This document shows, piece after piece, positions 1 through 64,000 of a stretch of 64,000 bases of DNA; position 1 is the stretch's first letter, and each line of letters starts with the position of its first letter. Under the pieces are notes generated by a model that worked only from the letters and a program-made list of their open reading frames with translations, ran no database searches and had not been told where the DNA came from. Source of the DNA: Ranitomeya imitator (taxonomy: Eukaryota); contig NC_091291.1 of the NCBI RefSeq assembly GCF_032444005.1, positions 137,826,001-137,890,000 on the forward strand, read 5' to 3'. A program made the position numbers and the translations under genes.

Positions 1-1
1 T

Positions 2-2155
2 CCGCGTACACAGGGTTTGAACGCCCACATAGCTAGACTAATCTCATTAGAGATGATGCCCTACCGGTTAGTTGAAAGCGAAGCTTTCAAAGCCCTGATG
101 GACTACGCTGTACCACGCTACCAGCTACCCAGTCGACACTTTTTTTCCAGAAAAGCCATCCCAGCCCTCCACCAGCATGTTAAAGAGCGCATCGTCCATG
201 CACTCAGGCAATTTGTGAGCACAAAGGTGCACCTGACAACAGATGCATGGACCAGTAGGCATGGCCAGGGACGTTACGTGTCCATCACGGCACACTGGGT
301 GAATGTTGTGGATGCAGGGTCCACAGGGGACAGCAAGTTTGGGACAGTTCTGTATAGCCCACGGTCTAGGAAACAGTTGGCTGTAGCCGTTCGCACCCCC
401 TCCTCCTCCTCTTCGTCCTCCTGCAGAAGTGAGAGCTCGTCCACAGACCGCAGTCGCACAACCACTCCATCCGCAGCTGCCACTGTTGCACACCAGGTCT
501 CCCATTATGGGGCAGCTACTGGCAAACGTCAGCAGGCTGTATTGGCTATGAAGTGTTTGGGCGACAACAGACACACCGCGGAAGTTCTGTCCGAGTTCTT
601 GCAGAAAGAAACGCAGTCGTGGCTGGGCACTGTAGATCTTGAGGCAGGCAAGGTAGTGAGTGATAACGGAAGGAATTTCATGGCTGCCATCTCCCTTTCC
701 CAACTGAAACACATTCCTTGCCTGGCTCACACCTTAAACCTGGTGGTGCAGTGCTTCCTGAAAAGTTATCCGGGGTTATCCGACCTGCTCCTCAAAGTGC
801 GTGGACTTTGCTCACATATCCGCCGTTCGCCCGTACACTCCAGCCGTATGCAGACCTATCAGCGTTCTTTGAACCTTCCCCAGCATCGCCTAATCATAGA
901 CGTTGCAGCAAGGTGGAACTCAACACTGCATATGCTTCAGAGACTGTGTGAACAGAGGCGGGCTGTTATGTTTTTGTGGGAGGATACACATACACGGGCA
1001 GGCAGTAGGATGGCAGACATGGAGTTGTCAGGTGTGCAGTGGTCGAAGATTCAAGACATGTGTCAAGTCCTTCAGTGTTTTGAGGAATGCACACGGCTGG
1101 TTAGTGCAGACAACGCCATAATAAGCATGAGCATCCCCCTAATGCGTCTGCTGATGCAAAGTTTGACGCACATAAAGGATCAGGCGTCTGCAGCTGAGGA
1201 AGAGGAAAGCCTTGATGACAGTCAGCCATTGTCTGGCCAGGGCAGTGTACAGGACGAGTTAGCGGGCGAAGAGGAGGAGGACGAGGAGGATGATGGGGAT
1301 GATTATATTTTTAATGAGGAAGCTTTTCCGGGGCCACTGGAAATTGGTGGCGCGGCAAGGCCGGGTTCTGGTTTTTGGAGGGACACAAGTGACGTGGATT
1401 TGCCTGAAACTGCCCCTCAACCAAGCACAACCGCAGATTTGAGAACTGGAACTTTGGCCCACATGGCGGATTATGCCTTACGTATCCTCAAAAGGGACAC
1501 ACGCATAACTAAAATGATGAACGATGACGATTACTGGTTGGCCTGCCTCCTTGATCCTCTCTATAAAGGCAAATTGCAAAATATAATGCCACATGAGAAC
1601 TTGGAACTAATATTAGCAACCAAACAATCAACTCTTGTTGACCGTTTGCTTCTGGCATTCCCTGCACACAGCGCCCGTGATCGTTCTAACACGAGCTGCA
1701 GGGGCCAGCAGACCAGAGGTGTTAGAGGGGCAGAAATCAGAAGTGTCGTTGTCCAGAGGGGTTTTCTGACCAGGTTGTGGAGTGATTTTGCTATGACCGC
1801 AGACAGGACAGGTACTGCAGCATCAATTCAAAGTGACAGGAGACAACATTTGTCCAGTATGGTTACAAACTATTTTTCATCCCTTATCGATGTTCTCCCT
1901 CAAACGTCATTCCCATTTGATTACTGGGCATCAAAATTAGACACATGGCCAGAATTGGCAGAATATGCATTGCAGGAGCTTGCTTGCCCGGCAGCTAGTG
2001 TCCTATCAGAAAGAGTATTCAGTGCTGCAGGTTCAATACTAACAGAAAAAAGGACTCGTCTGGCTACCCAAAATGTAGATGATCTAACCTTCATTAAAAT
2101 GAACCACAACTGGATTTCGAAATCTTTTGCCCCACCTTGCCCGGCTGACACCTAG
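2..2155 (+). CDS. hAT-superfamily DDE transposase (ZBED-like), N-terminus outside the window
   Basis: Frame is open from base 2 to TAG at 2153-2155. Motifs: TTDAWT (D1), VVSDNG (D2), CLAH (CxxH), RWNST, ASVLSERVFS (E), and a C-terminal hATC dimerisation segment (FDYW...WPELAEYA...ERVFSAAG...RTRL...LTFIKMN). AATAAA at 2394-2399. Confidence 0.93.
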   Translation, partial: PRTQGLNAHIARLISLEMMPYRLVESEAFKALMDYAVPRYQLPSRHFFSRKAIPALHQHVKERIVHALRQFVSTKVHLTTDAWTSRHGQGRYVSITAHWVNVVDAGSTGDSKFGTVLYSPRSRKQLAVAVRTPSSSSSSSCRSESSSTDRSRTTTPSAAATVAHQVSHYGAATGKRQQAVLAMKCLGDNRHTAEVLSEFLQKETQSWLGTVDLEAGKVVSDNGRNFMAAISLSQLKHIPCLAHTLNLVVQCFLKSYPGLSDLLLKVRGLCSHIRRSPVHSSRMQTYQRSLNLPQHRLIIDVAARWNSTLHMLQRLCEQRRAVMFLWEDTHTRAGSRMADMELSGVQWSKIQDMCQVLQCFEECTRLVSADNAIISMSIPLMRLLMQSLTHIKDQASAAEEEESLDDSQPLSGQGSVQDELAGEEEEDEEDDGDDYIFNEEAFPGPLEIGGAARPGSGFWRDTSDVDLPETAPQPSTTADLRTGTLAHMADYALRILKRDTRITKMMNDDDYWLACLLDPLYKGKLQNIMPHENLELILATKQSTLVDRLLLAFPAHSARDRSNTSCRGQQTRGVRGAEIRSVVVQRGFLTRLWSDFAMTADRTGTAASIQSDRRQHLSSMVTNYFSSLIDVLPQTSFPFDYWASKLDTWPELAEYALQELACPAASVLSERVFSAAGSILTEKRTRLATQNVDDLTFIKMNHNWISKSFAPPCPADT

Positions 2156-2619
2156 CTTTCCTATGAAAAGGTCTTGCCTGTGGACTATTCTGAATGCCTT
2201 TTCCAATCTCGTAATTTTCTGCACCTGATTGTCCAGCATACGACATGTTTACACCTCACTAAATGGCCAAACTCCCCACACGGGGCCGTGGTATCGACAC
2301 TTGGCGACAGCACCCGTGAGAGTGCTGTTTGTCTGAAGAGGTGGGTGTGCCCGCTTTTGGTCGACGGCACTGCCACTGGGTCCCTCCTAGTACAATAAAG
2401 TGTCTCTGGCGGTGGTGGTGCGCACCCAACGTCAGACACACCGTTGTAATATGAGGGGCCCTGGGCCTGTACCGCCGGCCACAAGACAGTTCCCCCCCCC
2501 CAGCTCAAACAGTGCTCTACCAATTGCAAAATTATCTCACAGCTCCACCAATGTTTAGTCTATGCGCTGACATCCTTCAATGCCTGCCACTGACAATACC
2601 ATTGTATTGACATTTTTGT

Positions 2620-3480
2620 TATGTTAGGCCTTCGAAGCCTGTCTGCGGTCACTCCTTCCACTATGCCTCCACTGACCACACCACTGCTGCCCGTGTACCC
2701 CTGGAACCAATTTAAAATTGCCTACAGCCATGTGTTATTATTTTAGGCCTTCGATGCCTGTCTGCGGTCACTCCTTCCACTAGGCCTCCACTGACCACAC
2801 CACTGCTACCCGTGTTCCCCTGGAACCAATTTAAAATTGCCTACAGCCATGTGTTATTATTTCAGGCCTTCGATGCCTGTCTGCGGTCACTCCTTACAAT
2901 ATGCCTCCACTGACCACACCACTGCTACCCGTGTACCCCTGGAACCAATTTAAAATTGCCTACAGCCAGCCCAATTTTTTTATTTTAGGCCTTCGATGCC
3001 TGTCTGCGGTGCGTTCTTTCTACTACTACTACACTGACCAGGCCACTGCTGCCCGTGTACCCCTGGAACCAATTTAAAATTGCCTACAGTCAGCCCAATT
3101 TTTTTATTTTAGGCCTCCGATGCCTGTCTGCGGTCACTCCTTCCACTAAGCCTCCACTGACCACACCACTGCTGCCCGTGTACCCCTGGAACCAATTTAA
3201 AATTGCCTACAGCCAGCCCAATTTTTTTATTTTAGGCCTTCGAAGCCTGTCTGCGGTCCCTCCTTCCACTAGGCCTCCACTGACCACACCACTGCTGCCC
3301 GTGTACCCATAGAACCTATTTATAATTGCATAGAGCATCCTTTTTTTAATAGTAGGCGTACAAAGTCTGTCTGCGGTTCACTATTGAACTTGTCCTCCAC
3401 TGCCCAGAGCACTGCAGCTTGTGTACCCCTGTAACTTTTTTCTGCTGCAGTGAGCCACATTTTTGGTTTGAGTCCTACTA
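2620..3480. repeat. About 120-bp tandem repeat, 6-7 copies, inside the hAT element
   Basis: Recurring aggccttcga.gcctgtctgcggtcactccttccact...cccgtgtacccctggaaccaatttaaaattgcctacagcc. Confidence 0.85.
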
Positions 3481-3611
3481 CCTGTGTCTGTCTGCGCCAC
3501 TCAATTCAGCTGTGTTCCTTTGAAAAAAGCTGAGCGTCAATAGTCTTGTTTTCAGCCTCTAGGAATTTTAAAACTGCATTGGGTGTACAACTTTGGTAGG
3601 GCCTACTAACG

Positions 3612-5465
3612 GTGTCTGCCTCCCCAAGGTGTTCCCCAGGTTTCCTCTCCATTGCTTCAATCTTCATGCTCTCGTTTAGTAGTTGTTGGAAACTACGCTG
3701 CATTAGGCCTACAAATTGGGTATGGGGTGTAGAGAGATGGTGTGTTCCACTCCAAGGTGTTCTCCAGGTTGCCTTTCCTGAGCTTCGATCTTCTGGCTCT
3801 CGTTTAGTAGTTGTTGGAAACTACACTGCATTAGGCCTACAAATTGGGTATGGGGTGTAGAGAGATGGTGTGTTCCACTCCAAGGTGTTCCCCAGGTTTC
3901 CTCTCCATTGCTTCGATCTTCATGCTCTCGTTTAGTAGTTGTTGGAAACTACGCTGCATTAGGCCTACAAATTGGGTATGGGGTGTAGAGAGATGGTGTG
4001 TTCCACTCCAAGGTGTTCTCCAGGTTGCCTTTCCTGAGCTTCAATCTTCATGCTCTCATTTAGTAGTTGTTGGAAACTACGCTGCATTAGGCCTACAAAT
4101 TGGGTATGGGGTGTAGAGAGATGGTGTGTTCCACTCCAAGGTGTTCTCCAGGTTGCCTTTCCTGAGCTTCGATCTTCTGGCTCTCGTTTAGTAGTTGTTG
4201 GAAACTACACTGCATTAGGCCTACAAATTGGGTATGGGGTGTAGAGAGATGGTGTGTTCCACTCCAAGGTGTTCCCCAGGTTTCGTCCACATTGCTTCGG
4301 TCTTCCGACTCTCGTTTAGTAGTTGTAGAAAACTACACTGCATTAGGCCTACAAATTGGGTATGGGGTGTAGAGAGATGGTGTGTTCCACTCCAAGGTGT
4401 TCCCCAGGTTTCCTCTCCATTGCTTCGATCTTCATGCTCTCGTTTAGTAGTTGTTGGAAACTACGCTGCATTAGGCCTACAAATTGGGTATGGGGTGTAG
4501 AGAGATGGTGTGTTCCACTCCAAGGTGTTCTCCAGGTTGCCTTTCCTGAGCTTCAATCTTCATGCTCTCGTTTAGTAGTTGTTGGAAACTACGCTGCATT
4601 AGGCCTACAAATTGGGTATGGGGTGTAGAGAGATGGTGTGTTCCACTCCAAGGTGTTCCCCAGGTTGCCTTTCCTGAGCTTCGATCTTCTGGCTCTCGTT
4701 TAGTAGTTGTTGGAAACTACAATGCATTAGGCCTACAAATTGGGTATGGGGTGTAGAGAGATGGTGTGTTCCACTCCAAGGTGTTCCCCAGGTTTCCTCT
4801 CCATTGCTTCGGTCTTCCGACTTTCGTTTAGTAGTTGTAGAAAACTACACTGCATTAGGCCTACAAATTGGGTATGGGGTGTAGAGAGATGGTGTGTTCC
4901 ACTCCAAGGTGTTCCCCAGGTTTCCTCTCCATTGCTTCGATCTTCATGCTCTCGTTTAGTAGTTGTTGGAAACTACGCTGCATTAGGCCTACAAATTGGG
5001 TATGGGGTGTAGAGAGATGGTGTGTTCCACTCCAAGGTGTTCTCCAGGTTGCCTTTCCTGAGCTTCAATCTTCTGGCTCTCGTTTAGTAGTTGTTGGAAA
5101 CTACACTGCATTAGGCCTACAAATTGGGTATGGGGTGTAGAGAGATGGTGTGTTCCACTCCAAGGTGTTCCCCAGGTTTCGTCCACATTGCTTCGGTCTT
5201 CCGACTCTCGTTTAGTAGTTGTAGAAAACTACACTGCATTAGGCCTACAAATTGGGTATGGGGTGTAGAGAGATGGTGTGTTCCACTCCAAGGTGTTCCC
5301 CAGGTTTCCTCTCCATTGCTTCGATCTTCATGCTCTCGTTTAGTAGTTGTTGGAAACTACGCTGCATTAGGCCTACAAATTGGGTATGGGGTGTAGAGAG
5401 ATGGTGTGTTACACTCCAAGGTGTTCTCCAGGTTGCCTTTCCTGAGCTTCTATCTTCAGGCTCTC
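3612..5465. repeat. 128-bp tandem repeat, about 14 copies, inside the hAT element
   Basis: Unit tgggtatggggtgtagagagatggtgtgttccactccaaggtg...cattaggcctacaaat. Near-identical ORF calls are offset by 128 bp and its multiples. Confidence 0.92.
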
Positions 5466-7669
5466 ATTAAATTGTGGTTAAATGGAACAACTGCATTTGG
5501 CGTACTAGTTAGTTTGGGGCCTACTATCGGTGTCTGCCACTCCTTGCTGTTCTCCTCCACTGAACAAAGCTGTGCCGCCTGTTTACTACGGTTGCCAATT
5601 TTGAACTGCATTTCGACTACTTACTGATTTGGGCCTACTCTCTGTGTCAGCCTCTCATTCCAGTTGTCCTCCACTGCAATGCCCCCTGGTTAGTCCTGTG
5701 TTACCAATTTTGAACTGCATTTAGCCAACTTTATTCTTTGGGCCTATATCTGTGTTTCCTCCTCATCCTGCCCATTGCCCAGCCAGTGATAGATGAGTCT
5801 GCTGGTACATTGACCCATAATGCAAAATTCCCCGTGCACGCTACACAGCAAGATTGTGACCCTGCTGAAAGTCAGGTTGCTCTTCCCGCATACCATACCA
5901 CCTTACACGGGGACAAAGAGGAAGGTGCAGATGAAAGTGCAGGTTCCTTCATCAGGTGGGGGGAGGAATACTAGTTGGCGACGTCACTGGCACAGGGCCT
6001 CTCATAGTACGCAAAAGTGTTGCTGCCGGTGGGAGGCGCCCCCGCCGTGCAAACACACCGCTGTACTTTGAGGGGCCCTGTGCCAGTGCCAATGCCAACG
6101 AGTGGGCCCCCCTGCTTGCTCAGGTTCACAGCACTTGCAAAGTTGAAATACTTACCTCTCCCTGCTCCACTGCCGTGACGTGGTCCAGATTTACTGGGCC
6201 CACTAATTACTTGAACCAGCCCTACCCCCCACAACTTTAGCCAAATGACCCCCAATTTCAAATGCCTTCCAATTATTATAAGGTAAATTACGATTGACAA
6301 GCTTCTTTAACAAGAATGGATGTTTTTGCCATTAAAATGGGCAGTGTAGGTGTTTTCCTGGCCTCCACTCACTGCCGACTATGCTCCCCCATTGACTTGC
6401 ATTGGGTTTCGTGTTTCGGGCGATACCCGACTTTTCGCGATAATCGGCCGATTCCACTCGACTCGACTTCTAAGATAGTCGGGTTTCGCGAAACACGGCT
6501 CGACTCTAAAAAGGTCAAGGTCGCTCAACCCTAATGAGGAGCCATGCTGAACTTCCATTGACCAGTATGAGAGAGTGTGAGAGCGATAACACCAAATGTT
6601 ACACCCCTGCTCCCCATTTACACCTGAGACCTTGTGCCAGTAGCATAGCTACCGGGGGGCAGAGGGGCAGGCACCCCGGGCCTCGTGCTCTGAGGGGGCC
6701 ACCCAGAGCTACTGTAACTGTACTGGCATGCACAGCGCGCCCATACAGCTACACTCTGCGGCAGATCTCCTGCTCTGCCACCTGGCCTCTATGGGGCCCC
6801 TGAGCAGGAGGGCGGCCCAGTGCCAGGAGTAGGCCCACACCCGTCATCGCAAATGCAACTGTATCAGCTGGGTGCCGATGCAACTGTATCAGCTGGGTGC
6901 CGATACAGCTGACCGCATTGATGAGAGTGGGAGCGTCCCACTCCCTTTCCCACCATTGACAGCGGGCGCGATGACGTCACTACTCAGCGTCTAATTGTGG
7001 TTGGATTGCACACTGACCCGTGTTATTCATTAGTGCTGTTTAATGGATGACTTTCCTCACGCCCGACGGTCAGTGAGAAACAATAATCTCAGCACGGACT
7101 ATCCTCTTGCGAGTTTTGGATGAGAGTCGCCCATTCAAGTCTATGGATGTGTAAAAAAAAAAATTGGATTCGACACAGAACATCCCACTGGCATCCGATA
7201 TTTACAGATACATTTCTCCTATTAACCCAGGAAACTGTATTTGATCATTTTTTAATATACATGCATGAAGACAGATCGTACACAGACGGTAAAAACGGAC
7301 AGACGGATAAAAATCAGATGAAAAAAAGTCTGATTTTTCTAGATGAAACTTGGACCATTTTTCATATGCTCGTCTGTAGCCGGCCTGTTCCTGCATTAAG
7401 GAACGTCACGCTCTTCATATCCGTGGAGCGTCCAGCAATGATCTGGGTAGCAGCTGATATTTGCCATATGGCTTATCATTAAAGGTATTATTCACCTGTT
7501 GCAGGTCCGAGCTGTGTTTCCCTCACTCCGATCTGCTGGACTCTGTTGTGCTCCACATCAGGCTTTGCAGGTGACCCGGCGTGTTCTATGTGATCATCTG
7601 CCTGGGCCTATATTGGACTCACAAGGACACACACGTGTCTTCGTATTTTTCTAAGTTTTTCTATGCACC

Positions 7670-8850
7670 ACGATCTGCTACTTGTCCGCTTCTGGCTTCC
7701 AAGACTTCTGATACTTGTCCGTCTGTGGCTTCCCGGACTTCTGCTATGTGTACGACTGTGGCGTCCAGAATGTCTGCTGTCCACTTGCGGCTTCCAGTGA
7801 TATTGCTACCTACCGGGGGTCTCCAGGATAACTCCTGTCTGCTTGCATATTCCAGGACCTCATTAAGACTTTTAGTTTTTCTCTGCTAATTGTCCGTCTT
7901 GTGCCTTTCATGACATCTGCTGTCTGCTTGAGGCTTCCAGGACTTCTGCTACATGTCTGCCTGTGGCTTTCATGATGTCTCCTAGCCACTTGTAGTTGCA
8001 GTAACATTCCTACTTGTCTGTGGTCTCCAGGATGTCCATTGTCTGCCTGCAGCTTCCAGAACTCTGCTACCTGTCTGCGGTCTCCAAGACATCCCCTGTC
8101 TACCTGCAGCTTACAGTAACTCTTGTTACCTCTCTGCTGTCTCCAGGGCATCTCCTGTCTGCCTCTGGCTTCGAGTAAGTCTGCTACCTGTCTGGGGTCT
8201 ACAGGATGTCTCCTGACCGCCTGCAGCTTACAGGAACTCTGCTAGCTATTAGTGGTCCCCAGGACATCTCCTGTTTGCCTGTAGACTTCACTAACTCTGA
8301 TACCTGTCTGTGGTCTCCAGGACATCTCCTGTTTACCTTTGGCTTCAAGTAACTATGCTACCTGTCTGTTGTCTCTAGGATGTCTCCTGACTGCCTGCAG
8401 CTTACAGTAACTCTGATACCTATTTGTGGCCTACACGACGTCTCCTGTCTGCCTGTAACTTTCAGTAACTCTACTACCTGTCTCTGTTCCCCAGGATGTC
8501 TTCTGTCTTCCTCAGGCCTCCAGTAACTCTGCTACCTGTCTGTGGTCTCCAGAATGTCTCCTGCCTGCTTGTGGCTTCCAGCAACTCTGCTACCTGTCTG
8601 TGGTCTCCAGAATGTCTCCTGCCTGTGGCTTCCAGTAACTCTGCTACCTGTCTGTGGTCTCCAGGACGTCTCCGGTCTGCTTGTGGCCTCCAGTAACTCT
8701 GCTACCGGTCTGTGGTCTCCAGGACGTGTCCTGTCAGCCTGCAGCTTCCAGTAACTCTGCTACCTGTCTGCGGTCTCCAGTCTGTCTGTGGCTTTAAGTA
8801 ACTATGCATGTGGTCTCCAGTACATCTCCTGACTGCCTGTGGCTTTCAGG
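7670..8850. repeat. Degenerate ~58-bp minisatellite
   Basis: Recurring ctctgctacctgtctgtggtctccaggacatctcctgtctgcctgtggcttccagtaa with many substitutions. Confidence 0.75.
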
Positions 8851-9211
8851 GTATCCAAGTGGGAATATGGCCATACAGCTTATAGGGTCATTACTTAACT
8901 GCCCCATTGCCACCCCAGGCTGCTAGAAGGAGTTATATAGTGATAAAGAACCCCTATAAATGATAATGTGCCTTAAAGCATGTCACAACAAGTGTTGACC
9001 AGACATGAACAAGGAGAGACCAAGTCTGCATGGAGGACTAGGGATGGTGGGGGGATGCTGCTGCATGCTGCCTAGAGCTGCACTGGTAATTACATGGCAC
9101 TACTCCGAACGTCCCTAGTGACCCCCCATTGCTTTTTCTCACAGATACATAGCGGGTCACAACAGCTGTGCCGATAAATCACCCTTGAATCCTCAGTCTT
9201 GCAGCAATATC

Positions 9212-9217
9212 TTTATT
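9212..9217 (-). promoter_or_regulatory. Candidate poly(A) signal of fbxo2
   Basis: AATAAA on the minus strand, about 67 nt past the stop codon. Confidence 0.55.
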
Positions 9218-9283
9218 AGTCCACAGAGATGTAGGCAGATCTGACCATGTGACACAGAAATAACACTATTCTTCTTTGGATTC

Positions 9284-9418
9284 CTAGACTTCGATCGTCA
9301 CGCTGCTGTTGGTCATCCGGGCTCCATACCAGCCCTTCCAGTAAACCGCGTCTTGTCCGCTGTGAGTGAACTGGATGAAACGCACTCCGGGGCCATATTC
9401 TGAGAAGGTATGGCTGAT
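9284..9418 (-). CDS. fbxo2: fbxo2 coding exon 5 (last)
   Basis: ctgcag|ATC acceptor. Encodes ISHTFSEYGPGVRFIQFTHSGQDAVYWKGWYGARMTNSSVTIEV*. The YWKGW motif is diagnostic of FBXO2/Fbs1. Confidence 0.92.
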   Translation of the reverse strand: MSHTFSEYGPGVRFIQFTHSGQDAVYWKGWYGARMTNSSVTIEV

Positions 9419-9484
9419 CTGCAGAATAATCATCAGTCAGTGACCATAGGTTGAGAGAAATCACAAAAAGAATGGCTGTCATCT

Positions 9485-9600
9485 TTCAAAACAGCGCCAC
9501 TCCTGTGCACAGGTTGGCTGTGATACTGCAGCTCAGTCACATGTTCTTCTAGTTACAGGACCAGACAGAACCTGTGGACGCGGATGGCGCTGCTTGTGTA
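9485..9600. mobile_element. Short palindromic MITE-like element, same family as 17045-17165
   Basis: acagcgcc...cacaggtt...gcagctcag / ...aacctgtggac...ggcgctg inverted arms. Confidence 0.45.
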
Positions 9601-10299
9601 AGACAGTGAACATGCCTATATAATGAAAAGTTCAGCAACTTTCTAATGTGACTTATTCTTCAGTTTTCAATGTCTGGTTGTCTAATCTCCGCCAGTGCTG
9701 CCATCGAGGCTCCTGATAGCACCAGGATTAGTATTCCTACAGGTAATACAAGACACAGGGCGCCATAAATAATGCAGGGGCGTGAATATTTCATCCATGT
9801 CCCCAGGATGCTGCAGATCATTGCTTCCTAAGTCTTCTCAGCTCCTGATAGACCCCGATAAATAACCCACGTGACCTGAAACACCCGAAAAATGTATTCG
9901 ACAGAATAGAAATGACTGTATCTGATGAAGATCTGGTGAGGAGGCTGGCATGTACCCTGCCGCGGCTCCGGTGGGGGCGCCTTGTTACCCCCGCCAGTGT
10001 CCGTGTGTAGGGGTCTCTACTGCGGATCGGCGCCCCGAATGTGAACCATTGTTTTCTATATATTCTGGCTGGAGCAGATTATTGCTCTTCATCAGAAAAT
10101 ATTTCTATCCAGAAAAATACATTTATCGGATGTTTTCATTTTTATGACATTTTAGAGTGTGAGACGACACTGACCCCCCCGAGCCGGACTCACTGAGCTG
10201 ATAGACCCCAATAACCCTCCATTTATTATGAGCTGTGATATAGTCCAGGTCTGAGGGTCCTGGAAATGAGAGGAGAGCAGCAAGACTGGGACCTCAGGG

Positions 10300-13200
10300 G
10301 CTGTGTATCTAATCCTATCCTGTGTGATACTCTCTGCTGAGCCGTGTATCTAATCCTATCCTGTGTGATACTCTCTGCTGAGCCGTGTATCTAATCCTAT
10401 CCTGTGTGATACTCTCTGCTGAGCCGTGTATCTAATCCTATCCTGTGTGATACTCTCTGCTGAGCCGTGTATCTAATCCTATCCTGTGTGATACTCTCTG
10501 CTGAGCCGTGTATCTAATCCTATCCTGTGTGATACTCTCTGCTGAGCTGTGTATCTAATCCTCTCCTGTGTGATACTCTCTGCTGAGCCGTGTATCTAAT
10601 CCTCTCCTGTGTGATACTCTCTGCTGAGCCGTGTATCTAATCCTCTCCTGTGTGATACTCTCTGCTGAGCTGTGTATCTAATCCTCTCCTGTGTGATACT
10701 CTCTGCTGAGCCGTGTATCTAATCCTCTCCTGTGTGATACTGTCTGCTGAGCCATGTATCTAATCCTCTCCTGTGTGATACTCTCTGCTGAGCCGTGTAT
10801 CTAATCCTCTCCTGTGTGATACTCTCTGCTGAGCTGTGTATCTAATCCTATCCGGTGTGATACTCTCAGCTGAGCCGTGTATCTAATCCTATCCTGTGTG
10901 ATACTCTCTGCTGAGCCATGTATCTAATCCCATCCTGTGTGATACTCTCTGCTGAGCTGTGTATCTAATCCTCTCCTGTGTGATACTCTTTGCTGAGATG
11001 TGTATCTAATCCTATCCTGTGTGATACTGTCTGCTGAGCTGTGTATCTAATCCTATCCTGTGCGATACTCTCTGCTGAGCTGTGTATCTAATCCTCTCCT
11101 GTGTGATACTGTCTGCTGAGCCATGTATCTAATCCTCTCCTGTGTGATACTCTCTGCTGAGCCATGTATCTAATCCTATCCTGTGTGATACTCTCTGCTG
11201 AGCTGTGTATCTAATCCTCTCCTGTGTGATACTCTCTGCTGAGCCGTGTATCTAATCCTCTCCTGTGTGATACTCTCTGCTGAGCCGTGTATCTAATCCT
11301 CTCCTGTGTGATACTCTCTGCTGAGCTGTGTATCTAATCCTCTCCTGTGTGATACTCTCTGCTGAGCCGTGTATCTAATCCTCTCCTGTGTGATACTGTC
11401 TGCTGAGCCATGTATCTAATCCTCTCCTGTGTGATACTCTCTGCTGAGCCGTGTATCTAATCCTCTCCTGTGTGATACTCTCTGCTGAGCTGTGTATCTA
11501 ATCCTATCCGGTGTGATACTCTCAGCTGAGCCGTGTATCTAATCCTATCCTGTGTGATACTCTCTGCTGAGCCATGTATCTAATCCCATCCTGTGTGATA
11601 CTCTCTGCTGAGCTGTGTATCTAATCCTCTCCTGTGTGATACTCTTTGCTGAGATGTGTATCTAATCCTATCCTGTGTGATACTGTCTGCTGAGCTGTGT
11701 ATCTAATCCTATCCTGTGCGATACTCTCTGCTGAGCTGTGTATCTAATCCTCTCCTGTGTGATACTGTCTGCTGAGCCATGTATCTAATCCTCTCCTGTG
11801 TGATACTCTCTGCTGAGCCATGTATCTAATCCTATCCTGTGTGATACTCTCTGCTGAGCTGTGTATCTAATCCTCTCCTGTGTGATACTCTCTGCTGAGC
11901 CGGGTATCTAATCCTATCCTGTGTGATAATCTTTGCTGAGATGTGTATCTAATCCTATCCTGTGTGATACTGTCTGCTGAGCTGTGTATCTAATCCTATC
12001 CTGTGCGATACTCTCTGCTGAGCTGTGTATCTAATCCTCTCCTGTGTGATACTGTCTGCTGAGCCATGTATCTAATCCTCTCCTGTGTGATACTCTCTGC
12101 TGAGCCATGTATCTAATCCTCTCCTGTGTGATACTCTCTGCTGAGCCGTGTATCTAATCCTATCCTGTGTGATACTCTCTGCTGAGCCGTGTATCTAATC
12201 CTATCCTGTGTGATACTCTCTGCTGAGCCGTGTATCTAATCCTATCCTGTGTGATACTCTCTGCTGAGCTGTGTATCTAATCCTATCCTGTGTGATACTC
12301 TCTGCTGAGCTGTGTATCTAATCCTATCCTGTGTGATACTCTCTGCTGAGCTGTGTATCTAATCCTATCCTGTGTGATACTCTCTGCTGAGCCGTATATC
12401 TAATCCTATCCTGTGTGATACTCTCTGCTGAGCTGTGTATCTAACCCTATCCTGTGTGATACTGACTGCTGAGCTGTGTATCTAACCCTATCCTGTGTGA
12501 TACTGTCTGCTGAGCTGTGTATCTAATCATATCCTGTGTGATACTCTCTGCTGAGCCGTGTATCTAATCCTATCCTGTGTGATACTCTCCGCTGAGCCGT
12601 GTATCTAATCCTATCCTGTGTGATACTCTCCGCTGAGCCGTGTATCTAATCATATCCTGTGTGATACTCTCTGCTGAGCCGTGTATCTAATCCTATCCTG
12701 TGTAATACTCTCTGCTGAGCCGTGTATCTAATCCTATCCTGTGTGATACTGTCTGCTGAGCTGTGTATCTAATCCTCTCCTGTGTGATACTCTCTGCTGA
12801 GCCGTGTATCTAATCCTCTCCTGTGTGATACTGACTACTGAGCTGTGTATCTAACCCTATCCTGTGTGATACTGTCTGCTGAGCCGTGTATCTAATCATA
12901 TCCTGTGTGATACTCTCTGCTGAGCCGTGTATCTAATCCTATCCTGTGTGATACTCTCTGCTGAGCTGTGTATCTAATCCTATCCTGTGTGATACTCTCT
13001 GCTGAGCCGTATATCTAATCCTATCCTGTGTGATACTCTCTGCTGAGCTGTGTATCTAATCCTATCCTGTGTGATACTGTCTGCTGAGCTGTGTATCTAA
13101 TCCTATCCTGTGTGATACTGTCTGCTGAGCCGTATATCTAATCCTATCCTGTGTGATACTCTCTGCTGAGCCATGTATCTAATCCCATCCTGTGTGATAC

Positions 13201-15930
13201 TCTTTGCTGAGATGTGTATCTAATCCTATCCTGTGTGATACTGTCTGCTGAGCTGTGTATCTAATCCTATCCTGTGCGATACTCTCTGCTGAGCTGTGTA
13301 TCTAATCCTATCCTGTGTGATACTCTCTGCTGAGCCATGTATCTAATCCCATCCTGTGTGATACTCTTTGCTGAGATGTGTATCTAATCCTATCCTGTGT
13401 GATACTGTCTGCTGAGCTGTGTATCTAATCCTATCCTGTGTGATACTGACTGCTGAGCTGTGTATCTAACCCTATCCTGTGTGATACTGTCTGCTGAGCC
13501 GTGTATCTAATCATATCCTGTGTGATACTCTCCGCTGAGCCGTGTATCTAATCCTATCCTGTGTGATACTCTCTGCTGAGCCGTGTATCTAATCCTATCC
13601 TGTGTGATACTGACTGCTGAGCTGTGTATCTAACCCTATCCTGTGTGATACTGTCTGCTGAGCTGTGTATCTAATCATATCCTGTGTGATACTCTCTGCT
13701 GAGCCGTGTATCTAATCCTATCCTGTGTGATACTCTCCGCTGAGCCGTGTATCTAATCCTATCCTGTGTGATACTCTCCGCTGAGCCGTGTATCTAATCA
13801 TATCCTGTGTGATACTCTCTGCTGAGCCGTGTATCTAATCCTATCCTGTGTAATACTCTCTGCTGAGCCGTGTATCTAATCCTATCCTGTGTGATACTGT
13901 CTGCTGAGCTGTGTATCTAATCCTCTCCTGTGTGATACTCTCTGCTGAGCCGTGTATCTAATCCTATCCTGTGTGATACTGTCTGCTGAGCTGTGTATCT
14001 AATCCTCTCCTGTGTGATACTGACTACTGAGCTGTGTATCTAACCCTCTCCTGTGTGATACTGTCTGCTGAGCCGTGTATCTAATCATATCCTGTGTGAT
14101 ACTCTCTGCTGAGCCGTGTATCTAATCCTATCCTGTGTGATACTCTCTGCTGAGCTGTGTATCTAATCCTATCCTGTGTGATACTGTCTGCTGAGCTGTG
14201 TATCTAATCCTATCCTGTGTGATACTGTCTGCTGAGCCGTATATCTAATCCTATCCTGTGTGATACTCTGTGCTGAGCTGTGTATCTAATCCTATCCTGT
14301 GTGATACTCTCTGCTGAGCCATGTATCTAATCCTATCCTGTGTGATACTCTTTGCTGAGATGTGTATCTAATCCTATCCTGTGTGATACTGTCTGCTGAG
14401 CTGTGTATCTAATCCTATCCTGTGCGATACTCTCTGCTGAGCCGTGTATCTAATCATATCCTGTGTGATACTCTCCGCTGAGCCGTGTATCTAATCCTAT
14501 CCTGTGTGATACTCTCCGCTGAGCCGTGTATCTAATCCTATCCTGTGTGATACTCTCTGCTGAGCCGTGTATCTAATCCTATCCTGTGTGATACTGACTG
14601 CTGAGCTGTGTATCTAACCCTATCCTGTGTGATACTGTCTGCTGAGCTGTGTATCTAATCCTATCCTGTGTAATACTCTCTGCTGAGCCGTGTATCTAAT
14701 CCTATCTTGTGTGATACTGTCTGCTGAGCCGTGTATCTAATCCTATCCTGTGTGATACTCTCCGCTGAGCCGTGTATCTAATCCTATCCTGTGTGATACT
14801 GTCTGCTGAGCCGTGTATCTAATCCTCTCCTGTGTGATACTGACTGCTGAGCTGTGTATCTAACCCTATCCTGTGTGATACTGTCTGCTGAGCCGTGTAT
14901 CTAATCCTATCCTGTGTGATACTCTCCGCTGAGCCGTGTATCTAATCCTATCCTGTGTGATACTGTCTGCTGAGCCGTGTATCTAATCCTCTCCTGTGTG
15001 ATACTGACTGCTGAGCTGTGTATCTAACCCTATCCTGTGTGATACTGTCTGCTGAGCCGTGTATCTAATCATATCCTGTGTGATACTCTCCGCTGAGCCG
15101 TGTATCTAATCCTATCCTGTGTGATACTCTCCGCTGAGCCGTGTATCTAATCATATCCTGTGTGATACTCTCTGCTGAGCCGTGTATCTAATCCTATCCT
15201 GTGTGATACTCTCTGCTGAGCCGTGTATCTAATCCTCTCCTGTGTGATACTGTCTGCTGAGCCGTGTATCTAATCCTATCCTGTGCGATACTCTCTGCTG
15301 AGCTGTGTATCTAATCTCATCATGTGTGATACTCTCTGCTGAGCTGTGTATCTAATCCTATCCTGTGTGATACTCTCTGCTGAGCCGTGTATCTAATCCT
15401 ATCCTCTGTGATACTGTCTGCTGAGCCGTGTATCTAATCCTATCCTGTGCGATACTCTCTGCTGAGCCGTGTATCTAATCCTATCCTGTGTGATACTCTC
15501 TGCTGAGCTGTGTATCTAATCCTATCCTGTGTGATACTCTCTGCTGAGCTGTGTATCTAATCCTATCCTGTGTGATACTCTCTGCTGAGCCGTGTATCTA
15601 ATCCTATCCTCTGTGATACTGTCTGCTGAGCCGTGTATCTAATCCTATCCTGTGTGATACTCTCTGCTGAGCCGTGTATCTAGTCCTCTCCTGTGTGATA
15701 CTGTCTGCTGAGCCGTGTATCTAATCCTATCCTGTGCGATACTCTCTGCTGAGCTGTGTATCTAATCTCATCATGTGTGATACTGTCTGCTGAGCTGTGT
15801 ATCTAATCCTATCCTGTGTGATACTCTCTGCTGAGCCGTGTATCTAATCCTATCCTGTGTGATACTGTCTGCTGAGATGTGTATCTAATCCTATCCTGTG
15901 TGATACTGTCTGCTGAGCTGTGTATCTAAT
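10300..15930. repeat. 41-bp satellite, about 137 copies, in the last fbxo2 intron
   Basis: Unit gtgtatctaatcctatcctgtgtgatactctctgctgagcc; period of 41 counted directly. Confidence 0.97.
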
Positions 15931-16636
15931 CCAATCATCTGATACTGACAGCTGGGCCGTGTATCTCAGCACAGTTTCTTGTGGAGTACTTTGGGTACTT
16001 CCGGTGTAAGATTCATCCTTTATATAAATCCTGACGTCAGAAAAGAGGCTGAAACACGATGGAGATGAATCACTGATCGGCCGATAACGGCGGAAATTGC
16101 AGCAATGAAATCTCCCCGGATCCCGACTGTGGGAACAGGGAAGGAAAATATCTGCAGAACTCATTAAAAAAATCTCCCAACTTCCTATTTATTAGACTTG
16201 CACTTTGGCTGGAATAAACCTGTGTGATTTCTACGGGACGATGCGATAATGACATTCTTCCACTAGGTGTCGCTGTTGTACACTTTTCTACCTTGATGCT
16301 TCTGGGGTGCAGTGTTGTGGGGTCTGTGTATCTAAGCTGTTGTGTGATACCTCCCCGCACATTAAGGCCTCATTCAATGTCCGATTCTCTCATGTGTGAG
16401 AAAAATGAGCCCGTTATTTTGATCAGACTTTGGTCCGTTATTCTCGTATGTGCAGAAAAAGTTCTCCGCCTTCTCCTAAGTGACAATCCGTGAAAATCGT
16501 ATTCAGATGTCGTCTGATTTTTTTTTCTCAGACCCATTGACTTGCGATCAGCTCAAAAGCGGACATGTCTCAGACAGCGCTCGTACGTGAACACCGGGCG
16601 TGTGCCCGAGCTGACGGGTGGGCGCCATTTCCTCAC

Positions 16637-16772
16637 CTGGTTCCAGGCGCCGTCCGTGTTCTCGGGGACGGTGATGTTCTCACTGCAGTATTCACTGATG
16701 ACATCACGGCTGTCGGACAAGAGCTGCGCTCTCAGCTCATAGCAGCATCCACAGTCAGTCCGCGCCCCATAC
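16637..16772 (-). CDS. fbxo2: fbxo2 coding exon 4
   Basis: ttgcag|G...CAG|gtgagg, 136 nt. Encodes (W)YGARTDCGCCYELRAQLLSDSRDVISEYCSENITVPENTDGAWNQ. Confidence 0.92.
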
Positions 16773-16889
16773 CTGCAAGCAGAGGCACTCAGCTTTCCCA
16801 GGCTCCTGAGTGGCCAGCCTAGTAATACACCCCTCCCCATACATAGCAGACAGCAGTCAGGCGGCATTCCTGGACACCAATCATCTCAC

Positions 16890-16982
16890 CAGTCGCTGAC
16901 CACAATGTTGGGTTGGGCGTCCAACACTTCCTCGGTAAATCCTTCCTGAAGGAGATCGATCAGTTGGGATTTTTTGCACAAC
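16890..16982 (-). CDS. fbxo2: fbxo2 coding exon 3
   Basis: ttctcag|G...TG|gtgaga, 93 nt. Encodes (E)LCKKSQLIDLLQEGFTEEVLDAQPNIVVSD(W). Confidence 0.92.
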
Positions 16983-17044
16983 CTGAGAAGAGAAGATCTC
17001 CATCAAATGGATTGTACAGGGGAAAAAAAAGATCAGTTTGCTTC

Positions 17045-17165
17045 TAAAAACAGCGCCCCCACGTGTCCACAGGTTGTATCTGGTACCGCAGCTCAGCAGC
17101 ATTGAACTGAACGTGACAGCGCTGCAGTACCAGACACAACCTGTGGACGACTGTGGCGCTGTTCC
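17045..17165. mobile_element. Short palindromic MITE-like element (~120 bp)
   Basis: gtccacaggttgtatctggtaccgcagc is near-complementary to gctgcagtaccagacacaacctgtggac, flanked by acagcgcc/ggcgctgt. Confidence 0.6.
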
Positions 17166-17200
17166 TGTACAGTCCCTTTAATTCTTAGTCGGTCACTTAC

Positions 17201-17327
17201 TCAAAGGACGTAACAAAGTACTTGGAGACCCCGTCAGACGGAAACGGCGCCCCGCAGTCCCCCGGGAGGTCCTCCACCTTCCACTCGTCTCCTCCATTCT
17301 CTACTAGTTCCCAATGCTCCAGGCCCT
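17201..17327 (-). CDS. fbxo2: fbxo2 coding exon 2
   Basis: gtacag|AG...GA|gtaagt, 127 nt. Encodes (E)GLEHWELVENGGDEWKVEDLPGDCGAPFPSDGVSKYFVTSF(E). Confidence 0.92.
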
Positions 17328-18057
17328 CTGTACACAGAGAACACACAATGCGCAGGGCGGCAGGTACAGGAATATGATAGATTAGGGGGTCCGCCAGCTT
17401 TATTTGTTTGGGGTCTTATATATATATATTACTTAAAGGGGTTGTCCATCTTATAAACATTTTGAACCAAAGTTCGATAAAATACCAACTGCCGGCGCAC
17501 TCGACCCAGTAGATCTTCATCACTGCAGCATGGAGTGACGGCAGCCCCTATGACAGTCACATGGTGACGGATTGGCTGCAGCGGTCAGGCGACTAGAATG
17601 TATATATATAATGAAAGGTAAGGGTGTGGAAGAATGGAAGCGTCAGGTAAGAAGTTATATACGTGGTCTTCTTGTATGGGGGGAATAGTAACCGCTGCTG
17701 TCAGTCAGTGCGGCCCACCCGGGTGGTAAAAAGGGGCCCAAGTTTAAGGAATGGCCGACCTAATATTCCACCTCATGTCATGGCGGAACGTTTGGAGCCC
17801 GACACGGAGCGACCTCCTTCATCGTTCTTAGGTCTCGTGTTTCTGGGATTATTGACCATTATGATGTTTGATCTTGTAAAGTTCCGGTAAAGTCTCCACG
17901 ATGAGGACTGAGAATGAGGTGAGGACCCTACTAGCAGCTCAGTGTATCTCAGCATGCCGGACCCCTGTATGTGGCCTGGGGGGCTACGAGATGGATATTT
18001 GGGCTATGAAATGTCTTATTTTTCTTATATTTCCGCATTTTTTAGTGTTGCACTTAC

Positions 18058-18094
18058 CTTCTCCGCACGGGTTTTTAATGAGATTTTTCGCCAT
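18058..18094 (-). CDS. fbxo2: fbxo2 coding exon 1 (MAKNLIKNPCGE), no F-box upstream
   Basis: ATG at 18094-18092; G|gtaagt donor in phase with the next exon. In-frame TAA at 18121-18119; acceptor ctttctttccacgccgtttag ends at 18123. Total CDS 528 nt = 175 aa. Confidence 0.85.
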
Positions 18095-20164
18095 TTTTCG
18101 GTATTCTCGACTGCGGCGTTATCTAAACGGCGTGGAAAGAAAGGGTTAACGCTGTCAGCGAAGCTCGAGCGCTGTCGGGGGCTGACGGTCTGCGCAGATC
18201 CCACCCCGAGGACGTGTTACAATGGAAATTCTCGCTTCGTTACAATGTATCAGCGGAGGTCATCGGCCCACCCAGATACATTGCACCAAACTCACAGCGG
18301 GACGAAGCAGCCAGGAACGGTTTTAACACTTTAGATACTAATAAGAAGGTTTCAAATCACTGACAGCAACCAGAGATTTTGGAAATAATGAGGCGCGACC
18401 CCCCTGACCCCCAACATCTGCAGCAACAACAACTATTATATAGAATTGCCCCAAGACTGGCGGAAAACCCGTAACAGAAGGGCATGTGTGTACGCAGGAT
18501 CCGGCGTCAGATGTAGCAGAGCTGAAACTGCTCTCAAAGTCTTAACTATCAGCAGGAAAACTGGCAGTCCTGTGCAAATCTACAGAGATGACAAACTAGA
18601 GCAGAAGTAGCAGAGAGATTAATTGATCGGACACTTTACATAGGACTGCAGGTTTGCGTACCGCTTTATTTTATCTCAAATATGCACGAAATAAGTAAAT
18701 GACAAACTCGTCTCTGCTACATCTGTACATGCAATGATTGATCTGCAGGATCTACTCACTGGCAGGACAGACGGGCCGAGCTGAAGGGCGTCCGGAGCGG
18801 CTCCCTGCGCCGTCTTCCCAGGACTTTACACTCGACAGTCTGGAGGCTGCACCGTAATGTGACATCGGAAGCTGCCAACCTCCTCCCTGCACCATCCTGC
18901 AGACAAAGCATCTGCGCAGGCGTGGCCCGGCAGGGCTGCGGACCCCGTCCTCATATTGATCCGACAAATCACCGGCCAAGAAAAATGCAGCAGCCGCCAC
19001 CACGGGCAGCGGAGACCACGTCTGATCTGAAAATCCTGTTCTCTCCGAAACCAGATAGGACTACGGAATGCCAAAATAAATGAATGCCGCCTAATAACCT
19101 TCAGCTCACCCCGAATAATCGGCCAACAAGCAACATGGCCCCCGATCCAGCTCCCACCAGGGGTCCCACTGACTAGTGATGCTGATGCAAGTGATTTATC
19201 TGTTCACCTCTAAAAAAGAATCGCCATTCCTAACTCTGAAAAAGTTGGGTCATCAATTTTGTAACGTCGGCCATGTTCGATGTCAAAAGTGGCGTAACGC
19301 GAAGCCCCCCAACTATCAAGGGTCAATAACAGTAGTATCTGGCACATAGCTTTGGTTATGATTGGCCAGCTCAGACAATACACAGGTTTGGCCACAAGGT
19401 GGCAGCCAAGGAGAATGAATAGAAAAATGTTGCAGGTTTTTTAGACCCAGGGCTGGACTGGCCGTCGGCAAATCGGGCAAACTCCAGATGGGCTGCACCG
19501 GCCATGAGTTATATTGATTGTGACACTTAACAGACAAAAATTAACAGCTGTGGAGGAGCAAAGGGCCGTTGGCTCCCGGTTTTGTCACTTACTCCGGCAG
19601 GATTGAGGCTTCCTTCTTCTGGGTGGGGTGTTGACATCACTGCCCATGCAGGCCCACTGTGGCTGCGGTGGACGGGCATCAGGAGTACCTATAACTAATA
19701 GTTTCTTTTTTTTACATTTTCTTATATTATTGGGTCTGGGGGTTGGATGGTTGGGGACATCATACTGTACGGGGGGCTGTGGGGGACATAATACAATATA
19801 TAAGGAGCTCTGCAGCCATCATACTGTAGGGTGGGCTGTGGTCACCGTACTGTGTGGGGGGTTGTGGTGACCATTATATCAGCATACCATGTGAGGGTCT
19901 ATTGGGGCCATTATACTGTGTACGTGGAGGAGTGTGGGGACATCGTAGTGTGTGGGGACATTTTGGGGGCATCATACTCTATTGGAGGTCGTGAAAGGGG
20001 TATCATAGTGGGTGAGAACACTAAGGGGCTTCAGTAAGAGCAAAATAAGTGTGGAAGTGCCGCAATACATGTCCCTCAGCTGTGTGCCATTACTGAACTG
20101 AGGAGCCCTGTGATTTCTATATACGCTCCTGCTCAGGGGCATCATTACACTAAAGAGGCACTGG

Positions 20165-21793
20165 GGGGATTATTATAAGGAGGCACAATGAGGGGATCAC
20201 TCACTATAGGGAAAGCACAGGGGGTTTGTATTACTATAAGGTGGTACAGAATCATTATTATTATAAGGGGTCACAGGGTTATTATTATAAGGGTCACAGG
20301 GGAATTATTATTATAAGGGTCACAGGGATTATTATTATAAGGGGTCACAGGGGGATTATTATTATAAGGGGTCACAGGGGGATTATTATTATAAGGATCA
20401 CAGGGGGATTACTATTATAAGAGTCACATGGGGATTATTATTATAAGGGGTCACAGGGGAATTATTATTATAAGGGGTCACAGGGGGATTATTATTATAA
20501 GGGTCACAGAGGGATTATTATTATAAGGGGTCACAGGGGGATTATTATTATAAGGGTCACAGGGGGATTATTATTATAAGGGGTCACAGAGGGATTATTA
20601 TAAGGGTCACAGGGGAATTATTATTATTATATGGGTCACAGAGGGATTATTATTATAAGGGGTCACAGGGGAATTATTATTATAAGGGTCACAGGGGGAT
20701 TATTATCATAAGAGTCACAGGAGGATTATTATTATAAGGGGTCACAGGGGAATTATTATTATAAGGGTCACAGGGGGATTATTATTATAAGGGTCACAGA
20801 GGGATTATTGTTGTAAGGGGTCACAGGGGGATTATTATTATAAGGGTCACAGGGGGATTATTATTATAAGGGGTCACAGGGGGATTATTATTATAAGGGG
20901 TCACAGGGGGATTATTATTATAAGGGGTCACAGGGGGATTATTATTATAAGGGTCACAGGGGGATTATTATTATAAGGGTCACAGGGGGATTATTATTAT
21001 AAGGGGTCACAGGGGAATTATTATTATAAGGGTCACAGGGGGATTATTATTATAAGGGTCACAGGGGGATCATTATTATAAGGGGTCACAGGGGAATTAT
21101 TATTATAAGGGTCACAGGGGGATTATTATCATAAGAGTCACAGGGGGATTATTATTATAAGGGGTCACAGGGGAATTATTATTATAAGGGTCACAGGGGG
21201 ATTATTATTATAAGGGTCACAGAGGGATTATTGTTATAAGGGGTCACAGGGGGATTATTATTATAAGGGTCACAGGGGGATTATTATTATAAGGGGTCAC
21301 AGGGGGATTATTATTATAAGGGTCACAGAGGGATTATTATAAGGGGTCACAGGGGGATTATTATTATAAGGGTCACAGGGGGATTATTATTATAAGGGGT
21401 CACAGGGGAATTATTATTATAAGGGTCACAGGGGGATTATTATCATAAGAGTCACATGGGGATTATTATTATAAGGGGTCACAGGGGAATTATTATTATA
21501 AGGGGTCACAGGGGAATTATTATTATAAGGGTCACAGAGGGATTATTATTATAAGGGGTCACAGGGGGATTATTATTATGAGGGTCACAGGGGGATTATT
21601 ATTATAAGGGGTCACAGGGGAATTATTATTATAAGGGTCACAAGGGGATTATTATTATAAGGGTCACAGGGGGATTATTATTATAAGGGTCACAGAGGGA
21701 TTATTATTATAAGGGGTCACAGGGGGAATTATTATTATAAGGGGTCACAGGGGAATTATTATTATAAGGGTCATAGGGGGATTATTATTATAA
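20165..21793. repeat. ~27-bp minisatellite (ggggtcacagggggattattattataa), left block
   Basis: Directly visible array. It resumes at about 25595-25713 and 26470-26640 after the inserted elements. Confidence 0.95.
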
Positions 21794-21974
21794 TAGTGCG
21801 TCCGGAAGACTAACCGCTGTGCTGCAGAGGGTGACCGCAGCCGGTGTACACTGGACGCCGACAATGGTCACAGGTGCCTCGGCCGGACGCACGGTGTATG
21901 CGGCGGAAATGGGATGGACGGGTTGCGGAGAGACATCACCGACTGAGAGGACGGGTGCGCAGAAGGAACAAGAA

Positions 21975-22016
21975 ACCAACGCGTTTCCAGGGACAGCAAC
22001 CCTCTTCATCAGGGGA
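21975..22016 (-). ncRNA. Minimal type I hammerhead ribozyme motif in the Penelope terminal repeat
   Basis: Minus strand reads UCCC-CUGAUGA-AG-AGGG(UUGCUGU)CCCU-G-GAAA-C(GC)G-UU-GG: both conserved cores, a 4-bp stem II, a short palindromic stem III and a GUU triplet. Confidence 0.68.
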
Positions 22017-22728
22017 GTTGCTGCCTGCGACTTACAACGTCCTTAAATAGATTCAGGGTCAACTTTTTTTTTTCTTTCTTCTCCTTTCCCTTTATTGAGC
22101 ACAGCTGCGGTTAGTTGGTATAAAGTGTTTGGAGTCCAATCAATGATCAATGAGGGTAAATAAAGAAAAGTTAGTGGACTGATCGGAGCGATACATATGG
22201 TGCTTGTTTACAGTTGTCCAAATAAACTGGGCAGTATAAAATCAAAAACTTTGCGATAAAAACGTGTAAAAACATGTTGCAGCATATTATTAAAAGAAAA
22301 AATTAAAATGGAAAGCTGTCATTAGACAGTGTAAAAATCAATAATGATCCTACGTGTGTATTTACATGCGTAAAAAATAGGATGCTAAAATATATAGCAA
22401 AATGTATTGGATTAATATCATGCGCATATACAGGGGGCTTTGGGGGGGTTTCTCTTTGGTCCCAAAGCTGTATTGCAATATTAATAGAATGACAGAATCA
22501 TTTCCATTATTGGCGATATATATTGATTCTCCTAGGAGAGTTATATACGAAATTAAACATGAATTATATTCATGGTCCCCAGATATCTCGGTTAGTGATC
22601 AAAAGAGCAGATGTATGTTAGAATATATGTTCTTACATCGAAAAAATGGGGGGGATATGCGTCTGTTTGCATTCCAATTCTGGTGCAAAAAGAGAAAAAA
22701 AAAACATTCATATACTTCTAGCATTGCT

Positions 22729-25190
22729 TTATTGAAATGCGTAAAGCTCTATTTCCTGATTTAATCCTTTAGGTGCCAGGGTGTCTAGAGTGAAAATCCA
22801 TTTGGATTCCGCCCTGGACATTAGTTTAATGTAGTCGCACCCCCTCCAATTTGGAGGGACTAGTTGGATGCCATAAAAAATGATCTCTGAACAAGAGTTA
22901 TTGTGGTTTTCACAAAAATGTCGCGAAAGAGGATGACCTTTGAACCCTTTCCTGATATCTAAATGTTCCTTATTACGGACCCTCAGTCGTCTTTTAGTGC
23001 GACCCTCGTAGAACTTGTTGCATGGGCATATCAGGATGTAGATAACCCCCGAAGATTCACAGGTATTAGCTGACCTGATTTGGTATTGTTGAGTGCCCTC
23101 CGCATTTTTAAAGGAAGTCTGGGTTTTCCTGCCACATTTAGTGCGCTGGCAACACAGGCATTTACCGCATGATATACAGCCCGTAGTTTTAGGTAATGGT
23201 TGTTTGGTATTTTGGTTTTTATTTGTGGCTAATGGTTTTGTTGTTGGAGCAAGTATTAAACCCAAATTCTGAGCTTTAGTATATACAAATTTGGGTTGGT
23301 GTGGTAATGGGTTACCGATATACTTGTCACCCTGCAGGATTGGCAAATGTTTGTAAATTATATTTCTGAATTTTCTATCATTAGAATGAAACTGAGTTAT
23401 GATTGGTAGTCTGGATATTTGTTCTTGTAGGGTGGGGAAGTGGGGGTTTACTCCAGTTTTGTGTATCATGGATTCTCTGGTGATGTTGGGTAATCTCTAG
23501 TCTAGATTTCTTTAGAGCCGATGGATCAGACCCTTTTGCTGCGAATTCTTCCCTTAGTTGGTCAGTTTCCATTAGGTAGTCTTCATTATTTGTGCAATTG
23601 CGTCTAATACGCATGAATTGTCCCTTAGGGATCGACGTGAGCCAGTTAGGTAGGTGACAGCTGGTTATGTGTATGAAACTATTTGAATCAATATCTTTGC
23701 GGTAACATTTTGTAGTTAGTCTATCATTCTCTACGTAGATGGATAGGTCCAAGAAATTGACATTAGTTCTACTAGTGGTGGGTGTAGATTCCAACCCATA
23801 ATCATTATTATTTAAGTTGGAGATGAAAGATTTTAAGGTAGTCGAAGGGCCATTCCAAATGAAAAGAATGTCGTCTATAAAACGATGCCACAGGACTAAT
23901 CCTGCACGTAGTTTACCTCTTGGGCTTCTTTCACACTTCCGTCGGTACGGGGCCATCGCTAAGCATCGGCGCGAAGCACCGACGGACGTTGTGAAAATTC
24001 GGCACAATGTGGGCAGCGGATGCAGTTTTTCAACGCATCCGCTGCCCATTCTAAAGTCCTGGGGAGGAGGGGGCGGAGTTCTGGCTGCGCATGCGCGGTA
24101 GGAAATGCAGGACCCGACGTACGAAAAAACGTTCCCTTGAACGTTTTTTCGTGTCGACGGTCCACCAAAACACGACGCAACCAGTGCACGACGGACGCAA
24201 CGTATGGCCATACGTTGCAATCCAAGTCTAAGGGAAAAAAACGCATCCTGCGGGCACATTTGCAGGATGCGTTTTCTTCCCAAACCGATGCATTGCGACA
24301 GAGGCCAAACGACACAAGTGTGAAAGTAGCCTTACATAGATGTGGTCATGTTCCCACTTGCCTACATAAATGTTTGCATAGCTGGGCGTGAACCGCGTAC
24401 CCATCGCGGTCCCATGCATTTGGAGGTAATGTTGGTTGCCGTACTTGAAATAGCCGTGCTTTAATTTAAATTCAATACTTTTTATGATGAATTCAATTTG
24501 TGGTTCTTTATAGGGCTTCAATAAATGTAAGTAGAAATCCGCTGCTTGACACCCTTTACCATGGTCGATGACTGTATATAGCGATTTTATGTCAGGCGTA
24601 CCTATGATTAAATTTTGTTCCCATTTCATTTTATCCAAAATTTGTAAAGTGTGATTGGTGTCCTTGAGGTATGCTGTATTAGAGGCATGCATTATTGTAA
24701 ATGAGAATCCACGTACGTGTTTTTGTGTATCTTGGGAATATGGTAGAAAATTGCCATTCTTGGGGTTTTATTATTGATAAATTTAAATTCTTTCATAGTA
24801 AGGATGCCTGATGATTTGTCGGCATTGGCTAGTGTATTTATTTAGGCTAAGTAATGTGCAGTGGGGTCTGAATTGATTTTAGTGTATGTGATGGTGTCAT
24901 CCAGGAGTCTTAGTGACTCGTGATACATTACGCTGTCCATCACCACTATCCCGCCTCCTTTATCCGCGGGACGGATTATGATTTTGTTATTTTCTTGAAG
25001 ATCAATTATGGCCTTTTTCTCCTGGGGGTTTACATTACAAGGAGTGTATTTTGGAGTTCTATTGTGTGCGTTTTTTGATATCCTTTGTGACCATGCATTC
25101 AAATGCTTTAAAGGAGTTTGATTATTCTTGAATAGGGTTAAAGGTGGATGGTAACGATATATTGGTGTGGATATAGTGATATGTGGTTGT
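22729..25190 (-). pseudogene. Penelope-like RT plus GIY-YIG endonuclease ORF, disrupted
   Basis: Domain order is RT then GIY-YIG, spread across several frames and interrupted by a MITE at 23923-24331. Confidence 0.88.
23923..24331. mobile_element. PIF/Harbinger-type MITE inserted in the Penelope RT
   Basis: TIRs ggcttctttcacac / gtgtgaaagtagcc; flanks ttg / tta. Removing it plus one 3-bp copy restores the frame (HIYVRGKLRAGLVLWHRFIDD). Confidence 0.88.
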
Positions 25191-25713
25191 ACTGAGAGTA
25201 GAATACTGAGTCACCCTCTGCAGCACAGCGGTTATTCTTCCGGACGCAGGCGCACCGCTTGTCGTTCCCACACCCTGGATCAACACAGTGAGCACCGCCT
25301 GAAACCTGACTAACCACACGAGGTTACCGCCATCAAAGCCTGTTAGATCCTCCCACGGATATTAACCACCGAGTCCACCATATTTTATACAGACAATTCA
25401 CTACGAATACCTACTGTGCTGTTACTAGGGGCAACCTAACAGGATTCTATATCCACCTCTGAATAACAGTGCCACTCATCAGATCCGTCCTTTTGGCATA
25501 ACCGCAGTAAGTTTCTCTTCATTTACATATTTAATATCTTCACAATTTGGCTTTACACATGTATGGAGCAGCGCGGTAATATATTCTTGTTTTTTTAGGA
25601 TTATTATTATTATAAAGGTCATGAGGGGATTATTATTATAAGGGTCACGGGGATTATTATTATAAGGGGTCACAGGGGGATTATTATTATAAGGGGTCAC
25701 AGGGGGATTATTA

Positions 25714-26469
25714 GGGTATGTGCACACGTTGCGGATTCTCTGCGGATCCGCAGCGTTTTTTGCAGTGCAGAAACGCTGCAGATCCGCAAGTGATTTACAG
25801 TACAATGTAAATCAATGAGAAAAAAAATATGCTGTGCACACTTTGCGGAAAATCCGCTGCGGAAACGCTGTGGTTTAAGGCTATGTGCACACGTTGCGGA
25901 TTTTGCTGCGGATCCGCAGCAGTTTCCCATGAGTTTACAGTACAATGTAAACCTATAGGAAACCAAAAACGCTGTGCACATTCTGCGGAAAAAAAACGCG
26001 CGGAAAAGCAGCGTTTTATTTTCTGCAGCATGTCAATTCTTTGTGCGGAATCCGCAGCGTTTTTACACCTGCTCCAATAGAAAACTGCAGATGTAAAACC
26101 GCAGCGGAATCCGCAGTAGAAAATGCGATAAATCCGCAGGAAAAAACGCAGCGGTTTTGCACTGCGGATTTATCAAATCCACTGCGGAAAAATCTGCAGA
26201 GGAGCTTTCTACGTGTGCACATACCCTTAAAGAAGTAGCATGTCACTTCTTTTTTGTGAATCTGCAGCGTTTTTGTACCCATTCCATTATAGAAAACCGC
26301 AGGGGTAAAAAACGCAGCAAATCCGCAAGAAAACCGCAGCAAAAACGCACAAAAAACGCTGCGGAACCGCACAAAAAACGCGACAAATCCGCAGGTGCGT
26401 TTTCTGCCAGGAGAGGCAGAATCCGCACCAGAAATTCCTAAGTCAAATCCGCAACGTTTGCACATAGCC
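25714..26469. mobile_element. MITE (TIR GGGTATGTGCACAC...TGCACATAGCC) with TTA flanks, in the minisatellite
   Basis: tta|gggtatgtgcacac ... tttgcacatagcc|tta; interior is rich in ccgcag/tgcgg motifs. Confidence 0.8.
25879..26226. mobile_element. Related MITE nested inside the previous one, probably in opposite orientation
   Basis: ttaa|ggctatgtgcacac ... gtgtgcacataccc|ttaa. Its termini are swapped relative to the outer copy. Confidence 0.75.
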
Positions 26470-27102
26470 TTAATATTATAAGAGGTCACGGAAGGATTAT
26501 TATTATAAGGGGTCACAGGGGGATTATTATTATAAGGGGTCACAGGGGGAATTATTATTATAAGGGTCACGGGGATTATTATAAGAGGTCACAGGGGATT
26601 GTTATTTTAGGGGTTACAGGGGATTATTATTATTATTAGGAGGCACATGGACATCTATCTATAGGATGCTGTAAGGAGGCGCAGGGGGCTTTATTAATTT
26701 GAAAGAATACAGAGGGAACATTATAACTGTGTATGGGGGCCCTGCTATCGTGGAGGTACAAGGCGAGGGTTTTATCTGTGTGGGGCGCAGAGGGGCTTTT
26801 TTTACTATCTGGGGAACTGGTTATAGCACTTTATGACTTCTGCAGAGGTGGGGACTGTGAGGAGGGGGCTGGAAAGCAGGAAGCCAAAGATTTCTCTGCG
26901 ATTCATTTTGCAGAGACGAGATATGGATGGAAGAAGTGGTTGTGGTGGTCTGGGCTGAATGGAAGTAGATCTTGATGTCTTCAGAGCAGGGTAACATTAG
27001 TAATAGAGACCCAATCTGGGGCTCAGGGGAAGGGACTGAGAGGGTCTTTGTGCTTTCAAACACCAGTTCAGACGTAGTAAACAGCAGCAGGTTGTGCGGC
27101 CA

Positions 27103-27558
27103 CACATCACGTTCTCCGTCGTGCGGCCACAGATCACGTTCTCCGTCGTGCGGCCACAGATCACGTTCTCCGTCGTGCGGCCACAGATCACGTTCTCCGT
27201 CGTGCGGCCACAGATCACGTTCTCCGTCGTGCGGCCACAGATCACGTTCTCCGTCGTGCGGCCACAGATCACGTTCTCCGTCGTGCGGCCACAGATCACG
27301 TTCTCCGTCGTGCGGCCACAGATCACGTTCTCCGTCGTGCGGCCACAGATCACGTTCTCCGTCGTGCGGCCACAGATCACGTTCTCCGTCGTGCGGCCAC
27401 AGATCACGTTCTCCGTTGTGCGGCCACAGATCACGTTCTCTGTCGTGCGGCCACAGATCACGTTCTCCGTCGTGCGGCCACAGATCACGTTCTCTGTCGT
27501 GCGGCCACAGATCACGTTCTCTGTCGTGCGGCCACAGATCACGTTCTCCGTCGTGCGG
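27103..27558. repeat. 27-bp CpG-rich minisatellite, about 17 copies
   Basis: Unit tgcggccacagatcacgttctccgtcg, almost invariant. Confidence 0.95.
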
Positions 27559-27914
27559 CTGGAAATCCCAAATCTTGTCCATGATGACGAGCGCGAAAAA
27601 AATGAAAAGCAAATTAAATAGACTTTAAAAAAAGGAATAAATTAAAAAGAAGAATAAAAAAAAGTCACAAATGCAATAATGAATCTCGCTCAAAGCGTAT
27701 AAAGAAAAGTGTCGGAACTTCTCCTCGCCCATTTATATATGAGGAAGTGATCGCCCCCGGCAACAGATGACAGCGCTCCTGGATGGGCAGCCATTGGGGA
27801 TACAGGCCTGGGCCGCCTCTGATGGGAGTTTTCTTCTTCATTCACTTCCCCTTTAAGGACCTATGAAGGTTCTGGCCTCCACCTGACTGATGATGTAATC
27901 AGGCTTAACAGGAA

Positions 27915-29800
27915 GGAGTGTGAGCAGCTGGGGGTCTGCAAGGAGGTGAGAGACCCTGCAGGGGCTCAGGGGGGAGTGTGAGCAGAGCAGGGGGTCTGGG
28001 AGGAGGTGAGAGACCCTGCAGGGGCTCAGGGGGGAGTGTGAGCAGAGCAGGGGGTCTGGGAGGAGGTGAGAGACCCTGCAGTGGCTCAGGGGGGAGTGTG
28101 AGCAGAGCTGCGTGTCTGGGAGGAGGTGAGACCCTGCTGGGCTCGTGGGGGGGGGGTGGGGGGTAGTGTGAGCAGAGCTGGGGGTCTGGGAGGAGGTGAG
28201 AGACCCTGCAGGGGCTCAGGGGGGAGTGTGAGCAGAGCTGGGTGTCTGGGAGGAGGTGAGACCCTGCTGGGCTCGGGGGGGGGGGGGGTGGGGGGGAGTG
28301 TGAGCAGAGCTGGGTGTCTGGGAGGAGGTGAGACCCTGCTGGGCTCGGGGGGTGGGGGGTAGTGTGAGCAGAGCAGGGGGTCTGGGAGGAGGTGAGAGAC
28401 CCTGCAGGGGCTCAGGGGGGAGTGTGAGCAGAGCTGGGTGTCTGGGAGGAGGTGAGACCCTGCTGGGCTCGGGGGGTGGGGGGTAGTGTGAGCAGAGCTG
28501 GGGGTCTGGGAGGAGGTGAGACCCTGCTGGGCTCGGGGGGGGGAGTGTGAGCAGAGCTGGGTGTCTGGGAGGAGGTGAGACCCTGCTGGGCTCGGGGGGG
28601 GGGGGTGGGGGGTGGGGGGGAGTGTGAGCAGAGCTGGGTGTCTGGGAGGAGGTGAGACCCTGCTGGGCTCGGGGGGGGGGTGGGGGGTAGTGTGAGCAGA
28701 GCTGGGGGTCTGGGAGGAGGTGAGAGACCCTGCAGGGGCTCAGGGGGGAGTGTGAGCAGAGCAGGGTGTCTGGGAGGAGGTGAGACCCTGCAGTGGCTCA
28801 GGGGGGAGTGTGAGCAGAGCAGGGGGTCTGGGAGGAGGTGAGAGACCCTGCAGGGGCTCAGGGGGGAGTGTGAGCAGAGCAGGGGGTCTGGGAGGAGGTG
28901 AGACCCTGCTGGGCTCGGGGGGGGGGGGGGGGGGGTAGTGTGAGCAGAGCTGGGGGTCTGGGAGGAGGTGAGAGACCCTGCAGGGGCTCAGGGGGGAGTG
29001 TGAGCAGAGCTGGGGGTCTGGGAGGAGGTGAGACCCTGCTGGGCTCGGGGGGGGGGGGGTAGTGTGAGCAGAGCTGGGGGTCTGGGAGGAGGTGAGAGAC
29101 CCTGCTGGGCTCGGGGGGGGGGGGGGGTGTAGTGTGAGCAGAGCTGGGGGTCTGGGAGGAGGTGAGAGACCCTGCAGGGGCTCAGGGGGGAGTGTGAGCA
29201 GAGCTGGGTGTCTGGGAGGAGGTGAGACCCTGCTGGGCTCGGGGGGGGGGGGGGGAGTGTGAGCAGAGCTGGGTGTCTGGGAGGAGGTGAGACCCTGCTG
29301 GGCTCGGGGGGGGGGTGGGGGGTAGTGTGAGCAGAGCTGGGGGTCTGGGAGGAGGTGAGAGACCCTGCAGGGGCTCAGGGGGGAGTGTGAGCAGAGCAGG
29401 GTGTCTGGGAGGAGGTGAGACCCTGCAGTGGCTCAGGGGGGAGTGTGAGCAGAGCAGGGGGTCTGGGAGGAGGTGAGAGACCCTGCAGGGGCTCAGGGGG
29501 GAGTGTGAGCAGAGCAGGGGGTCTGGGAGGAGGTGAGACCCTGCTGGGCTCGGGGGGGGGGGGGGGGGGTAGTGTGAGCAGAGCTGGGGGTCTGGGAGGA
29601 GGTGAGAGACCCTGCAGGGGCTCAGGGGGGAGTGTGAGCAGAGCTGGGGGTCTGGGAGGAGGTGAGACCCTGCTGGGCTCGGGGGGGGGGGGGGGGTAGT
29701 GTGAGCAGAGCAGGGTGTCTGGGAGGAGGTGAGACCCTGCAGTGGCTCAGGGGGGAGTGTGAGCAGAGCAGGGGGTCTGGGAGAGGTGAGACCCTGCAGG
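27915..29800. repeat. ~60-bp G-rich minisatellite, about 30 copies, with variable G runs
   Basis: Unit gggggagtgtgagcagagc(a/t)gggggtctgggaggaggtgaga(ga)ccctgc... Confidence 0.92.
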
Positions 29801-30036
29801 GGCTGGGGGGGGGGGCCAACTTGTTGCAGGAATGTAGCAGAGCTGGACTTGTTCTTTAACCATTTCTGGGCTGTAGGACAGAAAAGTTGTGGACGACCTG
29901 TAAGAGCAGACAGTCGTGCAATAGGCCCACAAGGGGCTTATAAGGGGTGCAGGCGTTCCGCTCACTGTATCGCGGGCAGTGACGCCACCGTACATCAGAT
30001 ATCATATTTATCCATTTATCATTCCCAGGGTGGAGG

Positions 30037-30295
30037 ATGAGCAATATGGACGCCATCCCGGAAGGAGTCCTGCTAGAAATCCTGTCTGTCGTCCCTGCGC
30101 CCGATGTGATCCGTCGCTGCCGCCCGGTCTGCGCCCTCTGGAGAGACATCATAGACTCGCCCGCTCTATGGAAGAAGAAGTGTCAGCGGGACGGGTTTGT
30201 ATCAAGGCGCTGCAACCGTAACCCGCCGGACTGGAAGATGTTCTACTTTCTACATCTGTGGAAGAAGAACTTGCTAAAGAACCCGATGGCTGAAG
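30037..30295 (+). CDS. fbxo44/fbxo6: FBXO44/FBXO6-type protein, coding exon 1 (F-box)
   Basis: Acceptor cccag ends at 30028. Encodes MSNMDAIPEGVLLEILSVVPAPDVIRRCRPVCALWRDIIDSPALWKKKC...WKMFYFLHLWKKNLLKNPMAE; G|gtcaga donor. Confidence 0.92.
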
Positions 30296-30840
30296 GTCAG
30301 ATGGAAATATAGGGAGGGGGTTGGCTGCAGGTCAGATGGAAATATAGGGAGGGGGCTGGCTGCAGGTCAGATGGATATACAGGGTGAGGAGTGGGCTGTC
30401 TGCAGGTCAGATGGATATATGGAGTGGGGAGGGTGCTGTCTGCAGGTTAAATGGATATATAGCGTGGGGAGGGGGCTGGCTGCAGGTCAGATAGATATAT
30501 AGAGTGGGGAGGGGGCTGTCTGCAGGTTAAATGGATATATATTATGGGGAAGGGTCTGGCTGCTGGTCAGATGGATGTGCAGCGTGGGGAGGGGGCTGGC
30601 TGCAGGTCAGATGGATGTATAGCATGGGAAGGGGGCTGGCTGCCGGTCAGATGGATGTACAGTGTGGGGAGGGGGCTGGCTGCAGGTCAGATGGATGTAT
30701 AGCATGGGAAGGGGGCTGATTGCAGGTCAGATGGATGTACAGTGTGGGGAGGGGGCTGGCTGCAGGTCAGATGGATGTATAGCGTGAGGAGGGGGCTGGC
30801 TGCAGGTCAGAAGGATCTATAGCGTGGGAAGGGGGTTGGC
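30290..30840. repeat. ~40-bp G-rich minisatellite starting at the exon donor
   Basis: Unit tgcaggtcagatggatgtatagcatgggaagggggctggc; period of 40 at 30601, 30641, 30681 and onward. Confidence 0.88.
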
Positions 30841-31829
30841 TGTATTCAGCATCGGGACGTTTTATGCGCCACAAACCTCTTCTTGATACTTAAAGATGTC
30901 ACATCCCAGCACAGGCTACACCAGACAGGATCCAAATTCATTTTAGGGTCAGATTTAGTTTTGGGGTTCTGGGCTTGGGTCTAAATTTTTTTTTTTTTTA
31001 ACCTCTTTTTATTTTAAACTGGGCCATTCCAGTAGCAGAAGTGTTGTGTGCGGCACTGTATTGCGGGTTATTGGTTTCTGCATTATACGGTATGTGATGG
31101 AACAGCCATTTTTACTACTAACTTACCGAGCCCATTAGCCTTTAGCTGTTCCTGCGTGCATCGCTCGTATAACGTGGCCATATTGTGCTGAATGGGCTGT
31201 TCCCAATACTGTTAGTTATTCCCCTATCGGTAGGATGCTGTGGCCGGCAGCCCCATAAACTGAGGCTGAGCATTTATGGCAGTCAAACAATAGCAAATAC
31301 CGCCATACAGTGCCCCATTAGCCCAAATAATACTGCTATAGAGCATCCAGAAAATACCATGGTACCAGAGCCAAATATGAGCAAACTGACAGAACCGTGC
31401 CCAAATAATGCTGCTGTATGTTGTCTAATATTGCCATACAGTGCAAGTGGCATTTTTCCTAAAACCGCCGAGTTTCTGGGAAAGGCGGGCGACAGCCAAT
31501 ATGGCCGCCATTACAGGTTACTGCAGCTGCCACCGTTCTATGTATCCGATCCGTCCTCCTCCCCGGTTATCATATTATCCATACAGAGGTTGGGTAATTC
31601 CCGGGTGACCATCGTGTGGGAGCGGCGGCCACGCGGGATCTTCCTAGAAGCGGTCATTATTTCTAAGTATGAGGCCGTGGCGGATTTCTAAGCGGGTGAC
31701 GACCGGTTGGGGACTTGTTAGTTTCCGCTTCTTCCTCTCATACACTCAGTGAAACCAAAAAAATCACAAAAGGAAACGACCCGGAGCTTTCACTCTTATG
31801 GCTCCAGGACTGATGGAAGTGGATGATGC

Positions 31830-32400
31830 CGTCCTGACGCCCCCATCTTCCGCTCCGTCTTTGCCGCTCCGTCCTGACGCCGCTGTCTTTGCCGCTCCGT
31901 CCTGACGCCGCTGTCTTTGCCACTTCGTCCTGAAGCCGCCGTCTTCCGCTCCATCCTGATGCCCCCGTCTTCCACTCCGTCTTTGCCGCTCCGTCCTGAC
32001 GCCGCCGTCTTTCCCGCTCCGTCCTGACGACGCCGTCTTTCCCGCTCCGTCCTGACGCCGCCGTCTTTCCCGCTCCGTCCTGACGCCGCCGTCTTTCCCG
32101 CTCCGTCCTGACGCCGCCGTCTTTCCCGCTCCCTCCTGACGCCGCCGTCTTTCCCGCTCCCTCCTGACGCCGCCGTCTTTGCCGCTCCCTCCTGACGCCG
32201 CCGTCTTTGCCGCTCCCTCCTGACGCCGCCGTCTTTGCCGCTCCCTCCTGACGCCGCCGTCTTTGCCGCTCCCTCCTGACGCCGCCGTCTTTGCCGCTCC
32301 CTCCTGACGCCGCCGTCTTTGCCGCTCCCTCCTGACGCCGCCGTCTTTGCCGCTCCCTCCTGACGCCGCCGTCTTTGCCGCTCCCTCCTGACGCCACCGT
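31830..32400. repeat. 28-bp CpG-rich minisatellite ending about 25 nt before an acceptor
   Basis: Unit ccgccgtctttgccgctccctcctgacg. Confidence 0.93.
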
Positions 32401-32424
32401 CTTTTATATGTTGTTTCTTATCAG

Positions 32425-32551
32425 AAAACTTCAAGCACTGGAAAAAAGATAAAGATGGGGGAGACCGATGGAAGGTGGAGTTGCTGCCTGGGACCCACGG
32501 CCGGCCGCTGCCAGATGATAAAGTGACCAAGTATTTTGTCTCCTCTTACGG
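32425..32551 (+). CDS. fbxo44/fbxo6: FBXO44/FBXO6-type, coding exon 2
   Basis: tatcag|AA...GG|gtacgt, 127 nt. Encodes (E)NFKHWKKDKDGGDRWKVELLPGTHGRPLPDDKVTKYFVSSY(G). Confidence 0.92.
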
Positions 32552-32739
32552 GTACGTTCATAGCGCCACATCCTCCGGCGGCTCCACCAATCCCTGCAAA
32601 CTGCGCTCTTATCCTGCCGCCTCCAAGAACTTTAGGAGTTTTTTTGGGGGGTGATTGGCAGGATGAGTTGTAGTAGTTTTGTACGACTCCTTTCATTTTT
32701 AGGTATAATGTACTGAAAAAACGTAGAAAAAAGTCCTAA

Positions 32740-33178
32740 GGCCGGGGTCACACTAGCGTATGGCATGTGATGTGAGCGCATCGGGTGCGATATGCTAATG
32801 ACCCCCGGCTCCTGCTCTGCTGCGAGCGTGAATCGAGTGTCATGCGTCTGTGTGCCGAGCCTCTCGCAGGGAGCGGATCCGAGCACAGCGGCGGAGGAGG
32901 CGGAGAAACGAATTTCTCCATCTCCTCCATTGCCGGGGTCAGCGTATAACGCACAACACTCGGATGATATCGGAGTGATGTGCGCCGTCTCACTCGCACC
33001 CATAGGCTTATGTAGGTGCGAGTGAGCAGAGACTCGGCCGAGTGTCCGTGATGCTGCGATTTCACTCGCACACTGAAAACGGCTGAGGACAAAAATGGTG
33101 ATGGGAGCTGCCCCATAGAGGAATACTGGTCCGACGGCTATGCACTCGTCCGTATTACGCCGTAGTGTGACTCCGGCC
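32740..33178. mobile_element. PIF/Harbinger-type MITE
   Basis: taa|ggccggggtcacact ... agtgtgactccggcc|tta. Confidence 0.8.
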
Positions 33179-33542
33179 TTAGTGTGATTAAGATGGTTAC
33201 GAAAGACAGTTTTTTTATCTTTGCAATTCTGCCATTATTTTGGGGATTTTTGTTTTTCAACTGTTTATTGTGCAGGAAAGACCTGCCTTCTCCTGGTCAG
33301 TGCGATTACAGCAATTCCAAACATAAGATATCATTTTTAAATACAGTATAATATAATTTTACAGGTTAAGAAAAAAACAAACAGAACTTGACCTAAAAAT
33401 GTATTGCATTTTTTTTTTTTTTTTTGGGGGGGGGAGGGGGGGAGTTACTTTAAGGGTTAAAAAAGCTTATATTTTGATCTGCCTTTTACTTTTTAAAATT
33501 TCCTTTTTTTTAATATTGGTTTTAAACTCTATTTTTAATATA

Positions 33543-35000
33543 CACTGCTCAAAAAAATAGCAGCACACTTAAACAACAGATTATAACTCCAAGTAAGGCT
33601 GCTTTCACACTTCAAGTTTTTTTGCAATCGTCATTTTCCGGATCCGGCACCTTCCGGCTCCCATAGGCTTCCATTCTAACAAACAGCCGGAATCGCTGGA
33701 TCCGACGCTTCCGGCTTTTTCACCAGAGACAAAAAACGTTGCTGTGGACGTTTTTATTCCAGAAACCGGAAACGGCAGATTTGCCGGATCCAGCGAAAGC
33801 CGGACGAAACGCAATGTCATCCGGCACTAATGCAAGTCTATGGGAAAAAAACTGGATCCGGCAGCAACATTCGCCAGATCCGGTTTTTTTAAATTTAGCC
33901 GGATTTAGCCTAACAGTGAAAGCCTGATGTGTGAAAGTAGCCTTAATTAAACTCCTGTGAAATCAAACCGTCCACTTAGGAAGCAACACTGTTTGACAAT
34001 CAATGTCACATGCTGCTGTGCAAATGGAATAGACAACAGATGGAAATTATTGGCAATTATCAAGACCCCCTCAATAAAGGAGCGGTTCTGCAGGTGGGGA
34101 CCACAGACCACATCTCAGTACCAATGCTTTCTGGCTGATGTTTTGGTCACTTTTGATGATGGTTGTGCTTTCACACTCGTGGTAGCACGAGACACTCTAC
34201 AACCCACACAAGTGGCTCAGGTAGTGTGGAGACGCCGTGGAGAGCGATCTGCTGCCTGCAACATCCTTCAGCATGACTGGTTTGGCAGTGGGTCAGTAAT
34301 GGTGCGTGGTGGCATTTCTTTGGGGTTCGCACAGCCCTCCATGTGCTCTCCAGAAGAAGCCTGACTGCCATTAGGTACCGAGATGAAATCCTCAGACCCC
34401 TTGTGAGACCATATGTTGGTGCGGTTGGCCCTGGGTTCCTCCTAATGCAGGGCAATACCAGACCTCATGTGGCTGGAGTGTGTCAGCAGTTCCTGCAAGA
34501 TGAAGACATTGAAGCTATGGACTGGCCGCCCGTTCCCCAGACCTGAATCCGATTGAGCACATCTGGGACATCATGTCTTGCACCATCCACCAACGTCACG
34601 TTGCACCACAGACTGTCCAGGAGTTGGCGGATGCTTTAGTCCAGGTCTGGGAGGAGATCCCTCAGGAGACCATCCGCTGCCTCATCAGGAGCATGCCCAG
34701 GCATTGTAGGGAGATCATACAGGCACGTGGAGGCCACACACACTACTGAGCATCATTTCCTTGTCTTGAGGCATTTCCATTGACGTTGGATCAGCCTGTA
34801 ACTTCATTTTCCACTTTGATTTTGAGCATCATTCCAACTCCAGACCTCCATGGGATATTAGTTGTGATTTACGTTGATCATTTTTAGGTTTTATTGTTCT
34901 CAACACATTCCACTATGTAATGAATAAAGATTTACACCTGGAATATTTCATTCAGTGATATCTAGGATGTGGGATATTAGTGTTCCCTCTATTTTATTAG
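33543..35000 (+). mobile_element. Internally deleted Tc1-family transposon relic
   Basis: TA|CACTGCTCAAAAAAATA left end. Broken DDE remnant: HDWFGSGSVMVRGGIS, YRDEILRPLVRP, LLMQGNTRPH, MDWP, then SPDLNPIEHIWD after a frameshift. Right TIR is partial. Confidence 0.85.
33597..33942. mobile_element. PIF/Harbinger-type MITE nested in the Tc1 left end
   Basis: taa|ggctgctttcacac ... gtgtgaaagtagcc|tta; same TIR family as 23923-24331. Confidence 0.82.
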
Positions 35001-35443
35001 ATTTTTTTTTTTTTTAGGCCTACAGAGGGGACATAAACCTCCTATCGTTTTTACTCGTTATTGCTTTTCGATATAGTAAAGTTATCGATCTCCGATGAAG
35101 CCAATCCACAGGCTCAGCTTCATAGGAAGCACCAAGATGGCGGCAGCAAAGTGAACCCTCAGTTAGCCCCCAGCAGCCATGGCAACCCACCGGATCCCCG
35201 CGATCTCTGGAGAGATCACACGTGTAGTTGTTCTCTCTTTATTGCCGCTGTCGGTAATTGTGGTTACGAGCGGATTTATAAATTCCTGAGGCCGGACAGT
35301 GGTCGCCTCCATGTGAGAGCGGCTGCATACTCAGTCACCCAGGCTTCCTGGCAATATGTTCTCACTTCTTGCTCCTCCTCTTTGTCAATTTCCCATTGGC
35401 CCCTCCCATTATTATTATTATTTATTATTATTATTATTTCCAG

Positions 35444-35539
35444 AATATGTTTGAAGTCGCAGACCATCGATCTGAAGAAGGAAGGCTACCCCGCGGAGTT
35501 CATGGACATCGTGCAGCCCAGTATAATCGTCAGGGACTG
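35444..35539 (+). CDS. fbxo44/fbxo6: FBXO44/FBXO6-type, coding exon 3
   Basis: ttccag|A...TG|gtacgt, 96 nt. Encodes (G)ICLKSQTIDLKKEGYPAEFMDIVQPSIIVRD(W). Confidence 0.93.
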
Positions 35540-35660
35540 GTACGTGGTCGTTTTTATTTTTCATTGTTTTTTTTTTTTTTCTTTTTAAGGAATCTGTTTG
35601 ACAACTGATACGGCCGCCATGACAGCACTGTAATGAATGCCTCTCGCCCCGTCACCACAG

Positions 35661-35796
35661 GTACGCCGCCAGACATGACTGTGGCTGCCGGTACCAGATT
35701 CTTGTACAACTTCTGTCACAAGACAAGACGGTGATGGAGGAATTTCGGCCGGAACCGGTGACTATAGAGCAATGGAGTGACGCGGAGTGGGCCCAG
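35661..35796 (+). CDS. fbxo44/fbxo6: FBXO44/FBXO6-type, coding exon 4
   Basis: ccacag|G...CAG|gtaact, 136 nt. Encodes (W)YAARHDCGCRYQILVQLLSQDKTVMEEFRPEPVTIEQWSDAEWAQ. Confidence 0.93.
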
Positions 35797-36022
35797 GTAA
35801 CTATCTGATGTCACCGGGGAGCAGTGATCCATAGCAACCAATCACATTGCTGCTCTTATTCTCCAAACTGTCTCTGAGAAATGAAAGCTGGAATGTGATT
35901 GGTTGTGATGAATCCCCCTCGTTGGGCCCGGGCCGCTGATAAAGGACGGGGTGTATGGACTAATGGGATATGTATAGAACGTTGGGATATTAAAGCTTTT
36001 CTCCTCTCGTTCTTCTGTACAG

Positions 36023-36172
36023 ATTGAATACACCTTCAGTAATTACGGGCCTGGGGTTCGTTACATATATTTCCAACATGGTGGACAAGACACCCAGTTT
36101 TGGGCGGGCTGGTATGGTATTAGGGTGACGAACAGCAGTGTGACCATCGATCCTGGCAATCTCAGCGCGTGA
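36023..36172 (+). CDS. fbxo44/fbxo6: FBXO44/FBXO6-type, coding exon 5 (last)
   Basis: gtacag|ATT acceptor. Encodes IEYTFSNYGPGVRYIYFQHGGQDTQFWAGWYGIRVTNSSVTIDPGNLSA*. Total CDS 768 nt = 255 aa. FBXO44 versus FBXO6 cannot be resolved by eye. Confidence 0.93.
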   Translation: MEYTFSNYGPGVRYIYFQHGGQDTQFWAGWYGIRVTNSSVTIDPGNLSA

Positions 36173-36249
36173 CGACTGGAAGCTTCACGTTCATCTGGTC
36201 CTACAGTGGAAACACGAGTCATCTTACCAGGGATCGCCCGATACAACTG

Positions 36250-36518
36250 CACCAAATCCTCACCGGGACCATAACCCTCAAGACTACCACCAAATCCTGA
36301 CCGGGACCATAACCCTCAAGACTACCACCAAATCCTGACCGGGACCATAACCCTCAAGACTACCACCAAATCCTCACCGGGACCATAACCCCCAAGACTA
36401 CCACCAAATCCTCACCGGGACCATAACCCTCAAGACTACCACCAAATCCTGACCGGGACCATAACCCTCAAGGCTACCACCAAATCCTCACCGGGACCAT
36501 AACCCTCAAGACTACCAT
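36250..36518. repeat. 38-bp minisatellite, about 7 copies, in the probable 3' UTR
   Basis: Unit accaccaaatcct(c/g)accgggaccataaccctcaagact. Confidence 0.92.
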
Positions 36519-36639
36519 TTACTGGGCAGCTCAATGCAACCTGTTGTCCTCTATCACCCATAGACATAGAGAGACAGGAAGTCTCCTCCTCCCCGACCCC
36601 ATGATCTTTACTCTCGGAAGCCTTTTGGACCTCACATAC

Positions 36640-37135
36640 TTAAAGGGAACCTGCAAGTAGAATCAACCTTCCTAAGCCGATGGTATGGGCATGTCGGTCA
36701 TAGGAAGCTGAATAAACCGATACCTTGATATCTGTGATCCGATGTCTTATTCCAGAGAAAGCCACGTTTTTCTTAACATGTAAATGAGCTGTTAAGATCT
36801 ATGGGCGGGACACAGATCTTCCTGAGCTTATTGTAACTGAAACAGGGGCGTTACCAGTGTGAAACATGTATATCCAGAGAGCAGACAATCCATTATTACA
36901 TGTCTCACATTGGGGACGCCCCCTTTCATATAACGTCATCTCTAGACGTGGAGATCTGTGTCCCGCCCATAGATCTTAACAGATTATATACATATTAAGA
37001 AATAACACTTATTTCTCTGGATTGAGACATCGGATCGCAGATGTCAAAATGTCATTTTATTCAGCTTCTTCTGACCTACATGCCCACACAGACGGCTGAG
37101 GATGGGGCTGAACCTACTGACAGGTGTCCTATGAG
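36640..37135. mobile_element. Palindromic TTAA-type (T2/Kolobok-like) MITE
   Basis: ttaa|agggaacctg left end and degenerate tgacaggtgtcct right end. Internal perfect inverted arms ctgttaagatctatgggcgggacacagatct / agatctgtgtcccgcccatagatcttaacag. Confidence 0.65.
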
Positions 37136-37585
37136 TATCAAAGCCAATTTCTGCTCATAGATGAGTGCAGATCGCCCACATACATGTCGATCAGTGCTTC
37201 CTTAACCCTGCGGTTGTCTTCGGTCTGGGGAGACCGATTTTGAACTTTGGTATTTTTGGGGTGTTCAAGACGCGGTTCTGAAACTTGTGGTTGATTGACG
37301 TAAATGAGGATGGGTCGGTCGGCCACGGGTTTCAGAGCCGCATCTTGAATATTTTAAAGAATATTGAAGTTCAAGGTCGGTCGTTTTTGACCGAAGACAA
37401 CAGCAGGGTTTTTAATGGCCTCTTTATTTTAGAGTGGCCGACAGAAACTGTATGGGACCAAACAATTCAGCATCTGCAGCACATCCTCCATTTACATAGA
37501 AGCTATGCCAATTAATATTACTATAACTGGGCCTTTACTAATCGCTCCTCTTATAACACTTCTGCACCCTAATAAGTTCCTGGCT

Positions 37586-37865
37586 TAAAGGGGACTTGTC
37601 ACCAGGTCAAAAGTGGCCAGTTTTACCTAGATTTCCTCTATTACAGTTATTTTTTTTTTCTTTTGTTCTTTACAAGGAGGCGGATCGAAGAGTAATTTTT
37701 AGACACGCCCCCGAGGAACCATAGAAATGAGCTCCAGATAAAAATGCCTGTATCTCTGCAAATGTATTTATTATTATTTTTTTAAGAAAGCATAGAACGC
37801 TGAGAAATAGTGGGAATAAAAGTAAAAACTGGCCTCTTGACCTGGAGACGGGTACTTTATTTAGA
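37586..37865. mobile_element. Degenerate TTAA-type MITE
   Basis: ttaaaggggacttgtcaccaggtcaaaagtggccagtttt is inverted against aaaactggcctcttgacctggagacgggtacttt. Confidence 0.55.
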
Positions 37866-38984
37866 TCTGCTGTCCCTTTAAAACTGCAGCTATGGAAACG
37901 ATATTTATTTATTATGGTGATATATATGGCCACGATGTATTATATTACTGACAATCTTATTGTTTTTTTTGAAGATTCCTGTCTATCAATTTGGAAAATA
38001 TTCTATTACTTGTAAACTGGGCAGTGCCCCGTACAGCTGCTGGCATGGCCGCCATTAAATATGATATACGACCCGAGCTGTTTTTGCCCGGATTGTCTCT
38101 GGACATGATCCCCGCTCAGCGCTGGGGCATTATTCACCGCCCACGAGTTACTATGGCCTCCGTCGCCGCCATCTTGGTACTCCCGCAGAGCCCAGACAGA
38201 TTTTCACAATATACCGAGACTATAGGATATGCCGCCGTATACTCGTGATACAATACAAGTGCCTAATCGCAAGGTTAATGATCCGCATATTTGGGATCTC
38301 CGTGTCAGATCTATAAAATGTAACCTGCTGGGTAAAAACCGGACTGAAAGCGATAAAAAAAACTTTTCTGTTTTTTGGTCACTGAACTTTCTGATTAAAA
38401 AAACAAAAATATGGACCAGTAAATGTAACCAATAAAACTCACTGCAAAAAAACAAGTATACAGACAGAAAAATAAAGTGGTAAAGTTCTAGGACGATGGC
38501 GGCACTTTTTTTTTCTTCCAAACTTCAGAAGTTTTTTTTTTTTTTTTTTAAGCCAATGAAATAACAAAAAAAAAAACTAAAGTTTTTCCTTTTCCTCGTG
38601 TTACGGTCCCAAAAAGTTCTGCGCTGTGATTTTACTTCCCGTTGTCTCCCTTCGGACAGTGAAGACTGGAGTCTGAGGAGGGGGACGCACAATGCAGGAG
38701 TGTGAGATCCGGAGCGCAGGCTGCGGCGGCAGAGAGGACCCGGTACTGGGCAACGCCGTGAGCAAAGACCAACGTGTGCGAGACGGATAGATATGAGGAC
38801 GATGTCAATCACTGAAAATGCAGCCGGGGCGAAGCGAGCGGGATATCCTGACCAATCACTGACCGGGAAATAAGGAACCAAATTCACATGGAGAAAAACA
38901 ACTGAAAATACAGAAGGATAATTCATATTTCACCTGGTCCCAAATGTAATCATTAATGTACAGAATATATATATGTACACAGCG

Positions 38985-40055
38985 GGCGCAGCTCTGGAAT
39001 ATAATACAGGATGTAACTCAGGATCAGTAATGTAATGTATGTACACAGTGACTGCACCAGCAGAATAGTGAGTGCAGCTCTGGAGTATAATACAGGATGT
39101 AACTCAGGATCTGTAATGTAATGTATGTACACAGTGACTGCACCAGCAGAATAGTGAGTGCAGCTCTGGGGTTTAATACAGGAGGTAACTCAGGATCAGT
39201 AATGTAATGTATGTACACAGTGACTGCACCAGCAGAATAGTGAGTGCAGCTCTGGGGTATAATACAGGATGTAACTCAAGATCAGTAATGTAATGTATGT
39301 ACACAGTGACTGCAGCAGCAGAATAGTGAGTGCAGCTCTGGGGTATAATGCAGGATGTAACTCAGGATCAGTAATGTAATGTATGTACACAGTGACTGCA
39401 CCAGCAGAATAGTGAGTGCAGCTCTGGGGTATAATACAGGATGTAACTCAGGATCAGTAATGTAATGTATGTACACAGTGACTGCACCAGCAGAATAGTG
39501 AGTGCAGCTCTGGGGTATAATACAGGATGTAACTCAGGATCAGTAATGTAATGTATGTACACAGTGACTGCAGCAGCAGAATAGTGAGTGCAGCTCTGGG
39601 GTATAATACAGGATGTAACTCAGGATCAGTAATGTAATGTATGTACACAGTGACTGCACCAGCAGAATAGTGAGTGCAGCTCTGGGGTATAATACAGGAT
39701 GTAACTCAGGATCAGTAATGTATGTACACAGTGACTGCACCAGCAGAATAGTGAGTGCAGCTCTGGGGTATAATACAGGATGTAACTCAGGATCAGTAAT
39801 GTATGTACACAGTGACTGCAGCAGCAGAATAGTGAGTGCAGCTCTGGAGTATAATACAGGATGTAACTCAGGATCAGTAATGTAATGTATGTACACAGTG
39901 ACTGCACCAGCAGAATAGTGAGTGCAGCTCTGGGGTATAATACAGGATGTAACTCAGGATATGTGATGTAATGTATGTACACAGTGATTGCACCAGCAGA
40001 ATAGTGAGTGCAGCTCTGGGGTATAATACAGGATATAACTCAGGATATGTGATGT
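38985..40055. repeat. 86-bp satellite (some 81-bp units), about 12 copies
   Basis: Unit gtataatacaggatgtaactcaggatcagtaatgtaatgtatgtacacagtgactgcaccagcagaatagtgagtgcagctctggg; ORF calls offset by 86. Confidence 0.95.
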
Positions 40056-40326
40056 AGGCAAGTGAAAAAAACCAAAACAGATCTCTGGCTTAGTTGGGTT
40101 TTACACTTGATGTTATTACACTGTCTAGCTTGGTATGTGATTGTCCCCATCGGTGTAAAGTGTGTATTGGTCCTCAGCACTTAACAGTTCACTCTTTACT
40201 CATCCATGATAAATATAAGTCTAGAACTTAAACCTGCAATTGCAGATTATTGGCCAATGAAGCTCTGGATTAAAGATATTAAACAGTTGTATAGAAAGAA
40301 TACATTTCCCTATTACAAGTAGTGAC

Positions 40327-41083
40327 TAGTGTTGAGCATTCCAATACCGACGTCCGATACTTTTGCGATATCGGAATCGGAAGTTCCTATAGTGCAATGA
40401 CGCACTATAATGGAGTGTGGGCGGAGACCGTGTGTGTGTGGGCGGGGTCTGCGTGACCGTGGGGGGTTCTGTGTGTGCCTGCCGGGGCTCTGTACGTGTG
40501 TGCAGGCATCGTCCGATGGGACTTCAAGTCCCTGTCCACAGAAATCCACGAGTGTCCCACGACGATCTCCCGTGGAGAACGGCAGCATCAGCTGATGCGA
40601 CCGCTCTCCAGGGGCTCCAGGAACACAATGATGAGAGGAAGGTATCCTTCCTCACTGTATTCCGCTGCCGCTATATAAAAAAAAATAAATAAAGTCCCTA
40701 GTCTCACTTTTGGCATTGCTGTGTGAGAAATTTTCCCACGCAGCAATTGCCATAAAGAGAGACTTTGAACTATAGTAACCTCAGTGATGCACTGCAGGAG
40801 CCATTGTCTCCTGTCAGTGTGTCACTGAGGGTCCTATAGAGCAGTGACATCACCCGATGTCCGCACATACCCCGCCCGCACACACAGACAGACACGCACA
40901 GTGTCCGCCCACACCCTTCCCCCCTCCGGAACAGGATGTAGGACAGAAAGGGCTTATTTACATTCCGATATTTGTGTCCCATTGACTTGCATGGGTATCG
41001 GTATCGGCGATATCCGATATTTTTTGGATATCGGCCGATCCAATCCGATACTTCTGGATATCGGAAGGTATCGCTCAACACTA
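40327..41083. mobile_element. Non-autonomous hAT element (757 bp)
   Basis: Perfect 11-bp TIR TAGTGTTGAGC / GCTCAACACTA. 8-bp TSD gtagtgac / gtggtgac (one mismatch). CCGATA subterminal motifs. Confidence 0.9.
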
Positions 41084-41118
41084 GTGGTGACCTCTTCAAT
41101 AGTCAGTACTTTTCCTCA

Positions 41119-41124
41119 TTTATT
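41119..41124 (-). promoter_or_regulatory. Candidate poly(A) signal of mad2l2
   Basis: AATAAA on the minus strand, about 240 nt past the stop codon. Confidence 0.5.
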
Positions 41125-41362
41125 TAGCATATATTATAAGAAATATCAGTAAAATATAAAGTCACAAGGTGAAAGCTATGTACAATAAGGAGACAGAGGT
41201 GGAGCCTTCATCCTGCAGATTCTGGCCAGAGGGAGCGAGTCTATGGTGGCCGAGTCCTCTGTGCCGATCAGAACATGTATATTGTCCGGCATAAGGAGGG
41301 TCGAGCGTCAGACATCACCGCCTGGTAAGTGACGTATAAGTCCACAGAACTGGAAACAGATG

Positions 41363-41404
41363 TCAAGTACTTTTATGGGCTCTCTCTTCTACATAAAGCT
41401 GCAT
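41363..41404 (-). CDS. mad2l2: MAD2L2/REV7 coding exon 8 (last)
   Basis: gttatag|ATG acceptor. Encodes MQLYVEERAHKST*. Total CDS 636 nt = 211 aa. Confidence 0.95.
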   Translation of the reverse strand: MQLYVEERAHKST

Positions 41405-42308
41405 CTATAACACAAAAGAGGATCCATTGTTACCAACAACGTGATGAACAAGCAAAATTATGAAAAGTGCAGTTGTGTCTAGGCCCTTGATGCCACATAT
41501 AGCAGCTGTGGAGCCTGTAATGCATATACCGCATCAGTGAGGGTATTTCCCCCTTCCTTTCTACAAAGAAATTATCTTAAAGACTTAATGATACTTTATT
41601 TTTTCTTTTGCAATCACTTATCCACCACTAGAGGGCGCTCACTGTATAGGTCTGTATATTACCAGCTCCCCCTAGTGGTGGCTGCTGGCACAGAACTCTC
41701 AGGATTGAGGCAGGACAGGTGGCCGACGCGCAGCACGCACCTTCACCCCTAAGGAAGGTGAGGCTGGTTCTTCAGGAATGCTCTGCCCAAACTAAGATGT
41801 TACTTTCCCGTCCCATCAGTACTAATAGTGAGTGAGGGGAGAAGGCGGCTCCTGTACCCTCAGCACTGTCACGTCTTTCCCTCCTTGCCCAAGTACAGCT
41901 CAGGATGGCAAGAAGAAGAGTTAAAGGGGTTTTCCATGACATATAAAATATATATATTTTTTTGCATGTGAGAAAAGGAAATAATTGCTCAGATTTCCAG
42001 CACCACCATTGTGGTGGTCCGCAGTGACTTCCTTACATCTCATCATGTGCAGTTTATCCACGTGACCTTTAGGGTCAATCAATGGCTGCCGCAGCCCAGA
42101 GCTGTACATGGCTCGCAAGTCAGTGTCCTATAGTGAAGAGTTACGTCCTGTTCTTTCTATAGCGCCAACACACCCCGTGGCGCTGTACGCAGACGGTCAC
42201 CATACACCGGCGTTCTCCTTTTCAGCATAGGAACATTTCTTAGCCATTTAGATGTTTTTGCAGAGTCCGGGGGTCCGCACTGTGTATGTCCTGTGTGGAG
42301 CTACTGAC

Positions 42309-42401
42309 CTTTAATATGTCGGAGGTCATCGTCTTGAGAGGTATGAGGCGCGGCTCCTGCATGTGTACGTCCTGCTCATCAGCGAGGATCCAGGGGAAAT
42401 C
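42309..42401 (-). CDS. mad2l2: MAD2L2 coding exon 7
   Basis: ccccag|GAT...AAG|gtcagt. Encodes [31 protein letters not shown]. Confidence 0.96.
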
Positions 42402-42439
42402 CTGGGGAGGAAGGAGACCACAAATAAACCCTGCAGCGG

Positions 42440-43875
42440 ATCACTCACCGGTCACGCTCCAGGAGAGAGGATCGGCGGATCACACACCGGTCACGCTCCA
42501 GGAGAGAGGATCGGCATATCACTCACCGGTCACGCTCCAGGACAGAGGATCGGCAGATCACACACCGGTCACGCTCCAGGAGAGAGGATCGGCGGATCAC
42601 ACACCGGTCACGCTCCAGGAGAGAGGATCGGCGGATCACACACCGGTCACGCACCAGGAGAGAGGATCGGCGGATCACACACCGGTCACGCTCCAGGAGA
42701 GAGGATCGGCGGATCACACACCGGTCACGCTCCAGGAGAGAGGATCGGCGGATCACACACCGGTCACGCTCCAGGAGAGAGGATCGGCGGATCACACACC
42801 GGTCACGCTCCAGGTGAGAGGATCGGCAGATCACACACCGGTCACGCTCCAGGAGAGAGGATCAGCATATCACACACCGGTCACGCTCCAGGAGAGAGGA
42901 TCGGCAGATCACACACCGGTCACGCACCAGTCACGCTCCAGGTGAGAGGATCAGCATATCACACACCGGTCACGCTCCAGGAGAGAGGATCGGCAGATCA
43001 CACACCGGTCACGCACCAGTCACGCTCCAGGTGAGAGGATCGGCGGATCACACACCGGTCACGCTCCAGGAGAGAGGATCGGCGGATCACACACCGGTCA
43101 CGCACCAGGAGAGAGGATCGGCGGATCACACACCGGTCACGCACCAGGCGAGAGGATCGGCGGATCACACACCGGTCACGCTCCAGGAGAGAGGATCGGC
43201 GGATCACACACCAGTCACGCTCCAGGAGAGAGGATCGGCGGATCACACACCGGTCACGCACCAGGCGAGAGGATCGGCGGATCACACACCGGTCACGCTC
43301 CAGGAGAGAGGATCGGCGGATCACACACCAGTCACGCTCCAGGAGAGAGGATCGGCGGATCACACACCGGTCACGCACCAGGCGAGAGGATCGGCGGATC
43401 ACACACCGGTCACGCTCCAGGAGAGAGGATCGGCGGATCACACACCAGTCACGCTCCAGGAGAGAGGATCGGCGGATCACACACCGGTCACGCTCCAGGA
43501 GAGGATCGGCAGATCACACACCGGTCACGCTCCAGGTGAGAGGATCGGCGGATCACACACCGGTCACGCACCAGGAGAGAGGATCGGCGGATCACACACC
43601 GGTCACGCACCAGGCGAGAGGATCGGCGGATCACACACCGGTCACGCTCCAGGAGAGAGGATCGGCGGATCACACACCGGTCACGCTCCAGGAGAGAGGA
43701 TCGGCGGATCACACACCAGTCACGCTCCAGGCGAGAGGATCGGCGGATCACACACCGGTCACGCACCAGGCGAGAGGATCGGCGGATCACACACCGGTCA
43801 CGCTCCAGGAGAGAGGATCGGCGGATCACACACCAGTCACGCTCCAGGAGAGAGGATCGGCGGATCACACACCGG
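42440..43875. repeat. 39-bp intronic minisatellite, about 36 copies
   Basis: Unit cacacaccggtcacgctccaggagagaggatcggcggat. Confidence 0.95.
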
Positions 43876-44139
43876 TCTTTTTCTTGTATGTTCACTATGG
43901 GACAGGTTACATGCCAACCCAGCAGAATTACAGGACCGTAAAGTGCCGGTGTCAGTTATACAGGTGACGTTGAGTACCTGATTGTCAGATAATCACATTT
44001 CCCCATTGAGGGATTCCCAGGATCCGGACCGGCGGCCCAATCAGTGATCTGTGGCTGCAGACGGAGGCTCCGAGAACGGCCTCTTATCTGACGGCGTCCA
44101 TGGCGCTCCTCGCCGTCGCCTATTCACAAGAGGAGCCAC

Positions 44140-45145
44140 AGATAGGAGACCGTTCTTGGGGTTCCCGTCCTCCAGCCATAGATGCGTCAGGTAGGAGACC
44201 GTTCTCGGGGTTCCTGTCCTGCAGCCATGGATGCGTCAGGTAGGAGACCGTTCTCGGGGTTCCTGTCCTGCAGCCAGATGCGTCAGGTAGGAGACCGTTC
44301 TCGGGGTTCCTGTCCTGCAGCCATGGATGCGTCAGGTAGGAGACCGTTCTCGGGGTTCCTGTCCTGCAGCCAGATGCGTCAGGTAGGAGACCGTTCTCGG
44401 GGTTCCTGTCCTGCAGCCAGATGCGTCAGGTAGGAGACCGTTCTCAGGGTTCCTGTCCTGCAGCCATGGATGCGTCAGGTAGGAGACCGTTCTCAGGGTT
44501 CCTGTCCTGCAGCCATGGATGCGTCAGGTAGGAGACCGTTCTCGGGGTTCCTGTCCTGCAGCCAGATGCGTCAGGTAGGAGACCGTTCTCAGGGTTCCTG
44601 TCCTGCAGCCATGGATGCGTCAGGTAGGAGACCGTTCTCAGGGGGTTCCTGTCCTGCAGCCAGATGCGTCAGGTAGGAGACCGTTCTCAGGGTTCCTGTC
44701 CTGCAGCCATGGATGCGTCAGGTAGGAGACCGTTCTGGGGGTTCCCGTCCTCCAGCCATAGATGCGTCAGGTAGGAGACCGTTCTCGGGGTTCCCGTCCT
44801 GCAGCCATAGATGCGTCAGGTAGGAGACCGTTCTCAGGGTTCCCGTCCTCCAGCCATAGATGCGTCAGGTTGGAGACCGTTCTCAGGGTTCCCGTCCTCC
44901 AGCCATAGATGCGTCAGGTAGGAGACCGTTCTCGGGGTTCCTGTCCTGCAGCCAGATGCATCAGGTAGGAGACCGTTCTCAGGGTTCCTGTCCTGCAGCC
45001 ATGGATGCGTCAGGTAGGAGACCGTTCTCAGGGTTCCTGTCCTGCAGCCATGGATGCGTCAGGTAGGAGACCGTTCTCAGGGTTCCTGTCCTGCAGCCAT
45101 AGATGCGTCAGGTAGGAGACCGTTCTCAGGGTTCCCGTCCTGGAG
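44140..45145. repeat. 47/49-bp intronic minisatellite, about 20 copies
   Basis: Unit gatgcgtcaggtaggagaccgttctc(a/g)gggttcctgtcctgcagcca(tg). Confidence 0.93.
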
Positions 45146-45235
45146 CCACAGATTGAGGCCGCTGGACCAGGTTCTGGGAATTGATTTGCACCAACTCTAA
45201 TCCCGAGGGATGAAAACTTCTGCACCGGACTTTAC

Positions 45236-45309
45236 CTTTATAACCTGAATCTTCTCCATGTTCCTCGTAGCGGCTTCTCTGGTGTGGACCAGTAAAGTAA
45301 ATGTGCAGC
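45236..45309 (-). CDS. mad2l2: MAD2L2 coding exon 6
   Basis: ttgcag|GC...AAG|gtaaag. Encodes (G)[24 protein letters not shown]. Confidence 0.96.
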
Positions 45310-45587
45310 CTGCAAAAGCAACAAGGTGATGACTGCGCAGAACTCGGATGAGGCCGAACTCCAACACATTAACCCCTTCCTCTTGTGGCCATTTAGCACT
45401 TTTGTGCCTTTTCTTTTTGTGGGAAGATCTGTAGTTTCTATTCATAATATTAACTTTACCATATAATGTACGGAAAATCGGATTAAAATCCAAAAAGTGA
45501 CATAAAATGGTGAGAAAAAAAAAATGCAGTTTCTCCTTGGGTTTTGTTAATATGGAGTCCACTGTGCAGTAAAAATCCCGTAGTAAC

Positions 45588-45750
45588 TAGTGATAAGCGA
45601 ACGTGCCGGGATAAGGTGTTATCTGAGCATGCTCGGGTGCTAACCAAGTGTCTTTGGCATGCTCGAATATTATGTTTGAGTCCCCGCGGCTGCATGTCTC
45701 AGGCTGTTGGCCTATTCCTGCCATGTGTTGTAGCTGTCGAACAGTCGCCA
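45588..45750 (+). mobile_element. Left-end fragment of a hAT-type MITE; second copy at about 49276-49480
   Basis: tagtgataagcgaacgtgccgggataaggtgttatctgagcatgc is shared with taacgatgagcacacgtgctgggataaggtgttatctgagcatgc at 49276. Confidence 0.5.
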
Positions 45751-45988
45751 CAGCATTGAATCTGCTTTACTGCCTCACCGTTACCAGATCAATGGCGGTC
45801 CTGGAGTTGAGACCCCCCAATCATTAAATGATGACATAGTCTAGTAGTACGTCATGACTCCGTAAAATGAGAATAACTCCTGTAAGAGGCTACAAGTGAC
45901 CGGTGCCGGCTGTCACACATCCCCGGTGATAACAGCTGGCACCGCTCTCTAGATTCACCATTACCGCCACCTAGTGGATGAGGAGTAC

Positions 45989-46083
45989 CTGGCGGGTTGT
46001 TGTCCAGGACGGCGTCGCAGACGCTGATCTTGAGAATGAACGCCCGCAGTAACTGCTCCACGTGAGTCAGCAGCGAGTCCGAG
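45989..46083 (-). CDS. mad2l2: MAD2L2 coding exon 5
   Basis: ttacag|C...G|gtactc. Encodes (S)[31 protein letters not shown](G). Confidence 0.96.
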
Positions 46084-46618
46084 CTGTAAGGACACAAGAA
46101 CAAAGACGCCATGAATCTCCCCCACTGCAGAAGACTAATATCAGGGATACACGGCGACATCGCGATCCTGCTGACACACTGTGACGAAGCATCTAACGAT
46201 TCCCTAATAAGTCGCATTGCGTCCTGCTCCAGAAGCTTCACGTATGTCACAGGGTACAATCAGGCACCAATCACATGCCATAGACTTCAATGCGACCGGT
46301 CACACGATGAAGCCCCAACACCAAGGCAAACTCTAAATATACAACTATATAATACAAGGCCCAAAAAGCAATTCCAGTTCAGGTCATCAGAAATGATTTT
46401 TGGCTATGAAAGTGAATTATTAATATTACCACTAGTGCATATAGGGATAGGATCTTGGAGATGGGAATACCCCTTTAAGTCGTTGCCCTGCAAATACAAA
46501 AATGGCTTCTGGAGTAAAGCTTTCGAGGAGACCCTGAGCACAGCCGCCCGCACGCAGTGATGTGAATTACGGCCACTGCCCAGACTTCAGCGATTGCCAT
46601 TCAAGCTCGATCCGTTAC

Positions 46619-46719
46619 CTGATGGACAGCAGAGGCGGCTGCGCGATTTCAAACACGAATCTCTCCACCGGGTGGTGCTCTTTATCCAGGATCACCAGCA
46701 CCACCTTCTCCACATCATT
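46619..46719 (-). CDS. mad2l2: MAD2L2 coding exon 4
   Basis: ttgcag|AAT...AG|gtaacg. Encodes [33 protein letters not shown](S). Confidence 0.96.
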
Positions 46720-46744
46720 CTGCAAATAGGTAGGAAAACACGGG

Positions 46745-48930
46745 TCACAAGACGGGAGAGGAGGATGTAACCACAGGACGGACGGACGAGAGGAAAAGAG
46801 GATGTAACCACAGGACGGGCGAGAGGAGAGCAGCACGTAACCACAGGACGGGCGGACGAGAGGAAAAGAGGATGTAACCACAAGACGGATGGACGAGAGG
46901 AAAAGAGGAGCGCGTAACCACAGGACGGGCAGACGAGAGGAAAAGAGGAGCGCGTAACCACAGGACGGACGAGAGGAGAGCAGCACGTAACCACAGGACG
47001 GGCGGACGAGAGGAAAAGAGGATGTAACCACAGGACGGGCGAGAGGAGAGCAGCACGTAACCACAGGACGGGCGGACGAGAGGAAAAGAGGATGTAACCA
47101 CAAGACGGATGGACGAGAGGAAAAGAGGAGCGCGTAACCACAGGACGGGCAGACGAGAGGAAAAGAGGAGCGCGTAACCACAGGACGGACGAGAGGAGAG
47201 CAGCACGTAACCACAGGACGGGCGGACGAGAGGAAAAGAGGATGTAACCACAGGACGGACGAGAGGAGAGCAGCACGTAACCACAGGACGGGCGGACGAG
47301 AGGAAAAGAGGATGTAACCACAAGACGGATGGACGAGAGGAAAAGAGGAGCGCGTAACCACAGGACGGGCAGACGAGAGGAAAAGAGGAGCGCGTAACCA
47401 CAGGACGGACGAGAGGAGAGCAGCACGTAACCACAGGACGGGCGGACGAGAGGAAAAGAGGATGTAACCACAAGACGGATGGACGAGAGGAAAAGAGGAG
47501 CGCGTAACCACAGGACGGGCAGACGAGAGGAAAAGAGGAGCGCGTAACCACAGGACGGACGAGAGGAGAGCAGCACGTAACCACAGGACGGGCGGACGAG
47601 AGGAAAAGAGGATGTAACCACAGGACGGACGAGAGGAGAGCAGCACGTAACCACAGGACGGGCGGACGAGAGGAAAAGAGGATGTAACCACAAGACGGAT
47701 GGACGAGAGGAAAAGAGGAGCGCGTAACCACAGGACGGGCAGACGAGAGGAAAAGAGGATGTAACCACAGGACGGACGAGAGGAGAGCAGCACGTAACCA
47801 CAGGACGGGCGGACGAGAGGAAAAGAGGATGTAACCACAGGACGGACGGACGAGAGGAAAAGAGGATGTAACCACAAGACGGATGGACGAGAGGAAAAGA
47901 GGAGCGCGTAACCACAGGACGGACGAGAGGAGAGCAGCACGTAACCACAGGACGGGCGGACGAGAGGAAAAGAGGAGCGCATAACCACAGGACGGGCGGA
48001 CGAGAGGAAAAGAGGAGCGCGTAACCACAGGACGGGCGGACGAGAGGAGGAGAAGAGCGCGTAACCACAGGACAGTCGGGAGGAGGAGAAGAGCGCGTAA
48101 CCACAGGACGGGCGGACGAGAGGAAAAGAGCGCGTAACCACAGGACAGTCGGGAGGAGGAGAAGAGCGCGTAACCACAGGACAGTCGGGAGGAGGAGAAG
48201 AGCGCGTAACCACAGGACAGTCGGGAGGAGGAGAAGAGCGCGTAACCACAGGACAGTCGGGAGGAGGAGAAGAGCGCGTAACCACAGGACAGTCGGGAGG
48301 AGGAGAAGAGCGCGTAACCACAGGACAGTCGGGAGGAGAGCAGCACGTAACCACAGGACGGGCGGACGAGAGGAAAAGAGGAGCGCGTAACCACAGGACG
48401 GGCGGACGAGAGGAGGAGAAGAGCGCGTAACCACAGGACAGTCGGGAGGAGGAGAAGAGCGCGTAACCACAGGACGGGCGGACGAGAGGAAAAGAGCGCG
48501 TAACCACAGGACAGTCGGGAGGAGGAGAAGAGCGCGTAACCACAGGACAGTCGGGAGGAGGAGAAGAGCGCGTAACCACAGGACAGTCGGGAGGAGGAGA
48601 AGAGCGCGTAACCACAGGACAGTCGGGAGGAGGAGAAGAGCGCGTAACCACAGGACAGTCGGGAGGAGGAGAAGAGCGCGTAACCACAGGACAGTCGGGA
48701 GGAGGAGAAGAGCGCGTAACCACAGGACAGTCGGGAGGAGGAGAAGAGCGCGTAACCACAGGACAGTCGGGAGGAGGAGAAGAGCGCGTAACCACAGGAC
48801 AGTCGGGAGGAGGAGAAGAGCGCGTAACCACAGGACAGTCGGGAGGAGGAGAAGAGCGCGTAACCACAGGACAGTCGGGAGGAGGAGAAGAGCGCGTAAC
48901 CACAGGACAGTCGGGAGGAGGAGAAGTACA
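46745..48930. repeat. Compound purine-rich minisatellite filling a mad2l2 intron
   Basis: All units share gtaaccacaggac. Mixed ~34-40-bp variants give way to a homogeneous 36-mer, gtaaccacaggacagtcgggaggaggagaagagcgc. Confidence 0.93.
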
Positions 48931-48976
48931 CGGAACTACAGACCGTTCCAGGAACCCGGAGAACGCTCGTCCTCAC

Positions 48977-49048
48977 CTTCTCTATGAGCGGCTTCACGCA
49001 GTGCAGGGTGTCCTGGATGTAGCGGTTTAGCTCAGGGTGACAGGACAT
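48977..49048 (-). CDS. mad2l2: MAD2L2 coding exon 3
   Basis: ctgtag|ATG...AAG|gtgagg. Encodes [24 protein letters not shown]. Confidence 0.96.
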
Positions 49049-49489
49049 CTACAGCAGGAAAATATAACAACTGAATACATTTCATTTCCTCTTAGGCATC
49101 AGCTCTGCTTCTGGGAAGAGAAGTGCAGAAGTATAAAGCATGTGGGAGGGAGGGAGCAGCTGAGGCCTCTAATAAAAGAAACATGAGTGTGGGGGGGCAG
49201 GACTCGCAGGTTTTCTCCATCACTGGGGTGGGAGCAGGACTCTCACCGTCTCCATCCTCAGACAGACGTTAGGACTAACGATGAGCACACGTGCTGGGAT
49301 AAGGTGTTATCTGAGCATGCTTGGTGTGAATGAGTGACTGACATGCTCGAATAATATTTTTGAGTCCCCGCGGCTCCATGTCTCTCAGTTGTTTGACATC
49401 CACAACACATGCAGGGATCGCCTAACAAACAGCAAATGCCTGCATGTGTTGCTGCTGTCTAACAGCCGTGAGATATGCAGGGACAGGAA

Positions 49490-50740
49490 GGACGGGGGAA
49501 GGGAGGAAGGAAGGACGGGGAGAAGGGAGGAGGAAGGACGGGGGGAAGGGAGGAGGAAGGACGGGGGGAAGGGAGGAGGAAGGACGGGGGGAAGGGAGGA
49601 GGAAGGACGGGGGGAAGGGAGGAGGAAGGACGGGGGAAAGGGAGGAGGAAGGACGGGGGGAAGGGAGGAGGAAGGACGGGGGGGAAGGGAGGAGGAAGGA
49701 CGGGGAGAAGGGAGGAGGAAGGACGGGGGGAAGGGAGGAGGAAGGACGGGGGGAAGGGAGGAGGAAGGACGGGGGAAAGGGAGGAGGAAGGACGGGGGGG
49801 AAGGGAGGAGGAAGGACGGGGGGGAAGGGAGGAGGAAGGACGGGGGGGGGAAGGGAGGAGGAAGGACGGGGGGGAAGGGAGGAGGAAGGACGGGGGGGAA
49901 GGGAGGAGGAAGGACGGGGGGGAAGGGAGGAGGAAGGACGGGGGGGAAGGGAGGAGGAAGGACGGGGGGGAAGGGAGGAGGAAGGACGGGGGGGAAGGGA
50001 GGAGGAAGGACGGGGGGGAAGGGAGGAGGAAGGACGGGGGGAAGGGAGGAGGAAGGACGGGGGGGAAGGGAGGAGGAAGGACGGGGGGGAAGGGAGGAGG
50101 AAGGACGGGGGGGAAGGGAGGAGGAAGGACGGGGGGAAGGGAGGAGGAAGGACGGGGGGAAGGGAGGAGGAAGGACGGGGGGAAGGGAGGAGGAAGGACG
50201 GGGGGAAGGGAGGAGGAAGGACGGGGGGAAGGGAGGAGGAAGTACGGGGGGAAGGGAGGAGGAAGGACGGGGGAAGGGAGGAGGAAGGACGGGGGGAAGG
50301 GAGGAGGAAGGACGGGGGGAAGGGAGGAGGAAGGACGGGGGGAAGGGAGGAGGAAGGACGGGGGGAAGGGAGGAGGAAGGACGGGGGAAGGGAGGAGGAA
50401 GGACGGGGGAAGGGAGGAGGGAGGAGGAAGGACGGGGGAAAGGGAGGAGGAAGGACGGGGGAAGGGAGGAGGAAGGACGGGGGAAGGGAGGAGGAAGGAC
50501 GGGGGAAGGGAGGAGGAAGGACGGGGGAAGGGAGGAGGAAGGACGGGGGAAGGGAGGAGGAAGGACGGGGGAAGGGAGGAGGAAGGACGGGGGAAGGGAG
50601 GAGGAAGGACGGGGGGTGGGGAGGAAGGGCGGGGGGTGGGGAGGAAGGACGGGGGAGGGGGAGGAAGGACGGGGGAGGGGGAGGAAGGACGGGGGAGGGG
50701 GAGGAAGGACGGGGGAGGGGGAGGAAGGACGGGGGAGGGT
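49490..50740. repeat. 22-25-bp polypurine minisatellite (~1.25 kb)
   Basis: Unit g(5-8)aagggaggaggaaggac; almost no T and one C per unit. Confidence 0.95.
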
Positions 50741-50799
50741 CGAGCAGAAGTTTACCAGCTGTAAGGTCAATGTCACAATGACCCCCGAGGATCAGGTAC

Positions 50800-50918
50800 C
50801 TGCACTGGGACATTGTACTTCTTCCTCTTCTGGAAGATCCCGATGGGATAGACTTCTCGGACGTACAGAATTAGATGGACGGCCACCTCCAGAAACTCAC
50901 ACAATATGTCTGCCACCA
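50800..50918 (-). CDS. mad2l2: MAD2L2 coding exon 2
   Basis: cctcag|TG...CAG|gtacct. Encodes (V)[39 protein letters not shown]. Confidence 0.96.
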
Positions 50919-51009
50919 CTGAGGAGAGCAGCAATGAAAAGGTTAACATTTACCATTAGACCCAAGATTTACCCCTGTAACCCCCACCCAGAGTCCTTTA
51001 TATAAAGGA

Positions 51010-53500
51010 CCGCCCCCTCGCCCCCAGCACACACAGCACCCTCGCCCCCAGCACACACCGCCCCCTCGCCTCCAGCACACACCGCCCCCTCGCCTCCAGC
51101 ACACACCGCCCCCTCGCCTCCAGCACACACCGCCCCCTCGCCTCCAGCACACACCGCCCCCTCGCCTCCAGCACACACCGCCCCCTCGCCTCCAGCACAC
51201 ACCGCCCCCTCGCCTCCAGCACACACCGCCCCCTCGCCTCCAGCACACACCGCCCCCTCGCCTCCAGCACACACCGCCCCCTCGCCTCCAGCACACACAG
51301 CACCCTCGCCTCCAGCACACACCGCCCCCTCGCCTCCAGCACACACCGCCCCCTCGCCTCCAGCACACACCGCCCCCTCGCGTCCACCACACAGACCGCC
51401 CCCTCGCCTCCAGCACACAGACCGCCCCCTCGCCTCCAGCACACAGACCGCCCCCTCGCCTCCAGCACAGACAGCCCCCTCGCCTCCAGCACAGACAGCC
51501 CCCTCGCCTCCAGCACAGACAGCCCCCTCGCCTCCAGCACAGACAGCCCCCTCGCCTCCAGCACAGACAGCCCCCTCGCCTCCAGCACACACCGCCCCCT
51601 CGCCTCCAGCACACACCGCCCCCTCGCCTCCAGCACACACCGCCCCCTCGCCTCCAGCACACACCGCCCCCTCGCCTCCAGCACACACCGCCCCCTCGCC
51701 TCCAGCACACACCGCCCCCTCGCCTCCAGCACACACCGCCCCCTCGCCTCCAGCACACACAGCACCCTCGCCTCCAGCACACACCGCCCCCTCGCCTCCA
51801 GCACACACCGCCCCCTCGCCTCCAGCACACACCGCCCCCTCGCCTCCAGCACACACCGCCCCCTCGCCTCCAGCACACACCGCCCCCTCGCCTCCAGCAC
51901 ACACCGCCCCCTCGCCTCCAGCACACACCGCCCCCTCGCCTCCAGCACACACCGCCCCCTCGCCTCCAGCACACACCGCCCCCTCGCCTCCAGCACACAC
52001 CGCCCCCTCGCCTCCAGCACACACAGCCCCCTCGCGTCCAGCACACACCGCCCCCTCGCGTCCACCACACAGACCGCCCCCTCGCCTCCAGCACACAGAC
52101 CGCCCCCTCGCCTCCAGCACACAGACCGCCCCCTCGCCTCCAGCACACAGACCGCCCCCTCGCCTCCAGCACACACCGCCCACCTCGCCTCCTGCACAGA
52201 CAGCCCCCTCGTGTCCAGCACAGACAGCCCCCTCGCGTCCAGCACACACCGCCCCCTCGCGTCCAGCACAGACCGCCCCCAGCACACACCACCCCCTCGC
52301 GTCCAGCACAGACAGCCCCCTCGCGTCCAGCACAGACAGCCCCCTCGCGTCCAGCACACACCGCCCCCCTCGCCTCCAGCACACACCGCCCCCCTTGCCT
52401 CCAGCACAGACAGCCCCCTCGCGTCCAGCACACACCACCCCCTCGTGTCCAGCACAGACAGCCCCCTCGCGTCCAGCACACACCGCCCCCTCGCCTCCAG
52501 CACACACCGCCCCCTCGCCTCCAGCACACACCGCCCCCTCGCCTCCAGCACACACCGTCCCCTCGCCTCCAGCACACACCGTCCCCTCGCCTCCAGCACA
52601 GACAGCCCCCTCGTGTCCAGCACACACCGCCCCCAGCACAGACAGCCCCCTCGTGTCCAGCACACACCGCCCCCAGCACAGACAGCCCCCTCACCTCCAG
52701 CACAGACAGCCCCCTCGTGTCCAGCACACACCGCCCCCTCGCCTCCAGCACAGACAGCCCCCTCGCCTCCAGCACAGACAGCCCCCTCGCCTCCAGCACA
52801 GACAGCCCCCTCGCCTCCAGCACAGACAGCCTCCAGCACAGACAGCCCCCTCGCCTCCAGCACAGACAGCCCCCTCGTGTCCAGCACAGACAGCCCCCTC
52901 GTGTCCAGCACAGACAGCCCCCTCGCCTCCAGGCTCCAGCACAGACCGCCCCCTTCGCCTCCAGCACAGACAGCCCCCTCGTGTCCAGCACAGACAGCCC
53001 CCTCGTGTCCAGCACAGACAGCCCCCTCGCCTCCAGCACAGACCGCCCCCTTCGCCTCCAGCACAGACAGCCCCCTCGTGTCCAGCACAGACAGCCCCCT
53101 CGCCTCCAGCACAGACAGCCCCCTCGCCTCCAGCACAGACAGCCCCCTCGTGTCCAGCACAGACAGCCCCCTCGTGTCCAGCACAGACAGCCCCCTCGCC
53201 TCCAGCACACACCGCCCCCTCGCCTCCAGCACAGACAGCCCCCTCGCCTCCAGCACAGACAGCCCCCTCGTGTCCAGCACAGACAGCCCCCTCGTGTCCA
53301 GCACAGACAGCCCCCTCGCCTCCAGCACACACCGCCCCCTCGCCTCCAGCACAGACAGCCCCCTCGCCTCCAGCACAGACAGCCCCCTCGCCTCCAGCAC
53401 AGACAGCCCCCTCGCCTCCAGCACAGACAGCCCCCTCGCCTCCAGCACAGACAGCCCCCTCGCCTCCAGCACAGACAGCCCCCTCCGCCTCCAGCACAGA
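51010..53500. repeat. 24/26-bp C-rich minisatellite, about 100 copies, filling a mad2l2 intron
   Basis: Units ccccctcgcctccagcacacaccg and ccccctcgcctccagcacagacag. Confidence 0.95.
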
Positions 53501-53530
53501 CAGCCCCCTCGCCTCCCGCTCCGCACCTAC

Positions 53531-53570
53531 CCTGCCCGAAGTTCAGGTCCTGCCGTGTGATCGTCGTCAT
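53531..53570 (-). CDS. mad2l2: MAD2L2 coding exon 1
   Basis: Acceptor tttcatag ends at 53579. Encodes MTTITRQDLNFGQ; G|gtaggt donor. Confidence 0.95.
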
Positions 53571-53779
53571 TGTTCCATCTATGAAATAAAGGTGCAGACA
53601 CAATTACAGGAGGACACTGCGGGCAGTGACAATGGAGCCGCCTGTGTGCAGTATCCGCTCTGCTCAGCAGGTGGCAGCACTGCTCTTATTCTTCCCATGT
53701 GTTTCCCTGGGTATAAAAGCAGGAGGAAAACTAATGGCAGAGAGTACGGGGCACAGACACTGCTCTCCCCGGTGCCCCC

Positions 53780-54020
53780 CGTATACGGACCTGAGCGACC
53801 CTGACACCGGCTGCGACCACCGCCTGCGCCGAATCTACGGAGACCCGGTCGCACCAGTGATGACGTCACGACAACGGCCCCGCCCCCTACACGCCTTAGT
53901 CCCGCCTCCTTCTCCCAGGCTCCCACAGGTCCTAGCGCCGCCGGAGAACGGAGCCGACTGCCGCTGCTGGTGGATGTGTGCGTCTGGGACTTGTAGTCCT
54001 CCTGTAGAGCCGCACCGGGT
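53780..54020 (-). promoter_or_regulatory. CpG-rich mad2l2 promoter and probable non-coding first exon
   Basis: Candidate donor CAG|gtccgt at 53791/53790. CRE TGACGTCA at 53861-53868, GC box CCCCGCCCC at 53878-53886, ACTACAAGTCCCA (ZNF143/THAP11-type) at 53985-53997 on the minus strand. Confidence 0.7.
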
Positions 54021-54074
54021 GTGAATATGCTGCATTATACATAATGATGCTATATTAATATGGAGAATGAACAG

Positions 54075-57000
54075 GTGTATCTAAGCCAAGAGTGTGATAC
54101 ACGACCAGAATATACAGGTGTATCTAAGCCTAGTGTGTGATACAGTCTGAGGGGAGCAGAATATACAGGTGTATCTAAGCCTTGTGTGTGTGATACAGTC
54201 TGAGGGGAGCAGAATATACAGGTGTATCTAAGCCTTGTGTGTGATACAGTCTGAGGGAGCAGAATATACAGGTGTATCTAAGCCTTGTGTGTAATACAGT
54301 CTGAGGGGAGCAGAATATACAGGTGTATCTAAGCCTTGTGTGTGGTACAGTCTGAGGGGAGCAGAATATACAGGTGTATCTAAGCCTTGTGTGTGTGATA
54401 CAGTCTGAGGGGAGCAGAATATACAGGTGTATCTAAGCCTTGTGTGTGATACAGTCTGAGGGGAGCAGAATATACAGGTGTATCTAAGCCTTGTGTGTGT
54501 GATACAGTCTGAGGGGAGCAGAATATACAGGTGTATCTAAGCCTTGTGTGTGATACAGTCTGAGGGAGCAGAATATACAGGTGTATCTAAGCCTTGTGTG
54601 TGTGATACAGTCTGAGGGGAGCAGAATATACAGGTGTATCTAAGCCTTGTGTGTGGTACAGTCTGAGGGGAGCAGAATATACAGGTGTATCTAAGCCTTG
54701 TGTGTGGTACAGTCTGAGGGGAGCAGAATATACAGGTGTATCTAAGCCTTGTGTGTGATACAGTCTGAGGGGAGCAGAATATACAGGTGTATCTAAGCCT
54801 TGTGTGTGATACAGTCTGAGGGGAGCAGAATATACAGGTGTATCTAAGCCTTGTGTGTGTGATACAGTCTGAGGGGAGCAGAATATACAGGTGTATCTAA
54901 GCCTTGTGTGTAATACAGTCTGAGGGGAGCAGAATATACAGGTGTATCTAAGCCTTGTGTGTGATACAGTCTGAGGGGAGCAGAATATACAGGTGTATCT
55001 AAGCCTTGTGTGTGTGATACAGTCTGAGGGGAGCAGAATATACAGGTGTATCTAAGCCTTGTGTGTGATACAGTCTGAGGGAGCAGAATATACAGGTGTA
55101 TCTAAGCCTTGTGTGTGTGATACAGTCTGAGGGGAGCAGAATATACAGGTGTATCTAAGCCTTGTGTGTGGTACAGTCTGAGGGGAGCAGAATATACAGG
55201 TGTATCTAAGCCTTGTGTGTGGTACAGTCTGAGGGGAGCAGAATATACAGGTGTATCTAAGCCTTGTGTGTGATACAGTCTGAGGGGAGCAGAATATACA
55301 GGTGTATCTAAGCCTTGTGTGTGATACAGTCTGAGGGGAGCAGAATATACAGGTGTATCTAAGCCAAGTGTGTGTGATACAGTCTGAGGGGAGCAGAATA
55401 TACAGGTGTATCTAAGCCAAGTGTGTGTGATACAGTCTGAGGGGAGCAGAATATACAGGTGTATCTAAGCCTTGTTTGTAATACAGTCTGAGGGGAGCAG
55501 AATATACAGGTGTATCTAAGCCTTGTGTGTGATACAGTCTGAGGGGAGCAGAATATACAGGTGTATCTAAGCCTTGTGTGTGATACAGTCTGAGGGGAGC
55601 AGAATATACAGGTGTATCTAAGCCTTGTGTGTGATACAGTCTGAGGGGAGCAGAATATACAGGTGTATCTAAGCCAAGTGTGTGTGATACAGTCTGAGGG
55701 GAGCAGAATATACAGGTGTATCTAAGCCTTGTTTGTAATACAGTCTGAGGGGAGCAGAATATACAGGTGTATCTAAGCCAAGTGTGTGTGATACAGTCTG
55801 AGGGGAGCAGAATATACAGGTGTATCTAAGCCTTGTGTGTGATACAGTCTGAGGGAGCAGAATATACAGGTGTATCTAAGCCTTGTGTGTGATACAGTCT
55901 GAGGGAACAGAATATACAGGTGTATCTAAGCCAAGTGTGTGTGATACAGTCTGAGGGGAGCAGAATATACAGGTGTATCTAAGCCTTGTGTGTGGTACAG
56001 TCTGAGGGGAGCAGAATATACAGGTGTATCTAAGCCTTGTGTGTGATACAGTCTGAGGGGAGCAGAATATACAGGTGTATCTAAGCCTTGTGTGTGATAC
56101 AGTCTGAGGGGAGCAGAATATACAGGTGTATCTAAGCCAAGTGTGTGTGATACAGTCTGAGGGGAACAGAATATACAGGTGTATCTAAGCCTTGTGTGTG
56201 ATACAGTCTGAGGGGAGCAGAATATAGAGGTGTATCTAAGCCTTGTGTGTGATACAGTCTTAGGGGAGCAGAATATACAGGTGTATCTAAGCCTTGTGTG
56301 TGATACAGTCTGAGGGGAGCAGAATATACAGGTGTATCTAAGCCAAGTGTGTGTGATACAGTCTGAGGGGAGCAGAATATACAGGTGTATCTAAGCCTAG
56401 TGTGTAATACAGTCTGAGGGGAGCAGAATATACAGGTGTATCTAAGCCTTGTGTGTAATACAGTCTGAGGGGAGCAGAATATACAGGTGTATCTAAGCCT
56501 TGTGTGTGATACAGTCTGAGGGGAGCAGAATATACAGGTGTATCTAAGCCTTGTGTGTGTGATACAGTCTGAGGGTAGCAGAATATACAGGTGTATCTAA
56601 GCCTTGTGTGTGATACAGTCTGAGGGAGCAGAATATACAGGTGTATCTAAGCCTTGTGTGTGTGATACAGTCTGAGGGGAGCAGAATATACAGGTGTATC
56701 TAAGCCTTGTGTGTGGTACAGTCTGAGGGGAGCAGAATATACAGGTGTATCTAAGCCTTGTGTGTGATACAGTCTGAGGGAGCAGAATATACAGGTGTAT
56801 CTAAGCCTTGTGTGTGATACAGTCTGAGGGGAGCAGAATATACAGGTGTATCTAAGCCTTGTGTGTGATACAGTCTGAGGGGAGCAGAATATACAGGTGT
56901 ATCTAAGCCAAGTGTGTGTGATACAGTCTGAGGGGAGCAGAATATACAGGTGTATCTAAGCCTTGTGTGTGATACAGTCTGAGGGGAGCAGAATATACAG

Positions 57001-57430
57001 GTGTATCTAAGCCTTGTGTGTGATACAGTCTGAGGGAGCAGAATATACAGGTGTATCTAAGCCTTGTGTGTGATACAGTCTGAGGGGAGCAGAATATACA
57101 GGTGTATCTAAGCCTTGTGTGTGATACAGTCTGAGGGGAGCAGAATATACAGGTGTATCTAAGCCAAGTGTGTGTGATACAGTCTGAGGGGAGCAGAATA
57201 TACAGGTGTATCTAAGCCTTGTGTGTGATACAGTCTGAGGGGAGCAGAATATACAGGTGTATCTAAGCCTTGTGTGTGATACAGTCTGAGGGGAGCAGAA
57301 TATACAGGTGTATCTAAGCCTTGTGTGTGATACACGACCAGAATGTACAGGTGTATCTAAGCCTTGTGTGTGATACAGTCTGAGGAGAGCAAAATATACA
57401 GGTGTATCTAAGTCTTGTCTGTGATATAGT
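54075..57430. repeat. ~51-bp satellite, about 65 copies
   Basis: Unit caggtgtatctaagccttgtgtgtgatacagtctgaggggagcagaatata, with tg-number variants. Confidence 0.96.
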
Positions 57431-57434
57431 TTAA

Positions 57435-64000: not shown

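Follow-up and report, generated by a model that had tools for sequence, protein, structure and literature searches.

The minus-strand gene in the window (the whole 64-kb stretch of Ranitomeya imitator DNA analysed here) encodes a 175-residue product that is the sugar-binding (FBA) domain alone. By tree and synteny, the gene is placed as the orthologue of FBXO2 (Fbs1), and we consider it probable that FBXO2 has here been reduced to this domain, which would act as a free cytosolic N-glycan lectin without the SCF ligase. Public annotation already contains the 175-residue model, under a name that still reads "F-box". The preliminary description of this locus had cautioned, rightly, that short non-mammalian models might exist: there is a 175-residue RefSeq entry, and there are models of the same form from some 20 neobatrachians and over 100 species of ray-finned fish.

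Gene model and transcripts

Five minus-strand coding exons, all with GT..AG borders, join into 528 nt, or 175 codons plus a stop (Table 1). This model, proposed in the preliminary description, is borne out by the borders, by RNA contigs at every coding joint and by 100% identity of the product to the R. imitator RefSeq protein XP_069597176.1 (P0448). The proposed start codon at 18094, with an in-frame TAA 27 nt upstream and an acceptor just before it, is present in the sequence, and the motifs said to be retained, YFVTSFE and VYWKGW, are both found in the translation. The protein matches the Pfam FBA family (PF04300) over nearly its full length (230.3 bits, profile positions 7-175 of 175), and exons 1-5 tile the profile at positions 3-17, 20-55, 57-87, 89-133 and 134-175. 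Database searches used single exons as queries and later P0448, and the joined model was used for local BLAST, alignment and the tree; exon 5 alone gave a best identity of 74% against representatives clustered at 50%, among which a close frog is absent. The first base of coding exon 3 varies (plus strand 16982 C>T); the change, GAG>GAA, is synonymous.

Table 1. Features of the FBXO2 locus and its neighbourhood (window coordinates)
Feature	Position	Strand	Description
Coding exon 5	9284..9418	-	132 nt + TAG; VYWKGW = Tyr279-Trp280-Lys281 of mouse Fbs1
41-bp satellite	10303..15966	.	138 copies; occupies most of intron 4
Coding exon 4	16637..16772	-	136 nt; contains the beta5-beta6 loop RTDCG
Coding exon 3	16890..16982	-	93 nt; from sequence, Pfam and contigs
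Coding exon 2	17201..17327	-	127 nt; ends YFVTSF, last F = Phe177 of mouse Fbs1
Exon carrying the ATG	18058..18122	-	internal; 28-nt leader including TAA, then ATG + 12 codons + 1 nt (MAKNLIKNPCGE-)
Coding part of ATG exon	18094-18058	-	37 nt; from sequence
In-frame TAA	18119..18121	-	within the ATG exon, 27 nt 5′ of the ATG; from sequence
Acceptor AG of ATG exon	18124-18123	-	from sequence
Non-coding 5′ exon	18760..18827	-	5′ end undefined; joint 18122>18760 in X1, X11; donor GTGAGT
Alternative non-coding 5′ exon	19593..19694	-	joint 18122>19593 in X10; contains upstream ATGs
Further upstream 5′ exon, X10 form	21816..21892	-	77-letter loose end at 19695; donor GT follows
F-box + FBA paralogue, 255 aa	30037..36172	+	exons 30037-30295, 32425-32551, 35444-35539, 35661-35796, 36023-36172

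RNA evidence was taken from Logan contigs of four runs (X1, X3, X10 and X11) from four public studies; their library type is unrecorded and they were picked as presumed RNA, and the GT..AG joints in the contigs indicate that the runs derive from spliced RNA. Contigs were mapped to 16000-20250, clear of the 41-bp and 26-bp satellites; by their nature they drop rare isoforms and give neither expression level, tissue nor true 5′ ends. They contain the coding joints 17327>18058, 16981/16980>17201/17199 and 16770>16888, and in all four runs loose ends at 16637 run on from exon 4 into exon 5. Both borders of the ATG exon are confirmed by RNA junctions, with use of the acceptor at 18122 in three runs (Table 1) and of the 18058 donor in the spliced X1, X10 and X11 contigs. 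In every contig covering exon 2 (four runs), the start of this exon is joined to 18058 and to no other position; one further joint onto 18058 occurs, in a frame-breaking isoform of X11 that skips exon 2.

Two or more alternative sets of non-coding 5′ exons are used in transcripts of the gene. Pfam found no family in the open stretch of the 18760..18827 exon. In the X10 form, the first 30 of the 77 letters of the loose end match 21816-21845 exactly and the exon is read only up to 21845; it is placed between the 26-bp satellite and retroelement-like open reading frames. Because the ATG exon is internal and carries an in-frame TAA, an upstream exon cannot fuse with it in frame. Splicing of an F-box exon through the CAG at about 18111, named in the preliminary description as the observation that would contradict it, was not seen: an X3 contig stops within the ATG exon at 18113 and thus reads the CAG (18113-18111) as exon sequence, and the TAA or the CAG is kept as exon sequence in every contig of the four runs.

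F-box search and surroundings of the gene

Pfam gave no F-box match (PF00646/PF12937) in P0448 at E ≤ 0.1, in the same scan that scored an F-box in the controls P0341, P0293 and P0322. A tblastn search of the 64-kb window with 22 F-box-bearing N-termini found no F-box on the strand of the gene; the sole F-box lies at 30037-30294 on the plus strand, in the head-to-head paralogue. Upstream of the ATG in Ranitomeya and Engystomops, no F-box relic was found beyond "RK-MAK". The Pfam scan, the tblastn search (which had been proposed earlier) and the relic search thus agree with the claim that the gene has neither an F-box nor an upstream remnant of one.

The paralogue is identical to the R. imitator "F-box only protein 6" (P0341), and its first exon contains both the F-box and the KNLLKNP motif, as originally described. 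Tree and pocket assign it to the FBXO44 type, with Y, F, W and A at positions 177, 279, 280 and 281. Over 16000-31000, Rfam gave no match at the gathering threshold. The retroelement-like reading frames at 22.7-25.2 kb, without a Pfam match at E ≤ 0.01, may be read as "Penelope-like" from a GIY-YIG-like motif.

Orthology to FBXO2 and the glycan-binding pocket

In a maximum-likelihood tree of the family built without NCCRP1, the neobatrachian proteins that consist of the FBA domain only, including our model, form a clade (support 100/99*) nested within frog FBXO2 (99/97*) and tetrapod FBXO2 (98/94*). The FBXO2 genes of Spea (with an F-box; locus L002) and Mixophyes (without one; locus L003) are likewise arranged head-to-head with a gene encoding an F-box and an FBA domain, and the next gene in Spea is a MAD2L2-like HORMA gene; in human, FBXO2, FBXO44 and FBXO6 are adjacent in that order (PMC3210139). 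A search of solved structures ranked FBXO2 best (238 bits, versus 211 for FBXO6 and 207 for FBXO44). These results uphold the proposed FBXO2/Fbs1 orthology. They do not favour NCCRP1/FBXO50 as the relevant relative, the best named relatives all being FBXO2: NCCRP1 is also an FBA-domain protein, described without a detectable F-box in fish, but it lies at a different locus and is set apart by published identities of 31-36% to other family members (PMC3210139).

Coding exon sizes are 37/127/93/136/135 in the window and in Engystomops, versus 250/127/96/136/135 in Spea, and a phase-1 exon junction is common to all family members compared. FBXO44 (FBG3) and FBXO6 (Fbs2) have the same FBA fold and exon structure as the window protein but keep the F-box.

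The domain of mammalian FBXO2 (Fbs1/FBG1/NFB42/OCP1) was crystallised alone as residues 117-297 (PDB 1UMH/1UMI), and model residues 3-174 can be aligned to mouse 125-296 with no large gap (E = 4e-70; identity is 59% to a mammalian FBXO2 and 59-69% to FBXO2 proteins), from which the fold is certain. Exon phases are the same as in mammalian FBXO2. The frog protein begins near residue 123 of the mouse sequence and has no PEST region, F-box or linker helix, so a link to SCF or Skp1 is unexpected. Glycan binding by Fbs1 requires the pocket residues Phe177, Thr215, Tyr279, Trp280 and Lys281 (PMC4603797), and residues F54, T91, Y157, W158 and K159 of the model align with the identical F177, T215, Y279, W280 and K281 of Fbs1. 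Two substitutions distinguish the frog protein from mouse, N159 to C and A217 to C; A217C alone left binding by Fbs1 unchanged (PMC4603797).

Distribution and selection in frogs

The FBA-only form (172-176 aa, beginning MA(K/R)NLIKN) was found in all of the roughly 20 neobatrachians sampled, across Hyloidea, Myobatrachoidea, Ranoidea and Microhyloidea, and the F-box form is kept in 11 non-neobatrachian frogs, Ambystoma, Microcaecilia and amniotes. The comparison of amphibian, fish and amniote N-termini proposed in the preliminary description therefore finds the F-box missing in neobatrachians and ray-finned fishes and kept in the other amphibians and in amniotes. Among the neobatrachian RefSeq models named "F-box only protein 2(-like)", the window protein is 98.9% identical to R. 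variabilis XP_077105800.1 and 82% identical to Engystomops P0383, and the models of these three species share the start, five coding exons and in-frame stops 5′ of the ATG, with two in-frame TAGs in Engystomops at the place of the Ranitomeya TAA. Several frogs retain extra tandem copies of the gene.

The ATG of the gene aligns with an AGG codon of Spea FBXO2. Just 5′ of the ATG in Mixophyes (L003:9929-10000) lies a decayed linker relic, with 53% identity over 36 aa to Rhinophrynus FBXO2 and a stop in place of a Leu. By parsimony, we infer a single loss of the F-box on the neobatrachian stem, although the good preservation of the relic in Mixophyes would also allow inactivation that came later or more than once.

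In Hyloidea and Myobatrachoidea, dN/dS is 0.11-0.16. W280 and K281 are invariant, as are 32 columns among 36 sequences; position 279 is Y, F, C or S across neobatrachians, and Hyla has S at 177. The low dN/dS and the intact Fbs1 pocket residues speak for a functional protein. Measured from the frog FBXO2 node, the path length of neobatrachian sugar-binding domains is 0.34, versus 0.17 in other frogs, and this approximate doubling could mean that specificity has changed rather than been retained.

Discussion

On the evidence of its sequence, the most likely function of the protein is that of a cytosolic N-glycan lectin acting without an SCF ligase. We envisage that, in an ancestor of the neobatrachians, the F-box and linker part of the first coding exon dropped out of the reading frame, the Arg codon (AGG) beside the NLIKNP motif becoming the ATG. 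Through the gain of an acceptor some 28 nt upstream, what was left of the exon would have become a short internal one containing an in-frame stop, and the former F-box sequence would have decayed afterwards. The gene would since have yielded only the 175-residue domain equivalent to mouse residues 123-297, kept by purifying selection. In the solved Skp1-Fbs1 and Skp1-FBG3 complexes, the F-box makes the contact (PMC4603797), and the frog protein, with neither F-box nor linker, would not dock on Skp1-Cul1. It may instead bind, as a free lectin, the Man3GlcNAc2/chitobiose core of N-glycans exposed to the cytosol, with retrotranslocated or denatured glycoproteins and ruptured endolysosomes as candidate targets, and binding would hold or shield glycoproteins instead of ubiquitinating them. 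Residues 117-297 of Fbs1, its sugar-binding domain in isolation, form a soluble protein that binds RNase B, and SCF formation by Fbs1 is inefficient (PMC4603797); in the inner ear, Fbs1 occurs as a Skp1 heterodimer outside SCF (PMC6389600). We infer that the frog protein no longer binds Skp1, still binds glycans and does not serve degradation. FBXO44 has Y/Y/W at the pocket positions yet does not bind sugar (PMC4603797), so possession of the pocket residues need not entail sugar binding. The earlier suggestion that the protein competes with its head-to-head paralogue is unlikely, because the neighbour is FBXO44-like in tree and pocket and no sugar binding has been detected for mammalian FBXO44/FBG3 (PMC4603797).

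The protein might alternatively have kept a degradative role through another partner, such as a different E3 or an autophagy adaptor, as a non-SCF targeting receptor. Strong purifying selection across the whole domain would fit, and mammalian FBXO2 has been linked to lysophagy and to a CHIP route. We regard this as unlikely, since the protein is purely a beta-sandwich with no partner motif visible, and the mammalian CHIP contact lies in the N-terminal PEST region that the frog protein lacks.

Ray-finned fishes have the same architecture, the FBA-only form being annotated in more than 100 species. Their fbxo2 (about 176 aa; zebrafish, Amia P0239) shares the start motif and a short ATG exon behind an acceptor with the frog gene, at 55-62% end-to-end identity; it differs in K281, which is D or Q, and often in Y279, which is F, and it forms a separate clade beside shark FBXO2. 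Zebrafish fbxo2 was cloned as 534 bp and gave a 20-kDa protein on western blot, and it is still filed under ubiquitination via skp1 (PMC13375457). These likenesses (both groups start M-x-K/R-NL(L/I)KNP and have 175-177 aa) could point to an ancient F-box-less paralogue common to ray-finned fishes and neobatrachians, with one old loss, and an AU test did not reject a joint clade (delta lnL 12.7, p = 0.12). We nevertheless find such a paralogue very unlikely: the maximum-likelihood tree puts neobatrachians inside F-box-bearing frog FBXO2 with the starred support given above and in match with the species tree, the head-to-head position is the same in Spea and Mixophyes, the relic in Mixophyes is similar to the linker of frog FBXO2, and many reciprocal losses would be required (in salamanders, caecilians, amniotes and each non-neobatrachian frog lineage). 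On topology, synteny, parsimony and the Mixophyes relic, the fish loss was probably separate from that in frogs.

It is highly improbable that an F-box was merely missed, whether in a far-upstream or unassembled exon or through splicing of the first coding exon of the FBXO44/6-like neighbour to exon 2. The shared phase-1 junction would permit such splicing, there is a gap in the assembly of the window at 62669-63430, contigs drop rare isoforms, and in a Pseudophryne corroboree model ("isoform X2"; P0322, 264 aa) an F-box exon is joined to exons 2-5 of FBXO2-like type. However, the N-terminus of P0322, including NLLKNPRALE, is of the FBXO44-like type (nearly that of Mixophyes P0356) and not of the FBXO2 type, which makes this a chimeric or read-through model. 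Moreover, the only F-box exon in the window is on the opposite strand, the contigs join exon 2 only to 18058 with the TAA or CAG always exonic, and more than 20 independent neobatrachian annotations begin MA(K/R)NLIKN. That the gene is a decaying remnant, a transcribed pseudogene or a functionless drifter after loss of the domain that defines the family's role, is hardly credible: the roughly twofold neobatrachian branches and the frame-breaking isoform in one run would suit it, but the reading frame is intact with exon sizes identical in Ranitomeya and Engystomops, dN/dS and the invariant columns indicate constraint, several frogs retain the extra copies, and the architecture is kept across ray-finned fishes.

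We tentatively propose, as a possibility somewhat short of even, that the F-box was lost twice, on the neobatrachian and ray-finned-fish stems, with the cut at the same residue before NL(L/I)KNP and the bare domain under purifying selection since. Full-text searches of the literature and the field review (PMC6389600) yielded no statement of an F-box-less FBXO2 in frogs or ray-finned fishes. If the proposal is true, the conserved core job of Fbs1 would be that of an SCF-independent lectin or holdase, in keeping with the poor SCF assembly of mammalian Fbs1 and its Skp1-only state in the ear; fish and most frogs would be natural "delta-F-box" models, and papers treating zebrafish Fbxo2 as an SCF subunit would need re-reading. 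At the locus itself little changes, the correct 175-residue model being the RefSeq protein. The wider pattern is that a gene classed by name as an SCF receptor, and treated as one, lacks the F-box in most species of frog and in ray-finned fishes, zebrafish included. Should N-glycan binding persist in the bare domain, the lectin and ligase functions of Fbs1 would be uncoupled in these animals, which bears on the role of non-SCF Fbs1 in brain and inner ear.

A five-exon FBXO2 gene encoding the sugar-binding domain

The five minus-strand coding exons (see the table) join into an open reading frame of 528 nt (175 codons, TAG stop) identical to R. imitator XP_069597176.1, XP_069597177.1 and CAJ0937053.1, so the gene model is already public. 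The start codon stands in the context gaaaaATGg with an in-frame TAA 27 nt 5′ of it (18121-18119), and the acceptor preceding its exon, cgtttAG, ends at 18123. Translations of the single exons match successive, non-overlapping segments of the Pfam FBA profile (positions 3-17, 20-55, 57-87, 89-133 and 134-175), and FBXO2 chains are the top solved-structure matches for these exons. In a Pfam scan of the full-length protein, the FBA match scores 230 bits and no F-box match reaches E ≤ 0.1; the same scan detects the F-box in P0341 (the R. imitator database protein of the plus-strand neighbour), in Spea FBXO2 and in P0322, a Pseudophryne corroboree model. Residues 3-174 align with mouse FBXO2 residues 125-296 (E = 4e-70), and the FBG3 sugar-binding domain was defined as beginning at the Arg directly before NLL (PMC4603797). 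Given the FBA match without an F-box and the extent of the mouse alignment, the protein consists, judged from its sequence, of the sugar-binding domain alone. Of the 7.2 kb of intron 4, 5.7 kb is a 41-bp satellite in 138 copies.

Coding exons of the two head-to-head genes and the exon relic in Mixophyes
Feature	Coordinates	Strand	Remark
FBXO2 coding exon 1	18094-18058	-	ATG at 18094; canonical GT..AG borders
FBXO2 coding exon 2	17327-17201	-	canonical GT..AG borders
FBXO2 coding exon 3	16982-16890	-	canonical GT..AG borders
FBXO2 coding exon 4	16772-16637	-	canonical GT..AG borders
FBXO2 coding exon 5	9418-9284	-	stop TAG; canonical GT..AG borders
Neighbour exon 1	30037-30295	+	F-box, linker and KNLLKNP in one coding exon
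Neighbour exon 2	32425-32551	+	phase as in FBXO2 gene
Neighbour exon 3	35444-35539	+	phase as in FBXO2 gene
Neighbour exon 4	35661-35796	+	phase as in FBXO2 gene
Neighbour exon 5	36023-36172	+	phase as in FBXO2 gene
Linker relic and F-box-end relic, Mixophyes fleayi	L003:9904-10000		5′ of FBXO2-like ATG

Spliced transcripts place a stop codon within the ATG exon

Splicing was assessed over 16000-20250 from contigs of four public sequencing runs in four studies (X1, X3, X10 and X11, carrying no RNA label), which attest to the existence of transcript forms and not to levels, tissues or true 5′ ends. Contig splice sites coincide exactly with those predicted (joints 16770>16888, 16980/16981>17199/17201 and 17327>18058), and a loose end at 16637 in all four runs reads ATCAGCCATACCTTCTCAGAA..., matching the first bases of exon 5. 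The contigs differ from the window at 16720, at 16982 and at a third site, in exon 5 (TAT>TAC, read in that loose end); all three changes are synonymous. The ATG exon is an internal exon of exactly 18058-18122, its acceptor being joined to 18760 (X1, X11) or 19593 (X10), and the X10 contig runs past 19694 into an additional exon matching 21816-21845. The preliminary description, which had proposed this five-exon model with its upstream TAA and acceptor and had suggested verifying the junctions of the ATG exon, is borne out on both points by the sequence and the contigs.

An upstream F-box exon spliced in frame, for example through the CAG at about 18111, had been named as evidence against the model; it is not seen in the contigs. 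With the TAA inside the ATG exon, translation begun further upstream cannot continue into the FBA frame. CAG 18113-18111 serves as acceptor in no contig of the four runs, and it is exon sequence in X3, whose contig ends at 18113; nor does any contig in this interval join anything else to the start of exon 2. The upstream 5′ exons match no Pfam family.

One run (X11) contains a form that skips exon 2 (joint 16981>18058), breaking the frame through loss of 127 nt. In X10, minus-strand exons 21816-21892 and 19593-19694 are used in place of the 18.8-kb exon of X1 and X11; they adjoin retroelement-like ORFs and a 26-bp satellite, the 19.6-kb exon has upstream ATGs, and together they may represent a transposon-derived alternative promoter.

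The only F-box in the window belongs to the neighbour

An F-box that was missed is one rival reading, an unlikely one. tblastn of the whole window with the N-termini of 21 F-box-bearing relatives and the neighbour's own first exon returned a single F-box match, at 30037-30294 on the plus strand, within the neighbour. In agreement with the earlier impression that no remnant lies upstream, the three frames 5′ of the Ranitomeya ATG hold no F-box relic beyond '...YRK-MAK'. The neighbour's F-box and KNLLKNP motif do share one exon. Its 255-aa product matches R. imitator 'F-box only protein 6' at every residue, it groups with FBXO44-type genes in our tree, and an acceptor at 30027-30028 before the first coding exon indicates a further 5′ exon. 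Beyond these two genes, no FBA exon was found in the window.

Directly 5′ of the neighbour's first coding exon lies a 1.9-kb G-rich tandem repeat (27915-29815; 60/130-bp units, GC ~0.7, CpG o/e ~0.1), and its intron 2 carries a Tc1/mariner-type transposase remnant (33951-34746, plus strand) with a weak DDE_3 match (E = 0.0016) on 34513-34746. Between the genes, long open stretches at 22732-25210 (minus strand) look like reverse transcriptase, contain a GIY-YIG-like motif (GVIYILICPCNKFYEGRTKRR) and match no Pfam family at E ≤ 0.01; Rfam at the gathering threshold finds nothing in 16000-31000. Long satellites dominate 1-9000 and 38000-62000 (units of 119-128, 58/116, 86, 39, 49, 36/72/220, 23, 24, 51, 30 and 13 bp), and an N run occupies 62669-63430.

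Loss of the F-box in neobatrachian frogs

In a maximum-likelihood tree of 61 FBA domains, the protein groups with neobatrachian proteins in a 13-member clade (100/99*) nested in frog FBXO2 (99/97*) and tetrapod FBXO2 (98/94*), and the FBXO2 gene tree matches the species tree. This placement, with which synteny agrees, upholds the initial assignment to FBXO2/Fbs1. A head-to-head F-box+FBA gene accompanies both the F-box-bearing FBXO2 of Spea and the F-box-less FBXO2-like gene of Mixophyes, the next gene in Spea being a MAD2L2-like HORMA gene. Exon sizes of 37/127/93/136/135 are shared by the window gene and Engystomops; those of Spea are 250/127/96/136/135.

Database searches with a salamander-type FBXO2 and the Engystomops orthologue, with lineages checked, place an F-box-bearing FBXO2 (~247 aa) in Ascaphus, Bombina, Discoglossus, Xenopus (two species), Hymenochirus, Rhinophrynus, Pelobates, Spea, Leptobrachium and Pelodytes, and beyond frogs in Ambystoma, Microcaecilia and amniotes. 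The FBA-only form (172-176 aa, starting MA(K/R)NLIKN) occurs in Ranitomeya (two species), Dendrobates, Phyllobates, Anomaloglossus, Engystomops, Leptodactylus, Eleutherodactylus, Bufo, Hyla, Dendropsophus, Mixophyes, Pseudophryne, Rana, Lithobates and Hyperolius, in Gastrophryne with a non-F-box extension, and in several species as extra tandem copies. In the single apparent neobatrachian exception, P0322 (RefSeq 'F-box only protein 2-like isoform X2'), FBXO2-like exons 2-5 follow a first coding exon that belongs to an FBXO44-like gene; as that first exon is FBXO44-like down to NLLKNPRALE, the model is chimeric and was rejected as an F-box-bearing FBXO2. It reflects either read-through or chimeric splicing of tandem family members or a prediction artefact.

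The neobatrachian ATG-GCN-AAA aligns without gaps with Spea AGG-AAG-AAA (Arg-Lys-Lys), so the start codon is one base change from an Arg codon of the ancestral linker. In Engystomops, an acceptor and two in-frame TAGs precede the ATG. In Mixophyes fleayi, the 72 nt directly 5′ of the ATG read in frame QEGLTATTRGAEEDIWIGRCF*KK, where Rhinophrynus FBXO2 has QEGLTMTERDTKPDNWKNVYFLNK; relic and coding part together are 53% identical to Rhinophrynus over 36 aa, with the stop replacing Leu, and a frame-shifted LVDGASV stands where the F-box ends in ...IVDGADV. By this resemblance the relic is an ancestral exon decayed in place. It is better preserved than expected for loss on the neobatrachian stem, which may reflect either later inactivation in that lineage or constraint on the stretch for another reason.

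FBA-only FBXO2 proteins in ray-finned fishes

Some 117 'F-box only protein 2' proteins, from Polypterus and sturgeons to teleosts, are likewise FBA-only (175-178 aa), start M-x-(R/K)-NLLKNP and show 55-62% identity to the frog protein in end-to-end alignments; the Amia ATG exon is, as in frog, a short exon behind an acceptor. One ancient F-box-less paralogue could underlie both groups, and a tree that unites the proteins of the two is not rejected by the AU test (delta lnL 12.7, p = 0.12). In the maximum-likelihood tree, the fish proteins form a separate clade (100/100*) adjoining the F-box-bearing Callorhinchus FBXO2, with a minimum of three changes of state. Two independent losses, in fishes and neobatrachians, are better supported, though not proven: topology, synteny and the frog-type relic favour them, and the alternative requires many losses. 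In Amia calva (L004:3457-13334), a head-to-head pair of genes encodes FBA-only proteins of 180 and 177 aa, the fbxo2 neighbour being without an F-box as well. Zebrafish fbxo2 was cloned as 534 bp and expressed as a 20-kDa protein giving a single western blot band, and is still assigned to the ubiquitin pathway via skp1 (PMC13375457).

The window locus is already annotated and the FBA-only architecture is widespread in databases; in the searchable literature (including PMC3210139, PMC4556705 and PMC6389600) we found no statement of an F-box-less FBXO2 in neobatrachians or fishes, which is weak evidence of novelty. The earlier observation was correct and well read; the locus itself is ordinary, and the comparative pattern is moderately interesting.

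Implications for function

Pairwise dN/dS values of 0.11-0.16 (dS 0.9-1.1) among the window gene, Engystomops and Mixophyes speak against the rival reading of a pseudogene. Phe177, Tyr279 and Trp280 (mouse Fbs1 numbering) are essential for GlcNAc-GlcNAc binding by Fbs1 (PMC4603797). The window protein has all three, plus Lys281 and Thr215, so that the retention of pocket residues described earlier holds by alignment; position 217 is Cys, and A217C by itself leaves binding unaffected (PMC4603797). W280 and K281 are invariant among neobatrachians, in which F177 varies a single time and Y, F, C or S occupies position 279. Neobatrachian domains lie a median of 0.34 changes/site from the frog FBXO2 node versus 0.17 in other frogs (~2x), a comparison that is descriptive only, as tips are not independent.

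In isolation, the Fbs1 domain (residues 117-297) remains soluble and can bind RNase B, the FBG3 domain without Skp1 aggregates, and SCF formation by Fbs1 is poor (PMC4603797); in the inner ear, Fbs1 is present outside SCF (PMC6389600). With a domain soluble and binding alone, poor SCF formation and a non-SCF state, FBXO2 would be the family member most easily able to dispense with its F-box. A degradative receptor acting outside SCF is a rival reading of such a protein. Competition with the head-to-head neighbour, proposed previously, is unlikely because the neighbour's pocket is FBXO44-type (Y, F, W, A) and no sugar binding has been detected for FBXO44 (PMC4603797); candidate competitors would instead be FBXO6- or FBXO27-type proteins encoded elsewhere. 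We favour a free cytosolic lectin directed at the core of cytosol-exposed N-glycans, which would be unable to join SCF and would act by binding, not ubiquitination; this reading has good structural and evolutionary support, and its biochemical part is what we infer.
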